Assembly (NCBI GenBank): GCA_965214705.1
Contig: CBDCCI010000002.1
Coordinates: 2,944,001 to 3,008,000 of the forward strand
Length of the DNA: 64,000 nt
DNA from: Alphaproteobacteria bacterium
GTDB taxonomy: Bacteria > Pseudomonadota > Alphaproteobacteria > UBA828
Reading direction: 5' to 3'
A program made the translations under genes and the position numbers. Positions 1 to 64,000 of the stretch are shown in pieces. How positions within the stretch are numbered: position 1 is the first letter of the stretch; the number at the start of each line of letters is the position of its first letter. The notes under the pieces were generated by a model, which made no database searches, had not been told where the DNA came from, and saw nothing but the letters and a program-made list of their open reading frames with translations.

Positions 1-466
1 CTTCATGGCGCTCGACCGCACCCAGGCCAGGTGGAAGCAGGAGACCCCTCAGTTCGTAGCCATGGCGGCCGACTTCCTGCCGGAGTCGCTTGCGCTCGGC
101 GGCATGTTCGCGGTGGGCGCCGAGGGCGCAGTGCTTCTAGCGGTCCTCATCGGGCTGCAGAACCTGCCCGAGGGCTTCAATGCGTGGCGGGAACTCAGCG
201 CCAGCTCGTTTAACCGGCGGATCGTACTCGGCTTGATGGTGCTGCTCGCCTGCTTCGGCCCCGTGTGCGGCCTGATTGGCTGGTTCTGGCTCGCCGATCA
301 GGCCATTGCGCTCGGAGCAATCATGCTGTTCGCGGCCGGTGGCATCCTCTACCTCACCTTCCAGGACATCGCGCCGCAGGCGCGACTGGAGCGGCACTGG
401 GCGCCGCCGCTCGGTGCCGTGCTGGGCTTTGTGCTCGCACTGCTCGCGGAGATAACGTTCCACTGA
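1..466 (+). CDS. ZIP-family (ZupT-like) divalent metal transporter, 5'-truncated by the window
   Basis: Hydrophobic protein with DFLPESLALG, QNLPEG and AAGGILY..QDIAP motifs typical of ZIP transporters. Confidence 0.8.
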   Translation, partial: FMALDRTQARWKQETPQFVAMAADFLPESLALGGMFAVGAEGAVLLAVLIGLQNLPEGFNAWRELSASSFNRRIVLGLMVLLACFGPVCGLIGWFWLADQAIALGAIMLFAAGGILYLTFQDIAPQARLERHWAPPLGAVLGFVLALLAEITFH

Positions 467-515
467 GGTGGCCGGCTGCCGAATCCTTGGGGCGGAATGA
501 CCGCGGCACGGCTTA

Positions 516-1340
516 CTAGTGCGACATCAGCACCGGCACCGTCATCTCCCGCAGGATGTCACGCGTCGCGCCGCCCAGCAGCAGCTCCCGCAGTCGGCGG
601 TGACCATAGGCGCCCATGACGAGGAGCTCTGCGCCGACATCGCTGACCGCAGACAGCAGGAGACCGCCGGCATCGCTTCCTGACGACGCGTCCGTATGCA
701 TGGTCTCGACACTCACCCCGTGCCGCGCCACATGTGCGCTCACGTCTGTAACCTCTATGCGCTTGCTGTCGCCTTCGTCGATACCGAGAACGATCACCTT
801 GCTTGCCTGCTTCAGAAACGGCAGAGCATCGGCGAGCGCGCGCCTCGCTTCCCGCGAGTCATTCCAGGCGACCATGACCGTCACCGGATCGACGCCGAAC
901 GAGCCCGCATAGGGCCAGACCAGCACGGGGCCGCCCGCGCTCAGGACGACGCCATCCGCAAGGCCGGATGTGCTGCGCGAATCGTCTGGGTCTGTCTGAC
1001 CGACGATCGTGATGTCGGCGCAGTGCGCGCTGGTCGTGACGGCCTCGATCGGATCTCCAGCCAGGAGACGCCACTCGGATGGCAACGCCGTCTTTGCCAT
1101 TCTCACGGCGAACGCCCGTTCGGCATCCGCGGCCCATTCGCGCTGCTTCCGGCTCACATCCTCCAGGACGCCCTCCGGAATCTCGAAACTGCCGGCATAT
1201 GTGGGCAAGGATGGGAATGGCAGCACGTACACACCCGTCACTCGTCCCCCGCAACGTTCGGCCAGTCCGATCGCCGCATCCAGGCGTGCCGGCGCCCGCC
1301 TGTCGCGAGACAGGTGCACCAGAATATCCCTGTAGGTCAT
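516..1340 (-). CDS. Universal stress protein (tandem USP domains)
   Basis: Starts MTYRDILVHL after GAGG; C-terminal LLVMGAYGHRRLRELLLGGATR..VPVLMSH signature. Confidence 0.92.
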   Translation of the reverse strand: MTYRDILVHLSRDRRAPARLDAAIGLAERCGGRVTGVYVLPFPSLPTYAGSFEIPEGVLEDVSRKQREWAADAERAFAVRMAKTALPSEWRLLAGDPIEAVTTSAHCADITIVGQTDPDDSRSTSGLADGVVLSAGGPVLVWPYAGSFGVDPVTVMVAWNDSREARRALADALPFLKQASKVIVLGIDEGDSKRIEVTDVSAHVARHGVSVETMHTDASSGSDAGGLLLSAVSDVGAELLVMGAYGHRRLRELLLGGATRDILREMTVPVLMSH

Positions 1341-1574
1341 GGTTGTTTCCTCCCGCGTTGAGCCATGCGCCCCAAACGTTTCATGTCTAAGAGGAGTCCT
1401 CTCGGTCATCGGGCAAGGAAGGGGGTATGGGATAGATCGGGTCTCCCATGGGAACCGCCGGTTACCGTGATCTTCTTCCAGCTTACCCGCCTGCCAGTCT
1501 CCGACTCGATCTTGCAAGCGAGACGGCGGAGCTTGTCTCGGGGATAATCCGTGTTTCGCACGCTACCGGCTTGG

Positions 1575-2960
1575 TCAAGGAGGCTCTTGCCCGCCGCCTC
1601 CCTCTCGATGCGCGGTATCGGCGTACTGTTCACGAGCGACCCAACGGTCCAACAGGATGGTCGCGACGAGATCCCCGCTGACGTTGATCACCGTACGGCT
1701 CATGTCGAGGATGCGATCCACGCCTATGATCAGCGCGATCCCGGCCGGAGGAATGCCCACGGAACCCAGCACCGTGGCCAGGATGACGATGCCGACACCC
1801 GGCGTCGCCGGCGTGCCGATGGAGGCGCCCACCGCGGTGACCACGATCAGGGCCATGCCGCCGAGGCCGATATCGATGCCGTAGACCTGCGCCAGAAACA
1901 GCGCCGCGATGCCCTGATAGAGCGCAGTGCCGTCCATGTTGATCGTGGCCCCCAGAGGGATCACGAACTGCGAGATCGACGGCCGGACACTCAACTTCTC
2001 CTCGGCCGTCCTGATCGACAGTGGCATGACTGCAGCCGAGCTCGACGTGGAGAACGCCAGCAGCAGGAGCTCGCGCGCCTTGCCGAGATAGCGTCCCGGC
2101 GTGATGCCGCTGCCGACGTAGAGGACGGACAGGCTCACGACCATCAGAATCAGAAGCCCGGCCAGGACGGTGCCCACGTAGACCGCCATGCCGATGATGG
2201 CGTCGAAGCCGATTCTGGTCGTGAGCTGCGCGAGCAGGCCGAAGACGGCGAAGGGCGCAATCCGCATCGCCCAGCGCACGACAGTCATGCAGACTTCCTG
2301 CAGCGAGCCCAGCAAGTCCAGCAGGGGCTTGGCCTGTTGGGGCGCCATCATCACCAGCGCAGCCCCGACCACGATGGAGAAGATCACCACCTGAAGCATG
2401 TTGCTTTCGACCGCGGCCACCAGCGGATTTGCCGGCAGCAGCGCGAGAAGCGCCTGCGGTATATCGGCGATTCGCGGCAACGCCTCGGTATTCGCCCCCT
2501 GGGATGCCGACGCGCGCAGGGTCTGGACGGCTTCGCCCTCGACAAAGCGGCCCGGCTCGATCAGGTCCGCCAGGATCAACCCGATGGCGATCGCGAATGC
2601 GGTGGTCAATACGAAGAGGCCCACCACGCGCAGGCCGACCTTGCGGAGCTGCGCGACGGTCCCCGAAGAGGCGATGCCGCGGATGATGGAGCTGAAGATC
2701 AGGGGAATGACGATCATCTGGATGAGCACCAGGAAGAGTTTTCCAGGGAGGGCCAGCCAGTTGGCGACCGTCGTGGCCGTCTCGGCATCGATCCAGTCGA
2801 CGGAGGGACCCAGCATGATCCCGGTGCCGATGCCGAGAACCATGCCGATCAGAACCTGCAGCCACAGGCGGCCGCGCAGCAGCGAACGGAGGCGTTCGAA
2901 GAACGATGCAGTCGGGCGGGGATGCCGCCCCAGGTCAGAATGAGGTCCGGCGTCAGTCAC
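1575..2960 (-). CDS. Dicarboxylate/amino acid:cation symporter (DAACS, GltP-like)
   Basis: AFSTSSSAAVMP, GATINMDG and DRILDMSRT motifs; start placed at GTG 2960. Confidence 0.92.
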   Translation of the reverse strand: MTDAGPHSDLGRHPRPTASFFERLRSLLRGRLWLQVLIGMVLGIGTGIMLGPSVDWIDAETATTVANWLALPGKLFLVLIQMIVIPLIFSSIIRGIASSGTVAQLRKVGLRVVGLFVLTTAFAIAIGLILADLIEPGRFVEGEAVQTLRASASQGANTEALPRIADIPQALLALLPANPLVAAVESNMLQVVIFSIVVGAALVMMAPQQAKPLLDLLGSLQEVCMTVVRWAMRIAPFAVFGLLAQLTTRIGFDAIIGMAVYVGTVLAGLLILMVVSLSVLYVGSGITPGRYLGKARELLLLAFSTSSSAAVMPLSIRTAEEKLSVRPSISQFVIPLGATINMDGTALYQGIAALFLAQVYGIDIGLGGMALIVVTAVGASIGTPATPGVGIVILATVLGSVGIPPAGIALIIGVDRILDMSRTVINVSGDLVATILLDRWVAREQYADTAHREGGGGQEPP

Positions 2961-3142
2961 GAGGAGGCGCGTCTCGAACGGTCGGGCAGCACGGCCTGTA
3001 CGACATCGATGACTGAGCCCTCGTGCAGATCGTCTCCGTTGTCGCCGGAGGAGTGCAGAGTCGACGAGCCATTTCTCCGTCGGCCGATCTTCGCTGCCGG
3101 CATCCCGCTCTTTGCTCGGAACCGCCCCGCCTTCGACATTCG

Positions 3143-5530
3143 CTATTCCCCGATCGCCGGCCGGGCCGCGCGCCAATAGTCGAACGCCCTGTCCTGGGCG
3201 ATTCGGAGAAACGTGCCTTCGGCATAGCCAGTCTCGGGATCGTACTCGCCCGCCGGCACGCCTGTGAGAAGGGTCAGGGCTTCCTGGATGGTCGCGACGG
3301 CGTGGACGCTGAATTCCCCCGCCACGCAGGCCGCGAAGACGTCTTCCGACAGCATCAGCTCTCCCGCATTTGCCTTCGGGATGATGACGCCCTGGGTTCC
3401 CGTGAGCGCGCCGGCACTGCATACGGCAAAGAAGCCCTCGACCTTCTCCGTCACCGCGCCGATCGGCTGCACATGGCCGAGCTGGTCGATGGCGCCGGTT
3501 ACCGCGAGGTCCTGACGCAGCGGCACGCCCGTGAGAGCGCTCAGGAGACAGCACATCTCGGCGGCGGAGGCGGAATCGCCGTCGATGCCGCCATAGCTTT
3601 GTTCGAAGGCGACCGACGCGGAGAAGGCCAGCGGATGGCGGGTCTTGAGCAAGTGGCGCAGCAGGCCGCCGAGGATGTAGAAGCCCTTGGTATGGATGGC
3701 GCCCGACAGTTCGGCCTCGCGCTCGATATTGACCACGCCGGCGCTGCCGGGTCCCGCGGTCGCGGTGATACGCTGCGGGAAGCCGAAGGTCAGCGCCCCC
3801 GTGCTCACCACCGCGAGCCCGTTGATCTGACCGGTTTCGCTCCCCTTCGTCCGGATGCCGATTGTGCCCTCGGCGATCAATTCTCGAAACCGCCGGGCCG
3901 GCATGACTCCACGCCGCCTGCCTCGCCGGATCGCCTCGACGACGTCGGCCCCTGACACCGTCTTGCGTTTGCTCGCGGCGGCCAGGAAAGCGGCCTCGCG
4001 GGCGATGTCGGCAAGACGGCCGAAGCGTGTCGTAAGTCGGTCGCGCCGCCCGGCTATGCGTGCGCCGCGATCGACCAGAGCGACAACCGCGTCGCGTGTG
4101 AACGGCGGCAGCTTCTCGTCTCGGGCGATCCGCGAGATAACACCGGCGTAGTATCGAACGCCGGTCTCGTCGCGCGGAATGGTGGTCTCGAAGTCCGCCA
4201 GCACCTTGAACAGTTCGCTAAAGTCCGGGTCGGTAACGCTCAGGAGCTCGTAAAGGCCACCATTGCCGATCAGTACCACCTTGACGTTGATCGGGATGGG
4301 GTCCGGCTTGAGAAAGGGCCCGCCAAATGGAGAAGCGAGCTCCGCCGGCACGATCTCGAGCATGCCGGAGCGAAGGCTGCGCAAGAGCATCTTCCAGGCA
4401 CCGGGTTCGACAAGGACGTCGCGCGCCTCGAGGATCAGGAACCCACCGTCGGCCTGCAGAAGCGACCCTCCCTGTATCATCATGTGATCGGTGTGAAACT
4501 TCCCGTCGGCCACGAACGCGCGCTCGATCTCGCCAAGCAGGTTTCTGAGCGTTGGAGTGTTCTCGACAACGATGGGGCAATCCGAATCGACTTCGTTCTC
4601 GACAAGCGGGTTGATCCGGTACTTGCGGATTGCCAGACCGATCTGGTCGAGGGCGCCCAGGTACTGCACCAGGTCACTCGTCACGCCGGCGAGGAATTCG
4701 CGCACCTGCGGAACGTCGAACTCCGTCTCGATCGCGTCGATGTGATAGCTGAGGAAACGTCGGGTCTTCGATTCGAGAAGCGCGCGCAGCTTCTGGCGGT
4801 ATTCCAGCCTGAGCTCCGCAATGTGGTGGTTGATTTCGTCGAACTTGATCGCAAACGCACCGATGCGATCACGAATACCTTGTATCTCATCGGCCTCGAT
4901 CTTGCCTTGTTTCCGGAGCGTCTCCAGCTGCTCGAACGGCACGGGCTCGCCGTCGACGACGGGGAGGATGCCAGGCTGCACGACGCCGCCCGCCGTGCGG
5001 GTGACCAGCACCAGGCCGTTGGCACGAAGCTCCTCCTCGAACGGCTCACTGAGATCACGCATGGCCTGCTGGGCGCTCTGATCGAGCGCCGCACGCTTGG
5101 CGCGCACGGTATCCGAACTGAGGGTTTGTGCGAGCTGGTCCTCGATGATCTCGATCAGTCGATCGACGCTTTGGCGGAAGGCCCGTCCCTGCCCGCGCGG
5201 CAGCGTGATCAGGCGAGGCCGTCCGGGCTTTGTGAAGTTGTGAACGTAGCAGCGGTCGTCTGTGAGGGGACAGCCGGGGCTGACGTCCTCGAGCAATTGG
5301 CGAAGCAGGCTCTTCCGTCCGGTGCCGGCGATACCACGGACATAGACGTTCTGACCCGGCGCGAACACTTTCAGTCCGTAGCGCAGCGCCTCCATTGCGT
5401 CGTCCTGACCGATGATCCCGGTGATGGGCTCAATGTCGTCGGTCGTACGGAATTCGGGGAGTAGCGGATCGCTGCTCCAGCGCAGAGCACCTTCGCCCAG
5501 CCTCTTGTCCTTCCCGACCTCAGCGCTCAC
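3143..5530 (-). CDS. Lon-like (LonB/LonC-type) AAA protease
   Basis: IIGQ, Walker-like GIAGTG, Lon C-terminal GIDGDSAS (catalytic Ser) and EKVEGF (catalytic Lys). Confidence 0.9.
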   Translation of the reverse strand: MSAEVGKDKRLGEGALRWSSDPLLPEFRTTDDIEPITGIIGQDDAMEALRYGLKVFAPGQNVYVRGIAGTGRKSLLRQLLEDVSPGCPLTDDRCYVHNFTKPGRPRLITLPRGQGRAFRQSVDRLIEIIEDQLAQTLSSDTVRAKRAALDQSAQQAMRDLSEPFEEELRANGLVLVTRTAGGVVQPGILPVVDGEPVPFEQLETLRKQGKIEADEIQGIRDRIGAFAIKFDEINHHIAELRLEYRQKLRALLESKTRRFLSYHIDAIETEFDVPQVREFLAGVTSDLVQYLGALDQIGLAIRKYRINPLVENEVDSDCPIVVENTPTLRNLLGEIERAFVADGKFHTDHMMIQGGSLLQADGGFLILEARDVLVEPGAWKMLLRSLRSGMLEIVPAELASPFGGPFLKPDPIPINVKVVLIGNGGLYELLSVTDPDFSELFKVLADFETTIPRDETGVRYYAGVISRIARDEKLPPFTRDAVVALVDRGARIAGRRDRLTTRFGRLADIAREAAFLAAASKRKTVSGADVVEAIRRGRRRGVMPARRFRELIAEGTIGIRTKGSETGQINGLAVVSTGALTFGFPQRITATAGPGSAGVVNIEREAELSGAIHTKGFYILGGLLRHLLKTRHPLAFSASVAFEQSYGGIDGDSASAAEMCCLLSALTGVPLRQDLAVTGAIDQLGHVQPIGAVTEKVEGFFAVCSAGALTGTQGVIIPKANAGELMLSEDVFAACVAGEFSVHAVATIQEALTLLTGVPAGEYDPETGYAEGTFLRIAQDRAFDYWRAARPAIGE

Positions 5531-5596
5531 TGCTCGATCCCTCCTCGTTTGACCCGGACTCGGTGATCCCCATCGCCGGTACCGCGCATGTCTCCG

Positions 5597-6418
5597 CTAC
5601 TCGTGCCTGTGCCTCAGGTACACAAGCCAATAGACGAGCGCGACCAGCACCGTGCCGCCGACCATGTTTCCGAGAGTCACGACGACGATGTTTCGCGCCA
5701 GGCCCACGAGCTGGTCGGCGCCGGGCACCGCACCGCCAGCGAACAGGCCGACAGGAATCAGATACATGTTGGCGACGCTATGCTCGAAGCCGAGCGCGAC
5801 GAAGGCGGAGATCGGAAATACGATGGCCAGGATCTTTCCGCTGACCGTATGGGCCGCAAAGCAGAGCCAGACGGCGAGGCAGACCAGGGCGTTGCACAGG
5901 ATGCCGCGGAAGAAGGCCTCGATACCATTCAACTCGATCTTGGCCTGTGCAATGGCTGCAGCAGTCGCCTGAACCTCCCCGCCGCCGGTTTCCAGGATGC
6001 CCGACAGAAGGACCGCGACCGCACTTGCGACCGCGCCGACGGCGTTGCCGACATAGACCAGGAGCCAGTTCCGCAGCAGGCGGCGCGTCGTCACCCGCCG
6101 CTCGGCCCAGGCCATGGCGATCAGGTTGTTGCCCGTAAAGAGCTCGGCACCCCCGATCACGACCAGGATCAGGCCCAGGGAAAAAGCAATCCCGCCGAGA
6201 AGGCGGGTGGGCCCGAGGCCCAGCTCCGAGCCCGTGACGACGACGGTATAGCTCATGCCGCCGAAGGCGATGAACGCACCGGCCAGCACGCCGAGAACCA
6301 GCGTCTGCAAGAACGGAAGGTGCGCCTTGGCGACGCCTGCAGCCTCAACGCGCTTTGCGATCTGCGCCGGAGAGTAGGCGTCGATATCGAAGGGATGGGG
6401 CGAGCGGTTATCGTTCAT
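5597..6418 (-). CDS. Formate/nitrite transporter (FNT family)
   Basis: GAELFTGN, GILCNALVCLAVW, FEHSVANM and LGNMVGG motifs. Confidence 0.93.
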   Translation of the reverse strand: MNDNRSPHPFDIDAYSPAQIAKRVEAAGVAKAHLPFLQTLVLGVLAGAFIAFGGMSYTVVVTGSELGLGPTRLLGGIAFSLGLILVVIGGAELFTGNNLIAMAWAERRVTTRRLLRNWLLVYVGNAVGAVASAVAVLLSGILETGGGEVQATAAAIAQAKIELNGIEAFFRGILCNALVCLAVWLCFAAHTVSGKILAIVFPISAFVALGFEHSVANMYLIPVGLFAGGAVPGADQLVGLARNIVVVTLGNMVGGTVLVALVYWLVYLRHRHE

Positions 6419-6585
6419 CGGGGTCCGCCTGACTCAGCTATTCGCCCGTTCAGATCGCGAGAGCCTTCGAGGACGCGCCTCGCGTGGAAACGGCCTGCCC
6501 TGGGGTACGAAAATGTGCGCCGCGGGCAACGCGCGCCGCCGCGCGACTCACATATCCCGTGGCTGCGGCCGAATGGCGACACCGG

Positions 6586-8454
<1,869 letters not shown>

Positions 8455-8611
8455 CCCTATGTCGCGTGTCGGCGCTCATGCCGGCCCGGACGGACCGTTG
8501 GCCACGCCGTCGTCCTCTCCGTCCTAGTCCCCAAGATGGCCGCGAGGGGAAAGGGCAGGGACGGATCCAAGTGGCCTTCCTGCATGGCTCATGTGCGTCC
8601 GTCCGGCAGCC

Positions 8612-9448
8612 TCAATGCGCGAGCAGAACCGGCACGGTGGTGAAGCGCAGGACGTCGCGGGTCGTCCCGCCGAGGACCGTCTCGCGCAAGCGAGAGCGGC
8701 CGTAGGCGCCCATCACGATCAGGTCGGCGCTGCGATTGGCAGCCCTGTTCAGGATTGTGTAGTCGACCGAAGTGCGGGACGTCGTGTCGTCGGTCTCGAC
8801 CGAGACGCCGTGTCCGGCGAGATGGGCCGCGAGGCCGGCGACCGGCGGGAGCTCCCGTCCCTCTTCTTCGATGCGGAGCGCGACGACCCTTTCGGCCCGA
8901 CCCAGGATCGGCAGCGCGTCGCCAACCGCTCGCGCCGCCTCCCGGCTGCCGTTCCAGCAAACCAGCACGCAGCGGCCGACGGTGTCGATCCGAGCGTCGG
9001 CAGGTATGGCGAGAACCGGCCGGCCTGCCGCCAGCGCAATCTGTGCCGGAAGGTCGACGGCAGCGCGTTCCGGCCGGGCATCCGGCCCCACCGGGCCCAC
9101 CACGGTAATGTCGGCGTTGCGGGCGTGATGCGCGACGGTGGCCTCGATGGCGCCGAAGGCGAATTGCCATTCGGGCTTTGAGGTCCAATCGCGCAAGTAC
9201 GTCTCGAAGGCGCGCCGAACATTGTCCGCCCGCTCGAGCGCGGCCGCGTTGTAGCGTTGCCGCATCTCGATCAAGGGCTCGTATGCGTTCCGGAGGCCGA
9301 AGCCGAGACCCGGCGGAAGGTTGGGAACCACGTGCAGGCCGATCAGCCGTGCATCGTTGCCGGTCGCAAGAGCCTTCCCGGCGTCGATCCGCGAAAGATC
9401 GCTCTCCCCGCCGTCCAGATAGACGACGATCGTTCGGTAGCCGGTCAT
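8612..9448 (-). CDS. Universal stress protein
   Basis: MTGYRTIVVYLDG start; ADLIVMGAYGRSRLRETVLGGTTR signature. Confidence 0.9.
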   Translation of the reverse strand: MTGYRTIVVYLDGGESDLSRIDAGKALATGNDARLIGLHVVPNLPPGLGFGLRNAYEPLIEMRQRYNAAALERADNVRRAFETYLRDWTSKPEWQFAFGAIEATVAHHARNADITVVGPVGPDARPERAAVDLPAQIALAAGRPVLAIPADARIDTVGRCVLVCWNGSREAARAVGDALPILGRAERVVALRIEEEGRELPPVAGLAAHLAGHGVSVETDDTTSRTSVDYTILNRAANRSADLIVMGAYGRSRLRETVLGGTTRDVLRFTTVPVLLAH

Positions 9449-9467
9449 GGTCGCATGGCTCCGCGGC

Positions 9468-9806
9468 TCAGCGCGCTTCGTCGCCATCGGCCACGCTGGC
9501 ACACTCGATGCAGCGGCTGGCGTAGGGCAGCGCGTCCAGTCTCCGCCTTCCGATGGGCCCACCGCAGACTTGGCACGTGCCGTAGGTTCCGCGCTCGATT
9601 CTCCCGAGGGCGGAGCCGATCTGCTCGATTTCCCGAAGCGCCGAGACCTCGAGCTCCTCGAGAACTTCGTCGTCCTCCTTCTCCTGGGCCATGTCTTCGA
9701 CATCGGCGCTGGAGGCCACGCGCAGGTCGCGCTGGTAGTTCGACAGCAAGCGGCGCAGATCGTCTCTTCGTCGCTCGAGCCGGTTGCGATCCGTCGTTAC
9801 CGACAT
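9468..9806 (-). CDS. TraR/DksA C4-type zinc-finger protein
   Basis: ALGRIERGTYGTCQVCG..I..RRL.ALP....CIEC. Confidence 0.9.
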   Translation of the reverse strand: MSVTTDRNRLERRRDDLRRLLSNYQRDLRVASSADVEDMAQEKEDDEVLEELEVSALREIEQIGSALGRIERGTYGTCQVCGGPIGRRRLDALPYASRCIECASVADGDEAR

Positions 9807-11467
9807 TGCGCCGTCCCCGAGGCTCCTTCACCGTGGCGCACCGTCCTGCCGCCAGCACAGGACGACCCCGAAGCCGCCTGTTTTCTGCCTTCACGGTTGG
9901 CGCTATCGATCCGGTTCGGGTTCGCCGTCGCGGCCTCCGCGGTCAGCGCGCAAAGCTGTTCCGCGACGGCTGCGGGCTCGGCGAGCGAGACGATGCGGCG
10001 CCACGACATCTCGCCGATGGAATAGCGCTCCTGTCGTTCCACCACGTAGGTCGTCGCATCCGACACGTCGCGGCCGCGCTCGGCGACGCGCCTCCTGAGA
10101 ACCTGCCCCGGCGCTTCGAGCCAGAACCCGGCGAAGGACACGCCTGCATCCTCCGCCACCTCCTCGATCGCCCGGCGCTCCCCGGGGCGCGCGTGCACCG
10201 CATCGACGATGACGCTGGTCCCCGCCACCAGCGCGGTGCGGGCGCGGTCCCGCAGCAGCGCATAGGTTCGCTCACCCGCCGCCGGGGAATACGCACGAGC
10301 GGGCAGCTGGGCCTCCGGATCCGAGTCGAAGAGCCGCTTTCGCACCACGTCGCTCTGCAGCACGAGCGCACCCGGGACGCCGCCAATTCTCGGCGCCATC
10401 AACCTGGCGATCGTCGACTTGCCGCTCCCGGAGAGGCCACCGACGGCGATCAGGCGAGGCGGCGGCGGCGCAATGCAGGTGCCTGCGAGCCCGAAATAGG
10501 CACGTGCGTCTTCGCCCGACGTGTTGTCGGTACCGGTCGACTGAGACCCGCTGGCACGCGTGGCGGCTGCGACATGGGCGCGAATTGCCGCACGGCTCGA
10601 CATGAACAGCGACAACGCCCCGAGGCCATCGATATCGTCGCGCCGCCACAGGTATCGGTTGAGCAGCCGGTTGGCCTCTGCCTCCAGTCCACGGTGCCAG
10701 AGATCCATGAGCAGAAACGCCAGGTCGTAGAAGACGTCGATGCAGGCGAAGCTCTCGCAGAACTCGATCGCATCGAAGAGGGTCGGTTTGCCGTCGACCA
10801 GGCAGACGTTGCGCAGGTGCAGGTCGCCGTGGCAGCGGCGCACGAGACCGTTCCGGCGTCGACGCTCGAGCCGCGAAGACTGGGCCGCCAAGCCCGCGTC
10901 GGCTGCGACCGCGAGATCGGCTACTTCCGCCTGGGCGAAGAGATCGGGATAGCGCGACAGCTCCACAGCGTTCTCCGCGAGCACCCTCGCGATACCTGCG
11001 CGGCCGCCGTACGCCGGCGTGGGCTCGGCATGGTTGTGAAAGCGCGCAACGGCATCGGTCAGCCCGTCCACCAGCCCGGCGGTGAGTTCATGGCGCCGGG
11101 CAAGTTCGTCCAGGACCAGGTTCTCGTCGAACCTGGCCATGCATACGACCCAATCCAGAACTTCGCCCGGCCCGTCCCAGGCCACCTCCCCGTCGGGGCG
11201 GCGCACGATCGCTCTCGCACACCGGTAGATCGACGGCGCGGTGCGGCGGTTGACGCGAATTTCCGCTTCGCACGCGGCGCGGCGCCGCGCCACGGTGGAA
11301 TAGTCCATGTAATCGAAACGGACTGCGCGCTTGAGCTTGATCGCGCTCTCTCCCGACAGGAACACCACCGCCCCGTGAGTCTCGATCCGGCGCACGGCGG
11401 CAGTGCTGCCATGCGCCGCGGGGGTGGACAGGAAGTCAATGACGTCGCTCTGGTCGTCCACGATCAT
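9797..11467 (-). CDS. APH-like kinase / AAA_33 fusion protein (Rv2004c-like)
   Basis: IETHGAVVFL, RRCHGDLHLRNV, FDAIEF, then P-loop GLSGSGKST and SDAT motif. Confidence 0.9.
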   Translation of the reverse strand: MIVDDQSDVIDFLSTPAAHGSTAAVRRIETHGAVVFLSGESAIKLKRAVRFDYMDYSTVARRRAACEAEIRVNRRTAPSIYRCARAIVRRPDGEVAWDGPGEVLDWVVCMARFDENLVLDELARRHELTAGLVDGLTDAVARFHNHAEPTPAYGGRAGIARVLAENAVELSRYPDLFAQAEVADLAVAADAGLAAQSSRLERRRRNGLVRRCHGDLHLRNVCLVDGKPTLFDAIEFCESFACIDVFYDLAFLLMDLWHRGLEAEANRLLNRYLWRRDDIDGLGALSLFMSSRAAIRAHVAAATRASGSQSTGTDNTSGEDARAYFGLAGTCIAPPPPRLIAVGGLSGSGKSTIARLMAPRIGGVPGALVLQSDVVRKRLFDSDPEAQLPARAYSPAAGERTYALLRDRARTALVAGTSVIVDAVHARPGERRAIEEVAEDAGVSFAGFWLEAPGQVLRRRVAERGRDVSDATTYVVERQERYSIGEMSWRRIVSLAEPAAVAEQLCALTAEAATANPNRIDSANREGRKQAASGSSCAGGRTVRHGEGASGTAQCR

Positions 11468-11598
11468 GACGATCGAGCGACCCGTTCGCTCGCCTTCACG
11501 GCGGCAACCCGCACGTTCTCGCGATGATCCGCCGCGTTGGAGCGCCGCCCCTGGCGCCACGCCGCGATGCCGCCCACCGCGATGACGATACGCACGAT

Positions 11599-12600
11599 TC
11601 AGCCCCCGATCGTCGCCACGAGGAGCGCCTTGACGGTATGCATCCGGTTTTCCGTCTGTTCGAATTGAATCCCTGCGGCCGACTCGAACACCTCCTCGGT
11701 GACCTCCATCTCGGCAACGCCGAACTTCCTGTAGATTTCCTCGCTCACCCTGCTCCCGCGGCCGTGGAAGGCGGGCAGGCAGTGCATGAATCTTGTGGAG
11801 GGGACGCGGGTAGCCTCCATCAGCTCGCGGTTGACCTGATAGGGCTTGAGCAGCCTGATCCGCTGCTCCCAGCGCTCGCGCGGCTCGCCCATCGAGACCC
11901 ACACGTGGGTGTGCACGAAGTCGCATCTCCGCACCGCCTCGAGCGGGTTCTCGGTGACGGTCAGCCGCGCGCCGTGGGCCGACGCGAGCGCGCGTGCCGT
12001 GTCCTCGAACTCCCGGCTCGGCCAGCAGGCGCGGGGGGCGGCGATTCGAACATCCATCCCCATCAGGCACCCCGCGATCATCAGCGAGTGGCCTACGTCG
12101 CCGCGCGCATCGCCGACGAAGGCGTAAGCGATCTCCGACAGCGGCTTGTCGTCGTGCTCCTGCATGGTGAACAGGGCTGCCAGCGTCTGCGTCGGATGAA
12201 ACTCGTCCGTCAGGCCGTTGAAGACCGGGACGCCGGCGAATGCGGCAAGCTCCTCGACCTCCTCCTGGGCGAAGCCGCGGAATTCTATGGCGTCGCACAT
12301 GCGGCCCAGCACCCTTGCGGTATCCTTCATCGACTCCCTCAAGCCGCTCTGCGAGCCTGCAGGGCCGAGAGCAGTGACCCCGGCCCCCTGATCCATGGCG
12401 GCGACCTCCAGGGCGCACCTGGTGCGGGTCGACGGCTTCTGGAAAACCAGACAGATGTTCTTGCCCTTGAGCCGCCTCTGCTCCCTTCCGCCGTACTTCT
12501 CCCGCTTCAGGGCGTGCGACAGGTCGAGCAGAAAGCGAATCTCCTCCTGATCGAAGTCGAGAAGTTTCAGGAAGCAACGTCCTCTGAGATCGACGGCCAC
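11599..12600 (-). CDS. argF: Ornithine carbamoyltransferase-like protein with altered ornithine-binding residues
   Basis: STRTR, HPTQ, SMG, HCLP and ENRMH motifs, colinear with ArgF/ArcB; several invariant residues changed (see findings). Confidence 0.8.
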
Positions 12601-12910
12601 TCTGGGAGCCTCCTCACTTTCCGGGGCGGACGGATCCGGGTCGTCCCCATAGCCGGTCCTCGCATCGCAGTCCTCGAGCATGACGGGTGCGTACACGGCG
12701 CCGCGGCAGCTCGGTCCAGCAGGGGGGCGAGGCTTGCCGGACGGTGACCGATCGCCAGCCGCCGGCCTCGACTGCAGAGCCTCCGGGAGCCACCGCGTCT
12801 TCGTGCTTGCGCCGAGGGCGGCTGCTCCCGGAGCGTCTCCCGTCGCGCGAGCGTCCGCTCGGACCGCGAGGGGGAATCGCGGAGAGCCTGGAACCAATGG
12901 GCGCGGGCCC

Positions 12911-13417
12911 CTACGCCGCCTTCTTCACCTCGATCTTCCTGGTCGCCGTTCGGGCCGCCTCCGTCTTGGCGATGGCGATCTTCAGGACGCCCTTGTCGAA
13001 GCTGGCCGACACCTTGTCAGCATCGATCTCCGGCGGCAGCTGGAACGAGCGCCGAAAGGAGCCGTAGCTGCGCTCAAGGCGATAATGGCTGCGGTCCTTG
13101 TCCTCTTCCTTCGTCTCCGACTTCTTCTCGCCCTTGATCGTGAGCACGCCGTCGGTGAGGCTGACTTCCACGTCCTCTTCGTCCAGGCCGGGCAGCTCCG
13201 CCGTCACCTCGAGCCGCCCGTCGGTCTCGGTCACGTCCATGCTGGGCGAGAATCCCCCGTCCCACTGGAAGTGCGCGAGACGCGGGAAGTCGGCACCGAA
13301 GAAGTCGGAGAACAGGCGATCGATCCCCTGATGCAGGGGCATCAGCAATTCGTCCGACGACTTGGGCACAGCATGCTTCCCTTGCGTGCGCCAGGGAAAC
13401 AGTTCTTGCATCGACAT
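12911..13417 (-). CDS. Small heat-shock protein (Hsp20/alpha-crystallin)
   Basis: [39 protein letters not shown]. Confidence 0.95.
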
Positions 13418-13559
13418 GTTCGCTTCTCCTCTCGTTTTGGCTTCGCGGTCCGATCCGGTGCTGCATCCAGAATTGTGCATCCCCGGGTTCGGGGGCACTC
13501 ATCGACACCGCGATCGCCGCGACCGTGACCCGTCTTCTATTTCGCGGTCTCGGGTGGCG

Positions 13560-13597
13560 GCAATTCGGGATTCGTACCTAAGTGGAATCGCGTAACG
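13560..13597. promoter_or_regulatory. 38-bp conserved intergenic motif, copy 1 (putative regulator binding site upstream of hsp20)
   Basis: GCAATTCGGGATTCGTACCTAAGTGGAATCGCGTAACG; 35/38 identical to the copy at 29909. Confidence 0.55.
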
Positions 13598-13852
13598 TCT
13601 CACAGCCGCACCGGGGGATGGTGGCGACGGCACTGAACCCCGCAGCAAGGCCCCGGATCGAACCCAAAGCACAACTGGCGCGTCGGGTGGCTAAGCCTCC
13701 GCGCTGCACGAGATCGAGCAGATCGACGACGCCATTAGTCGGATCGGGCTTGGGGAGCGGCTGTTCCCGAGACACCGGCTCGCGGCAGCAACGCCCAGTG
13801 CCTGCCGACGCTTCGCGATCTGTACATCTGCATTTTCCGCCGCCCCTGTCGA

Positions 13853-15475
13853 TCAGTCGAGTGCGACCTCCCCAGCGACCTCGTCGTGCGCGCCGGCAAG
13901 CGGCACGCCTCTCTCCAGGCCCTTCATGTGGTGGGCGATGCGCCACAGATGGTAGCTGACCCGGTAGAGCCATCGCATGGCGTCGAGCCGCATGAGCGTT
14001 GTTTCCGTATCCACCTCCGACGAGACCGCCGAAGTCACCATGGATTCCCGATAATGACCTCGCCGCCGGCCCAGCATTTGTGTGATCCGATCGAACCTTT
14101 CCAATTCTGACGCGATGTCCGCTTCGGCAGAGCGGTTCAGCGCGTCGCAAAGAACCAGGGAAAGGCGTCGGAGCCGATGCTCGGTGCGCAGGGTCCTCAC
14201 GCGGTCCTCCTGTTGGCCGCGATGAAGCAGGCGCAATGAATGATCCAGGATGTGGATTGTGGCGGCGTGGCGGCTTCGGAATTCCTGATCCAGGGAGTCG
14301 CTACGGATCCGGTCAACGAACGTTCTCGTTCGGACAAGCGCGTCGCTGAGTGCGGTATTCTCCGCCGGTTCTGCGGGTCCTGCGTGCCGGGGATCGAGCA
14401 ACTTCCTGAACGCCGCCGTCACGTGCCCGACGATATCGCTGGCAGTCGAGGTTGCCGCGTAGACCGCAAGCGCCGGATCGTCGAGCAGGCGGTCGTCGAG
14501 GCGGCGTGTGAGCGCCGGCCCCCGATCCGGAAACAGGAATATGATGAGGCGGGCGAACGGCTCCGCAAAGGGAAGCACGAAGGCCACGCCCAGAACGTTG
14601 AAGGCAGTGTGGAAGCCCACCAGTGCGAACTGGGCTGCTTCAACACCACCGCCGGCGAGCCAACGTTCGGTAAGCAGCGCGTAGAGATCGAGAAGGCAGA
14701 AGGCGAGCACGCCGGTCATCAGGTTGTAGATCACATGCGCGAAGCCTGTGCGCCGCGTCGCCGTCGAGCCGCCCACGGTCGCGAGCGCGGCTTTGAAAGT
14801 GGTACCGACGTCCATGCCGATCGCCATTGCTGCGGCCTGCGGGAAAGAGATTGCACCGCTTCCCAGGGCCGCGAGCGCCGTCGCCACGCCGACGCTCGAC
14901 GACTGTGTTACCAGCGTGATTGCAACGCCGATCAGTACCAGCAGCAGCCGTCCGCCCAGGCTGTCATCCGGAAAATCAGCGGGCGTCACGATGCCCTCGA
15001 ACCGGGACATGCCCTCTTGCATGGTGGCGATACCGATGAAGAGCACGCCGAATCCGGCGAGCGCCCAGCCGGCTGCTGCCAGGCGCGAGCCTCCGAACAA
15101 GCGCAACAGAGCGCCGACAAGGACCAGCGGCAGGACGGCGCTGCCGAGGCTGAGCTTGAAGCCCAGGAGCGCCACAAGCCAGCCGGTGATCGTCGTTCCG
15201 ATGTTGGCGCCCAGGACGATGCCGAGGCCCTGCGGAAAGGTCAGCAGCCCGGCTCCGACGAAGCCGACCGCCGTCACCGTCGTCACGCTCGACGACTGTA
15301 CGATTGCCGTGACGACCGCGCCCGCGGCAGCGCCTTTCCAGGGGCTGCTCGTGAACTGCGCCAGCACGCGTTGCATGGAGCCGCCGGCTATGTCGCGCAG
15401 TCCCTGCGTCAGGATGACCATGCCCAGCAGAAACAGTCCAATCCCGCCGAGCGCGACTGGAACGTCTCCATACAT
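13853..15475 (-). CDS. Na+/Pi cotransporter family protein
   Basis: Two QSSS repeats with GANIGTT and GMDVGTT. Confidence 0.9.
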   Translation of the reverse strand: MYGDVPVALGGIGLFLLGMVILTQGLRDIAGGSMQRVLAQFTSSPWKGAAAGAVVTAIVQSSSVTTVTAVGFVGAGLLTFPQGLGIVLGANIGTTITGWLVALLGFKLSLGSAVLPLVLVGALLRLFGGSRLAAAGWALAGFGVLFIGIATMQEGMSRFEGIVTPADFPDDSLGGRLLLVLIGVAITLVTQSSSVGVATALAALGSGAISFPQAAAMAIGMDVGTTFKAALATVGGSTATRRTGFAHVIYNLMTGVLAFCLLDLYALLTERWLAGGGVEAAQFALVGFHTAFNVLGVAFVLPFAEPFARLIIFLFPDRGPALTRRLDDRLLDDPALAVYAATSTASDIVGHVTAAFRKLLDPRHAGPAEPAENTALSDALVRTRTFVDRIRSDSLDQEFRSRHAATIHILDHSLRLLHRGQQEDRVRTLRTEHRLRRLSLVLCDALNRSAEADIASELERFDRITQMLGRRRGHYRESMVTSAVSSEVDTETTLMRLDAMRWLYRVSYHLWRIAHHMKGLERGVPLAGAHDEVAGEVALD

Positions 15476-15523
15476 GGTCCGGCTAAGCGAGCCCGGCCCG
15501 GCCGGAGAGGCTATGCGGGCAGG

Positions 15524-17119
15524 TCACCGGTCCGAAGCCTCTGGGGTGCGCCAAAAGGGCTTGGCGGCAGCAAAGGCGCGCCAGTCCTCGGCGAGGCTGG
15601 TGCGGGTTTCCTTGCAGACACGGGCGTGCCAGCCGATGACCTGCCCCGCCGCAACGGAGAGCGCCGCGAGATCGCCGCTCTTCCGATGATCGCGAAGCAG
15701 TGCCGTCAGGTGTCGCTCCGCGACAGCGGCATCGTTCAGGCGGCCCAGGCCGCCCTGGAGCCCGCGCGCCGCTCTGATGTAGGCATTGGATTTGCTTTCG
15801 GGGAACTGACCGGCGAAGAATTCGCACGGGTATCGCAGCTTCTTGAGCACGATCCTGAGCCGATGGAGTCCGCTGTCGGAGAGGTTCTCGAAGCCACGGC
15901 CGCGCTTGAAGACCCGCTCGTGGCGCTCGTCGAGAAGACGCCCGGCGAGGCCCGCAAGCGGCCGGTCGAGAACGGCGGGGTCAACCTTCTCCTGCCAGGC
16001 CGCTGTCTCGGTCCAGCGACCGAAGCGAAGCAGGAACGTGGTGAATTCAGGGTCACGCAATGCTTCCGCCCGTCGGTACGCGCGCTCGCGTTGCGCGTCG
16101 GCTGCTGCGGCAAGGCACACGAGGGTCTTGTCGTCCGGCCGCGCTGCCTGGACCGCCGCCAGAATTTCAGTGACGAATACGTCCCAGTCGCGGGCCGGGC
16201 CCAGCAAGTCGATGAGGAGCTTGGCCTCGCGCTCCAGCCACACAAGATCAACGGTCGAGAGAACGGGCTTGAAAGTGGAGAGCATCGAGCGCAGCCGACG
16301 CAGTGCAACACGAAACTGATGCACTCCTTCTGGATCGTCACCGTCCAGCACCGCATCCAGATTCGCCGCACAGTGGTCGGCGCAAGCGAGAAAGATCGCC
16401 CTCAAGGCACTGTCCACCGAGATACCTGGTTCCAGTGCCAGCGCGGGAGCCTTGTGACCGGTATATCCTTCTGCTCCGGCGAGGACGTACCCGCGCTTGG
16501 CTTTGCTGGCCGTCTGAATGCGGAACGACGCGGAGCCCTGCAGAGCCATGGCGAGTTCGTAGAGCGCGCTTGTCGGACCTTCGATCAGCTCAAGTTCGAG
16601 CTCCGAAACCGCATCCCGCTTCCCCTGGGCTTTGATCTCTCCGCTGTCGAGCGCGAGCTCGACCAGGGCGGCCCCGTGATCGAGTGCGGCGACCTCGACT
16701 CTGGCCGTCCGGCGCGTGACATCGGTGCAGAAGACCGGAGTCAGCTCCGCCGGTCCGAGTGGCCCGACCGTGTCGTGGACCGATGGATCTGACGCAAAGG
16801 GGAGGCTGGGCAGTGGCGTCTCGACCGGCCGCGACCATTCCTGGCGTCTGAGGATCAGACCGGGCCCGAAAGGCTCTTTCGACTTCAGGGTCTGGACCAG
16901 ACGTTCCCCGTCTTCACGAATGCGCAGTGTGAAGCCACAGCGGCGCAGGCGGAAGTCGCGCGTATCGTAATAGGTGCTGCGCAGCCGATGCGACGCATAG
17001 TCTGCATCCCCGGATACGGCCGTCCGCCAGCCTCGCTCAAGGGCGGCGGGATTGCCGGCGAGCGTCAGCTCGACCTCAGGCGCCGGCCCACCCTTTGCGG
17101 CTGCAGTTCCCCTTGTCAC
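15524..17119 (-). CDS. CYTH + CHAD domain protein (YgiF-like inorganic triphosphatase)
   Basis: EVELTL, YYDT...L..GFTLRIR, ELELEL, SKAKRGY; CHAD motifs VHQFRVALRRLRS, ARDWDV, LHRLRI..KKLRY. Confidence 0.9.
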   Translation of the reverse strand: MTRGTAAAKGGPAPEVELTLAGNPAALERGWRTAVSGDADYASHRLRSTYYDTRDFRLRRCGFTLRIREDGERLVQTLKSKEPFGPGLILRRQEWSRPVETPLPSLPFASDPSVHDTVGPLGPAELTPVFCTDVTRRTARVEVAALDHGAALVELALDSGEIKAQGKRDAVSELELELIEGPTSALYELAMALQGSASFRIQTASKAKRGYVLAGAEGYTGHKAPALALEPGISVDSALRAIFLACADHCAANLDAVLDGDDPEGVHQFRVALRRLRSMLSTFKPVLSTVDLVWLEREAKLLIDLLGPARDWDVFVTEILAAVQAARPDDKTLVCLAAAADAQRERAYRRAEALRDPEFTTFLLRFGRWTETAAWQEKVDPAVLDRPLAGLAGRLLDERHERVFKRGRGFENLSDSGLHRLRIVLKKLRYPCEFFAGQFPESKSNAYIRAARGLQGGLGRLNDAAVAERHLTALLRDHRKSGDLAALSVAAGQVIGWHARVCKETRTSLAEDWRAFAAAKPFWRTPEASDR

Positions 17120-17417
17120 TGTCGAATTCGCCCTTCGATCAACGGCCCCGCTATTGAACGCGCTTCAGCGTTCGTCCCCGGGAGGCTCCCATACCGGTGT
17201 CCGTCCGCCAGGAGTTGAAGCTGGCATCGCGCGAAGTACGGGAGTGAGCACCAAATGATTCTAAGTAACTACCCAGGTACCCCGCCGCCAGATCTGAGTG
17301 CGTGCTGATGTTGGTCGCCGCCGGTGCCGTTTGGCCGTCGGCGCATCGATGATCTGCCCCTTGACTGTATAGGCGCGCTCGCCTATGGGTTGCTCTCTCG
17401 CATGAGAGGAGCAGCCG

Positions 17418-18086
17418 GTGGGGTATTTCGGATCGAAGGCGACGACCGGTCTGAGCCAGGCGCTGATTGCGCTGATGCCCCCGCACTCTGTCTATATCGA
17501 GAGCCACTTGGGGGGCGGGGCGCTGATGAAGCGCAAGCCTGCGGCCGTGCGCTTGATCGGGATTGACCGCGACGAGCGGGCGCTTGAGTCCTTCGACTGT
17601 GGCTACCCGGTGGAGTTGGTGCACGGCTGCGCCCACTCCTTTCTGGCCTCGTTCCCGTTCCTGGGCCCGGAGCTGGTCTACAGCGATCCGCCCTATCTGC
17701 ACGCGACCCGGCGTTCGTCGCAGCGCTACCGCTTCGAGTACGAGGAGGCCGACCACGTCGCGCTCCTCGAACTGCTCAAGGGTCTGCCCTGCCAGGTGAT
17801 GGTCTCGGGCCACCCGTCTGCGCTCTATGACGAGTTGCTGGCGGGCTGGCGCCGGCTGGCGCTGCAGGTGACGACCCAGGCCCAGGTGCGGACCGAGGTG
17901 GTGTGGTTCAACTTCGCGCCCGACCGGGTGCACTGGGCGAGCTGCGCGGGCCGCAACTTCACCGACCGCCAGCGCATCAAGCGCAAGGCGGCCAACTGGG
18001 GCCGGCGCTACGAGGCCATGCCGGCGGGCGAACGCCTGGCGGTGCTGGCCGCGATCATGGCCGTCGAGGCTGACGAGGGTTTGTGA
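17418..18086 (+). CDS. D12-class N6-adenine DNA methyltransferase (short Dam-like), IS passenger
   Basis: GYFGSK, YIESHLGGGA (motif I), LVYSDPPY (motif IV); GAGGAG ribosome-binding site. Confidence 0.85.
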   Translation: MGYFGSKATTGLSQALIALMPPHSVYIESHLGGGALMKRKPAAVRLIGIDRDERALESFDCGYPVELVHGCAHSFLASFPFLGPELVYSDPPYLHATRRSSQRYRFEYEEADHVALLELLKGLPCQVMVSGHPSALYDELLAGWRRLALQVTTQAQVRTEVVWFNFAPDRVHWASCAGRNFTDRQRIKRKAANWGRRYEAMPAGERLAVLAAIMAVEADEGL

Positions 18087-19645
18087 CAGTGTCGCGCTGG
18101 CACGCGGACCTCGCCGCTCACGACGAGGCTTTCGCGTGCCTGCAGGACCTTTTCACCCCACAATCCTTCGCGATGACCGCCGTCAAAGCCATCCGGGAAT
18201 GGGGCCAGGGGCTGCTTCGCCTGAGCGCGGCGCTGGTCAAGGAGAACGACGCGCTGGAGCGGGAGAACGCCCGCTTGCGCGAGCGGATCGCCGAACTTGA
18301 GCGCAGCGCCGCGCTCGACAGCACCACCAGCTCCAAGCCGCCGGCCAGCGACGGCCTGAAGAAGAAGAGCGGAGACCAGGAGAAGAAGAGCGGAGACCAG
18401 GAGAAGCGCACCCGGAGCCGGCGCGGCAAATCCGACAGGCCCAGCGGCGGTCAGCCGGGCCACAAGGGAACCACCCTGGAGCGGACCGAGAACCCGGACC
18501 ACGTCGTGGATCATGATCCGTCCGCCTGTGAGGGCTGCGGCGCGCCGCTGTCGGACGCCGACCGTCACGGAGCCCCCGTCTGCCGGCAGGTCTTCGATGT
18601 GCCCGAGCCGCAGCCCCTCGAGGCCACCGAGCATCGCGGCCATCGCTGCCTCTGCGCCGCCTGCGGTACCATGACAACAGCCGCCTTCCCGAACGGCGTG
18701 AGCGCCCCGGTCCAGTACGGGCCGCGCATCACCGCGTGGGTGACCTACCTGCTGCACGCTCAGTTCATTCCGGAGAAGCGCGTCGCCGAGGTCATGAGCG
18801 ATCTCTTCGCGGTCAAGATCTCAACGGCCACCATCGCCGCCATGGGCCGGCGCACCGCCCGGCGCTTCGAGGGCTTCCTCGATCGTGTCGCAGAGATCAT
18901 CCGCACCGAAGCCCCGGTCAAACACCTCGACGAGACCGGCATCCGCATCGCCGCCCGGACCCATTGGCTCCACGTGCTGTGCACCCCGTTGCTGACCATC
19001 CTGCGCGTCGCCAGCGGGCGCGGCCATTTCGACGAGAAGCTCAACGGCATCGTCATCCATGACGACTATGCCACCTACTTCGCTCTCGAGGGCGTGCGCC
19101 ACGGGGCCTGCAACGCCCATCACCTGCGTGAGCTCCAGGCCCTGATCGAGATCGAGAAGGAAGACTGGGCAACGAGCACGCACCAGCTGCTCTCCCGTGC
19201 CAACAGAGCCGCCCGCTTCGCCCGCAAGAATGATCGCGACGTGCCCGCATCACTGGTCGCCCGCATCTCGCGAGCCTGGGACCGCATCCTCGAACGTGCC
19301 ATCGCCGCTCACGAAGAGATGCCGCCGCTCCAGACCGGAAAGCGCGGACGACAAAAGCGCCGCATCGGTCACAACCTCGCGCTCCGGCTCCAGAAGTACA
19401 AGGAGGGGTGCCTGCGCTTCCTCACCGACCCGCGAACCCCGTTCTCGAACAATGAGGCGGAGCGCGATCTGCGAATGGGCAAGCTGCGTCAGAAAATCTC
19501 AGGCGGCTTCCGCTCGATGCAAGGTGCCTGCGACTTCGCCAACCTGCGGTCCGTCATCGCCACCGCTCGAAAACAGCGCTGGAATGTCCTCGAAACCCTG
19601 GCGCACCCCGATCCCATGCAGCTAATCCCGGTACTGCGCTTCTGA
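18083..19645 (+). CDS. IS66-family transposase (TnpC)
   Basis: SSKPPASDG, GGQPGHKG, zinc finger C..C/C..CG, HLDETG, CNAHHLREL, NNEAERDLR. Confidence 0.95.
   Translation: MTVSRWHADLAAHDEAFACLQDLFTPQSFAMTAVKAIREWGQGLLRLSAALVKENDALERENARLRERIAELERSAALDSTTSSKPPASDGLKKKSGDQEKKSGDQEKRTRSRRGKSDRPSGGQPGHKGTTLERTENPDHVVDHDPSACEGCGAPLSDADRHGAPVCRQVFDVPEPQPLEATEHRGHRCLCAACGTMTTAAFPNGVSAPVQYGPRITAWVTYLLHAQFIPEKRVAEVMSDLFAVKISTATIAAMGRRTARRFEGFLDRVAEIIRTEAPVKHLDETGIRIAARTHWLHVLCTPLLTILRVASGRGHFDEKLNGIVIHDDYATYFALEGVRHGACNAHHLRELQALIEIEKEDWATSTHQLLSRANRAARFARKNDRDVPASLVARISRAWDRILERAIAAHEEMPPLQTGKRGRQKRRIGHNLALRLQKYKEGCLRFLTDPRTPFSNNEAERDLRMGKLRQKISGGFRSMQGACDFANLRSVIATARKQRWNVLETLAHPDPMQLIPVLRF
18361..18406 (+). 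repeat. In-frame 21-bp tandem duplication (KKSGDQE x2) inside the transposase
   Basis: GAAGAAGAGCGGAGACCAGGA twice, followed by GAAG. Confidence 0.85.
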
Positions 19646-19891
19646 AATCCCCCGCCGCTCCGCTCCACGTCAGCGGCACCAGGCCAGAGGCATCAGTCCA
19701 TCACGCGTGAGTGCTCGGCGGAATCAGACCTGGGCAGTTACGATTCTAAGACCAATCTGTCGATCTTGTGACGCGAACGTATGAGTTAATCGTCCTCCAA
19801 TTCGTGAATGTCTTGCATTCTTTCCCAGCGCCGCGTAATCAGTTTATGCGATGATATTTCGCAGCCCCAATTTTCTCCTGTCTCTGACGCT

Positions 19892-21570
19892 GGGTGTAGG
19901 TCTGGCATGGCGATCGTAAGTCATTGATTTAGCGCGATTGGCGGGTGGCCGTAGGCAGCCAGAATCGGGTTTTCGTGACAATCGGCCGGTGCAGGGCCGG
20001 ATTTTGTCACAACGGCGGCATCCAGCAGTGGTGGGTGGGAACGCTCCGCACCGCGAGATGCGGTAGGATGCCGCGCCGACAACCCAACATCAGACCCAAC
20101 ATCAGGAGCGTTCCCATGCCAGTGTCGCAGTCTCTCATCGCCTCGTCCATCGACCTTTTGGGCCTGCCTGCCGAAGTCGCCGAAGCGGTCGCCCAGGTGG
20201 TGGAGTTCTGTCGCGAACAGGCTGGGTCTGACCCGTCTGCCGAGACGTTCGAAACGGTTGAGACGGGGCTGCGGGACGCCATGAACGGCTTGGGTTGCAA
20301 GCTCCTTGGGGCCTTCGCCGAGAGCCGCGACGACGGTGCGAGCCGGATCGAGCGCGACGGACAGAGCTGGGTCCGGGTGGCGGCGACGCCGAAGACGATC
20401 ATGACGACGCTCGGTCCCGTGACCTATCGGCGTGCGCGCTATCGCAGCGGCGCGAGCAGCACGTCGCTGGTGCCGGTGGACGAGAGCCTGGGCCTCATCG
20501 ACGACTACCTGACGCGGCCGGCGGCGCAGCTCGGGCTGATGATGATGGGCCACTGTACGCCGCGTGAAGCGGAGGAGTTCTTCGCGAAAATGGGCGGAAT
20601 GACGCCGTCGGTGAGCACGCTGCAGCGCCTGGCCCTGAGCATGCATGAGCACTGGGAGAGCGTCGCCCCGGAGACGCTGGCCAGCATCCGTGAAACCCAG
20701 GGCATACCGCCCGATGCGGTCACCGCGTCCGTCTCCCTTGACGGCGTCATGGTGGCGCTGCGGGCCGGCGAGGACGGCCGTGCCGAGGCGTGCTGGCGCG
20801 AGGCCTCTTGCGGCACGGTCTCCTTCCACGACGCCGAGGGCCAACGGCTGAAGACCCTCTATCTCGGCCGTATGCCCGAGAGCGGCAAGGCCGCGCTGAA
20901 AGCGCAACTTGCAAGCGAGGTCGCCCATATCCGCCGTGTGAGCCCGAAGATCAGGATCGGCGCCGTCGCCGACGGGGCCGCCGACAACTGGACCTTCCTC
21001 GAAAGCCTCTCGCCCGAGACCGAGGTCATCGACTTCTGGCACGCTTGCGAGCATCTCCGCGTGGCCTCTGACCATGCGGTGGCGCGCCACTGGTTCGAGA
21101 AGCACCGCGAAATCCTGCGCCACGACCCCCGCGGCGTCGACAAGGTGATCCGGGCACTGCGCTACCTCCTGGACAGGGCAAAGGGGGACCCGGCCGAGAT
21201 CGAGCGCGAGCTGGCCTTCTTCCGAAAGCACCGCCATCGGATGCGCTACCACGCCCTGAAGGAAGAGGGCATCGCCATCGGCTCGGGTGTGGTCGAGGCG
21301 GCCTGCAAGACCCTCGTCGCGCAGCGCTTGAAACGCTCGGGCATGCGCTGGCGGATCGACGGCGGGCAGGCGGTTCTGACCTTCCGCGCCCTGATCAAAT
21401 CCGGCCTCTTCGACCGGGCATGGGATGCGCTCATGGACGCCCGATCCGGACCAGCTAACGACAACATCAGCCCAACCGAAGTCCTGGCACTCGCTGCTTG
21501 ACCAAAATGAACCAGCCCATATCCTTTAGCGCCATCACGACTGGCATATCGCCATACGAGAATCACACCC
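19892..21570 (+). mobile_element. ISKra4/ISLre2-like (mutator-like) insertion sequence
   Basis: Inverted repeats GGGTGTAGGTCTGGCATGGCGAT / GGGTGTGATTCTCGTATGGCGAT (18/23); 8-bp target duplication CTGACGCT at 19884-19891 and 21571-21578. Confidence 0.88.
20116..21501 (+). CDS. ISKra4-family (UPF0236-like) DDE transposase
   Basis: SLDGVMV, VADGAADNW, IDFWHACEHL, IGSGVVEAACK..RLKRSGMRW; start position uncertain. Confidence 0.85.
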   Translation: MPVSQSLIASSIDLLGLPAEVAEAVAQVVEFCREQAGSDPSAETFETVETGLRDAMNGLGCKLLGAFAESRDDGASRIERDGQSWVRVAATPKTIMTTLGPVTYRRARYRSGASSTSLVPVDESLGLIDDYLTRPAAQLGLMMMGHCTPREAEEFFAKMGGMTPSVSTLQRLALSMHEHWESVAPETLASIRETQGIPPDAVTASVSLDGVMVALRAGEDGRAEACWREASCGTVSFHDAEGQRLKTLYLGRMPESGKAALKAQLASEVAHIRRVSPKIRIGAVADGAADNWTFLESLSPETEVIDFWHACEHLRVASDHAVARHWFEKHREILRHDPRGVDKVIRALRYLLDRAKGDPAEIERELAFFRKHRHRMRYHALKEEGIAIGSGVVEAACKTLVAQRLKRSGMRWRIDGGQAVLTFRALIKSGLFDRAWDALMDARSGPANDNISPTEVLALAA

Positions 21571-21675
21571 CTGACGCTTTTATTGGTGATCTTCAGTCCT
21601 ATGAATTGCGTTGACCAGTGATTTGGCCATACTTTCGAATCGGCCGCCTCTTTTATATATCAAGTCTGGGTCCAT

Positions 21676-21713
21676 TCAATTCGGGATTCATACTTAGGTG
21701 AAATTGCGTAGCG
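21676..21713. promoter_or_regulatory. 38-bp conserved intergenic motif, copy 2
   Basis: TCAATTCGGGATTCATACTTAGGTGAAATTGCGTAGCG; 32/38 identical to copy 3. Confidence 0.5.
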
Positions 21714-22085
21714 ACTGACCACCGGCACGGAATAAGAGCCAAAGCGCTCCTTCAGCGACAACAGCTCTCCTACCTCACTCCAGAATCGAGCCAGACTGGG
21801 TGGCAATACTCGTCATTCCCCCTCTCCGCGTGCATCATGGAGCCAGCGAATCACATCAGAGAACTATGTGCAATTGTAGTGCTATTCCTATTCCTCAAAG
21901 AACAGGTCCACGAGCTGCTCTATGCCTCCACGGGCCAATCAGCCAGCAAAGATTTCGAGTGATTATTGAGCCAGTCTCCCGATCCTTTTGGTCCTCACAG
22001 CCGCACCGGGGATGGTGGCGACGGCACTGAACCGCACAGCAAGCCCCTGAATCGGGCACAGGTCGTAACGTGTGGGTGGGCTGGC

Positions 22086-22706
22086 TTACTCGGCGAGCGG
22101 GTCGATACCGGAGACGATTGCCATGCGAACCAGGTGCGACAGGCTGCCGGCGCCCATCTTGACCATGACGTTCTTGCGGTAGATCTCGACCGTGCGCGGA
22201 CTGATGCCAAGCTCGTAGGCGGCGATCTTGTTGGGTCGACCCATGACCAATTGCTCGAACACCTCGCGCTCGCGGGGGGTCAAGGTGTCGATGCGCCGCT
22301 CAATCTCCGATCTCTCGTTCAAATGGCGTCGCAGGTTCGTTCCTGCCTCGATGGCCCGTTCCACACTCGCAATCAGGCGGTCTCGCGCCACCGGCTTCTC
22401 GATAAAGTCGATTGCGCCCGCGCGCATCGCACGCACGGCCATCGCAACGTCGCCATATGCTGTCACGATGATGACTGGAATCGTCTTCTCTTGTTCGGCC
22501 AGTCGCCGTTGAACTTCAAGCCCGTCGATTCCCGGCATCTTGATGTCCAGGACGACGCATGCAGCATCGTCGTCCGTCACTGCATCCAAGAACGCGGCAC
22601 CTGAGTCAAAGGTAGCCGTTCGGAAGCCCGCAGATTGAAGCAGCGCTTCGAGCGCCTCGCACACGGCCTCGTCGTCATCCACCACAAGAACGCGCGCGGG
22701 TGCCAT
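22086..22706 (-). CDS. fixJ: FixJ-like response regulator (REC + LuxR HTH)
   Basis: VVDDD, LDIKMPGIDG, GAIDFIEKP, LTPREREV..NK..A..LGISPRTVEIYR. Confidence 0.9.
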   Translation of the reverse strand: MAPARVLVVDDDEAVCEALEALLQSAGFRTATFDSGAAFLDAVTDDDAACVVLDIKMPGIDGLEVQRRLAEQEKTIPVIIVTAYGDVAMAVRAMRAGAIDFIEKPVARDRLIASVERAIEAGTNLRRHLNERSEIERRIDTLTPREREVFEQLVMGRPNKIAAYELGISPRTVEIYRKNVMVKMGAGSLSHLVRMAIVSGIDPLAE

Positions 22707-22707
22707 C

Positions 22708-23862
22708 TCAGCCGCTTCCTTCGGAATGGACAGGGACCGAGAAACGGAAGGTCATGCCGCCGCCTTCGCGCGTCTCGGCGGTGATTTCGCCGCCATGTCC
22801 CTCGACGATGGTACGGCATATCGACAGTCCGATGCCGATGCCATCGGGTTTCGAGGAAACGAAGGGCTCGAACAATCGCGGCTCGATATCGGGCGCCAGT
22901 CCCGGCCCCGTGTCGCTCACCTCCACTTCGACAACGCCGTCACGCTGCACAGTGGCAACGACGATCCTGCGCGACTCGCTGGCGCTCAGCGCATCAATGC
23001 TGTTGCGCACCAGATTGAGCACGACCTGTTGAATCTGGATGCAGTCGATCAGGACCGGCGGCAGATCCTGCGAGAGCTCGAGACTCACCTCAATGCCCGC
23101 CGCCGCGGAGCCCAACGCTGCCAGGGCACAAGTGTCCCGGACCAGCCCGTTGATGTCCTCGACCGCCCGGTCGGTATCGCCACGGTGCGTCAAGTCATAC
23201 AGGCGTTGAATAACGTTGGCTGCTCTGTGAGATTGAGCGACAGCCTTGCTCATATATTCCCGAGCCTGTTTCGGGACTCTGCTGTCGCTATCGTCAATGA
23301 GGGCCGCACCAGCCTCGACGAACCCGACGATGGCAGAAAGTGGCTGATTCAGTTCGTGAGCAAGCGCCGAGCCCATCTCTCCCAGGGCGCTTGCGCGCGA
23401 AACCCGCATCAACTCGGACTGCAGCTCCTCGATTCTCTCTTGAGCGCGCTTTCTTGCCGAGAGATCGTGGACCGTGCCAACGAACAACAACTCCCCGCTC
23501 GCTCCACGGAGCTCGCCGACCGACAGTCGCATCGGAAATGTCGATCCATCGCGCTTTTGCCCTACAACATCGCGACCGATGCCGATGATTTTTGCTTGTC
23601 CGGTCCGAACATAATTCTGCACATACATATCGTGATTGTCGCGGTGAGGCTGCGGCATCAGCAACTTTACGTTCTTGCCGAGTACATGCTCCGCCGGATA
23701 TTCGAACAGCCGTTCGCTCGCTGCGTTGTAGAGCAGAACGGTTCCCAGTTGATCGATTACGATCATGCCGTCGATAGCCTGATCGATCGCCTGGCGGAGT
23801 TCCTGCTCAGTGAATCTTGCCGCCAGCTTGCGTTCTCCCCTGCTTGGCGTCGACCCTGGCAT
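22708..23862 (-). CDS. fixL: FixL-like heme-PAS sensor histidine kinase (soluble)
   Basis: PAS LMPQPHRDNHDMY..IIGIGRDVVG..RDGSTFPMRLSVGE with the proximal His; AHELNQPL, NLVRN, DTGPG, GIGLS. Confidence 0.9.
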   Translation of the reverse strand: MPGSTPSRGERKLAARFTEQELRQAIDQAIDGMIVIDQLGTVLLYNAASERLFEYPAEHVLGKNVKLLMPQPHRDNHDMYVQNYVRTGQAKIIGIGRDVVGQKRDGSTFPMRLSVGELRGASGELLFVGTVHDLSARKRAQERIEELQSELMRVSRASALGEMGSALAHELNQPLSAIVGFVEAGAALIDDSDSRVPKQAREYMSKAVAQSHRAANVIQRLYDLTHRGDTDRAVEDINGLVRDTCALAALGSAAAGIEVSLELSQDLPPVLIDCIQIQQVVLNLVRNSIDALSASESRRIVVATVQRDGVVEVEVSDTGPGLAPDIEPRLFEPFVSSKPDGIGIGLSICRTIVEGHGGEITAETREGGGMTFRFSVPVHSEGSG

Positions 23863-24246
23863 TTCAGTATCGACCTTGGTCTTTTCTCCGATTCGACTCC
23901 CAATTGAGCTGGATGGTTTCAGTCCGATGCAGAAACTCATGCCCTGTGTGAGAGCGACTGCGGGCGATACGATCTATGGGCCGATCCCACGCTGCCGGCG
24001 GACGAGGTGAACGCGCGTCCCCATCGAGCCCATGCACGTCGGCCATTCGCTCCCCCGCCTGCACGGCCTCCAGCTCGGCCTGAACCGATCGCTGGGAGCG
24101 CAGGCATCTCGATGACGCACTCCTGCGGCAACCTCGACGCGGGTTGCATCGCCACCCGCACCATACCACAGGACTCGCGATCATGATGGCCGCTGGAACG
24201 CGCTCGAAGCGCTCTCGTAGCTCGGCGGTCGTTTCGTGTGCCAGGT

Positions 24247-25884
24247 TCAATCGATGCGAGGCGGGCCGCCTCGTTGCGTCCGGGCAGGGTGCGGCACTTG
24301 CTCGTCCACGTGTGCGGCGAACCCTGAGCCGGCCTCTGCGTATGCGTTGAATACCGTCGATGCGCCGGCCTGTTCGAGCAGCTTGATCTCGTCCTGGAAC
24401 CTGGCCGTGGCGGCAACCCGACCGCCAAACGAGGCGGCCTTGAGCTGGTCGAGGACCGCGAGGCTGGCCGCCAGGTTCGGCAGCGCCAGCATCACCAGCT
24501 CAAGTGTGTGGGCGGCCCCGACGCGGTCCCAAAAGTCGGCGTCGCTGGGATCGCCGAGCAGCACGTTGCGGCCCGTCGACTGCTGGCGTTCTACCGTGAT
24601 CGGATCGATGTCGATGCCGACCACGGTCGCGCCATGCGATCGATGCATGCTGTCGTAGGTCCCGGTGCCGATACGCCCCATGCCGATGATGGCGATCGTC
24701 GCTCCTCCGATATCGAGCAGCCCGTCGTCGGCGAGACGCCCCGGTCGTTGCAGGCGTTTCCACGTCGTCCGATACCGGGTGTAGATCCGATGGGCAACGA
24801 CGTTGAGTCCCGCGGAGGCGGCGCAGGACAGAGACAACGCAATCGCGATAGCGATCAACCAGCCCCCGTCGATCCAGCCGTTGGCGACGCCGATGGCCGC
24901 GACAATGAGCCCGAATTCGCTGTAGTTGGTCAGGTGCAATGAGGCAAGCAACGAGGTGCGAGCCCGCAGCTTGAACCCCGTCAGCAGACCGAAGAAGAGG
25001 ACCGACTTGAGAAACACGAACGGCGTGATGGCCGCGCCGACCAGAACCGCCTCCATCTCCAGCTGTCCGGACAGTCCGATGGACAGGAAGAAGCCGAGCA
25101 GGAACAGATCCTTGAAGCCCAGCATGGTCTTTGCCAATTCGTCGGCCTTGTTGTGGCTGGCGATCACAACGCCCAGGACGAGGGCACCGAGGTCGCCTTT
25201 CAGCCCAACCAGCTCGAACGCTTCGGCGCCGCCCAAGGCGAGAAGGAAACCGTAGAGGACCAGAAGCTCGCCATGACCGACCCGCTGCAGAACAAGCGTC
25301 AGCACCGGCCGCAGCGGAACGACGAGCAACGCCAGAAGTGCCCATAACGTCGGCCACGTTCCAACCGAGATCGCGAGAAACACGACGGCGGCGAGGTCCT
25401 GCACGATGAGAATACCGATCGCAATTCGTCCATGGAGCGACGTCGTCTCCCCTTTCTCCTCGAGTACCTTCACCACGAAGACGGTGCTGGAAAAGCTCAA
25501 TGCAAAGGCGATCAGCGCAGAGCGCGAAAGATCGAGACCGGAGAGAAAGGACGTGCCCAGAAGGGCCAGGACATAGATGACCGTTCCGAAGACCAGAACG
25601 ACGATCGTCATATGCAACCCGGTGACTGCCCAAACCTGTGGCCGCGCGAAGGTGCGAAGGTTGAGCTTGAGGCCGACGATGAACAGCAACAGGGTGATGC
25701 CGAGGTCCGACAGTTTCTGGAGGATTTCCCCGCTGCCGATTCCGTAAACGTTCAGAACGAACCCGGTCGCGAGGAAGCCGACCAGGGGCGGCAGCCCGAC
25801 GGTCTTGGACAGCAAGCCCATCACGAATGCCATGGCGATCCATGCGACGTCATCCAGGGCGATGGCAATCAACTCGAAATCCAT
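24247..25884 (-). CDS. CPA2 cation:proton antiporter with TrkA-N domain (KefB/C-like)
   Basis: LLLFIVGL, SFSST, GILIVQD, FFLSIG; C-terminal IIGMGRIG Rossmann motif. Confidence 0.88.
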   Translation of the reverse strand: MDFELIAIALDDVAWIAMAFVMGLLSKTVGLPPLVGFLATGFVLNVYGIGSGEILQKLSDLGITLLLFIVGLKLNLRTFARPQVWAVTGLHMTIVVLVFGTVIYVLALLGTSFLSGLDLSRSALIAFALSFSSTVFVVKVLEEKGETTSLHGRIAIGILIVQDLAAVVFLAISVGTWPTLWALLALLVVPLRPVLTLVLQRVGHGELLVLYGFLLALGGAEAFELVGLKGDLGALVLGVVIASHNKADELAKTMLGFKDLFLLGFFLSIGLSGQLEMEAVLVGAAITPFVFLKSVLFFGLLTGFKLRARTSLLASLHLTNYSEFGLIVAAIGVANGWIDGGWLIAIAIALSLSCAASAGLNVVAHRIYTRYRTTWKRLQRPGRLADDGLLDIGGATIAIIGMGRIGTGTYDSMHRSHGATVVGIDIDPITVERQQSTGRNVLLGDPSDADFWDRVGAAHTLELVMLALPNLAASLAVLDQLKAASFGGRVAATARFQDEIKLLEQAGASTVFNAYAEAGSGFAAHVDEQVPHPARTQRGGPPRID

Positions 25885-26325
25885 GGTGCTACTGCCCGTT
25901 TCTCCCCAAGTCCGAACGCCATTCGCTAAGCCACATTGCAGTCATCCGATACTGAAGAAGGCGTCATTGTCGTTAGTGGAAACATGTCGATCCGGGGCAT
26001 CGCGCCGGCACATGGCCCCGGCGATCGGTGACGGCCCTGGTGACGAGCAGGAGGAACAGTCTCTTGTGGGCGAGCAGGGTTCGCGATTCGAAACCGCGCA
26101 CCCGCCGAAGGATAACCCGGCGGTCATACCGAAGCCGGCTAGTAACTTCCGACTCCGAGCACTGGCACGAATTCTCTCCGAGCAGGCGGCGCGTCGAGAC
26201 TAGGCCGTGTATTCACTAACGCAGAAACTGCCTGAATACATGGGATTTTCGTCAGCTGGTCGTTTGAGACATATTTGGGCAAATCATTGTTTGAACAGAA
26301 CTTTCTGCGTTAACGAGTACAGACT

Positions 26326-27147
26326 CTAGTGAGACATCAGGACCGGCACGGTCATCTCGCCCAGAACGTGGCGGGTCACGCCGCCCAGCAGGAGCTCCTT
26401 CAGCCGATGGTGACCGTAAGCACCCATGACGAGCAGTTCGGCACCCTGATCGCTCACGGTAGACAGAAGGATATTGGCAACGTCGATGTCCGAAGACCCG
26501 ACCGTGTGCTGGACTCCTGCGCTGACTTCATGCCGGGTTAGATGAGTGCTCACGTCTGCACCCGGAATGCGCCTGCTGTCGCCTGTGTCGATACCGAAGA
26601 CGACCACCTTGTTCGCCTGCTGCAACAGCGGCAGCGCGTCGGTCAGAGCGCGCTTCGCCTCTCGGCTGCCGTTCCAGGCGACCGTGACCGTCTCCGGACT
26701 GACGCCGAAGGAACCGGTGTACGGCCAAACCAGTACGGGTCCTCCGGCGGCGAGCACCACGCCGTCCGCCAAGGCTCCCACGTTATCATCGTCCTCATCA
26801 TGAGTTTGACCGACAATGGTGATGTCGGCGAAGCGTGCGATAGTCGAGACCGCATCGACCGGATCGCCCGTCATGAGGCGCCATTCGCCCTGCACCGACG
26901 TCTGAGCTATCCGCTCCCCGAACGCCCGTTCGACCTCTGCGGCAGAATTGCGCTGGCGCACGTCCAGCTCCCTCAGAATGTTCGGTGGAATTCGAAAGCT
27001 CGCATACTCCTGATAGAGAAGATCGGGTAGCACGTACACGCCGGTGACCCTGCCCTGGTGGCGTTCCGCCAGCGCGATGGCGGCATCCAGGCGCGCGGGC
27101 GAGCGCTTGTCCCGAGCCAAGTGCACCAGAATGTCCCTGTATGCCAT
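26326..27147 (-). CDS. Universal stress protein
   Basis: MAYRDILVHL..LLVMGAYGHHRLKELLLGGVTR; close paralogue of 516-1340. Confidence 0.92.
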   Translation of the reverse strand: MAYRDILVHLARDKRSPARLDAAIALAERHQGRVTGVYVLPDLLYQEYASFRIPPNILRELDVRQRNSAAEVERAFGERIAQTSVQGEWRLMTGDPVDAVSTIARFADITIVGQTHDEDDDNVGALADGVVLAAGGPVLVWPYTGSFGVSPETVTVAWNGSREAKRALTDALPLLQQANKVVVFGIDTGDSRRIPGADVSTHLTRHEVSAGVQHTVGSSDIDVANILLSTVSDQGAELLVMGAYGHHRLKELLLGGVTRHVLGEMTVPVLMSH

Positions 27148-27249
27148 GATCTTCTCCCGTGTCAGGTCGCGCTCACCGGAATCTCTCGTCGTGAGTGCCA
27201 CCGATTGAATGGTCCCGGGGAGCCGGTTCGCGATGCGTCGTGCTTCCGT

Positions 27250-28281
27250 TCAGGGCCTGTCGACAATGGTAGTTGCGGAGAAGCCGAGCCAGTCCACGCG
27301 TCTGCCGATATCGGCCTCTATCTTCTGGATGAATGCGTGAAGATTGCCCTGCGAGTCTCCCAGTTCCTGCTCGCCGCCCACGAAGTCCAGATGGTTCAGG
27401 ACCACCCGGGTCGGCCGGTTGACCGCAAGCGCCCGCTTCACCAGCTTGGCGTCAAAGCGGGCCGGCCTGCGCAACAAGCCGGTGGACACCGTCAGCTCGG
27501 ACGCTATGTCCCGGCGCCCGGTCTCTTCGGCGATGGCCTCCCACGTCATTTCCCCGACGAGCGGTCCCGTATCCCCGGCCTCCCTGATCGGGAAAGACCG
27601 GACGACCATGGTGATGTCATCGACATCCACGGGGCTCAGTCCGGCTTCGGCCAGCGCGCCGGCCGCCGTCGTGCACCGCGCGGTTGCGTGCGGCCAGCAG
27701 CCGCCGTCCAGAATCGACATTCCGAAGCCGTGCGTGCCTTCGACGACGACCCGGTTGCCGTCTTCGATATGCTGGCGGAGACGCGTGCCGACATCGCCAA
27801 GGAAGCGCGCGAGTCTGGGCTCGTCCGCAGCGAAAACGGAACGCAGAGGGAGGTTTCTGGCCTGACGTGCCACCGACGCCATGATGGCCGCACCCACACC
27901 GGAACCGGCCGAGCCCAGCGTGCTGATGAGCTCTCCCGCCATTTCCCATTCCCGGTGCCGGGCGGTTATGACGTGCGCAAGGCGGCTGACCGAAACGCGC
28001 TCCTCGTCCAGGCCCAGCGTCTCGATTTCTTGCAAGAGAATATCGACATCGATGTACGAACCTGCGGGGAAGGCGACATCGACATCCCTGTCGACGCAGC
28101 AGGCGGGCAATTGGCGGAGCGAGTGCCGCTTTCCGGAGCGGTCGTAGGACGTATGTTCCGTGTCGGGACCACCAACACGTACCGCGACGACTTCCTCTTG
28201 AGACCGTCTCACGAGCTCAAGGGCCGTCTTGCCTTTGCCCTCGGAGCCGAACTGACCTCCAATCACGATCGAAACGGGCAT
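27250..28281 (-). CDS. Short adenylosuccinate-synthetase-family protein, PurZ/PurZ0-like
   Basis: GGQFGSEGKGK (Ser replaces the PurA Asp13), EGTHG, FPIR, ELTVSTGLLRR, NHLD; 343 aa; GAGGTG ribosome-binding site. Confidence 0.8.
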   Translation of the reverse strand: MPVSIVIGGQFGSEGKGKTALELVRRSQEEVVAVRVGGPDTEHTSYDRSGKRHSLRQLPACCVDRDVDVAFPAGSYIDVDILLQEIETLGLDEERVSVSRLAHVITARHREWEMAGELISTLGSAGSGVGAAIMASVARQARNLPLRSVFAADEPRLARFLGDVGTRLRQHIEDGNRVVVEGTHGFGMSILDGGCWPHATARCTTAAGALAEAGLSPVDVDDITMVVRSFPIREAGDTGPLVGEMTWEAIAEETGRRDIASELTVSTGLLRRPARFDAKLVKRALAVNRPTRVVLNHLDFVGGEQELGDSQGNLHAFIQKIEADIGRRVDWLGFSATTIVDRP

Positions 28282-28394
28282 GGCTCACCTCCCCGCGCCT
28301 CGTCCCGAGCGCCGTCGACCTTCGAGTCGATGGGCAGCGGTCCAATCCGAATCGCCCGACTGAATGATGGTCGTGGCCCCTTTGCCGCAAACCG

Positions 28395-28763
28395 TCACGA
28401 GCGAACTCCTGCGGGCTCCGCGTTCGTTGCCGTGAGGCGATCTGGCCTCGTCGCGCCGGCGAGCGGCTCCGCTCGGCAAACGCAGGCCTCTCGCGGTGCA
28501 TCCCTTGGCCCGCCCTTCCGGCTAGGAGCGTCCAGGGCCTGTTCGAGCTGCGCCGCCAACTGCCGCGCCGCTGCCGGGGACAGGACGAAGATGTAATCCC
28601 TGAATTCCCTCTTCCAGTCGGCTTCGCACAAATGAACCGCGACCGTCCGCCCTGTGCCGTCCATCGCCGCGGCCAATTCCCCCACCACACGAACCGGCAG
28701 GCGCGGAAACCCCTTTGGATGCCGGAATCCGTGCTTGATATCGGCAGGAATGCACTTCGTCAT
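28395..28763 (-). CDS. Hypothetical protein
   Basis: ORF with AGAGGA upstream, co-oriented with neighbours; no recognised motif. Confidence 0.45.
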   Translation of the reverse strand: MTKCIPADIKHGFRHPKGFPRLPVRVVGELAAAMDGTGRTVAVHLCEADWKREFRDYIFVLSPAAARQLAAQLEQALDAPSRKGGPRDAPREACVCRAEPLAGATRPDRLTATNAEPAGVRS

Positions 28764-28941
28764 CCTCTGTCCTCTGCTCCGATGCCTCTCGGGCCCGATC
28801 AAGATCAACAGGATCGCCGCGGGGAAGACGATCCCCAGGATGAACCTTCAGGAACCGCCGTGCCCTCGATTGCGTGCCGCGAGAGCACGCAACCTCCCGC
28901 CTCGCAACATCGCGTTCCTGATATGGCGCGCGCAGGCCGGT

Positions 28942-29235
28942 TCACCACGCGACGGGCTCCCCATAGCCGTTGAGGAGCCACTTGATTGCGTAATCGACAG
29001 GCTTCTCGATGGGACAGCGCAGCATCGAGAGCCTGATGAGGGCGTCGCGCCTGGCTTCTTCCTCGGTGACGAAAGTGTCCGCGCTAGAGATGATGCTTTC
29101 GTGGAGCCCCTTGCCGTCTTCCGTACGGCAATGCCTGACGAGCGACCAGACGATAGCCGCGTCTCCCGCCTCGTCCGCGTCCTTCTTCAGGCGCGCCGCC
29201 TGGAGCTCGACGATGTAGTGCCAATCCAGGGCCAT
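28942..29235 (-). CDS. Hypothetical protein (97 aa)
   Basis: ATG overlaps the upstream stop (TGATG), suggesting translational coupling; protein-like composition. Confidence 0.55.
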   Translation of the reverse strand: MALDWHYIVELQAARLKKDADEAGDAAIVWSLVRHCRTEDGKGLHESIISSADTFVTEEEARRDALIRLSMLRCPIEKPVDYAIKWLLNGYGEPVAW

Positions 29236-29501
29236 CAGAAGTTCCTCAGCGTCAGAAGGGCGTTGTGGCAGGCCCAATCCTCGCGGTCCGGGCGCGTGAT
29301 GAGGAGGCGGTCGTCGCCGGCGACGAAGCGCTTCAGTCGATTCCGGAGTTGCCATGCCGATGCTCCCTCGCAGCGAATGCCCCAAAGAGAAGCGAGCACC
29401 TTCCGCCCGGCCATGCTCTTCAGGGCACCAACAAGCTCCGGATAATCGGCATCCGGGCCTGTGAGATCGCAACTCACCAGGTACACCAGCGGCCGATGCA
29501 A
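29235..29501 (-). CDS. Stand-alone Cas2-like / ferredoxin-fold small protein
   Basis: YLVSCDL....DY..L..ALK......LASLW.......QLRNRL..F...DDRLLI pattern of the orphan Cas2-like family; start uncertain. Confidence 0.6.
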   Translation of the reverse strand: MHRPLVYLVSCDLTGPDADYPELVGALKSMAGRKVLASLWGIRCEGASAWQLRNRLKRFVAGDDRLLITRPDREDWACHNALLTLRNF

Positions 29502-29908
29502 TTCGGAAAGGTGGTCCGCGCCTGCGGGTACCGGATGGAACGCAAGCGCGGACCCACGAGACACCGGAGCAGACAGATGGCGTCTCATGCAGTCAGCCGA
29601 TCCAGGATCTTGCCAGGAGAGAAGTGCACGCGAGCAGTCACCCCCTCCCGATTGGGGCGCAGACAGATCCTGCGAACTGGCTGCACTGGAAGCTCTGCCA
29701 TCTTTGCTGTCTTGCCGTCGGTCAGGCCCAGCAAATGGAGGAGGAGAGTCTTGGTCGTGGTCTCTGATCGCACGTGCCAGCCCTTCCTCGACGCCCAGAC
29801 CGCGAAGCGCAGTATTGGAGACAAGAATTCCGGTCCCATTGGGAGGCCGGACAGCTGAGTTACGAGCCGTTTCGCGACATCACTACTAGCTGTTGGGCGT
29901 CCACGGTC

Positions 29909-29946
29909 GCAATTCGGGATTCATACCTAAGCGGAATTGCGTAACG
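29909..29946. promoter_or_regulatory. 38-bp conserved intergenic motif, copy 3
   Basis: GCAATTCGGGATTCATACCTAAGCGGAATTGCGTAACG; contains GCAATTC-N18-GAATTGC dyad. Confidence 0.55.
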
Positions 29947-30543
29947 ATCCCGGTGCTCGCGCTTTCCGCCTCCCCGATCAAGGTCTCGAGCCCGCAGACA
30001 AGCGCGTGGACCACGCCGTCTCCGGTGTGTCACAGGGGTTGCGACCGACGCGTTCGGTGATCGGCAGCGGCGGGATCGGCGATGATCGCCATTAGGGAAC
30101 CTCTGATTTGTCAGGGGTTCCCGTGGCACAGGGATGTGCCACCAATATCGGTGGCTATAAGTCACTGAAAATGTGAGAAAAGCGGAAAGCGCGCTTTCGC
30201 CTTGCGCGTCTGAGAAGTGCAGGAGGCACTTATTCAGACCTTCCTTAGTGCCACCATGGCTGTGATGAACACCGATTTACCAACCATCGCGCCTTTTCCA
30301 GTGACGCACAGCGGCCCGCTGCACCGCGAAGCTTGTCCCGGCCCCATGATGGAGGATCGTCGTGCGGCATCGTAGCCGGGCAGCGCGAATGCTAATAGCC
30401 TCGTCCTTGCCGTCGACCTCTCGCCCGCCAAATTGCCGTTGAAAGGCGTCCTCCGAGGCACGACATCTTTGTCGGTCGCCGCGAGCGTGATACCCGGCGA
30501 CCCGATGATCGAACGAGTGCGATGCCTCCCGAAAGACGACTGA

Positions 30544-31488
30544 ATGGAGTTCAAGGATTACTACGAGACTCTGGGTGTCGGGCGTGACGCGAAGCCGGAC
30601 GAGATCAAGCGTGCCCACCGGCGCCTGGCGCGCAAGCTCCATCCGGACCTGAACAGAGAGCCGGATGCGGAAGACCGCTTCAAGGAGGTCCAGGAAGCCT
30701 ACGAGGTGCTGAAGGACCCGGAGAAGCGCGCGGCCTACGATCGCTTCGGCGCCGACTGGAAGGCGGGCCAGGAATTCCGCCCGCCGCCGGACTGGCAACC
30801 CGATGTCGACTTCGCCGGAGGCGGCTACACCGGGGCCGGCGAGTTCAGCGACTTCTTCGAGGCCCTGTTCGGCGGCGCCGGGCACCGCCGCTCGAGCGGT
30901 GGCTACACGCATCTGCGCATGAAGGGCGAGGACATTCATGCTCGGATCGCCATCTCGCTGGAGGATTCCTTCCGCGGCGCGACGCGCAACCTAACCCTGG
31001 AGGTCCCGCAGTTTGACGACGAGGGCCGCCTGGTGACCCGGCGACACACCCTGAACGTCACGATCCCGAAGGGCGTGGTCCAGGGCCAGCAGATTCGGCT
31101 CCGGGGCCAGGGCGGGCCGGGCCTCGGCGGCGCTCCGGACGGCGACCTTTACCTGGAAATCGTCTTCGCGCCGCACCGGCTGTTCCACGCGACCGGACGC
31201 GACATCCACCTCGATCTGCCGGTGGCGCCGTGGGAAGCCGCGCTCGGCGCCACGGTCACCGCGCCGACGCTCGGCGGCGACGTGGAGCTGAAGGTCCCCG
31301 CGGGCTCGGCGACCGGGAGCCGGCTGCGGCTGAGGGGCCGGGGCTTGCCCGGCACGCTGGCGGGCGACCAGTATGTCGAGATCGAGATACAGACCCCGAA
31401 GCCGGAGACCGACGAGGCGCGCGCACTCTACGAGCGGATGAGCCGGGAGATGGCCTTCGATCCGCGGGCCGGACTCGGGAAGGGTTGA
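30544..31488 (+). CDS. cbpA: Curved DNA-binding protein CbpA (DnaJ class II)
   Basis: MEFKDYY..LHPD J-domain, [11 protein letters not shown]-terminal APWEAALG; followed by cbpM. Confidence 0.92.
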
Positions 31489-31492
31489 AGCG

Positions 31493-31834
31493 ATGGCCAG
31501 ACGCGAAATTCAGCAATTCTCCGGTACGCTGCTCGACGAGCGCACAGTCTTCACCCTGCGCGAGCTTTGCGTGGCCTGCGGGGTGCATGCGGAGATCGTG
31601 ATCGAGATGGTTGACGAAGGCGTGCTGGAGCCTCGGGGCGCCGATCCGTCCGACTGGCGCTTTTCGGGCAGCGCGGTGACGCGCGCACAGAAGGCACTCA
31701 AACTCTCCCGCGATCTCCGCGTCAACTGGCCAGGGGCAGCTCTTGCCCTCGATCTGCTGGAGGAAATCGAACGTTTGCGTTCGCGCCGTCACGCGGCCTT
31801 GCGGTCCGCACGGCACCAAGACTCCGACGTTTAG
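31493..31834 (+). CDS. cbpM: Chaperone modulator CbpM
   Basis: ELC.ACG..EMVDEGVLEP..W.F..L.RDL.VNWPGAALALDLL. Confidence 0.9.
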   Translation: MARREIQQFSGTLLDERTVFTLRELCVACGVHAEIVIEMVDEGVLEPRGADPSDWRFSGSAVTRAQKALKLSRDLRVNWPGAALALDLLEEIERLRSRRHAALRSARHQDSDV

Positions 31835-32009
31835 GCCAAGCTCTGGAGAGGGCAATCGGAATTGCCGCACAGACCCTGACGCTGCGGGCCAGCGGTCGGC
31901 CGCCACACCGTGCCCTCATGCGCAGCCGCTGTATCGGAGCCTGCCCGGTGACGCCTTCCGACCGCCAGCCTCAGACCGCCGATCAGCAATCGGTTACGGA
32001 GACACAGTC

Positions 32010-32675
32010 TTGACCACCCGCAATCTCGATTCACTCATTAATGCCGGATCCGTGGCGCTGGTCGGCGCCAGCAAGACGCCGGGATCGCTTGGCGCCGTGC
32101 TCGCCCACAACCTGTTCAATTCGGGCTTCGACGGCCCGATCATGCCGGTCAATCCTCGCCACGAAGCTGTAGAGGACGTTCCGACATATCCGGACGCGGA
32201 GTCCCTTCCTCTCGTGCCCGATCTCGCCGTTATCGCGACACCGCCCGCGGCGGTTCCCGGCTTGATCGCCGCCTTCGCCGAGCGCAGCACCAAGGTGGCT
32301 GTCGTCATCACCGCCGGCTTCGGCACCCATGACGGCGACGGTCCGGCCATGTGGCAGGACACGCCAGACGCCGCGCAACCGCATACCATGAGAATCGTGG
32401 CGCCCAACTGCCTCGGCGTCATGGTGCCCGGCATCGGTCCCAACACCAGTTTCGCGCATCGCGTGAGGGTCCGCTGGCCTTCGTCCAGCCGGCATCGATC
32501 TCCCCGATTCCGCGAAAGGGCCGGACATGGGTCACCAGGCGCCTGCTTAGCGCGGAGCAACATCAGGTCGCTCTCCGCCACCGCGAGGAAGCAGGTGCGC
32601 GGGGCATCGACCCACAACCGCGCGCCGCCCTCCCCGCCGATCCGGGCGTTCAGTTTTTGGAGGCTGTTGATGTAA
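32010..32675 (+). pseudogene. N-terminal fragment of acyl-CoA synthetase (ADP-forming)/Pat-type acetyltransferase
   Basis: SVALVGAS, PVNP, PDLAVIATP, VVITAGF, PNCLG; similarity ends near 32460. Confidence 0.8.
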
Positions 32676-33548
32676 CCCGAGCGGCTTCTCTCGGATGCAA
32701 TCACCCACGTCCGGCAGCTCACGGAGAACTTCGACGCGGGCGAGCTGCTCTTGGCGCACGACTCCGTGCACGAAACTGCGGCGCGGATTGCCGCCAGCAT
32801 TGGAACCGATCTCCTTGAACGGCGGAACCGGGACGGGCGCGGAACGGCAAGGCACGCCGGGGTGCAGCCGCTCCGTCAGTTCGACCCCGCAGCAGCACTC
32901 GTATGTCCGCCCTGAGCCGCAGGGACAGGGCTCGCCACCGCCCGGCTCCAAGCCGCCGCGCTCGGCGACCATCGCCAGCCCGCCCCCGAATGCCCGGGAA
33001 AGTGCCCATGCAGCGAGCGCACGGACGCAGTCTCGGATCAGATCGGACGCGGACCGGCGGAGTTCCTCCACCGGGTTCCTGGGCAGATCCGAGACACCCT
33101 CGCCGATGTCGTTCATAGTCTCGATCATGGCGAGCGAGGCCATGGCCTTCTCGTCGCCACTCGCCCCGACCTGCAGCCACGCTTCGGGCCGCAGGTCCTT
33201 CGCCTGCCGGAAGCCCCACACCCAAGGCTCCCACAGTAGAACGCCCGACTTCGGATCCAAGCCGAAGACCGTCCGGTATCCCTGCGGATCGCAGGCCAAG
33301 TCCTCGGCCACCCGACGGTAGTGGTCCATGACCGCAAGCGTCGCGTCCACCGACTCTTCCACGTCCTCCGACGCCCGCTCGCCGCCCCATACCAGCGGCA
33401 GCCACTCCGACGGCCCGACCCTCTCGGGGCAAAGCACGAGCCCGGCGACGAAGCCGTCCAGCTCCACCACCGTCATCGCGTCCCGCTCTTCCCCTATCCA
33501 GGCCAGCAGGTCCGTCAGAAACGCGATCTCTTCCCCCGTGTGCCTCAT
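32547..33548 (-). CDS. YecA/UPF0149-family protein with SEC-C motif
   Basis: ELDGFVAG..CP..PSEWLP.VWG, W..GF, EPCPCGSGRTYECCCG; atypical C-terminal tail. Confidence 0.8.
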   Translation of the reverse strand: MRHTGEEIAFLTDLLAWIGEERDAMTVVELDGFVAGLVLCPERVGPSEWLPLVWGGERASEDVEESVDATLAVMDHYRRVAEDLACDPQGYRTVFGLDPKSGVLLWEPWVWGFRQAKDLRPEAWLQVGASGDEKAMASLAMIETMNDIGEGVSDLPRNPVEELRRSASDLIRDCVRALAAWALSRAFGGGLAMVAERGGLEPGGGEPCPCGSGRTYECCCGVELTERLHPGVPCRSAPVPVPPFKEIGSNAGGNPRRSFVHGVVRQEQLARVEVLRELPDVGDCIREKPLGLHQQPPKTERPDRRGGRRAVVGRCPAHLLPRGGGERPDVAPR

Positions 33549-33744
33549 GGTACGGGGATATGGCGCCCGCCGCGGGGCGAGGTCAACGGCGGAGGGCAAA
33601 CCGGGGCGGCGGTGCCCTGCCGGCCGGAGCGGCCTGTGCCGGGATCCGGACCTGCCGGAGGCCGCAATGATCGCGTCCGGCCTTGGCGGCCGCCCGGCGG
33701 CGTAGTATGCAACCGCCCTCGCTACAGCATCGGAGTCTCGACAC

Positions 33745-34086
33745 ATGGCGGCACTCTCGGCCCGCAAGGCCGCCGCGCTCAAGGAAGCGATGACCAAGAC
33801 ACAGTTGGTGGCTTCCCTCTCCGGATCGACCGGTCTCCCGAAGAAAGACGTCTTGGCGGTACTCGACGAACTGGGCATTCTCATCGAACGCCACATCAAG
33901 AAGCGCGCCGTGGGTACCTTCACGCTTCCCGGTCTGCTCAGGATCGTGCGTGTGCGCAAACCCGCCAGGAAGGCGCGGACGATGATCTCGCCGCGGACCG
34001 GCGAAGAAATCCAGGTGGCCGCGAAGCCGGCCTCGACGGCGGTCAAGGTCCGGGTTCTGGCGGGCCTCAAGCGGATGGTAGAATAG
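33745..34086 (+). CDS. HU/IHF-family DNA-binding protein
   Basis: MTKTQLV..L..KKDV..FTLPGL..KPARKAR..PRTGEEI..AAKPA. Confidence 0.88.
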   Translation: MAALSARKAAALKEAMTKTQLVASLSGSTGLPKKDVLAVLDELGILIERHIKKRAVGTFTLPGLLRIVRVRKPARKARTMISPRTGEEIQVAAKPASTAVKVRVLAGLKRMVE

Positions 34087-34178
34087 CTCCGCGCCGCCCT
34101 GCCGATACGGCGCCCGGACACACGTGCCCGGCCCAGGCTGCGTGACGCGAGACCGGACCGGCACGCATCGATCCAGAA

Positions 34179-35008
34179 TCAGGCGAGCTCTATGTCTGTT
34201 GCTTGCGGGCCGCGAGTTCCCTGCTCCACCATGACGCTCACCCGCTCGCCCGGCTCAAACGCGCCCAGCCCGGCCCGGTCAAGCACGCTGCGGTGCAGGA
34301 ATACGTCCCGGCCGCCGTCCTCCGGAACGATGAAGCCGTAGCCCTTGCCGGCGTTGTAGAACTTCACGACGCCGTTGCACTCCTCGCCCGGTCCGCCCGG
34401 CCCGGCGCGGTCCCGCCGGCCGCACCATCGTTCCTCGCGGCCCCCACTTTCGGCCGGGACGGTCGAGGCGTCGACAGCCAGGATCGACGCCACCACCGGA
34501 CCGCGCTGGCTTTCTGCCACCTCGCAGATCATGATCGCGCCCTGCGGGAGCGTGTCGTACCCGGCGTCACTGACGACCGAGGCGTGGCAAAACACGTCGG
34601 GCGAACCGTCGTCGGGAACCAGAAAACCGAAGCCCTTCGACGGGACGAACCATTTGACCGTGGCCGCCACGCGGCGGCCGGAAGACGGCCCTGCTCGCCG
34701 AGCTCATGGCCGTGCTCCCCGCGTAGCGGCCCGCCGCTCCCTGTCGGTCCGGGGGACCCGCTCGCGGCATCGACGGCGTGGATGCGCCACACCAGCGGCC
34801 CCCGCGGACCCTGCTCGACCTCGCAGGTGACCGTCGCGCCCTCGGGAAGCGTCAGCAAGCCGGCGCCGGATACCGCCGACACGTGGCAAAAGAGGTCACG
34901 CGAGCCGTCGGCGGGTGCCAGGAAACCGAACCCCTTGACCGGGTCGTATCACTTGACCGTCGCAACGACCGTTGCGTCGGGCGCCGATCCTGAACCGCCT
35001 TCGAACAT
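34179..35008 (-). pseudogene. Triple cold-shock-domain gene, disrupted; 34179-34670 still encodes two domains
   Basis: Three K(W/F)xxxxKG(F/Y)GF..D(L/V)FxH units; the first has TGA at 34949-34951 in place of Trp and is frameshifted relative to the other two. Confidence 0.8.
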
Positions 35009-35347
35009 GGAGAGCGACCTGCCTGCCGTGAGTTGCCTGGGCCAGACCGCCGCCTGGCCACCAGCCCAATGACTGTGGCGGGTGGTCTCCGCCGCAGGGC
35101 CGTCATCATAGCCACGGCCGGGATGCGACGACAGGCCGCCGCACCCCTCATCTCAGCCTTGAGCGTCCGCCGCGTGGCGAAGCGGCGGCGTCTACCACCC
35201 GCAAGCTTTTCGCCCGACGCGCTCACCGTCAGCTCCTACGGCCCGAACGCCGACGACAGGCAGAGGCCGGCCGTGACGCGGGCGGCGGGGGCGGCGCTGC
35301 GGAGCTTGTCCCCGCCGTCGGCAACCACCACCGGGGGAGACAACGCA

Positions 35348-35671
35348 ATGCGGACCGGCCGGATGTTCCATCGCGACGCGCAGACCTTTCTGGTCCACCT
35401 GTTCGGCAGAGGTCTCGAGGACGAGCGCTACGTCGTCGAGAAGTACCGCTCCCATCCCAACGGCGAGATCGAGCCCGTCCGGGCGGAGCAGCCCAGGACA
35501 AAGGGCCGGCGCAGGCCTCGCAGGAAGATCGTCTCGCGCAGGGCGGTTCGGGAGTTGCGGCCCGAACGCGACGAGATCATCGTCTGCACCGGGGTCACCC
35601 TGGCGCGGTCAGGGGTGCAAATGTGGGGGGTCCAGGCGACAGGCTTGCTGACCACCCGCTACGCGCGCTGA
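35348..35671 (+). CDS. Hypothetical protein
   Basis: GGGGAGA ribosome-binding site; co-oriented with the downstream backbone genes. Confidence 0.5.
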   Translation: MRTGRMFHRDAQTFLVHLFGRGLEDERYVVEKYRSHPNGEIEPVRAEQPRTKGRRRPRRKIVSRRAVRELRPERDEIIVCTGVTLARSGVQMWGVQATGLLTTRYAR

Positions 35672-35686
35672 CCGGGGTGGCCGGCC

Positions 35687-36496
35687 GTGCCGCTCAGGGA
35701 CCCTGCGAAGAAGAAGGCGCGGGATCTTCGCCACCGTCAGCGCCACGCCGCGCGCACCGCCGGCGGCCGCTGCACCCGCTGCGGCCGGCTTCCTCCCGAG
35801 CCCGGCCTCAAGGTATGTACCGACTGTGCCGAGAAGCGCCGCGCCGCCGACCGTGCCCGCCGTGCGAAGGCGCGCGCCGAGGGCAAGCAATATGGCGGCC
35901 GCGATCCGGAGCAGTGCCGACGCGCCGACCGCGCCGGCGACAGGCGCCGCCGCCGGGCGCGTCAGGAGGCGGGACTCTGCACGTCCTGCGGCCTCCGCCG
36001 GCCGGAGGACAACCGCTCCGTCTGCGAGCCATGCCGCGAGGAGCGGCGCGCACGCGACCGCCGGCGCTATGACGCGCGGCGCGCCGCCGGCAGTTGCGTG
36101 CGCTGCAACCAGCCCACGGTCGGGAGCCTGTCGCGCTGCGGCCGCTGCCTCGCGCTGGAGAAGGAGCGCGTCTCTCCCGAGCGCGAGAGCGCTGCCGGGA
36201 AGAAGCGCTACGCCGCGAGGCGCGCGCAGGGCGCATGCGTGGATTGTGGAGTCCTCACCGGGGGCGCGGCGCGCTGTCCGCGCTGCGCATATCGTTCTAA
36301 CTCCCGCGCGCCAGAGCGTCACCTGGCGGCGCTCTGGCCGCCGCAGATAACCGTGGTCGAATTGGAGACGGGCGACGAGTTGGGCGTCTTCGAGACCGAA
36401 TCCGAGGCCGCCGCCTGCATCGCTTTCGCCCGCCTGCGCCCTGACCAGGTGGAGATCCTCTCCAACGTCCCGCTGATGGCTCTGTCGCCGTCGTGA
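35687..36496 (+). CDS. Arg-rich protein with four tandem C4 zinc-ribbon repeats
   Basis: Four GxCxxC-x(9-11)-CxxC units separated by basic helical linkers. Confidence 0.7.
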   Translation: MPLRDPAKKKARDLRHRQRHAARTAGGRCTRCGRLPPEPGLKVCTDCAEKRRAADRARRAKARAEGKQYGGRDPEQCRRADRAGDRRRRRARQEAGLCTSCGLRRPEDNRSVCEPCREERRARDRRRYDARRAAGSCVRCNQPTVGSLSRCGRCLALEKERVSPERESAAGKKRYAARRAQGACVDCGVLTGGAARCPRCAYRSNSRAPERHLAALWPPQITVVELETGDELGVFETESEAAACIAFARLRPDQVEILSNVPLMALSPS

Positions 36497-36738
36497 GCGG
36501 GCCTCGCCGCAGGCGTTCCGAAGGTGAGCCCGCTCCCGACGTCCACGATCCCGAGTCGGCACCAGGGCAGTCACCGGCCGTGCGGTCCGCGAGGCCTCGT
36601 GAACCCGGCGGGCCTCTGAGCAGGCCGCAGGCGAGAGTGAAGTGAGGCTTGGAGAAGGTGAGCAGGGCGGGGTCGAGAAGAGGCTCCAGCCCGCTCGTCA
36701 ACCTTCGTCATCAACTCGAATCGCAAGGAGACACGATC

Positions 36739-37185
36739 ATGGCGTTCGGACTCAACTCCGCTCAGATCATCGGCCGGCTGGGCGCCGATGCGACCATCAG
36801 CAACCTCGCCTCCGGCGGGCGCGTCGCCAATATGTCGGTGGCGACCGACGAGAGCTACATCGAGAAGCAGAGCGGGACCCGGATCGACAAAACAGAGTGG
36901 CACAGGGTGGTCAGCTTCCAGAGCGGGCTGATCGACATGCTGGAGAAGCACGCGAAGAAGGGCCGGTTGGTCTACGTCGCGGGCAAGCTGCAGACCAGGA
37001 AGTGGCGCAAGGACGGCGAGGACAGCGACCGGTTCTCGACCGAGATCCTGCTGGTCCCCGGTGGCCGCGTTCAGTTTCTCGATCGTCCTGCCGGGGCCAA
37101 CGGCAACGGTGCCCAGGTGTCCGACGGTGAGGCTGCGCCGGCCGGCGATGCCGCGACGGCAGGGGCAGACGGCATTCCGTTCTAA
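36739..37185 (+). CDS. ssb: Single-stranded DNA-binding protein
   Basis: IGRLGAD, TEWHRVV, KGRLVYVAGKLQTRKW, C-terminal DGIPF; AAGGAG ribosome-binding site. Confidence 0.95.
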   Translation: MAFGLNSAQIIGRLGADATISNLASGGRVANMSVATDESYIEKQSGTRIDKTEWHRVVSFQSGLIDMLEKHAKKGRLVYVAGKLQTRKWRKDGEDSDRFSTEILLVPGGRVQFLDRPAGANGNGAQVSDGEAAPAGDAATAGADGIPF

Positions 37186-37220
37186 TTGCTGAGCGCACTT
37201 CTCCCTCGCGCTCGCTCCAG

Positions 37221-37260
37221 AGCCCACCCCGCGTTCCTCCCGCGCGGGGTGGGCTTTTTT
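37221..37260 (+). terminator. Rho-independent terminator after ssb
   Basis: AGCCCACCCCGCG / CGCGGGGTGGGCT stem followed by a T tract. Confidence 0.85.
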
Positions 37261-37463
37261 CATGCAGCGCATTGCGAGTCCCTCACGGGCCGGACGGCGG
37301 GGCTCGCGCTTCGCGCGCCGCCCGCCGTCCCGGCGCCGCCAGGAGAAAGAGTGAGGCCGGAACCGGGCACGTCCCATCCTGAAGCTGGCGAGGTCCCCAT
37401 GCTCTTCATCTCCGCTCTCGGTCCCGGCTTCGCCGGCTCCCGCCCCCGCTCGAAGTGTGCGCC

Positions 37464-38444
37464 ATGAACGCGGCCTCCGTCGCCGCAGCACTCGCCGAGC
37501 GCGCCGAGGAGGTTTGCCGACGATATCTGCCCTACGGCCGCCGCCGGGGCAGGTATTGGGTCGCGGGCGACCTCGACGGCGGACGCGGGCGATCCCTCTT
37601 CGTCCGTCTCGCGCCCCCGGGCACGCCAGGGAAGTTCACCGATGCGGCCACGGGGCAGCATGGCGATCTGCTCGACATCATCCGCCACCGCATCTGCGCG
37701 CCGACGCTTCGCGCGGCGCTCGACGAGGCCCGCGCCTTCCTCGCCCGGCCGGCTGCGCCGGCCTCGGGCTCGGGCGACGCCTACGACGCCACCAAGGCGG
37801 CGCGGCGCCTGTGGCACCGCTGCCGCGCCATCGACGGCACGCATGCGGAAGCCTACCTGCGCGCCCGCGGGCTCGCGCGCTGCCGCTTCGCGGCCCTGCG
37901 CTTCCATCCCGCGTTGCTCTACAGGGATGGCGGCGGCGTTCGCCGCCTGCCGGCCCTCGTCGCCGCCGTGACCGCTCACGACGGCGACATCGTCACCGGT
38001 GTCCATCGCACATGGTTGGACCCTCGGCGCCCCGCGAAGGCAAACCTCTCATCGCCGCGCAAGGCGCTGGGCCGCGTGCACGGCCATGCCGTCCGTTTCG
38101 GCGCTCCCGGCGCCGGTACGCTGCTGGTCGGCGAGGGGATCGAGACCGTGCTGTCCGTCGTCACCGCCATCCCCGACACCGTCGCCGCAGCAGCGCTGTC
38201 CGCCGGCAGCCTCGGCGCATTCGCGCCGCCTGCCGGCGTCACGCGGCTGGTGATCGCGCGCGACAACGACCCCGAGGGAGAGCGTGCCGCCGAGCGCCTC
38301 GCCCGCCGCTGCGCGCGGGCGGGCGTCGCCGCCACCGTCATCGTGCCTCGCGGCACCGACTTCAACGAGGACTTGCTCACATTCGGTCCCGCCGCGCTTG
38401 CCGCCTGGACGGCGGCCGCGCTCGCAGACCGGGAGCCCGGGTGA
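37464..38444 (+). CDS. Toprim-domain primase-like protein of alphaproteobacterial plasmids/ICEs
   Basis: G.YWVAGD..G..G.SL.V.L, AEAYL.ARG, GVHRTWL, VGEGIET, IARDND. Confidence 0.88.
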   Translation: MNAASVAAALAERAEEVCRRYLPYGRRRGRYWVAGDLDGGRGRSLFVRLAPPGTPGKFTDAATGQHGDLLDIIRHRICAPTLRAALDEARAFLARPAAPASGSGDAYDATKAARRLWHRCRAIDGTHAEAYLRARGLARCRFAALRFHPALLYRDGGGVRRLPALVAAVTAHDGDIVTGVHRTWLDPRRPAKANLSSPRKALGRVHGHAVRFGAPGAGTLLVGEGIETVLSVVTAIPDTVAAAALSAGSLGAFAPPAGVTRLVIARDNDPEGERAAERLARRCARAGVAATVIVPRGTDFNEDLLTFGPAALAAWTAAALADREPG

Positions 38445-38520
38445 AGCGGGCGAGGGGCGAGCCGCATGGAGAGGAGAGAGAGTCCTCTCCACGCCGGCAT
38501 CACGCTACCGGGAGAGCACA

Positions 38521-38748
38521 ATGAGCACCGACATCAGGTTCCGGCGGGTGGGCGAGAACGAAGCCCGCGTCTATCAGGACGGCGACTATGTCGGGGACGT
38601 CTTCCGTCACGACGACATCCTCAACCCCGGCGCGGTGTTCTACGTGGTGCATCTCAGCGAAGACCCCCGCGGCCCCGTCAGGGTGCACGAGCGCCATCGC
38701 GTCCGCGAGGTCGCCCGCCACCTCCTCGACACCCACCCGATGCTGTGA
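38521..38748 (+). CDS. Hypothetical protein (75 aa)
   Basis: GGAGAG ribosome-binding site; compact ORF downstream of toprim. Confidence 0.55.
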   Translation: MSTDIRFRRVGENEARVYQDGDYVGDVFRHDDILNPGAVFYVVHLSEDPRGPVRVHERHRVREVARHLLDTHPML

Positions 38749-39114
38749 GCGGTGACGAGCGCCACCGGCGGTGTCAGCGGCGGCACCGGGAGCGGCTCGC
38801 CCTCGATCCCGTTGCCCGGCCCGCGGCCGGTACCGCGTCTTTCATCGCTGCGGCGGTGCCACGCCGCCTGCAGGAAACAAAAATTGAACGAAGCCGCTAC
38901 GCGGAGTTAGCGGCGTAGAGTTCATTCATTTCCGAGGCGTCGCGGGTGCCGTTTGTTCTGTGCGTTCGCTTCCCGGTTGCGTCAGTGGCGCTCCGCCCGT
39001 CGGGTGGCGGATCCCCAGCAGCCTCCCGATCACCAGTGGTTAGCATCGACCCCTGCGACGGACCGTCGCCGGATCGGTCCGGCGGCGCGCCGTCGCGATC
39101 CAGGGAGATCGATA

Positions 39115-39993
39115 ATGACCGGGACCGCGTGCGACACGAACACCGTCACCCCTCTTCGCCAGCGCATGGAGGAGCAGCTCCGCATCGCCAATCTGGCCGC
39201 GAGCACGTCCAAGGCCTACATCTGCGAGATCAAGAACCTGGCCAGGTACTACGACGCCTCGCCGGACGAGCTCGACGCCGAGCAGGTGCGCCAGTGGTAC
39301 CTGGGGCGGATCGACAAGGGGCTCAGTCCGGGCACGACCAACGTCTCCTTCGCCGCGCTGAACTTCCTCTACATCGACACACTCGGCTGGCCTGACCATG
39401 TCGCCGGCCTGCGCTCCCGCAAGAAGCCCGGCAAGCTGCCGCGCTACATGTCGGAGCAGGAGGTCGAGCACCTCATCCTTGCGACACCCGACCTCCGCCA
39501 CCGTGCTGCCATTGTCACCGGCTATGGCGGCGGGCTCCGCATCTCCGAGACCTTGGCCATCAAGGTCGGCGACATCCTGTCGGAGAAGAAGCTGCTGCAC
39601 ATCCCCTCCGGCAAAGGCGGCACCGAGAGAATGGCACCGTTGCCGGACATCGTCATCCACTACTTGCGCGTCTACTACAGGAACATCTGGCCGCGTCCGA
39701 CGAGCTGGCTCTTCTACGGCGTCTCGCTCGACAGGCCCATCGCAACGGAGACCTTGCAGGCCGCCTTCAGGAGGGCGCGCGACATTGCCGAGCTCGACCG
39801 CAGCTACACCTTCCATTGCCTGCGCCATTCGGCGGCGACCCATCTCCTCGAGCGCGGCGGCGATATCGAGGTGATCCGGGACATGCTCGGCCATCGAAGC
39901 GCGAACACGACCCGTCACTACGCCCGCGTCACCGGCAAGATGTTCGAGGGCCTCGACCACCCGATCTCAGGCTTCGCAGCGTTGCGCAACTGA
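39115..39993 (+). CDS. Tyrosine recombinase of the type paired with IS91-like transposases
   Basis: N-terminal SAM-like domain, YGGGLRISE, GKGGTER, HCLRHS.ATHLLE.G, LGH, T..Y. Confidence 0.9.
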   Translation: MTGTACDTNTVTPLRQRMEEQLRIANLAASTSKAYICEIKNLARYYDASPDELDAEQVRQWYLGRIDKGLSPGTTNVSFAALNFLYIDTLGWPDHVAGLRSRKKPGKLPRYMSEQEVEHLILATPDLRHRAAIVTGYGGGLRISETLAIKVGDILSEKKLLHIPSGKGGTERMAPLPDIVIHYLRVYYRNIWPRPTSWLFYGVSLDRPIATETLQAAFRRARDIAELDRSYTFHCLRHSAATHLLERGGDIEVIRDMLGHRSANTTRHYARVTGKMFEGLDHPISGFAALRN

Positions 39994-39999
39994 CGGCGC

Positions 40000-40178
40000 G
40001 TGGAGGCCGAACGCGCGGGCGTGGCGGAGATCTTCCGCCGCGCCGGCGCCGCTTTCCGTGAGCGCCACAAAGGGCGCATCGACGCCGCCCGGCTCAAGGT
40101 CATGGGCGCCATCGAGGCGTGCCGCACCGCCGTGCTCGGCGGCCACATGTACGCCTGCGAGGGCTGCGGGCGCGAGCA
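40000..40178 (+). pseudogene. IS91-like transposase zinc-binding N-terminus, interrupted by group II intron A
   Basis: VAEIFR..G..KVMGAIEACRTAVLGGH.YAC..CG; continues for only about 10 codons after 49820. Confidence 0.8.
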
Positions 40179-40239
40179 ATCGCGGTAGGGAAGCGGGTTG
40201 CCCCGCTCCCCCCGCGCAGATCCGGACGTGCCCGCTAAG

Positions 40240-42210
40240 CCGAACTTCCCCAGCAGATATTGAGCTAAGTTGTTGCGGTGGCTTTCCAAACCACCGTTTC
40301 GCGGAGTCGCGTACTGGGTACGCTACAGGCTGACGCCAAGCAGATCGAGCGCCTGGCGCTGTACCGGCGTCGGCTTGGTGACCAGATCGAAGGGCGGTGC
40401 TCCGGCGAGTTTCGGTTGAACGCGGTTCCTGGCGATGGTCGCCAAATCATCGAGGAGCGTGCGGAAGCTGTGCACCGGCATCCCGTCTGGCGTGCGTTTG
40501 CCGGCGGCCTTGCGACGGGCGGAGGGCGAGGGCTTTGCCGGTGAGACGATGGAAGCGCGCGCGGCGTCCGCAGCGGCCGGGTCGTCCTCGTCGAACAGGA
40601 TGGGGGCGAGCCTTTGGCGCATGTGCCATTCGACGTGGTAGGCGAGCATGCACAGCAGCACGTGGGCGCGCACGCGCTCGGGGCGGTAGTGGTGGATGGG
40701 CCGCACCTTGAGGTCGACGGTCTTGACGCTGCGGAAGGCGCGCTCGATGCGGCTCAATCCCTTGTAGGCGCGCACCGTGTCCTCGGCTCCGAGCTCGCCC
40801 TCGGGCACGCTGGTGCGGATGACGTAGAGGCCATCGAGCGCCGCCTCCTCGGCGATCCGCTCCCGGTTGCGCTGCCAGGTGAAGCCGTCATCGGCGATCT
40901 CCAGCTCGAAGTGCTTGGCGACCTTGTGCTTGCCGATGACCTTGCCCACGCGCAGGCCGATCTTGTCCTTGCCGGCGAGGCGGCGCTTGGCGCGCCGTGT
41001 TGCCGCTCGGATCTCGTCGAGGTCGCCCTCGGTGGCCTGGAGCAGGGCCTCGCGCTTGCGCGCCCTCTCGACGGCGAGCAGCGGGTTGCGGCAGGCGATC
41101 AGGCGTTCGCCGGGGAAGTCGGGATGATGGATCTCGGCCAGGTCGCGTTCGTCGAAGAGCGAGGGCTGCAGCGTTCCGCTGGAGGCCAGCTCCCGGATCG
41201 CCGGCGCCCGCAGCGCGCTGATCCACTCCAACCCGGCCGGCTTCACCTCCTCGCGGATGCGCGCCTCGGTGAGCATGCCGCGATCGCCCACCAGCACCAC
41301 CCGCGAGAGGCCGAAGCGCCGGCGCAGCTTGTCGATCTGGGAGCCCAGGGTGGCCGGATCGGCGGTGTTGCCCTCGAACACCTCCACCGCCACCGGGCAG
41401 CCCTGCGCGTTGCACAGGAGCCCGAACACGATCTGCAGCTTGCCGCGCTTGCCGTCGCGGGAGTAGCCGTGATGCGCCAGCGGGCAGCAGCGCCCCTCCA
41501 GCCATGTCGAGGTGACGTCGTAGAGTACCAGAGCGCCGTCCTCGAGGTGACGCTCGGCCAGACGCCGTTCGATCCTGCCCTGGCGCTCAAGCAGCCAGTC
41601 CATCGCCTGGTAGAGTTCGTCTTCGTCGACCTCGCCCAGGTCGAGGGCCTCGCCGAGGCCGCAGCTCAGGGTGTCGCCGCTGAGCCCGCGTGCGGTGGCG
41701 AGCTTCGAGCGCGGCGCCACGATGCGGGCGACGATCATCGCCGCCGCGAGGTCGCGCAGCCGCGAGCGCCTGGCCGCGATCAGCCGTTCCAGACCGAGGC
41801 CGCGCAGAGCCCCGAGCACCGCTGCGACATGGCCGAAGGGACGCGAGCGGGTGATGTCGAAGCCGTCGTCCTCGCGGCGCTTCTCGCCGCGGGGCACAGC
41901 GGTTCCGCCGCGCAAGAGGATGCGCAGGCCCTCGACCAGGTGCGGGGGCCACCTGGAGAGGTTGGCGAGGGTGCGCTTTCTGATTTTTCCGCCTTCGCGC
42001 CATGATTCGCGCAGGAGGATTGCGGGGGGTGAGTTCCGGTTTGGGACGCTTTCGATATACATGGGGACGGATCATAGTGCCTGACCCGCAAAATATCAAC
42101 GCCCCATCCTCATTTACATGGGTACACTTTGCATCCGCACCAACGGCCGATACGTCCGCAAAAACAAAGACTTATGCCCGAAAATCAGCGAAATTCTGGG
42201 GGAAGTTCGG
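40240..42210 (-). mobile_element. IS1634-family insertion sequence inside intron A domain V
   Basis: Inverted repeats CCGAACTTCCCC; 6-bp target duplication GCTAAG at 40234-40239 and 42211-42216. Confidence 0.92.
40323..42062 (-). CDS. IS1634-family transposase
   Basis: MYIESVPNRNSPPAILLRES, LYDVTST, GYSRDGK, VGDRGM, IERAFR..K..RPIHH..RVRAHV. Confidence 0.93.
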   Translation of the reverse strand: MYIESVPNRNSPPAILLRESWREGGKIRKRTLANLSRWPPHLVEGLRILLRGGTAVPRGEKRREDDGFDITRSRPFGHVAAVLGALRGLGLERLIAARRSRLRDLAAAMIVARIVAPRSKLATARGLSGDTLSCGLGEALDLGEVDEDELYQAMDWLLERQGRIERRLAERHLEDGALVLYDVTSTWLEGRCCPLAHHGYSRDGKRGKLQIVFGLLCNAQGCPVAVEVFEGNTADPATLGSQIDKLRRRFGLSRVVLVGDRGMLTEARIREEVKPAGLEWISALRAPAIRELASSGTLQPSLFDERDLAEIHHPDFPGERLIACRNPLLAVERARKREALLQATEGDLDEIRAATRRAKRRLAGKDKIGLRVGKVIGKHKVAKHFELEIADDGFTWQRNRERIAEEAALDGLYVIRTSVPEGELGAEDTVRAYKGLSRIERAFRSVKTVDLKVRPIHHYRPERVRAHVLLCMLAYHVEWHMRQRLAPILFDEDDPAAADAARASIVSPAKPSPSARRKAAGKRTPDGMPVHSFRTLLDDLATIARNRVQPKLAGAPPFDLVTKPTPVQRQALDLLGVSL

Positions 42211-42232
42211 GCTAAGGCATCCGGCTCCTCCC

Positions 42233-43676
42233 TCAGGTCGAACTGACGGCTAGTCGTTGATCCGGCCACGGGTGTCGGATTCTCAGCTTGGGCCAGTGTC
42301 GAGCTTTAAGTTTGTCGATGTCGGCCCATGTAAATCGGTCCTTTTGCGATCTGCGGCGTATAATGGCGAGCCACACCCGCTTTAGGCGGACGAGGAAGCG
42401 TTGTAAGTACCGGCTGCTGGTCGGGACGGCATAGTAGTTCAGCCATCCGTCCACCACTTTGCCCAGCCACCTGGCCGTATCCTCGATGTTGTCATGCATC
42501 CGCCTGCGTAGCACCTCTTTGATCCGCTTCAGGGTGCGGGCCATCCTCTTCGCCATCGGCCTGCGCCCCAGCATGAAGTACCCCCGTCTGGTCTTCGCGC
42601 AGTAGTGTGTGAAGCCCAGAAAATCGAAGGTCTCCGGTCTACCCTGCCCTCGGCCTTGGCGGCGCTCTATGGCGTGCCGCCCGAACTCGATGAGCCGGGT
42701 CTTGTCGGGATGCAGTTCCAGGTCGAAGCGTCCGAGCCGCTCCTTTACGGCCTCCAGAAAGCACTCCGCGTCCTGCTCGTGCTGAAAACCCACCACAGAG
42801 TCGTCGGCGTAGCGAACGATGATCGAGTCGCCGTTGACCTCGTGGCTGCGCCACTTCTTCTGGAACCAAAGATCGAGGACGTAGTGCAGATAAACGTTCG
42901 CCAAGATCGGCGAAATCACCGAACCCTGCGGAGTTCCCCGCAGGTCGTCACGCCACTCTCCAGCTTCCATGACGCCAGCGTTCAACCACTTGATAATCAG
43001 CCTGATAACCCGCCTGTCCCCTATCCGGTGCTCTAGAAACCGGACCAGCCAGTCCCTCGAAACCGTGTCGAAAAACTTGCGGATGTCACAGTCCACTATC
43101 CAGTTGATCTTGCGCCTTTCGATCCCGACCGCCAGCGCATCGAGCGCATTGTGCGCCCCACGCTCGGGTCGGAACCCGTAGCTAAACCCCAGAAACTCCG
43201 CCTCGTAGATCGGCGTCAGGATTATCTCCGCCACAGCCTTCTGGACGATCTTGTCCTCTATGGCCGCGACGCCGAGCGGTCGTGTGCCGCCATCCGGCTT
43301 CGGGATGTTCACCCGCCGTGATGGCGTCGCCCGGTACGCCCCCGAGTGCACTCGGTCGTGCAGGTCGGCGAGACGGCCTTCCAGCCCTTCCTTGTACATC
43401 CGCCACGTCAGGCCATCGACACCCGCCGCAGCGTCCTTCTTCAACTCGAAGAACGCCCAGCGCAGCGCAGCGACCGTGACGTGATGGAGGAGCGTCGTGA
43501 GACGCACCCCAGGTTCCCTTTGTACAAACTGCCGTATCCGGTCAGCCGCTTGTGACACGCTCTCCCGGTCCTGCGTCCGGCGCGTGCTTTGGCCTTCCAG
43601 ATTCCCCTTGGGCTCGGCCCTTGGCTCCACCGGCTCCGCCGGGGCAGGTGCCCCATTGTTCGCCGGCTTCATCGCT
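42233..43676 (-). CDS. ltrA: Group II intron A reverse transcriptase/maturase, main part (first 35 nt at 49425-49459)
   Basis: AAGVDG, IPKPDG..RPLG, SYGFRP, GTPQG..SPILAN, RYADD, FDFLGF, maturase X domain; no HNH domain. Confidence 0.92.
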
Positions 43677-43770
43677 GTCGGGTCGGAGGAGGCGCCCCGC
43701 GAGGCTAGCCTCCGTCCGCCGCTCAAACGGCCCGTACGGTTTTCCCGTAAGCCGCTTTCACAAAGGTGTC

Positions 43771-44394
43771 TCAACGAAGGTTCAAGGACGGAACCAGTGA
43801 GATCAGGCGAACAAGCCCGTATTCGTCGATCAGCTTGCGCTCCGGCAACTGTTTCCAGCCAGCGTTGCGCCAGCGCTTGCGACGATGCGACCAGAGCCGC
43901 CGCACGATCCAGCCGTCAAGCTGGTGGAAGAGCCCGCGGACGTGGGCCTTGCAATAGTATTGGCCCCATCCCCGAATGATCGGGTTGATCTCGTCAATCA
44001 GCTCCTGCGTGCTGACAGGAGCCTTGCGCCGGGTACGCTGGCGAATCTGGTCCTTGAAGTGCCGGATGGATTTCTCACGCGGAACCGCGTAGCGCGCTCC
44101 CCCGCGAACCCCGCTCTTGATCTTGGAGGACGACAGCCGGAGAGGCCGCTCGCCCTGCTTGATCTTGTAGCCGAGGAACTCAAACCCGTGCCTGACATGG
44201 ACAATGCGGGTCTTCCCGGCGTTGAGGGACACACCCAGCTTTGCCAGAATCCGCCTGGCCGTCTCCAGTGCTGCGCGGGCTTCCCCGCGTGTGCGGCACG
44301 TGATCAGCCAATCATCGGCGTATCGCGTTAGTCGATAGCCGCGACGACGCATTTCCCAATCGAACGGGGTCAGCAAGATATTGCTGAGCAGCGG
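43771..44394 (-). pseudogene. Intron B reverse transcriptase, C-terminal half
   Basis: PLLSNILLTPFD..RYADDW..GFEFLGY..INPIIRGWGQYY. Confidence 0.9.
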
Positions 44395-44478
44395 ATATGG
44401 GAACCTTATGATTCTGGGAACCTGAGCCGCTGCGGGCGTTGATTATCAAGGGATTGGGCACGGCTCAGGTTCCCATAA
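44389..44478 (+). repeat. RIT left 90-bp inverted repeat
   Basis: Exact reverse complement of 48003-48092; internal TGGGAACCTGAGCCG / CGGCTCAGGTTCCCA dyad. Confidence 0.92.
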
Positions 44479-44526
44479 AAATCTGCTTTTCTCCTGCCGG
44501 TTTTGCCCCTGGACAGGAGAATCGGC

Positions 44527-46083
44527 ATGTCTTCCATGATCACCAACACGGCGTCGCCCGAGGCGGGTGATGGACCGGATCCGGGCATCGTCCCGACCTA
44601 CAAGGCGCGGTTGCAGGCCCTGGGATATTCCCCGAGCCTGACGGGCAAGTGCATCCGAACGATCCTGCACCTCATCGCATGGTTGTCGGCGAACGGGATG
44701 GGGATCGAGACGCTCGACATTCGCGTCTTGCATCGATTCCTGAACCATGACTGCGCCTGTCCCGGTCCGCGCGGATACCGGAAGAACCTCGGACGTGCCC
44801 GATGGCATCTGCACCGGTTTCTCGGCTTCCTCATGGAAACGGGGCGAGTGCGGATACCTCCGGAGATCGAGAGCGGCGGCCGCGTGGTGGAGGCATTCCT
44901 TCAAACGCTCGTGGCACAAGGATATGTGCCCGAGTCGATCGCCGCGTACCGGAAGCGCTGTCGCCACTTCATCGTCTGGCTCTACCTGCACGATGTCGCA
45001 CTCGCCGAGATCGATGACGATGTCCTCTCCCGCTTCCTCGCGCACGACTGCACCTGCGCGCATCCGGACTTCTTCATCAGGACCGGCAGATTCGCGGGTT
45101 GCAACAACAGCCGATCGAAGATCGGGTTGTTCATCGATTACCTGATCGGCACGGGCATCGCCCCGCCGCGCCCGATGCCGGCGCGCGAGGAACCCGGACA
45201 ATATGTGGCGCGTTTTCTGGTCTGGCTGCGGCGCTATCGCGGCATCGGGGAGAGGACCATAGAGAGCTACCACAAGGCCATGCGGGTGCTGCTTCCCCAT
45301 CTTGGCGACGATCCCGATCGATACAGCGCGACGCTGATCAGGAACACGGTGCAGTGCCGCCTTGAGACGGCATCGCGCGATCTTGTCCGACGCGAGACGT
45401 CGGCGCTTCGGCTGTATCTGCGCTTCCTCGTGCTGGATGGCCTTTGCCGGCCGGGACTTGTCGCTGCGGTGCCGACGGTCCCCCTTCAGAGGTTCTCGAC
45501 ATTGCCCCGTCATCTGCCGCGGGACGACATCGAACGCATCATCGCATCCTGCGACCGGGCGACGCCCATGGGACTGCGGGATCGCGCCATCCTGTTGCTC
45601 CTCGCCCGGCTCGCCCTGCGTGCCGGCGATGTCGCCAATCTTCGGCTGAACGATATCGACTGGGACAAGGCCGTCGTTCGGGTCAGCGGCAAATCGCGCC
45701 GCGCCGCGGTCTTGCCGTTGCCGCAGGACGTCGGCGCCGCGGTCAAGGATTACATCCTCCGTGCCCGACCTGTCGTGGATACCGAGAAAGTGTTCCTGCG
45801 CATGATGCCGCCGCTCCATCAGCCCCTGGCCAGCGGTGGTGTGTCGGCGGTCGCGCAGGCTGCGATCAAGCGGTCCGGCGTCAAGGCTGAGGGTCTGCCG
45901 GCGGGGCATGTCTTCCGGCATTCCGCGGCGACCAATCTGCTGCGCGACAACACGCCGCTGGAAGTCATCGGCACCCTGCTGCGTCATCAGTCCACGCAGA
46001 CAACGGCGATCTATGCGCGGGTCGATGTCCGAATGCTCCGGGAAGTGGCCCAGCCCTGGCCGGACGCGGGAGAAGCACGATGA
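44527..46083 (+). CDS. ritA: RIT tyrosine recombinase A (long form)
   Basis: RDRAILLLLARLALRAGDV, GK, HVFRHS.AT, LRH, T.IY; CAGGAG ribosome-binding site. Confidence 0.88.
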   Translation: MSSMITNTASPEAGDGPDPGIVPTYKARLQALGYSPSLTGKCIRTILHLIAWLSANGMGIETLDIRVLHRFLNHDCACPGPRGYRKNLGRARWHLHRFLGFLMETGRVRIPPEIESGGRVVEAFLQTLVAQGYVPESIAAYRKRCRHFIVWLYLHDVALAEIDDDVLSRFLAHDCTCAHPDFFIRTGRFAGCNNSRSKIGLFIDYLIGTGIAPPRPMPAREEPGQYVARFLVWLRRYRGIGERTIESYHKAMRVLLPHLGDDPDRYSATLIRNTVQCRLETASRDLVRRETSALRLYLRFLVLDGLCRPGLVAAVPTVPLQRFSTLPRHLPRDDIERIIASCDRATPMGLRDRAILLLLARLALRAGDVANLRLNDIDWDKAVVRVSGKSRRAAVLPLPQDVGAAVKDYILRARPVVDTEKVFLRMMPPLHQPLASGGVSAVAQAAIKRSGVKAEGLPAGHVFRHSAATNLLRDNTPLEVIGTLLRHQSTQTTAIYARVDVRMLREVAQPWPDAGEAR

Positions 46084-47006
46084 CCCTGGCCGACCATGTG
46101 GAGCGTTACGTTATATTCCGCCGGGCTCTGGGCCACGCCTATGTGGAACAGGCGCGGTGCCTGCAGGATTACGCGACCTACGCCGAGGCCCATGGTGACA
46201 GCTTCGTGCGCAGCAGCACGGTCCTCGATTGGGCATCGACAACGCCGTCTCCCCGCCAGGCGCAGGTCAAGCTGCGCTACGTGTGCGATCTTGCCAGCGT
46301 CCTGCACGCCGAAGACGAACGCCACGAGGTGCCTGACCGCGACGCCCTGGGCAAGGCAGTATCACGGCGGCCATCGCCTCATCTGCTGTCATTGACCGAG
46401 ATCGGGCTGATCATGGATGCGGCGCTGGAGCTGCCGCCGGCCGGTTCGATCACGCCCCTGACGTTCCATTACATCCTGGGGCTGATCGCCGCGACCGGAT
46501 TGCGGCGCTCGGAGGCGACCGGCCTCCTGCTGACGGACCTGACGGTGGATGGCCTGCTGATCAGGAAGGCGAAGTTCGGCAAGCGCCGCCTCATCCCGCT
46601 GGATGACAGCGTCCATCGGGCCATGGAGACGTATCTCGCGGAGAGGAAGCGCCGCGGTGGGCCCGACGACCACCTGTTCGTGCTCTCGACGGGCCGGCCC
46701 ATGCACCCGGTCTATCTCTGTACCGTCTTCATCAAGCTGGCACGGCGGGTCGGGCTTCGAGGCGGGCCAGGCGAGCCCGGGCCGCGCCTTCATGACCTCA
46801 GGCACAGCTTCGCAGTTCGCGCGCTCGAACATATGGTCTCGGCCGAGCGGCGGGATGTCGGCCGTCACATGCTGGCGCTGTCGACCTATCTCGGCCATTC
46901 CAACATCGCCGACACCTACTGGTACCTCGAAGCGACGCCTGTGTTGCTGCGACAGGTATCGCAGGCAACCGAGCGGCTGCATGAGGGGAGGAAGAACGAT
47001 GGCTGA
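46080..47006 (+). CDS. ritB: RIT tyrosine recombinase B
   Basis: ATGA overlap with ritA; TGLRRSEA, KFGK.R, PRLHDLRHSFAV, LSTYLGH, TYWYL. Confidence 0.9.
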   Translation: MTLADHVERYVIFRRALGHAYVEQARCLQDYATYAEAHGDSFVRSSTVLDWASTTPSPRQAQVKLRYVCDLASVLHAEDERHEVPDRDALGKAVSRRPSPHLLSLTEIGLIMDAALELPPAGSITPLTFHYILGLIAATGLRRSEATGLLLTDLTVDGLLIRKAKFGKRRLIPLDDSVHRAMETYLAERKRRGGPDDHLFVLSTGRPMHPVYLCTVFIKLARRVGLRGGPGEPGPRLHDLRHSFAVRALEHMVSAERRDVGRHMLALSTYLGHSNIADTYWYLEATPVLLRQVSQATERLHEGRKNDG

Positions 47007-47991
47007 ACTCGCTCCTCCCCTTGCGATGTTCCTCCGGGAATATCTTCCACGCGACAGGGGCACGAGCCGGCATACCGTTGAGAGCTATGCCCTGTGCTTC
47101 AAGTTGTTGGTCGTCTTCGTGGCGGATAAGCACGGCATTCGGCCCTGCAAGCTCGAGATCGGTCATCTCGACATAGCGACCCTTCTTGAGTTCCTCGAAC
47201 ATCTCGAACGGGATCGGGAAAACGGGGTGCGTACACGCAATGCCCGGCTCGCGGCCATCAAGGCCTTCTTCCGCTTCCTCGAGTTCCGGCACCCGGGATA
47301 TCTCGACCTCGCCGCACAGGTGCGTGAGATCCCGGTGAAGAAGGGCGACGTGCCCCTCATCGGCTCTCTCGACCGGGCGGAAACGCAGGCTCTGCTCGAC
47401 GCGCCGGATCCGGGCACGGTGGCTGGAACACGGGACCGCGCGATGCTGTGTCTCACCTACAACGCCGGCCTGCGGGTCTCGGAGCTGGTCGGGCTCGCGC
47501 TCGACGATCTGAAGATGCCGGCCCTCGACGAGGTGCACGTCATCGGCAAGGGCCGGCGGGAACGCATCCTGCCGCTGTGGAAGGAAACCCGCGGTGCCCT
47601 GCGCGACTGGCTCGCTATCCGGCCGAAGAGTGCCGACCGGCATCTCTTCCTCAATGCCATGGGCACCGGCATGACCCGGCGCGGCTTCGCCAAACGGATT
47701 GTCCTGCATGCGCAAACCGCTGCGCGCAGCGTGCCGTCGATCGCCGGCAAGACCGTATCTCCCCATCTATTGCGGCACGCTTGCGCGATCCACACTCTCG
47801 AGGCGACAGGCGACGTCAGGAAGGTCTCACTCTGGCTCGGGCACTCCAGCGTTCAGACCACCGAGATGTACCTGCAGGCGGATCCCACCGACAAGCTGGA
47901 TACGCTCGACAAATGGCGCCCTCCCAGCCTCCGGAAGGGCGTGTTCAAGGGTGCGCAGGACGAGGTGCTCGCGATGCTTGCAGGCACCTGA
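46999..47991 (+). CDS. ritC: RIT tyrosine recombinase C
   Basis: TRNARLAAIK.FF, YNAGLRVSE, GKGRRER, SPHLLRH.CA, WLGH, TT.MY. Confidence 0.9.
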   Translation: MAELAPPLAMFLREYLPRDRGTSRHTVESYALCFKLLVVFVADKHGIRPCKLEIGHLDIATLLEFLEHLERDRENGVRTRNARLAAIKAFFRFLEFRHPGYLDLAAQVREIPVKKGDVPLIGSLDRAETQALLDAPDPGTVAGTRDRAMLCLTYNAGLRVSELVGLALDDLKMPALDEVHVIGKGRRERILPLWKETRGALRDWLAIRPKSADRHLFLNAMGTGMTRRGFAKRIVLHAQTAARSVPSIAGKTVSPHLLRHACAIHTLEATGDVRKVSLWLGHSSVQTTEMYLQADPTDKLDTLDKWRPPSLRKGVFKGAQDEVLAMLAGT

Positions 47992-48002
47992 ACCCGCCAA
48001 TC

Positions 48003-48092
48003 TTATGGGAACCTGAGCCGTGCCCAATCCCTTGATAATCAACGCCCGCAGCGGCTCAGGTTCCCAGAATCATAAGGTTCCCATATCCGCTG
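48003..48092 (-). repeat. RIT right 90-bp inverted repeat
   Basis: Exact reverse complement of 44389-44478. Confidence 0.92.
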
Positions 48093-48118
48093 TTATCGGA
48101 ACGTTCCGATAACAGCGG
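48087..48118. repeat. Perfect 32-bp palindrome at the RIT right junction
   Basis: CCGCTGTTATCGGAAC|GTTCCGATAACAGCGG. Confidence 0.92.
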
Positions 48119-48805
48119 TGAAACGATGCCGCCCTGCGGAGTGCCCTGTTCGGTCGGCAGCCTCTTACCGTCGGCCACCACCCCGGCCGTGAGCATCTGC
48201 CTGAGCAGACCTAATACCCGGCCATCCGAGACTCGCTGGTTGACGAGTTCGAGGAGCTTTTCGTGGTCCACGGACCCGAAAAAGTCTTTCAAATCCGCAT
48301 CGAGAACCCACTCGTTGCCCTCGTCCAGTTCCCTCCATATCTTGCGTAACGCTCCATGGGCAGACCTTCCTTGCCGGTACCCGTAGTTGGCATCGTCGAA
48401 CACCGGCTCGAAGATCGGTTCCAGCCGGTTCAGCAGCGCCTGCTGGCACACCCGGTCGTAGATTGTCGGGATGCCGAGCGGGCGGAACTTCCCCGGCTGG
48501 CCCGCCTTGGGGATCAGGCATTGGAGAACCGGCTGCGGGTGATACTCACCGTCCCGCAACTCCCGGTGCAGGCGATCGAGATTTGCATCCAGCGATGCCT
48601 CGAACGCCGCTAAATCCTCTCCGTCCACGCCACCGGCACCCCGGTTGCGCTTCACCTTTTCCCAGGCCACCTCAAGGTTCTTCCGCTTGTACACCTTGTC
48701 CACCAGTGAGTGGACCTTCCTGTCACCCGCCGGGTTGATCCAGTCGATGAGTCTCCTCGGGCCATGATGTCCGGGTCTTTCGCTCAAGGAACTTGTCCGC
48801 GTCAT
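48113..48805 (-). pseudogene. Intron B reverse transcriptase, N-terminal half
   Basis: KVHSLVDKVY, GAGGVDG, IPK..RPLGIPT..DRV.Q, YGYR.GR, DADLKDFF, GTPQGGIVSPL. Confidence 0.9.
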
Positions 48806-49956
48806 GGTCCTTACTCACTCATCGCTGTCTCTCGCCGACCACCTCTGCCAACCGCCTTCCCCGGCCCACACGGCCGCCGCTCGCGCGGTCACCCGGCTTT
48901 CGCCGGGCTTCAGGTACTATTCGGTTGTCCGATTGCTCGCCGCGCATCCTTTCCCATTTCGCCTTTCGGCTTATAGGGTCCGTTATCCCGGTGCCACCCG
49001 GGAACGCGGCGAGCCCTCCTGGGGTCACGTCCAGATCTTCCGTACCGTGCCGCTCGCAAACACCTTGGTGCGACGGGTGGGTAAGAACGCCTTCGCCGCC
49101 ATAGTGCCGGCTCGACCTTGCCCCGTCTTTGGCCGACCGATTCATCATGGGGTGGCCCCCTCGATTACGGCCCGGTACTTCTCCGCAAGCCCTTCAGATT
49201 CCACCTCGCGGTGGACACCCTGCCTTCCGGTTGTCTTTCGACAGTGGACCAACTTAGCTCCTCCCTTGGCTGTCTCCGCCGTTTCCGGCTTCGTGCCCGT
49301 TTAGAGTTTCGCTTATCGGCTCACTCCGGCCAGTGAGGAATTACCCCCACTTTTGGATATGGCGCCCCTTACCCGAGCGCCAGTGGGACTTGAACCCACC
49401 TGATCTGGGCGCTGCCCAGCACACACTATGGCCGAGTCTGATTTCTCCATGTCGTTCATCTTCGGTTACGGACTCCTCCTTTCCTCAGCGTTCCCGCCAC
49501 GACTCAGCGGGATGACATGGAGACCTCCCAGGTCCCGGTGCAGTGCGTACGTACGTGCGTGGGTTCTCTGACACCGCGGGATTCAGACCCCCCTCGCCAT
49601 ATCGGTGGGCCAGATGCGACCTTCGGCCAACGAAAGAGCCTCGGCATCCCGGATGATGTTTCTTTCGGTGCTCAATAGCCCCGCCCACACGCGCCCCTGT
49701 CAACGCTTGACCCTCGCCCTCGCGAGCGACGGCCCATGACTCGGGGTGGAAGTGGTGGCTCACCTTCTCCTTCCTGTTGGACTTTCACCAACTGCACTCG
49801 CACCAGTTCGCCTGGCGCACTCCGCACCCACTCCCGCCCAAGACTTCCTAGGGCCAGGTGCTGCCCCTGCGCGCGCGTGAATCACAAAGGACATCACGAC
49901 GGGGCACAGGGTCCCGGAGGATGAACATCCAGAGGGATGGAACAAGGGAGATCATC

Positions 49957-50877
49957 ATGATCGACACCACCAGCACTACCGCATCTGCTTCTTCCACTGC
50001 CACGGTCTGCGAGAGCATGGCCCTCTATGGCGCAGCGCCCGAGCGCGGCGAGCTCGACAGCAGGGTCGTATGGGACGAAGACGACGCCATCGACGCGCTG
50101 AACGAAGCCATCCGCGTCATCGTCGACGGCATCACCGTAGACGGCACGCAGATGGCCGACGAGCGCGAGCCGCTCATGTGGGGCTTCACCAACATGCTGC
50201 ACAGCCAGGTCACCCGCCTCGACCGCGCCGTCGACCGCATCGCGCCCGAGATGCGCGACCTCGAGAAGGCGCAGGATGGATCGGAGGTGAAGGCCTGGGA
50301 GCTGCAGACCATGACCGACCGCGCCCAGAACCTCGGTGATCGGCGCGACGCCTTCGAGAAGCTCCGCGACCTCGCCGCCGACGCCTACCGCGTCGAGACC
50401 GGCGACACATGGCGCCCGAGGCACGGCTCGCACACGAGCCAGACCGGACAGCTCACCTCCGCCGCCATCGACGCACGCGACTTCCGCAGAGCCCGCAAGG
50501 ATCGCGAGACACGCGCGCACCTGCCCGAGGGCACCCTGGTCGCGATCACTGGCGGCAAGACCGTCAGCGATGCCGACGCGGTCTGGAGCACGCTCGACAT
50601 GGCCCGCGCGAAGTACGGCGACATGGTCCTGCTGCACGGTGGCGGTCCCGGCGTCGAGAAGATCGCCGCGAGCTGGGCCGAGGCCAGAGGCGTCAACCAG
50701 GTCATCTGCCGCCCCGACTGGAGCGCACACGGCAAGGCCGCGCCCTTCCGCCGCAACGACGAACTGCTCAACCTGCTGCCCAAGGGCGTCATCGCCTTCC
50801 CAGGCTCCGGCATCACCGGCAACCTCGTCGACAAAGCCCGCACGCTGGGCATACCCGTCATGAGCGTGGCAGCGTGA
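49957..50877 (+). CDS. DUF2493 / SLOG-family protein of plasmid/ICE backbones
   Basis: TG..WRPR.GS, LLHGG..G.E.IAA.WA, PDW..HGKAAPFRRND, IAFPGSGIT.NL.DKA. Confidence 0.82.
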   Translation: MIDTTSTTASASSTATVCESMALYGAAPERGELDSRVVWDEDDAIDALNEAIRVIVDGITVDGTQMADEREPLMWGFTNMLHSQVTRLDRAVDRIAPEMRDLEKAQDGSEVKAWELQTMTDRAQNLGDRRDAFEKLRDLAADAYRVETGDTWRPRHGSHTSQTGQLTSAAIDARDFRRARKDRETRAHLPEGTLVAITGGKTVSDADAVWSTLDMARAKYGDMVLLHGGGPGVEKIAASWAEARGVNQVICRPDWSAHGKAAPFRRNDELLNLLPKGVIAFPGSGITGNLVDKARTLGIPVMSVAA

Positions 50878-51728
50878 CGGCGGCGCTTGCCTGTTCCGTT
50901 GGAGGCGGTTCTCGCTTCGGCGAGGATCGCCTCCACATTTTTTTGCCGTCCCCCCTCGCGCATCGCGGCGCGGCACTCCGCGCCGACGCCGCGCTCACCG
51001 GACGCAAAGTGCTCTCCGGCCTACCATCCGGAGCCGTCGCGTCTGGCTCGGCGCTCGCGCGCCGTAGCCGGACGCTCGCCGCACCTTGGCGCGCACGACC
51101 ACCGCGCGCTGACCGACGGTGCCGACGACGACGATCGCCTGCCTGCAAGTCCCACACGGACCATGTGGATATCCTTGCCGCCGTACGACCAGAAGCGCTA
51201 CTGCGCCGTGCCCCGGCCCGCTCCGTCGCCGCTGGCGACGTTCGCCGCGACACCTTGCCCGCACGACATGCCGCCTCGGCTGAAGCGCCGAGCGTCACCC
51301 CGCCCGACACTCGCCATGACGATGGTGATCCGTCAACCGTGTTGACCATGATCGTGTGCCCCCTCCAGTGCCCAATCCGGTCGCGCCGCACACCGTCGTG
51401 CGCCCTGCGCGACCGCCCGGTCACTGCCGCAGAAACTCCGGCATGCCTCACTCAACAGGTTGGGCCCTGATCCCTTTTCTCACCCCCCTCAAGTCCCGGC
51501 TCTACGGCGGAGCCGCTTTAACTTTCACACCTGACGCACCTGCAGTGCCTTGAGCGAGACTTTACCGGCTTTCATTCTCCAGACGATTGCCGTGCAGAAT
51601 CAGTCCATTGGACTTGATTCGGCCCTCGGCCTCGATCCCCCGCGCGGGCCGCGTTGCCATCCCGAAACCGCCGCCCCGTTCCCTTGGAACGGGCGGCGCC
51701 TGAGGGAACGGACAACGGAGACACGCCC

Positions 51729-52875
51729 ATGCGCATCCATGCGACCATCAACGAACGAACCGTGCGCCGCTCGTTCCGCGAGAAACGAATCGGTCGAAAC
51801 GGCCTGACCGTCATCGACAGGGATCTGCCGGCCTTCGGCCTCAAAGTCTCCAGGAACGGCAGGAAGACCTTCTTCGTCCGGGCGGAGCGCCCCGTCGGCG
51901 GGGCCAAGACAACACTGGGGACGGCCGACGAGATGACCGCCGCCGAGGCGAGGGAGAAGGCCATTGCCGCCATAGCGGCCGCGAAGGCCGAGTGCGAGGC
52001 CGGGCCACGGTTCGCCGACTTCGCCCAGGAGTTCATGCGCCGCCACGGGCGGCGCTGGAAGCCGTCCACGAGGAAGGGCAACCGTCACCTGATCGACCGC
52101 TACCTCGTGCCCTTCTTCGGCACCATGCCCGTCGGAGAGATCGCCCGTGCGGACGTGCAGCGCTGGTTCGATTCCATGAGCGCCACCCCGGGCAATGCCA
52201 ACCGGGCGCTGCCGGTGCTCTCCGTCATGATGCGCCAGGCGGAGCTTTGGGACTTCCGGCCCCAGGGTTCCAACCCATGCCGCAACATGCGGCGCTACAA
52301 GACCACGCCGCGCGAGCGGTTCCTGTCGGTGGACGAACTGAAGCGCCTCGGCTTCGTGCTTGACCACGCCGAGGACAAGCAGGCCGCCGCCGCGATCCGG
52401 CTGCTGCTGTTCACCGGCGCGCGATCCTCGGAGATCACCGGCCTCCAGTGGGACTGGATACGCGGCACCCGCGCAGTGCTGCCCGACTCCAAGACCGGGC
52501 CCAAGGCGATCCAGCTCCCGCCGCCCGCGAGGGCCGTTCTCGGCGGCCTGCCGCGCAACGGGCCGTTCGTCTTTCCCAACAAGGCCGGCACCGGGCCGAT
52601 GACCGATCTCGGCCTGCGCTGGTACAAGCTGCGCGACCTCGCCGGGCTCGACTGCGTGCGCATCCACGACTGCCGGCACACCTTCGCCTCCCACGGTCAT
52701 GAGCGGGCTCGATCTCTACACCGTCGGACGTCTGCTGGGTCATGCCGACGTCGCATCCACCGAGCGCTACGCCCATCTCGCCGACGAGCACGTCCGCGCG
52801 GCGGCCGGGCGCATCTCCGGCATCGTCCACGAGGCCATGACCGGAAGTGGGAAGGAGGCAGATCATGACGAGTAA
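51729..52875 (+). pseudogene. Integrase (arm-binding + tyrosine recombinase), frameshifted near 52695
   Basis: TGARSSE and RIHDCRHTFASH in one frame; VMSGLDLYTVGRLLGH..TERYAH continues in another frame. Confidence 0.82.
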
Positions 52876-54319
52876 AACCCGCCATACCCGGCTGTCCGCG
52901 CGCGCCGTTGCCACGGCGAAGCCGCGCGCGAAGGAATACACCCTGTGGGACGGGTCGCTCGCGCATTTCGGGGTCAGGGTGCAGCCCTCGGGCGTCAGGT
53001 CCTTCATCGTCCAGACCCGCGCCCAGGGCCGCATGCGAAAGATCACTCTCGGACGCTACCCCGAGATGGGCATCGAGAAGGCCCGGAGGGAGGCCGCGGC
53101 CGTCCTCGTCCGGCTGTGGGGCGGCGAGGACGTGGCACCTCCGCGCAAGACGAAGGCGCCGCTCTTCCGCGACTTCGCCGCCCGCTACCGCGAGCGGCGC
53201 AGGCACCGCTGGAAACCAGCCTCGCTCAAGACCTTCGACGGCTACATGAGGAACCGGCTGATGCCCACCTTCGGCCGGATGCGGCTCGACGCCATCGACC
53301 ATGCCCGCGTCTCGGCGTGGTTCGACGCGGCGAGTGTGGACAAGCCCGGCGCGGCCAACCGCGCCTTCGAGGCGCTCCGCGCCATGCTCGCTGCGGCTCG
53401 CCAGTGGGGCGAACTCGGAGAGCACACCCCCGACGCCTGCGCCAACATCGTCAAGAACCCGCGCAGGCCCGTGGCGCGCTTTCTCGACCGCGACGAGCTC
53501 GAACGCCTCGGCAAGGTTCTGGACAGGCACAAGGCCGAGCACCCCTGGCAGGTGGCGGTGATCCGGCTACTGACGCTGACCGGAGCGCGGCTCTCCGAAG
53601 TCCTCAATCTCAAGTGGGACGAGATCGGAGAGCTCGGCGAGGCCGGAGCGAGCGCCCGGCTCGAAGACACCAAGACCGGGCCGCGCACCGTCTGGCTCGG
53701 ACCGGAGGCGGCAGCACTTCTCGAAGCGCTGCCCCGGCGCGAGGGCAGGGAGCGGGTATTTCCCGAGGATCTCACGTCGCAGCGCCTCTACACGTTCTGG
53801 TGCGGCATCCGGGAGGAAGCCGGGCTGTCCGGCCTTCGCATTCACGACTGCCGCCACACGTGGGCCTCGCAGGGCGTGATGAACGGCGTCGGCCTGACCA
53901 CGGTGGGCCGGATGCTCGGACACCGCAATCGCGAGACCACGGCGATCTACGCCCATCTGGACGACGTGGCCCTGCGGGATGCCGCGGCGCAGGCCGCGTC
54001 CGTCATCGCCCGGGCGATGAACTACAGGGCCGAGCCTCCGCCGTTGCCGGAGGAGGAGGAGGAGGCCGAGAAGGACGCTCCAACGAAGCCCTCGGAGTCC
54101 ATGAGGTCCAGTGGGTCGGATTCGCCGGACTGGTTGGGAACGCCCCTCAGGCTGGGGACCGGGAACAGGAGCGCGGAAACGACGCAACCGGAGCCCGGTC
54201 GCGTGGACTGGCCCTCATCGCCGATGATGGATATGGACGACCGCCCCGCCGACTCCGATTCAGACGATGCCAACGAGGACGACCATGAACGCCGCCGGCG
54301 CGATCTGCTTTGGATTTGA
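52865..54319 (+). CDS. Integrase (DUF4102 arm-binding domain + tyrosine recombinase)
   Basis: LWD....FGVRV.PSG..SF..TLGRYP, TGARLSE, RIHDCRHTWAS, LGH, T.IYAH. Confidence 0.9.
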   Translation: MTSKTRHTRLSARAVATAKPRAKEYTLWDGSLAHFGVRVQPSGVRSFIVQTRAQGRMRKITLGRYPEMGIEKARREAAAVLVRLWGGEDVAPPRKTKAPLFRDFAARYRERRRHRWKPASLKTFDGYMRNRLMPTFGRMRLDAIDHARVSAWFDAASVDKPGAANRAFEALRAMLAAARQWGELGEHTPDACANIVKNPRRPVARFLDRDELERLGKVLDRHKAEHPWQVAVIRLLTLTGARLSEVLNLKWDEIGELGEAGASARLEDTKTGPRTVWLGPEAAALLEALPRREGRERVFPEDLTSQRLYTFWCGIREEAGLSGLRIHDCRHTWASQGVMNGVGLTTVGRMLGHRNRETTAIYAHLDDVALRDAAAQAASVIARAMNYRAEPPPLPEEEEEAEKDAPTKPSESMRSSGSDSPDWLGTPLRLGTGNRSAETTQPEPGRVDWPSSPMMDMDDRPADSDSDDANEDDHERRRRDLLWI

Positions 54320-54387
54320 CCAAACCCTGACGGTTCGCTTGGCGCCGACTCGCCTTGTCCACGTGCTTCCCTAAGGTGCATTGGTGC

Positions 54388-54413
54388 ATGGGCCCATGGG
54401 CCCATGGGCCCAT
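54388..54413. repeat. Palindromic 8-bp tandem repeat (ATGGGCCC x3)
   Basis: ATGGGCCCATGGGCCCATGGGCCCAT is its own reverse complement. Confidence 0.8.
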
Positions 54414-55138
54414 AAACGCTATCCCTGGCATGACTTCGCGGATCGCTTGGCTCAGATACTTACCCGTCTCGGAGTTCAGGACTCACGGAGTGGGTGCTTA
54501 GGCTGAGTCCCTGTCTCCTTCGAGTAAGACGGCCTGGACGATCTGGCGGCCTTTCCGGCGCAATCGTCTCGCTTGAACGCCCATCCGTTCTCCGCGCGTC
54601 GTGATGAGGCGGTGGCGAATGCACGAGGTGATGGGAGTCCGGTCTAGGCGTGGAGTATTGCGTTCAGGCGCACGTCGCCAGCCAACACGATGCCGAAGAT
54701 GGTCTCGCCGGCGAAATTGGGCCCACAGCGACGCGCGCTGTTTCCCTCGCTCAAGCCGACCGTTCGGATCCAAATTGGTGGAGCGCCGATTTCGCGCCGC
54801 CCTCTGCTCGATCGCGCCCGGCACCAGTGAGAGAGGAGCCTAGCCATCAGCAGGCTGGCGGTGGGCACCCCGGAGGGGAGGTATCTCCGCCGTTCCTCAC
54901 CGACAGTACGACGGAAAATGAACCATGAATACATCGATGGCGATGTCCGACAACGCTGTGTCCGCCCTTCTCGCGAAATTCCTCAGAAGGGTCAAGGCGG
55001 TGTCAAGCCGCTACCGTGGAACGTGTCTACCGAGTGGGTGGCGCGGACGATTCAGTTCGCGACGGTATCATTATGCGAATTTGTGAACCAATGTGGAACA
55101 CCATGGTCCATGCCTCAGAAATCTGCTAAGGACGACCA

Positions 55139-56035
55139 ATGAGCAAACTGCCTCACCCTATCCCGTACCAAGGCAGCAAGCGCAAGCTCGCTCCCGTCAT
55201 CGCTAGGTACCTGCCGGCAAGTATTGCGAACTTCTACGAACCCTTTGCCGGGTCCGCCGCCATGACAATCTATGCCGCGTACCATAGACGAGCGGATGGC
55301 TTTGTTGTAGCAGATAGCCTAGAGCCGATGGTTACTCTCTTACGTTCAATTGTGGACGAACCTGAGCGTACCTCTGACCAATACCGTCGAGTCTGGGAGG
55401 GACAGAAAGAGGGTAAGAACGGCTTCTTCAACGAGATTCGCGATCGCTACAATGCCGAGGGAGACTCGGTAGACTTACTGTACCTCATCTGTCGCTGTGT
55501 CAAGAATTCAGTTCGTTTCAACAGCGGCGGACGGTTTACGCAATCAGTGGACAAACGCCGTCTCGGGATGCATCCAGACAAGATGAGAGTGGCAATACTC
55601 GGCGTCTCGTCGATTCTTCGCGGTAAGGTCGAATTTCGCCATGGCGATTGGCTGGAAACATCAGCAGATGCTAGTCCAGAAGACTTCGTGTACATGGATC
55701 CGCCGTACCTCGGCACATCAACTGGCCGCGACAAACGTTACCATCAGCAAATCATGCAAGAAGAGCTGGTTGCCGGTCTTGAGAACTTAAGGCGGCGGAA
55801 CGTGCCCTTCGCGCTATCCTACGATGGGATGACCGGAGGACGGGAATATGGTCCACCACTGCCCAACGAACTTGGGCTTATTCGCCTATTGCTCCACGCT
55901 GGAACGTCCTCTCAGTCTACGTTGACAGGACGCAACGAGGAAACTGTGGAAAGTTTATACGTTACCCCGGGCCTTGCGGAGCCGGTAAACGATGTGATCC
56001 GCATGGAGGCCGAGCAAGTCAGTCTAGCCCTCTGA
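55139..56035 (+). CDS. N6-adenine DNA methyltransferase (Dam/D12 class) of a type II R-M system
   Basis: PIPYQGSKR, FYEPFAGS, VRFN..G.F, FVYMDPPY. Confidence 0.92.
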   Translation: MSKLPHPIPYQGSKRKLAPVIARYLPASIANFYEPFAGSAAMTIYAAYHRRADGFVVADSLEPMVTLLRSIVDEPERTSDQYRRVWEGQKEGKNGFFNEIRDRYNAEGDSVDLLYLICRCVKNSVRFNSGGRFTQSVDKRRLGMHPDKMRVAILGVSSILRGKVEFRHGDWLETSADASPEDFVYMDPPYLGTSTGRDKRYHQQIMQEELVAGLENLRRRNVPFALSYDGMTGGREYGPPLPNELGLIRLLLHAGTSSQSTLTGRNEETVESLYVTPGLAEPVNDVIRMEAEQVSLAL

Positions 56036-56743
56036 CAGCCTCTTAAGCAGCGCCGCCACGGTGGTGTTCTCCCGTTCCGCTCGCGCTTTGAGCCTTTCAA
56101 ACGCATCGACTTCAGAGCCACGCCACTCAATATAGATCCGTCGAATTTGCTCTCCCGCGACGTGAGAGTATTTCTCCGGGAAGGCCCAAAAGCACGAGCG
56201 GCAAACCTCGGTATCGTGTTCTCTTTTCCAGTTGCTGCATTGTTCGCATGACCAAGACTTCGCTCGCTGACTTGATCCGTCGAGAAGCATGTACTCATCA
56301 AGATTCGCTTCGTCATGGACTTCTTCACCCGCGACCTCATAGGGCACACGATGATCAATTTGAAGATATCGTGCGTCCACCCGCTCACCCGTGATCGCAT
56401 CCCGTGAGCCATACCGCGCGATGAGTGCGTCGCGGAATGGCTTAGAAAACGCCTTGCGTCCTCCTATTCGTCCACGCCTAATCTTAGCGGGGTCACCGAA
56501 TCGGTACGCCGCAATCTGTCGACCTGTCCGTTCGCTCGTGATCTTGAAAGTCTCAAGGGGCACGCCACTCTCGCGTACATCTCGTGCGGCGCGAGGAGGA
56601 TGATCGTATCCGTAACGCGTTTGAAGCTCCTCCGTGGTGATATGGCCATGCTGCAAGATATGGTCGATTACAGTGCGTGGGCGCTTAGCTGTTACCTTGC
56701 CGCACAGCGCAAGAATGCGAGGATCAACTTCCTGATTAGACAT
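56024..56743 (-). CDS. HNH-type restriction endonuclease, SphI-like
   Basis: GY.HPPRAARD, LQIDHRVP..AG, RAKSWSCE.C.NW, CRSCFWA.PE.Y.HV match my recollection of R.SphI; convergent on the methylase. Confidence 0.75.
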   Translation of the reverse strand: MSNQEVDPRILALCGKVTAKRPRTVIDHILQHGHITTEELQTRYGYDHPPRAARDVRESGVPLETFKITSERTGRQIAAYRFGDPAKIRRGRIGGRKAFSKPFRDALIARYGSRDAITGERVDARYLQIDHRVPYEVAGEEVHDEANLDEYMLLDGSSQRAKSWSCEQCSNWKREHDTEVCRSCFWAFPEKYSHVAGEQIRRIYIEWRGSEVDAFERLKARAERENTTVAALLKRLSEG

Positions 56744-57511
56744 TTTCAACGATGACACACAACTTGGCTACAATCTCGCAATGCTACTGGGCCACTCGGA
56801 ACGACACTTTGCAATCATAGTGTCTAGCATCCTTATGATCCGCTCATGCAATTCTCGACTTTGCTGTAAGTCCCCTGCCTGTAACACTAGTCACGCGTCC
56901 CTTTCAACAATGGCATTTCCAGTAAGGCGTTCCTGTTGCCCATCTGCCATATTTCGGTTTTGGTCGTGCTTTGTCTGTGATCGATCACGCTGGCTTCCTA
57001 TACGTCGTGTTGAAAAATCTGAAGATAAATTTAGCTGTAGGTCCGGCACCGAGAATAATCTCAATCCCATTCTGCAGCAAAGAGGTCCAAATCCGCAATA
57101 GAAACTTGGCCGGATTCTAGCATGTTGTGGATCGCCATAGTGCTCATCCGCTCCATTCGCCAACGCAGGTAGAACATCACAATTTGCTTCGCCGCAGGAT
57201 TGAGGTTGGACAAGTGTCTCAAGAAGAAAGGGACGTGCCCGTGGGCAGTGCCAAACTCGCTAGCAATTATTGGCGTCAGTAACTTCAACATAGTCAGCCT
57301 TGATTCTTGCAGACGATTGCTGGCATCGAGCAGTAGAACGCACATTACAATGCTAGCCGCCAGCTTGATCTGTGTAAAGCCCTATGCGCAGGATCGATTC
57401 CCTAGAATATCCCCATGAGGAGTCATCTTGGACCTACCCTGCTCTGAGAGCGGTAGTCGCCGTAGCTTAGCAAGGATATCACAATGACGATAGCACAGTG
57501 CAACGGTAAGC

Positions 57512-59629
57512 CAGGGCCATCCCACGCTAGGTTTCGTTGACGATTTGAGCTTCCAATCGAGGTAGTTGCATTTTCCGCTGGCTTTTCGCCGCCGGTTCGA
57601 TTAGTCATGGCGGCATGGGCCACCGAGCGGATGGCAGACCCTTCTTCGAGAGCGCGCCGGACGGCTTCTCGCTTGCCGATGTCGTGGTCCGCCTCGCGGA
57701 GCCGAATGAACGCGTGCAGTGGGATGCAGCGGTCGAGCGGCACCATTACCTCGGCTTCAAGCGCTTCGCCGGACGCGGCCTGCGCTACATCGTCGAATGG
57801 TGCGGGTTGTGGATCGCGCTTGCCGGGTGGCAGGCCGGCGCCTTCAAGAGCAGGCACCGGGACCGCTGGATCGGGTGGTCGGCGGCGCAGCAGTTCCAGC
57901 GCCTGCATCTGATCGCGAACAACACCCGCTTCGTCATCCTCGGCGCGAAGCGCGTCTTTCCGTGTCTTGCCTCGTTCGCGATCGCCGCGATGCTGCGCCG
58001 CCTCGGCGACGACTGGCAGTCCTGTTATGGGCATCCGATTCTGATCGCGGAGACCTTCGTGAACCCGGCGCTCTTCGAGGGCACGATCTACGAGGCCGCC
58101 AACTGGCATTATCTCGGCGACACCAGGGGCTTTGCCCGCCACAACGGCCGCTACACCGACCCCCACGGCGAGCCCAAGCGGCTCTATGTCTATCCCCTGC
58201 GCCGCGATGCCCGCCGGCGGCTCAGCGCGCCCCGCCCGCTGCCCGCAAGCTGGGAGCCCAAGGGCCACGCCGGCAGGGCGCCGAGCGAACTGCGCTCGCT
58301 CTACCAGGAACTCGACGGGATCGAGGACTTCCGGCGCGGCCAGGGGCGCAAGCACAGCGTCGCAACCACGCTCGCGGTCTATATCCTCGCAAGGCTCGCC
58401 AACATGCGCGGTCCCGTCGCCGCCGCCGAGTATGCGAGCAAGCTGGCGCAGCGGGAACTGGAAGCGCTCGGCGCCTGGAAGAACCCGAAGACCGGCCTCT
58501 ACGTGCCGGTCTCGAAGTCGACCCTGCACCGGGTCATCGCCTCCCTCGACCCCGAGCAGATCGAGGCGGCGCTGCAACGCTTCTCGATGCCGAGACTTAA
58601 CCTTGGCCGTGCGATCGCGCTCGACGGCAAGCGCATTCGCGGCGCCAACCGCAACGGCGAGGGCCACCACGAGACCGCGACCCTGGTCGACCACGCAACC
58701 GGCGCGCCGCTCGCAAGCCTCGCCTTCAACGACTCAGGCGGCGAGATCGCGGCCGTGTGCGCGCTGCTCGACGAGGTTCCCGTCGAAGGCCGCGTGATCA
58801 CCATCGACGCGCTTCACACCACCCGCGACACCGCGCGCACCATCAAGGAAACCCACGGCGCCGACTATCTCATTGACGGTCAAGGAAAACGCGCCCGAGA
58901 CCTGCGAGACCCTCGCCTCCATCGACTGGGAGCGCGACGCGAGCGGACACTTCGAGGAAGATGTCGCCAAGGCCCATGGCCGCGTCGAGCAACGCCGCAT
59001 CGAGACCCTGACCCCGCTTCCAGGCCTGATCAACTATCCTCATGTCGCGCAGATCTTCCGTGTCACCCGCAAGCGCACCGACGCACGGCGCAACGGCACA
59101 GGCGAGACCAGCATCGAGCACGCCTACGGCATCACCTCGGTGCCGGCAGAGCGCGCCTCGCCAAAGGACCTTCTCGCCTGGAACCGCGGCCACTGGTCGG
59201 TCGAGGTCAACCACCACGTCAGGGACAAGCTCTTCGACGAGGACGCGTGCCTCGCGCGCACCGGCTTCGCGCCCGAGAACAACGCGCTCTGCACCAACAT
59301 CGCGATCGCGCTCATCATCCACAAGACCGACTTCGACAGCGTCGCCTCGGCAACCCGCCACTTCGCGCTCCAGCGCGAGGACGCCTTCGCCGCGATCCTT
59401 TCCCCCTGAGCGCCACCACGCCGTCCGATCCGGACGGCAGACAATGGCGGTGTGCAACCTCGTCACCGCTCAGCTGTCAGCACTGACGTTCATTGCGGCC
59501 AAGCCAACGTCTCGCCCGAACCGAGAGCCGTGAGCCTGCGAATCGGGCTATCGCGCGGGAGCCGCAACACCCGAAATCGCCCGAACGCGGCCCAGATCGT
59601 CCGCATTTGGGGAGCGTGGGATAGTCCTG
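57512..59629 (+). mobile_element. ISAs1-family element with a DUF4338-fused transposase
   Basis: Inverted repeats CAGGGCCATCCCACGCT / CAGGACTATCCCACGCT; 10-bp target duplication AACGGTAAGC at 57502-57511 and 59630-59639. Confidence 0.92.
57615..59409 (+). pseudogene. DUF4338 (DruA-like) + ISAs1 DDE transposase, frameshifted near 58871
   Basis: HHYLG, RDRWIGW, IANNTRF, ETFV, GT.Y.AANW; then IALDGK, TIDALHT, ADYL / TVKEN, HGRVE, HWSVE. Confidence 0.85.
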
Positions 59630-59859
59630 AACGGTAAGCAGCTGCGCCGCGCGACCGAGAGGGCAGCACGGCGAAATAGCGGGCGCTGATCGGCGTGGAA
59701 AGGCTTTGATTTCCGCTGATTCCGAGGGATCAAACGAGGAAGCCGAACAACAGCTCTGGTCACTAGCCGCCGGTGGCGGTCCCCCTCTTGCCCTTCGCGT
59801 CAGGAGTTGCCTTCGGAGCCGTCTCGCCCGCCCCTGACTCACGCCAGATGTCGATCGCG

Positions 59860-60040
59860 TTCCATGGTCGCTTGCGAACCTCGAAGCCGACAGCCTCTTC
59901 GTCAGCGTACTCAGATTGGCACAGCCATAGGTGCTCTGATCGAAGTTCGGCGCCGCGCCCAGAATGCGGCTGCCCACCGTGCCCAGATGCGCCCAGACGT
60001 CTTCGTCGTCATCCACCTTCGCCTTGGCGATGATCGGCAC
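59860..60040 (-). pseudogene. OST-HTH/LOTUS-domain remnant (C-terminus of a NYN-LOTUS protein)
   Basis: WAHLGTVGSRI....PNFD..TYG..NLSTL. Confidence 0.55.
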
Positions 60041-60098
60041 TGCCTTCTTCGTCTATTGCATCGGTGAACGCAGGAGGACCCCAAGACAGGGAGGAGAT

Positions 60099-60347
60099 GT
60101 GTTGAATCTCGACTTCAATCTCACCTTCCTGGTGCCGGGCGATGCGACGTCGCGCAATCTGGCGTTCTCGCATTGCGACGATGTTTGGGTGAGCTACGTT
60201 GAAGAGACGATCACGGAGACCAATCTCTTGGAGATCAGACGGCGACACCCGGAGCGCGTCCGCGTCCGGACCTTCCCGAAGCAGGTCCAGGCGACGAACG
60301 GTGTGGACTGGAAATGGCACGGGGCAAGGCGGAAGTCACGTTCGTGA
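60099..60347 (+). pseudogene. Truncated DUF6615-like protein
   Basis: EETITETNLLEI..RHP..V..F.K.....NGVDWKW resembles the DUF6615 N-terminus; GGAGGAG ribosome-binding site. Confidence 0.45.
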
Positions 60348-60445
60348 TCAGATCGCGGGTCCTCGAAAAGGCGTGATGGGACGCGGGATGCGCCCGAAAT
60401 ACATCGGGGACGGTTGACCGGCGGCGGTAGGGAGGAAGGACGTCT

Positions 60446-63400
60446 TTGAGCCGGAATTCGCTCAATCCGAATCGCGAGGCTGCCGCGGCGTTGATGGCGA
60501 GCGCGGCAACGGGTGAGTTGCGCGAGATCGGAAGCATGGCCGTGCGGCTTGCCAAGGTGGTGAGGCGTCTCGAGAAATTCAGCTTCCCCTTGGTGGCGGC
60601 ACCGCTGGCCGGCCTGTTGGCCCGGCGCGAGAATCACGTCGCGAACGCCCGGATCGAAGCGCTGATCCATCTGGCAGCGCTTGCTTGCCGAGGCGAAGGG
60701 GCGCCGGATCGGCGGCACCTGCGCGAGTGGCTGAACATCGCGATCTACGAGGACTCCATCACGAAGCTCGAGACCCCGGTCGAGGACGTGTTCGTCTCGA
60801 ATGTGGACGCGTGGTTCGGAAACGCCCGACTGTTCGAGGGTCGTTGGCAGAACAACGCAGCGTATGTGCGGGTCTGTGTGGAGACGCTGCTCAGAGTCCA
60901 AGAAAGACCCTGGGTATCGCAGACGCTGGGGCACGTCATGGCGTTGCTGCGGTTGAGCGAGGCGGTCGTCGAACGCGCGGGGATTGCGCGGAATTCCCGA
61001 ACAGCAGGCCGACCGGGAGAAAAGATTGCGCTCGGTGCGTCCTTGGTGAGTCGATCGACTGGGCATGTCGGTTTCCGTGACAACGAGCTGGCAGCGATCG
61101 GGGTCGCTCCCGACGCTCTCGGCCCGTTCCTCGTCCAGGGCGAGGATACGGACGTGCTGGTCTCACAATCGATGGGACATACGGTGCTGGAACGACGACC
61201 GCTGGTTCGATTCAGGGGCCACACGACGGTAGTGCTTCCCACCGCGATAGGCGCTGCGGTCAGGAGATTCGTGATCGAGCGGGCTTCGGCGGAAGGGGAT
61301 CTCCGGCTGTTTCAATCGACATGTCACCTGGCGCAGTTCACCGAGGTGGCCGTGCTGGGATGCGCGGCCTGGAAGATCAAATCTATCGACGTACTGGAAC
61401 CCGATCCCGACGACGGTATGCGGGAGTTCGTCGGAACGTTCGATGAGGGCGGCATTGTCCATCTGGTCTTTGTTCCCGATGATTTCCAAGCGATCGCCAA
61501 AGGGGGGTTGGCCGGAACTCACGCGCTGAAGGGCGCGATACGTGCGCGAATCGAGGATCGGTCGGTCGAGTTGGCCGGCAGGCGCGATTGCCGAAGAGGG
61601 CTTACGGTGCTGGTGCATGGCGGCATCGGCCGCGAGTTCTCTCCGGTGTGGGGGGAGCTTCCGCACGGCTGGCATCAGCTGTGCGTCTCCGCACCCGACT
61701 TTATGCTGCTGGGCAACGAGACCGATTTCACCGCGATGCGTGCCTGGAAGCTGCTTCAACAGGTCGATGATCTGGAGGCGCAGGGCACGGTCTTTCCAAA
61801 CCTGCGCGGGTTCATGAACCTGGCGGCCTTCGCCTACCACGTGGACTTCGAACTCGTGCCCGCGGAGATGAACCCAGGTCCGATCTACCTGCACAGCGAC
61901 TTTATCCTGCCGTTGCGCCACGCGGTGCGAACCGGTCTGGACCGGCACGCGGCGATGGCTCCTGATGGAAAGTCATGCGTTGGCGTCGAGCGTCCGACGA
62001 GCGATGGCCGGTTCGACGAAATCCGGGGTCGGGCGGTATTTGTCAGTCCCGCGCACATGGGCGGCGGGGAGGTTCTCGCCTGTGTCGAATCCGCGTTGCG
62101 GCCGTGGTGGGTGCAATGCGGCGAGGTTCCGGAACATCGGTGGCATCAGGGCATCGTATCGAACGTTCTGGAGATGGTTGTCGGTTGGCTGACCCGCCTG
62201 GTCCCGGCGTTCGAGGAGCGATGTCCCACGCTCCCGTCGGGCCCGGTCGCGTTCCGGATTCGCTTCTCGGACATCGGGACGTTCAGCCAGCTCAATGCCG
62301 AGGTGAGGCACACCCCGGTAGCCCCTGCCGTCGCTCTGGAGGACGGGGAAATCGCGATCGACTGCGTGGCGCACTACCTGCAGAGTTTCCTCAGCCTGGG
62401 CAATCTCGGCGATCGCTTGATGATCGCCTCGATGGTGCGAGGCGTGGATTCGTTGTGCGGCAAGGAGGCTGCGTCGGACGCGGCGTTGGAGGAATGGGTG
62501 TGTAGCCTGGTCGGGTCCGATAGTGCCCGTTTCCTCAAGATGACGCCCAGCCAGAGTCCGGAGGACGTGATCTATGACGTTGCCGCGCTTCCGGAGCCGC
62601 GCGTTCTGATGCCGGAAGACCGAGCATGGAGCCGCTTCGGCCTGGCGCGTCGGGCGGGATACGAGGGTAAACCGGGCACTATCCCGTCATCGTGGGCTGA
62701 AGCGCTTCTCCATGCGGCGGTCGATGCCGCGTGGGAGCGGGTGAGATCGCGGCTGATGGGTCTATCCCGGGAAAGCGTGATTGAACGGTCGCTCTTGAAC
62801 TACATCGCTTTGCGGAAGGAGCACAGGGACTGGTTGCGGGCGATGGCGGCGCGGCTCGCCGTCTATGAGGCTGGCCAGGTGATGGCCGCGTCGGACGAGC
62901 GTGTCGCGATGCGGGACCAGGCCGGTCTCGCTTGTCGGGTCATTGCTGAGATGGCGCTGTGCGAGTCGCCATATGGTGGAGGGTCAGTCTGCACGGGAAC
63001 GGACCTCGACTTTCTGATTGCGGAGGTCTCGACGCTCGTGGAATGCGCAAGCCAAAGTGATGCGTTACGCTACGGTTTGGCGACGCGGGCGCCGGTCATG
63101 TACCGGAATGGCTCGTTCGGATTCGATCCCGCGGCAGCCCAAGCGACGGGACCGCTAATGAGCGAGCACTGGCGGCGAACGTTTCGCGATGCAGCGCAAG
63201 AACAGGAAGGCGGTGGCGAGGGAGAAGTCGAGGACGGAGTGCCAGAGCCGGATTTCCCCTGCGCGTTTGTCGCCGAGTTCGGCCTGACGGTGGAACAGTA
63301 TGCGGCGTTCGTCCGGCAGGTGGCGTTGGAGGCGATGAAGCTGAACAACGCCTACTTGCGGCTGCCGAAAAGCGAAGTCATGCGGCGGCTGCGCGGCGCG

Positions 63401-64000
63401 AGCGTGAAAGACGCGGAACGGGCGTTCGAGAGCTTCGCACTCGCTCCCAGGGATCAGTGGGATGAAATTAATCCTGTAAACGCCAAGAAAAGGGACTGGT
63501 ACCCGTGGCGGTTCAATAGGCGGCTGTCGATCATGCGGCGGCCGCTCGTGCAACTGTCTCGGAAGGACGACCCGGTCGTACTTGTGGTGCCCTCGATACT
63601 GTCCGGGACACTGAACTATGTGGGGCAGGCGGCATTCGGAGACCTTCCCAAAGACCTCTTCGACAGCCCTGAGATGCGTGCTTGCGTCGGGAGGGCCGCG
63701 AACAGAATCGGACACGAGTTCGCGTGCAGGGTGGCGAAGCGGCTCGGGGAACTGAAGTGGGAGACGGCGCGGGAAGTGAGTCTCACGCGGTTCGGGGGCG
63801 ACGATTCGCTTGGAGACGTCGACGTCCTGGGCTGGCAGCCGGTGACCGGCTTGGTTTACGCGATCGAATGCAAGAGTCTGCGGTTCGACCGCACCATCGG
63901 CGAGGTCGGAGGGCGCTTGGCGGAATACTCTGCCGGGACCCATGAAGTGAAGCGCACGCCGCTTCAGAAGCATCTCGATCGCATGTCGTATCTGGAAGCC
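60446..64000 (+). CDS. Large hypothetical protein (>1180 aa) with C-terminal PD-(D/E)xK nuclease-like motif, 3'-truncated by the window
   Basis: Same frame at both ends and no terminated ORF listed in that frame; GGAGG before TTG 60446; GHEF..GDVDVL..IECKS..KHLDR near the end. Confidence 0.8.
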   Translation, partial: MSRNSLNPNREAAAALMASAATGELREIGSMAVRLAKVVRRLEKFSFPLVAAPLAGLLARRENHVANARIEALIHLAALACRGEGAPDRRHLREWLNIAIYEDSITKLETPVEDVFVSNVDAWFGNARLFEGRWQNNAAYVRVCVETLLRVQERPWVSQTLGHVMALLRLSEAVVERAGIARNSRTAGRPGEKIALGASLVSRSTGHVGFRDNELAAIGVAPDALGPFLVQGEDTDVLVSQSMGHTVLERRPLVRFRGHTTVVLPTAIGAAVRRFVIERASAEGDLRLFQSTCHLAQFTEVAVLGCAAWKIKSIDVLEPDPDDGMREFVGTFDEGGIVHLVFVPDDFQAIAKGGLAGTHALKGAIRARIEDRSVELAGRRDCRRGLTVLVHGGIGREFSPVWGELPHGWHQLCVSAPDFMLLGNETDFTAMRAWKLLQQVDDLEAQGTVFPNLRGFMNLAAFAYHVDFELVPAEMNPGPIYLHSDFILPLRHAVRTGLDRHAAMAPDGKSCVGVERPTSDGRFDEIRGRAVFVSPAHMGGGEVLACVESALRPWWVQCGEVPEHRWHQGIVSNVLEMVVGWLTRLVPAFEERCPTLPSGPVAFRIRFSDIGTFSQLNAEVRHTPVAPAVALEDGEIAIDCVAHYLQSFLSLGNLGDRLMIASMVRGVDSLCGKEAASDAALEEWVCSLVGSDSARFLKMTPSQSPEDVIYDVAALPEPRVLMPEDRAWSRFGLARRAGYEGKPGTIPSSWAEALLHAAVDAAWERVRSRLMGLSRESVIERSLLNYIALRKEHRDWLRAMAARLAVYEAGQVMAASDERVAMRDQAGLACRVIAEMALCESPYGGGSVCTGTDLDFLIAEVSTLVECASQSDALRYGLATRAPVMYRNGSFGFDPAAAQATGPLMSEHWRRTFRDAAQEQEGGGEGEVEDGVPEPDFPCAFVAEFGLTVEQYAAFVRQVALEAMKLNNAYLRLPKSEVMRRLRGASVKDAERAFESFALAPRDQWDEINPVNAKKRDWYPWRFNRRLSIMRRPLVQLSRKDDPVVLVVPSILSGTLNYVGQAAFGDLPKDLFDSPEMRACVGRAANRIGHEFACRVAKRLGELKWETAREVSLTRFGGDDSLGDVDVLGWQPVTGLVYAIECKSLRFDRTIGEVGGRLAEYSAGTHEVKRTPLQKHLDRMSYLEA

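Follow-up and report, generated by a model that had tools for sequence, protein, structure and literature searches.

An orphan Ser-type gene of the adenylosuccinate synthetase family, maintained in a bacterial stress island with conserved pocket changes and without its cassette partners

In this article, I discuss a gene that has parted company with the cassette in which its relatives are found, and what may have become of the enzyme it encodes. The window, by which I mean the whole stretch of 64,000 nucleotides that was analyzed, carries on its reverse strand an adenylosuccinate synthetase-family gene with Ser in place of the catalytic Asp13, preceded by a ribosome-binding site and followed by a tandem universal stress protein (USP) gene (Table 1).

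Table 1. The orphan gene, its motifs and its downstream neighbor, with changes numbered as in Escherichia coli PurA
Feature	Position in window	Strand	Remarks
Orphan Ser-type (PurZ-like) adenylosuccinate synthetase-family gene	27250..28281	-	343 aa, ATG start; from the ORF, PF00709 and the AF2 model
Shine-Dalgarno GGAGG	28288..28292	-	6 nt before the ATG of the orphan gene; read from the sequence
P-loop GGQFGSEGKGK, residues 8-18	28228..28260	-	Ser13 for catalytic Asp13; remaining NTP loop intact
GGPDTEHT, residues 37-44	28150..28173	-	NAGH to DTEH; catalytic His kept as His43 (His41 equivalent), with Asn38 to Asp and Gly40 to Glu flanking it
GSAGSG, residues 123-128	27898..27915	-	GTT/GST to GSA; Thr129 equivalent is Ala125
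EGTHGFGMS, residues 181-189	27715..27741	-	EGAQG to EGTHG; Gln224 equivalent is His184
FPIREA, residues 230-235	27577..27594	-	Ile at Thr271, a Ser-type signature; Val273 to Glu orphan-specific
ELTVSTGLLRR, residues 262-272	27466..27498	-	Gly298 to Thr, Thr300 equivalent to Ser, Arg303 equivalent to Leu; Arg305/306 pair retained
LNHLD, residues 295-299	27385..27399	-	Base-specificity motif, TKLD to NHLD; Asp333 equivalent retained
Tandem universal stress protein gene	26326..27201	-	Directly downstream of the orphan gene; Pfam Usp, 2 stretches

The likely true start of the USP gene is the ATG at 27147, which has a GGAG-type site ahead of it and places the orphan gene ~100 nt upstream; no terminator-like site was found between the two, and from this arrangement they are possibly co-transcribed. 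Terminator-like sites lie at 28835-28810 and 26133-26116, with weak consensus evidence (6 found vs 4.4 expected). The surrounding block of stress genes (USP, Kef and FixLJ) sits in an island rich in mobile elements, and the window holds transposases, group II intron reverse transcriptases and five tyrosine recombinases that Pfam assigns to its 'phage integrase' family. The first-pass annotation, made from the DNA letters, had stated that there were no phage genes, and this is true of phage structural genes among the 40 ORFs examined but not of these five recombinases. As regards the phage Z-cluster partners datZ, mazZ and dpoZ, which the first-pass annotation had called absent, Pfam showed no nucleotide-metabolism neighbor among 40 ORFs of the window, and the upstream ORFs (28395-28808, 28942-29472 and others) have no Pfam match. 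An ORF of 137 aa was considered as a gene and rejected, its protein being ~67% identical to the corresponding frame in a same-genus locus (L021) where the DNA is ~87% identical. As for regulation, with ≤1 mismatch allowed the window has 0 matches to the FixK/FNR-type consensus TTGAT-N4-ATCAA, a search of 24000-30600 showed no sigma-70-like promoter, Rfam gave 0 matches at E ≤ 1 in 26000-30600, and the predicted folding of the 279-nt leader is no better than that of shuffled versions (z = +1.0).

The GC3 of the orphan gene (0.77) is similar to that of neighboring genes, and its codon-position GC pattern is normal. Its product is short, as the first-pass annotation had remarked in calling the length archaeal-like: 343 aa vs 339-340 aa in Pyrococcus horikoshii PurA and 431 aa in the frame of the genome's own PurA. 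The structure prediction that had been proposed as a check returned an adenylosuccinate synthetase fold (AF2 pLDDT 83.3, pTM 0.84), with Foldseek TM-scores of 0.82 to 5k7x, 0.81 to 7vf6, 0.78 to 6fko and 0.70-0.82 to many PurA structures, and on this model the protein is an intact short-form member of that fold. Among sequence models, PF00709 (122.5 bits) and PHROG 1211 (192.7 bits) match the protein. Each of the narrower families scores below its cut-off: the archaeal-type short PurA model NF003295, which is the best-scoring NCBIfam model, at 204.2 bits vs 368, the phage PurZ model NF038379 at 182.9 vs 300, and canonical PurA at 145 vs 395.55 (TIGR00184) and 113.4 vs 402 (NF002223). The best PDB sequence match is the PurZ0 structure 7vf6 (133 bits, E 1.3e-37).

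A tree of 81 rows (quick search, SH-aLRT support) places the protein outside the PurZ0 clade (support 99, 8 rows), outside the PurZ clade (100; 96 with Bacillus phage BpsS-140) and apart from canonical PurA, while a short Asp-type representative branches outside all Ser-type sequences (99). The window protein falls in an orphan clade of 8 rows (SH-aLRT 100) that nests among sequences bearing the cassette (support 92 and 99 at the nodes enclosing it), and it is 57-64% identical to many bacterial Ser-type family members. By these comparisons it is a member of a third, bacterial, Ser-type family that is separate from both PurZ and PurZ0, so that the PurZ/PurZ0-like membership suggested at first sight did not survive, even though separation from canonical PurA did.

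Every residue change listed in the first-pass annotation is present in alignments with E. coli PurA, and the reading of several as PurZ signatures was well founded, since Ser for Asp13, Ile271 and a 'T-T/S-V-T'-type motif are common to phage PurZ and PurZ0. In the bacterial family, Ser occupies the Asp13 position in 119/120 close proteins and in 111 of the 120 representatives that gave a pattern match. Asp333, which presumably sets guanine specificity in the E. coli enzyme, is shared by PurA, PurZ0-type phage proteins and the bacterial family and gives way to Asn or Gln in the 3 PurZ references, and its retention here was correctly taken to fit PurZ0 rather than PurZ. Also retained are the P-loop Lys residues, the His41 equivalent, Arg143 and the Arg305/306 pair. 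What sets the window protein apart is a second group of changes, measured against positions constant in E. coli PurA, the genome's own PurA, the short Asp-type relative, 4 PurZ0-type and 3 PurZ proteins. Asn38 and Gly40 are identical in all of these references and in 72/72 cassette-verified proteins, and the orphan subclade has Asp38 in 7/8 and Glu40 in 8/8; Thr129 is Thr in all references and 72/72 cassette proteins and Ala in 7/8 orphan-clade proteins; Val273, a position missing from the earlier list, is likewise Val throughout and Glu in 8/8. At Gln224 the orphan subclade is divided, with His in the window protein, P0001-3, P0006, P0011 and L021 and Gln in P0004 and P0005, and the loop that follows EGTHG (residues 185-200) has low confidence in the AF2 model. 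I take Asn38, Thr129, Gln224 and Val273 to be substrate-binding residues in the E. coli enzyme. For Arg303, a role in substrate binding is described in the available part of PMC8342488. In sum, the cassette-family pocket N-S-G-H / G-S-T / Q / R-V-A is replaced by D-T-E-H / G-S-A / H / R-E-A, a combination found in only 7 of 270 collected homologues, and among 96 columns at least 90% conserved in the 72 cassette proteins, 9 have been re-fixed in the orphan clade, including the Asn38, Gly40, Thr129 and Val273 equivalents.

The parent arrangement is a cassette of three parts: partner A, a protein combining a DEDD exonuclease, an RNase-H-like domain and a nucleotide kinase; the Ser-type PurZ-like enzyme as the middle gene; and partner C, a dCTP-deaminase/dUTPase-like protein with a hydrophobic, coiled-coil tail. 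Partner C adjoins the Ser-type gene in 78/80 genome loci and partner A precedes it in 72/80, and 7/7 metagenome loci, with identities of 46-57% and the cassette arrangement throughout, carry both. Fusions of the kinase to the PurZ-like enzyme occur in the family, as does one of the PurZ-like enzyme to partner C (P0124; hhalign 99.95%, E 2.4e-38). In the model of the middle domain of partner A, a conserved 'HDE...FFW...E' stretch forms a helix, the order of elements being beta-beta-beta-alpha-beta-alpha and RNase-H-like, and the top 50 fold matches include no ART structure. A relationship of partner C to DutZ was considered and rejected, with no similarity to phage Ghobes gp53 and an hhalign probability of only 39.5% to gp55. 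The PADLOC libraries gave no match for the window protein, one cassette-type relative or two fusion proteins, and literature searches turned up no account of a PurZ-like family on bacterial chromosomes, none of a defense role, and nothing relevant on PDB entries 8Y1W, 9LN0 and 9LN3.

The window copy and one same-genus orthologue (L021) lack both partners; in another genome of that genus (G002) the cassette is complete. Searches of the source genome, which is 98.5% complete, found neither partner, those of the window with tblastn and HMM detected no remnant of either, and no dCTP-deaminase/dUTPase-like gene adjoins the orphan gene or lies elsewhere in the window. The word orphan, already used in the first-pass annotation, is thus deserved in a stronger sense, both partners usual in the family being gone. 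Partner loss coincides with pocket remodeling in one genus, which accounts for the 2/9 subclade sequences whose genomic context was seen. The full-length frame is open in 8/9 subclade sequences (72-92% identity) with the same replacements, and only P0011 appears frameshifted at its C-terminus. For the single same-genus pair with L021, dN/dS is 0.225, within the 0.14-0.23 of four neighboring genes and equal to that of FixL. The gene is therefore under purifying selection and maintained, and the suggestion of a decaying relic, also made at the outset, was not borne out.

How are these observations best explained? My preferred reading, held tentatively and at somewhat short of even chances, is that the window gene is a neofunctionalized orphan that is maintained, has kept its use of NTP and has changed its acceptor. 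It would descend from the PurZ-like middle gene of the widespread bacterial cassette and would have been separated from both partners in the lineage leading to the source genome, with an acceptor pocket rewritten by Asn38 to Asp, Gly40 to Glu, Thr129 to Ala, Val273 to Glu, Thr300 equivalent to Ser, Arg303 to Leu and usually Gln224 to His, and with the NTP-handling elements (P-loop, His41 equivalent, Arg143, Arg305/306 pair and Asp333) left in place. Such a protein would still bind a purine NTP, most likely GTP, and probably hydrolyze it or use it for phosphate transfer, while a nucleoside 5'-monophosphate and L-aspartate would no longer be bound in the canonical way; a different acceptor would be used, and neither adenylosuccinate nor a Z-base precursor would be made.

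Three acidic side chains have appeared near the active site and may just as well mean that catalysis is lost, and this brings in a possible, if rather less likely, explanation, namely a non-catalytic pseudoenzyme that has kept the fold and perhaps GTP binding, has lost the ligase chemistry and partners another protein, perhaps the adjacent USP, in nucleotide sensing or regulation. In its favor are the replacement of the reference-constant positions Asn38, Gly40, Thr129, Val273 and mostly Gln224 under continued purifying selection and the USP gene so close by, with no terminator-like site between; however, the replacements are specific and conserved rather than scattered, and the protein has kept residues for which a pure scaffold would have no use, namely the P-loop Lys residues, Arg143, the Arg305/306 pair and the catalytic His41 equivalent.

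More doubtful is an active enzyme of the PurZ/PurZ0 type, converting dGMP (or GMP) and aspartate with GTP into 2-aminoadenine nucleotides for the cell. The Z-synthesis idea of the first-pass annotation is right about the Ser-type signatures (Ser for Asp13, Ile for Thr271, Thr for Gly298) and the retained Asp333, and the best PDB match and the PHROG 1211 match mentioned above point the same way, but it conflicts with the placement outside both clades, the score below the PurZ cut-off, the changed Asn38, Gly40, Thr129 and Val273 equivalents, which all 7 PurZ0/PurZ-type references keep, Leu at the Arg303/Lys equivalent, and the want of an adjoining dUTPase-like, MazG-like or kinase partner. Because DTEH, GSA, THG and REA replace residues constant in the references and the cassette family, the PurZ-like reaction of dGMP with Asp appears unlikely for the window copy. 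A decaying leftover of a broken cassette, in which a stop codon has yet to arise, is harder still to credit: both partners are lost, conserved residues are replaced, the region is full of transposases and recombinases and the relative P0011 appears frameshifted, yet the open frames and shared replacements of the other subclade members, a dN/dS equal to that of FixL, a good ribosome-binding site and the normal codon-position GC pattern all speak against it. Finally, a second canonical adenylosuccinate synthetase, as a stress-induced PurA isozyme that supplies precursors of AMP, can be set aside almost entirely in spite of PF00709 membership and of relatives named 'adenylosuccinate synthetase' in their sources, given a canonical purA elsewhere in the genome (509.8 bits, above its cut-off), the score of the window protein far beneath the TIGR00184 cut-off, and the missing Asp13, which is 99% conserved in the PurA group according to the available part of PMC12884076.

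The window copy amounts to a natural experiment, having lost its partners and changed its acceptor pocket with the NTP site retained, and it raises the questions of what chemistry the bacterial cassette performs and how an adenylosuccinate synthetase scaffold shifts its substrate. PurZ-type enzymes with Ser for Asp13 are at present described as an innovation of phages, with a few relatives in archaea; the 'PurZ group' of PMC12884076 has 147 phage and 4 archaeal sequences. The present finding points to a large cellular branch of the Ser-type group, thinly distributed over many bacterial phyla and tied to a conserved nucleotide-enzyme cassette, for which 'adenylosuccinate synthetase' is a misleading annotation. 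A bolder and improbable version, in my estimate, would make the window gene a PurZ-family ligase in a FixLJ-linked stress island that uses GTP to produce a modified purine not previously known or a non-nucleotide metabolite, and the parent cassette an undescribed cellular system for 2-aminoadenine-type or other succinylated purine deoxynucleotides. Were a GTP-using ligase and a cellular cassette confirmed, PurZ-type chemistry would belong to bacteria themselves besides viruses, and the cassette, with partner C membrane-anchored, could serve in phage conflict or in modification of DNA or the nucleotide pool.

Among known systems, the archaeal-type short PurA (Pyrococcus horikoshii, 5K7X/2D7U; NF003295) shares the length class with the window protein and is its best structural match (TM 0.82), with a P-loop that is otherwise alike and Asp333 retained, but the window protein lacks Asp13, Thr271, Gly298 and the R-R-R-R run. 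Phage PurZ of the ATP/dATP type (phiVC8 6FM1/6FKO, S-2L 7ODX) has the same fold (TM 0.75-0.79), Ser for Asp13 and the P-I-R-V and T-T-V-T signatures; it differs in its identity of 25-29%, in the family-model score, and in having G-S-T-G-K-G and N-F-x-N/Q (Asp333 gone) where the window protein has G-S-E-G-K-G-K and N-H-L-D. Ser at the Asp13 position is given for 100% of 147 phage sequences in the available part of PMC12884076. Phage PurZ0, the GTP-type 2-aminoadenylosuccinate synthetase (7VF6, Gordonia phage Archimedes), resembles the window protein in its short-form fold (TM 0.81), Ser for Asp13, Ile271, a T-T-V-T-type motif and the retained Asp333 equivalent, the region around the latter reading S/T-M/F-x-D in 5 PurZ0-type phage proteins vs N-H-L-D here. 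It stands apart in its identity of about 29-35%, its separate clade and its pocket of N-A-G-H, G-S-T, Q224 and R-V-A in place of D-T-E-H, G-S-A, H and R-E-A. PurZ0 is also phage-borne and, in the same available text, accompanied by dutZ (dUTPase-like) in 98/98 PurZ0 genomes (PMC12884076), whereas the window gene is chromosomal and without a dutZ-like neighbor.

The closest parallel to the cassette itself comes from Lmac_3114, described as ART-like in PMC12522546, where, in the part of the paper available, an adenylosuccinate synthetase domain occurs in 60% of Lmac_3114 neighborhoods, the operons being found in Rhizobium and Mesorhizobium and having, in some cases, an AAA domain. In that portion of the text the enzyme is assigned to ordinary purine synthesis, and neither the Ser-type PurZ-like signature nor partner C is mentioned. 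The ART-like assignment differs from the RNase-H-like arrangement in the partner A model, and the window copy has no such neighbors at all. The Lmac_3114 motifs Hxx, FFW and xxE nevertheless match the 'HDE...FFW...E' of the partner A middle domain, and from a comparison of motifs, organisms and domain content with the available part of that paper, the operon of Lmac_3114 and adenylosuccinate synthetase is very probably the parent cassette family of the window gene.

Every substitution listed in the first-pass annotation, which had proposed an orphan PurZ/PurZ0-like enzyme of 2-aminoadenine metabolism or a decaying relic, is present when the window protein is aligned with E. coli PurA (from NC_000913): Asp13 to Ser, NAGH to DTEH, GST to GSA, Gln224 to His, Thr271 to Ile, Gly298 to Thr, Arg303 to Leu, and TKLD to NHLD with Asp333 kept, to which the alignment adds Val273 to Glu. 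The short length it had described is equally real, at 343 aa versus 431 aa for the PurA frame of the same genome and 339-340 aa for Pyrococcus PurA, and the gene has a GC3 of 0.77 and a codon-position GC pattern resembling that of its neighbors. Pfam places the protein in PF00709 (122.5 bits), with scores of 204 against a curated cut-off of 368 for the archaeal-type PurA model, 183 against 300 for the PurZ model and 145 against 395.55 for TIGR00184. Its top PDB sequence match is 7vf6 (133 bits), given in the available text of PMC12884076 as PurZ0 of Gordonia phage Archimedes, followed by P. horikoshii PurA (124 bits) and S-2L PurZ (77 bits). The AlphaFold model (pLDDT 83.3, pTM 0.84) has TM scores of 0.82 to 5k7x, 0.81 to 7vf6 and 0.78 to phiVC8 PurZ, and PDB entries of K16Q, R143L and R303L mutants are among its structure-search matches.

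The window protein is no isolated oddity. A word-indexed search returned 713 relatives, the best 120 of which share 57-92% identity at about 347 aa, several of them on multi-megabase contigs, and an exhaustive search gave 3661 representative clusters at E≤1e-3, with 291 reaching E≤1e-30. The residue at the Asp13 position is Ser in 119 of those 120 close proteins and in 111 of 150 representatives (Gly in 4, Asp in 3, Leu and His in 1 each, 30 without a pattern match). I built an 81-row tree (IQ-TREE quick search, LG+C20, SH-aLRT support only) with canonical PurA as the root; its rows were hand-selected and cover 26 of 80 genome loci, 9 out of the 120 close proteins and 33 of the 150 representatives, together with 9 phage proteins, the copy from the same-genus genome G002 and 2 canonical PurA sequences. 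A short Asp-type representative branches outside all Ser-type sequences (support 99). The latter form four clades, namely phage PurZ (100; 96 including a Bacillus phage), PurZ0 (99), kinase fusions and a large one from bacteria (93), and the tree gives no firm branching order among them. Within the bacterial clade, the window protein belongs to a subclade of 8 rows (support 100; 92 and 99 at the enclosing nodes). The bacterial clade also holds two representatives with Asp at the Asp13 position, P0197 and P0267, which lie on long branches (1.34) and may have reverted or been misplaced.

One genome per species was scanned with a pattern, which gave 349 matching stretches, 316 of them encoding relatives; the best 80 loci span Alpha- and Gammaproteobacteria, Binatia, Acidobacteriota, Cyanobacteriota, Nitrospirota, NC10, Desulfobacterota, Chloroflexota and others. 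By clustering of flanking ORFs, re-checked by tblastn, the PurZ-like gene in these 80 loci lies in a tight same-strand operon, with partner A (~630-700 aa) directly upstream in 72 and partner C (~340-400 aa) directly downstream in 78; six further loci have C and no A in the fetched flanks, one of them with only 1.8 kb upstream, and C is missing only from L070, a 1,985-bp contig, and from L021, the same-genus orthologue of the window gene. Both partners occur in 7/7 metagenome loci. Among 80 viral contigs (best identity 41%), partner C is found in none, an A-like gene on one short fragment and a match to the kinase part only on one other. This three-gene operon, conserved across many bacterial phyla and essentially absent from viral contigs, is also absent from PADLOC (2023).

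The window copy is orphaned: searches of its genome (98.5% complete) turned up neither partner, and those of the window no partner remnant (tblastn E≤1; profile HMM); the assembly is reported at 98.47% completeness and 8.72% contamination despite having 3 contigs only. A short paralogue occurs in only two of 20 other same-genus genomes, G002, where it has 42% identity and lies within a complete cassette, and G007, where it has 87% identity, shares a contig with L021 and also lacks partners. The window and L021 are syntenic, with ~87% DNA identity over 22000-29046, and are treated here as a single observation.

The orphan subclade (the window protein, P0001-P0006, P0011 and L021; 72-92% identity) has a common derived residue set. 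Nine of 96 alignment columns that are ≥90% conserved in 72 proteins verified with both partners are re-fixed in 8 subclade proteins, at E. coli positions 19, 38, 39, 40, 126, 129, 273, 275 and 300; of these residues, Asn38, Gly40, Thr129 and Val273 are identical in E. coli PurA, the genome's own PurA, the short Asp-type protein and the PurZ0-type and PurZ proteins examined. Gln224 is His in most members and Gln in P0004 and P0005, and a crude pattern count finds the pocket combination in 7 of 270 collected homologues. Kept are the P-loop, the His41 equivalent, Arg143, the Arg305/306 pair and Asp333. P0011 (295 aa) has 90% identity over its first ~240 residues and then an unrelated tail, an apparent frameshift, due to true pseudogenization or to misassembly.

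In the E. coli enzyme, Asn38 and Thr129 hold the IMP 5'-phosphate, Gln224 touches the base, the Val273 backbone touches the ribose, and aspartate is bound by Thr300/301. Arg303, Leu in the window protein, has a role in aspartate and ribose binding in the available text of PMC8342488. Nucleoside monophosphate and aspartate should be disfavored as substrates, because pocket residues are lost and three acidic side chains gained, and the intact NTP machinery argues that the protein still binds GTP and transfers phosphoryl groups, a combination that leads me to favor, tentatively, a changed acceptor. A GTP-binding pseudoenzyme is rather unlikely. The PurZ-like activity first proposed is improbable. 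A relic is more doubtful still: selection on the gene is purifying, with a dN/dS of 0.225 for the window-L021 pair, against 0.158 for USP, 0.142 for Kef, 0.228 for FixL and 0.142 for FixJ. A canonical purA (509.8 bits) lies on another contig of the genome, and a second PurA is scarcely credible.

Features of the window and example cassette loci
Feature	Position	Strand
Target ORF, 343 aa	27250..28281	minus
Ribosome-binding site GGAGG (read from sequence)	6 nt 5' of target ATG	minus
Gene order at target: FixJ, FixL, Kef-type antiporter, tandem USP, target		
Beyond target: ~2.2 kb without convincing gene, then CbpA, CbpM-like protein, UPF0149, cold-shock protein		
One flank: IS66-family and other transposase-like genes	17.4-21.5 kb	
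IS66-family transposase	18083-19645	
UPF0236 transposase-like ORF, in bracketing mobile-element regions		
Other flank: tyrosine recombinases, DDE transposase, group II intron reverse transcriptases	from 38.9 kb	
Five tyrosine recombinases	starts 38953, 44503, 46603, 51654, 52847	
DDE transposase	40323-42062	
Group II intron reverse transcriptases (1 complete, 2 fragments)	42233-44376 and 48056-48805	
Example cassettes	L028:6130-10123; L053:6142-10168; G002:C6:943861-947411	

The gap between target and USP genes is ~100 nt with no terminator-like site inside, such sites flanking the pair, so co-transcription is only suggested. GC falls to 0.60-0.63 at 22-30 kb, below both sides, and the stress-gene block is bracketed by dense mobile elements (17418-21501 and 38953-54319). 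Upstream of the target, 28296-29046 has ~87% DNA identity to the same-genus relative and only ~67% protein identity in a 137-aa ORF frame, with no Pfam or Rfam match and no unusual RNA folding; an ORF ending at 28942, 93% conserved over its C-terminal ~40 residues, may be a real gene. The minus strand at 11599-17119 carries more genes linked to stress or phosphate, for an OTCase-like protein extended at its N-terminus, HSP20, a Na/Pi cotransporter and a CYTH-CHAD protein. At 54320-58870 GC is markedly lower (0.55-0.59) for ~4.5 kb and no ORF passes the codon-position GC filter; the DNA there may be foreign or non-coding.

The fold and superfamily are already known. Literature searches of the available texts found no description in print of the bacterial Ser-type branch, of the cassette recognized as PurZ-like or of the partner-less, pocket-remodeled subclade; Fig. 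S8 of PMC12884076 and the supplementary Lmac_3114 sequences of PMC12522546 may bear on this. In its available text, PMC12884076 has a PurZ group of phage sequences plus four archaeal ones. By alignment Asp333 is kept in PurZ0-type proteins and lost in PurZ, a motif pattern that fits the direction in the introduction of bioRxiv 10.1101/2025.10.22.683976, where PurZ is an ATP/dATP user, as set against section 24 of PMC12884076.

Partner A (model pLDDT 86.6) begins with a PF13482 DEDD-type exonuclease domain, continues with an RNase-H-like middle domain that is highly conserved and matches DUF429 weakly, and ends in an AdkA-like nucleotide kinase (TM 0.84 to 3lw7). In partner C, a hydrophobic helix and a coiled coil come after a dCTP-deaminase/dUTPase-fold domain (profile E 1.9e-17 to 8y1w). 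Natural fusions link these parts: PurZ-like to partner C in P0124 (644 aa; hhalign 99.95%), and kinase to PurZ-like in several representatives (P0218, P0221, P0242, P0250; 511-561 aa). At locus L025 (8333-10189) a single open frame starts within the PurZ-like gene and continues into partner C, perhaps as a further fusion or through a frameshift. The Lmac_3114 operon of PMC12522546, in whose available text an adenylosuccinate-synthetase domain occurs in 60% of the neighborhoods of a DarT-like domain, is very probably the same operon, judging from agreement in motif, organism and domain. That domain, called there a DarT-like ADP-ribosyltransferase (ART) with motifs Hxx/FFW/xxE, is probably the middle domain of partner A. 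Among the Foldseek top 50 for the partner A model there are kinases and DEDD exonucleases and no ART, and the predicted structure does not look ART-like, unlike that description: in the AF2 model of partner A at locus L028 (middle domain at residues ~245-440), HDE...FFW forms a helix in a beta-beta-beta-alpha-beta-alpha arrangement.

Follow-up and report, generated by a model that had tools for sequence, protein, structure and literature searches.

RIT (recombinase in trio) elements are widespread and reportedly go back to Van Houdt et al. 2009; to our knowledge, their movement has never been reproduced. The element studied here interrupts a group II intron reverse transcriptase (RT) gene and was analyzed within a stretch of 64,000 nucleotides, referred to as the window. 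At one end it carries a palindrome that mirrors the target site. This raises the question whether the palindrome is a fixed copy of the target that dictates where the element inserts, as an earlier note on this DNA had proposed, or whether it serves the recombinases instead. Taken together, the data make it likely that the locus holds an intact, recently active RIT element with array-type ends, two inverted core-type sites and a mismatch-tolerant 6-bp overlap.

The identification as a RIT element stands on both its genes and its ends. Three neighboring tyrosine recombinase genes on the same strand overlap by 4 and 8 bases, within the range of four to eight bases that PMC3414803 gives for RITs, and are flanked by inverted repeats with an overlapping palindrome (Table 1). 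RitA, RitB and RitC have all kept the catalytic residues, as their alignment shows no variation at Arg, Lys, His-x-x-Arg, His and Tyr. RitA is Xer-like over residues 225–509, where it scores below the Xer cut-offs, and has 224 extra N-terminal residues, while RitC continues for about 30 residues beyond the tyrosine (both read from the sequence). For RIT proteins, PMC8138268 describes a pair of consecutive core-binding domains in RitA and an additional C-terminal helix in RitC. The NCBIfam profiles matched by the three proteins included no RIT-specific model, the best being Xer-type simple recombinases. Plasmid records with relatives of RitB, at up to 51.5% identity, number 561, including 10 from Cupriavidus.

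Table 1 Features of the RIT element and its host gene (positions in the window).
Feature	Position	Strand	Description
RT gene, 3' part	43771..44394	-	rest of RT domain and maturase domain; RVT_1 127-205, GIIM
Hexamer at palindrome-distal junction	44389..44394		between repeat and 3' RT part; probable crossover (overlap) region
ritA-side inverted repeat	44395..44478	+	three ~11-nt boxes
ritA	44527..46083	+	518 aa tyrosine recombinase with long N-terminal extension; Phage_integrase 330-500, SAM-like 228-302
ritB	46080..47006	+	308 aa tyrosine recombinase; overlaps ritA by 4 bases
ritC	46999..47991	+	330 aa tyrosine recombinase; overlaps ritB by 8 bases
ritC-side inverted repeat	48003..48086	-	mirrors 44395-44478
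Inner hexamer, inverted copy	48087..48092		with terminal box and adjoining spacer half, a predicted intact core-type site within the integrated element
20-bp spacer	48093..48112		two 10-bp boxes back to back, each matching the terminal repeat box at 8/10 positions
Outer hexamer	48113..48118		junction with 5' part of RT gene
RT gene, 5' part	48119..48805	-	group II intron RT; RVT_1 positions 1-126
Group II intron RNA, domains 1-4 model	49562..49785	-	RF02005, 172 bits, E 6e-51

The match to RF02005 places the host RT gene within an intron. The same intron RT gene is present in 18 identical uninterrupted copies, each with the hexamer once at the insertion point, and in one occupied copy. Comparison with the empty copies gives an insertion of 3724 bp, with a single hexamer at the empty site. 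In contigs from all four public runs, position 44388 is joined to 48113; the joint leaves out 3724 bases and is ambiguous by 6 bases, and the 18 empty intron copies account for this empty form. No circle, joined ends or excision product was seen in the public-run contigs, and since no such intermediate was observed, we infer the mechanism from what follows.

The two arms, 44389-44478 and 48003-48092, each measure 90 nt and pair without a mismatch (100% complementarity), and each repeat holds three boxes, both as described earlier. On the ritA side, the boxes at 44395-44405 and 44412-44422 are direct, 17 nt apart from start to start, and the one at 44468-44478 is inverted; an 11-nt palindrome (44439-44449) lies between the second and the third. 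The 8-mer shared by the boxes occurs nine times in the window compared to 1.55 expected occurrences, a number reached by none of 100 shuffles, and six of the nine fall in the two repeats, three in each. The 15-bp dyad noted before does have 15 contiguous perfect positions; it belongs, however, to a larger 18-nt dyad (17/18 positions matching) that takes in two boxes in each repeat and whose arms are separated by 31 nt; the 11-nt palindrome falls within this interval. The 17-nt box spacing recurs in one unrelated RIT family of the same genome.

The 32-bp palindrome (48087-48118) proved perfect, with 16-nt arms and no loop. It is borne by the element, and its hexamers are inverted copies of the sequence that joins element and target: CAGCGG is found in direct orientation at both outer junctions, i.e., duplicated, and inverted at 48087-48092, in agreement with the earlier reading. 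With 81 occurrences on both strands of the 64-kb window, the hexamer alone is uninformative and gains its meaning from its position. The palindrome consists of two back-to-back copies of the repeat's predicted recombinase-binding box, with a hexamer parting each from a terminal box. This box-hexamer-box layout would give two inverted core-type sites. The 20-bp spacer is identical in all three copies of this genome and in 10 ends from other genomes or metagenomes. Against this reading, the terminal repeat box is unlike the spacer box in one RIT family of this genome (R6). Computationally joining the element ends yields a perfect 200-nt palindrome, from which a perfect 100-bp stem is possible.

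Perfect palindromes of this kind are a known failure mode of assemblers, and that this one sits beside long inverted repeats would suit a fold-back artefact or a chance palindrome. The palindrome is present, though, in three copies in three contexts of this assembly, is crossed by contigs from public runs, recurs with an identical spacer at 10 loci of other genomes or metagenomes, and has relatives with inherited imperfect versions. The artefact that the earlier note had named as fatal to its reading is thereby ruled out, and the chance of either explanation is negligible.

Two of the three copies, 1 and 2, are identical across 3692 bases, and copy 3 differs in its visible 452 bases by a single hexamer base. 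These near-identical copies speak for recent mobility. Even though their host RT genes are 100%, 41% and 42% identical to one another, all three are inserted at the same codon boundary. The same boundary is occupied in 10/10 ends found by spacer and box in other genomes or metagenomes, and by one further end in run X1. The lineage homes to DNA encoding the conserved Pro-Gln-Gly-x-x-x-Ser/Pro-x of group II intron RT genes, with the slash marking the boundary, and by inserting into the RT gene it disrupts another mobile element. The palindrome always lies on the 5' side of the RT gene, whichever way the rit genes point. Relative to the RT gene, they are sense in one copy and antisense in two here, and sense in six and antisense in four elsewhere. 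Rearranged copies, with palindromes at both ends or as lone ends, exist as well.

If the palindrome arms reproduced the target core unchangingly and prolonged it by synonymous codons, base identity would dictate the site. At this locus the hexamer is indeed the same in element and target, the next six bases read Leu-Ser, and across families the hexamers match their targets. The hexamer, however, is far from fixed. Among ten ends with one and the same 20-bp spacer plus terminal box, the outer hexamer takes six different forms, yet every end lies at a single RT codon boundary. Constancy is limited to the first two positions of the hexamer, which fall on positions one and two of the target's proline codon; it is confounded with the conserved codon positions of the target. 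At the far end, the hexamer is the host's own in 5/5 informative insertions and deviates from the element's hexamer at 2–4 of six positions. Copy 2, for example, has an element-type hexamer on the palindrome side and a host-type hexamer at the far end, where the paralogues encode Pro-Ile. A second family with three copies (0–1 differences per 3735 bases) has far hexamers that are all different and host-specific, and the inner hexamer of one copy equals the inverted host hexamer of an oppositely oriented sister copy. Two junction pairs, that of copy 3 with a loose end (run X17) and that of one element in another genome, leave it ambiguous which of their hexamers comes from the host. Most likely, the hexamer is the crossover region: it varies between copies and is exchanged with targets, whereas the spacer does not change.

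The synonymous reading fares no better. The minus-strand reading of this copy as PLLS is right, yet it does not amount to coding mimicry, as the six bases past the hexamer form the first part of the invariable 10-bp box and stay the same irrespective of the host gene's coding sequence. The host gene of copy 2 goes on with Ile-Leu-Ala-Asn rather than Leu-Ser, the RT gene of copy 3 has Met at the corresponding position (its 3' junction is off the contig), and the resemblance is absent in the other RIT families. Moreover, the serine codon plus hexamer (nine bases) occurs 92 times in the genome, yet all three copies sit in RT genes. A fixed copy that dictates the target is therefore largely refuted and highly improbable. 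Since hexamers vary and mismatch and the codon likeness is coincidental, target choice must depend mainly on recognition of the flanks by proteins and not on the hexamer.

Other RIT families share the architecture. Among 23 RitB-related loci with a recognizable repeat pair, down to 34% RitB identity, the palindrome adjoins one repeat at 14, lies 2.6 kb off behind an inserted element at one and is missing at eight. The resolved RITs of this genome all have it (11/11), seven adjoining the repeat and four split from it by an inserted element; an IS91-type element is found precisely where hexamer and box meet in RITs of this genome other than the present one. The hexamer differs among families targeting the RT gene, an IS110 transposase gene, a YspA/SLOG gene and others, each having one that matches its target, so that palindrome arms and targets co-vary, as the earlier note had asked to be checked.

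These families also bear on how the two orientations come about. An inversion between the intact inner site and the far junction, which lie as inverted repeats to one another, could flip the body in place after integration; the geometry permits it, and the double-palindrome copies and lone ends could be seen in this light. In a family with an imperfect spacer (L012/L013), however, two copies within the same genome have both spacer and rit genes flipped relative to each other. Such a joint flip fits a joined form in which either site can be used, and misfits both a body-only inversion and de novo synthesis of a hairpin. Inversion after integration may still occur additionally, but as the origin of the orientations it is highly improbable.

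We propose the following mechanism instead. Each 84-nt repeat would provide three predicted binding boxes for the Xer-like recombinases, and the extra 20 bp at one end two more, back to back. A hexamer between two inverted 10-bp boxes would correspond to the classical core-site layout of tyrosine recombinases, the overlap being 6 bp. With its ends joined, the element would hold the perfect 200-bp palindrome with two inverted sites, one of which would recombine with the target. Hexamer polarity would then place the spare site, i.e., the palindrome, 5' in the target gene relative to the element, and the choice of the site used would set the orientation of the rit genes. Because the overlap would tolerate mismatches, the element could keep its hexamer or swap it with targets, like coupling sequences. 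The data show the anatomy, the exact insertion, the site specificity, both orientations and the hexamer variation, whereas a joined or circular intermediate, the points of cleavage and the assignment of proteins to boxes are putative. The palindrome sites can in this way explain why the element inserts either way round and why rearrangements occur; the earlier note had suggested that they permit inversion or excision.

A single-stranded folded intermediate would work differently: within one strand, the two repeats, the two hexamers and the two spacer halves would pair to a long hairpin, the hairpin tip would be the attachment site, one strand would be exchanged and replication would finish the insertion. 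CTX phage and integron attC sites fold as single strands, the element's sequence permits the 100-bp stem, and its repeats remain perfectly identical. The element hexamer beside the palindrome and the host hexamer at the far end, seen in 5/5 informative insertions, would result from a single exchange 5' of the hexamer followed by replication, and are hence compatible with this route but not specific to it. A mobilome study saw exonuclease-protected RIT DNA without circle junctions and proposed hairpins (PMC5737581). Against this, the element's hexamers are replaced in the course of time, often by one new hexamer shared by both sites, which would call for exchange on the other side too, or for repeated hops. 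Furthermore, a strand bias is not apparent, as the two orientations occur at similar frequency. Overall, we regard a folded strand as unlikely and favor the joined form with two sites.

More broadly, and only tentatively, RITs may be hyperparasites, whose lineages each home to DNA for a conserved motif in another element's enzyme by means of a double, perfectly palindromic, mismatch-tolerant, either-orientation region, with a spare site that drives rearrangements and lands further elements. If so, the targets would comprise intron RT, IS110-type transposase and another element's recombinase, and the layer landing on the spare site would here be IS91-type elements with their own tyrosine recombinase. 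At the RT genes, one class of mobile elements systematically disables another, which bears on the policing of genomes crowded with introns and IS. This genome represents a natural experiment, with three copies in three RT genes, both orientations, 18 identical empty targets and sister families that share the layout but differ in sequence. The model is falsifiable in its box positions, the location of the 6-bp crossover, the mismatch tolerance and the two sites, and a minimal candidate target of ~40 bp of RT coding sequence is defined.

The accessible text on published RITs describes overlapping long, short and medium recombinase genes, a size of ~3.5–3.7 kb and inverted repeats with an overlapping palindrome; as targets it gives only an IS66-type transposase, a Tn6049-type transposase and radC, and it calls the ends variable or 28–34-bp repeats with no convincing recombinase sites (PMC3414803, PMC2864759). 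Target specificity and movement of RITs are listed as not tested in Table 1 of PMC10214605. The literature covered by our search, which did not extend to the main descriptive paper, Ricker et al. 2013, did not link RITs to RT-gene targets. Our element shares with the published ones the gene order, the size, the ends, identical copies in one genome and insertion in genes of other mobile elements. It differs in 90-nt repeats that resolve into boxes, in a palindrome that would act as a second core-type site and in a target at an RT codon boundary.

Core sites of the Xer/dif type consist of two inverted ~10–11 bp arms around a 6-bp center. The RIT ends resemble these and CTX/attC in their inverted arms and 6-bp center, and in two close inverted sites able to pair single-stranded. 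In contrast to Xer/dif, RITs encode their own recombinases and target coding motifs of mobile elements instead of dif. Tn554 and integrative elements of the strand-biased circularizing type are multi-recombinase systems, too, and take a 6-bp flank of the donor site along to the new one (PMC10214605). Unlike RITs, Tn554-type elements, as portrayed there, are without long inverted repeats or a double palindromic site and insert in one orientation at a preferred site. Through their coupling sequences, Tn916-type elements carry flank-derived bases onward. IntDOT of CTnDOT recombines differing overlaps, with short identity at one end sufficing and setting the orientation (PMC2817482, Laprise et al. 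2009). As in both systems, partner overlaps may differ here, the junction hexamers differing at 2–4/6 positions in five insertions. As to the one or two identical bases where exchange begins, the initial two of the hexamer are always shared here, but they coincide with conserved codon positions of the targets. The RIT proteins, however, are Xer-like and simple, without the arm-binding domain (PMC8138268); they are three in number, and two inverted sites lie in the attachment region. RITs may thus work like the heterobivalent IntDOT family but are no member of it.

The minus-strand RT gene is interrupted by the element such that RVT_1 positions 1-126 are found on one side and positions 127-205, together with the maturase domain, on the other. 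A match to the group II intron RNA model places the interrupted gene in a group II intron. Eighteen identical, unbroken copies of the RT gene are present in the genome, each with the hexamer once at the break point. As the hexamer is single in these empty copies, the insertion has a length of 3724 bp. After insertion, the hexamer occurs directly at both junctions and in one inverted copy within the palindrome. The unbroken RT form was also found in contigs from all four public runs, at a depth ~8x that of the element body. This is the expected ratio, because ~19 intron copies compare to two to three copies of the element. A 3724-base skip in the public runs was considered as a sign of excision and rejected, as it is accounted for by the 18 empty intron copies. 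The run contigs showed no joined element ends, and some runs leave parts of the element without cover.

The surroundings of the interrupted gene form a mobile-element nest, with another group II-type RT/maturase gene, different from the first, directly downstream, followed by a DDE transposase gene. A 1.3-kb repeat, carrying one tyrosine-recombinase gene with the apparent start of an IS91-type transposase 3' of it, exists in 91 near-identical copies over three contigs (at least 95% identity, at least 300 aa).

Coordinates of the rit genes and of neighboring features in the window
Feature	Position	Strand	Remarks
ritA, tyrosine-recombinase gene	44527-46083	+	518 aa; overlaps ritB
ritB, tyrosine-recombinase gene	46080-47006	+	308 aa; overlaps ritA and ritC
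ritC, tyrosine-recombinase gene	46999-47991	+	330 aa; overlaps ritB
Group II intron RNA model match	49562-49785		
Second RT/maturase gene	42233-43774	-	group II-type
DDE transposase gene	40323-42062	-	
1.3-kb repeat	38884-40178		
Tyrosine-recombinase gene of the repeat	38953-39993		346 aa; Phage_integrase and SAM-like domain

Within the RIT class, the element is an ordinary one. The catalytic residues Arg, Lys, His-x-x-Arg, His and Tyr are retained in all three proteins RitA, RitB and RitC, which resemble simple recombinases of the Xer type; their NCBIfam matches are exclusively to Xer-type models and fall below the Xer cut-offs. Flanking arms of 90 nt each, which are 100% complementary, surround the rit genes, and a perfect palindrome of 32 bp overlaps the arm on the ritC side by six bases. 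This analysis and the empty copies confirmed the perfect inverted repeats, the palindrome and the hexamer at both junctions and in inverted form, all described in the earlier note. The 8-mer box has nine matches in the window compared to 1.55 expected, a number reached by none of 100 shuffles, and six of the nine fall within the 90-nt arms. Between boxes 2 and 3 (~44444-44456), and mirrored in the other repeat, lies a candidate site for a host DNA-bending protein, going by its fit to a consensus for such sites. Its central palindrome is kept in part in related families.

The 20-bp spacer separating the two hexamers of the palindrome consists of two inverted 10-bp units, each identical at 8 of 10 positions to the terminal box, i.e., the outermost predicted recombinase-binding unit of the long repeats. 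Each hexamer is thus bracketed by two inverted boxes, an arrangement which, judged by its sequence, matches a tyrosine-recombinase core site in layout. Joining the element ends in silico results in a perfect palindrome of 200 nt that contains two of these sites, inverted relative to each other.

Two further copies of the element are present in the genome. Copy 2 is identical to copy 1, the one in the window, over 3692 bases, and 452 bases of copy 3 are visible before the contig ends (end of C1, at 4169761-4170122). The host RT genes of copies 2 and 3 are only 41-42% identical to that of copy 1; the codon boundary is the same in all three, 3' of the Ser following Pro-Gln-Gly-x-x-x and 5' of Pro. 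In each copy the palindrome lies toward the 5' end of the RT gene; two copies have their rit genes antisense to this gene and one has them sense. The far-end hexamer of copy 2 differs from the element's hexamer at three of six positions and codes for Pro-Ile, like paralogous RT genes, and the palindrome-side hexamer of copy 3 carries one different base. Since these junction hexamers differ, the crossover would lie within the hexamer, with mismatches being tolerated. In a contig of the public run X17, the ritA-side repeat is joined to an RT-gene flank lacking from the assembly; our guess is that it represents the far junction not seen for copy 3. For the two loose ends of runs X17 and X1, a search of the assembly for their flanks gave no match.

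A degenerate 20-base spacer pattern yielded at least 121 stretches over the genome contigs; five RIT-type loci were among the 80 matches listed and examined, with estimated chance matches of about the same order as the total found. The pattern was replaced by one of 26 bases, composed of the element's own spacer and terminal box with a free hexamer. This search returned six genome and four metagenome loci, two of the latter with identical flanks, which may represent one element. An RT gene precedes all ten loci, the boundary being that of copy 1; the ritA side is beside the palindrome in six and the ritC side in four. Six different outer hexamers occur among them. In seven loci, inverting the outer hexamer gives exactly the inner one; in the remaining three the inner hexamer is different, still comprising a proline codon and one more codon. 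In the target flanks, only codon-constrained positions are common, as judged by eye for RT genes of this genome, including the 18 empty copies, and the ten loci. Given the six outer hexamers and the three non-matching inner ones, the hexamers resemble a record of RT targets, both present and past, rather than a constant part of the element. The earlier note was partly right: its assignment as a RIT and the inverted copy of the joint hexamer within the palindrome hold, while a fixed copy of the target core within the element is contradicted by six outer hexamers at the same RT boundary.

Other RIT families of this genome repeat the layout with different sequence. A second family comprises three copies with 0-1 differences per 3735 bases. 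It has 90-nt repeats, with the first two boxes at the same 17-nt spacing, and a palindrome formed from its own box and hexamer. It targets a YspA/SLOG-family gene at the 3' end; here too the palindrome is 5' of the element body, relative to the gene, and the body is found in both orientations. The far-end hexamers are each different and site-specific. In one copy, the inner hexamer is the inverse of the far-end hexamer in an oppositely oriented sister copy, as if the element had left such a site carrying the hexamer and re-entered via the other site.

Four more RITs apparently lack a palindrome but are actually split from it by a 2.6-kb element at the exact hexamer/box boundary. The products of this element (locus L205, C1:4094879-4097492, and 10 other copies) are a 284-aa tyrosine recombinase and a transposase of the IS91 family with Y2_Tnp and zinc-binding domains. 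At least seven of the element's 11 copies are positioned exactly between hexamer and box of a RIT core site, and a similar element is likewise placed in another genome (locus L011 in G001).

A search with RitB gave 37 loci, of which 36 were examined and one, with a mere 48-residue match, was left out. A recognisable repeat pair was present in 23. Among these, a palindrome adjoins one repeat in 14 (ten by script with perfect arms of at least 9, four by eye with 1-2 mismatches), lies 2.6 kb off in one, and was not found in eight. The targets include an IS110-type transposase, a transposase-like HTH protein and a second conserved RT motif; another recombinase gene as target comes from flank reading only, without a Pfam hit. 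Two relatives with a RitB identity of 64-65% (L015 and L016) reside at another of the conserved motifs of RT, Lys-Trp-Leu, and L037 is a RIT that sits in a ritB-like recombinase gene, within its conserved C-terminal motif, i.e., in another RIT-type gene.

The spacer palindrome of the IS110-targeting family is imperfect, and when two copies of one genome are compared, its orientation is reversed along with that of the rit genes. This supports the proposed use of either site of the joined form, and argues against an inversion of the body only, a synthesis by hairpin opening and an assembly artefact such as the fold-back considered in the earlier note. An origin of the palindrome by hairpin opening was rejected, because imperfect spacers are inherited. 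Some RIT copies carry the palindrome and the 5' gene half at both ends, lone ends exist also, and one copy has an unrelated flank instead of the palindrome (L175 and L177 on one contig, L014, and the loci at C1:4959150 of genome G002 and C3:818143-821835 of genome G003). Deletions or inversions, between copies or between sites, are the best reading of such rearranged copies and lone ends.

A folded single-strand intermediate, undergoing one exchange followed by replicative resolution, is a possible alternative. In each of the five informative insertions, the hexamer next to the palindrome is the element's and that at the far end is the host's, which a single exchange would explain; two further junction pairs, ambiguous as to hexamer origin, are outside these five.

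RIT ends were described as variable, with a short inverted repeat and overlapping palindrome and no convincing recombinase sites, by Van Houdt et al. 2012 (PMC3414803). Nielsen et al. 2017 detected protected RIT DNA, did not find circle junctions and put forward hairpins (PMC5737581). In Table 1 of a 2023 comparison, target specificity, empty site and movement of RITs are listed as untested (PMC10214605). Targets named in two reports are radC and transposase genes (PMC2864759; PMC3414803). Literature searches turned up no paper that ties RITs to RT-gene targets, and neither RT-gene targeting nor a double core site was found described in the portions of the RIT literature covered. For the sites of RITs and their choice of target, this locus and its sisters provide a picture that is unusually complete and testable. 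For the proposed recombination of the target with one of two inverted sites in a joined element, the closest mechanistic analogue among those checked is IntDOT, for which identity is required only where the first exchange takes place, its position setting the orientation (PMC2817482). Unlike IntDOT, the Rit recombinases are Xer-like and have no arm-binding domains, so that the likeness is one of mechanism and not of membership.
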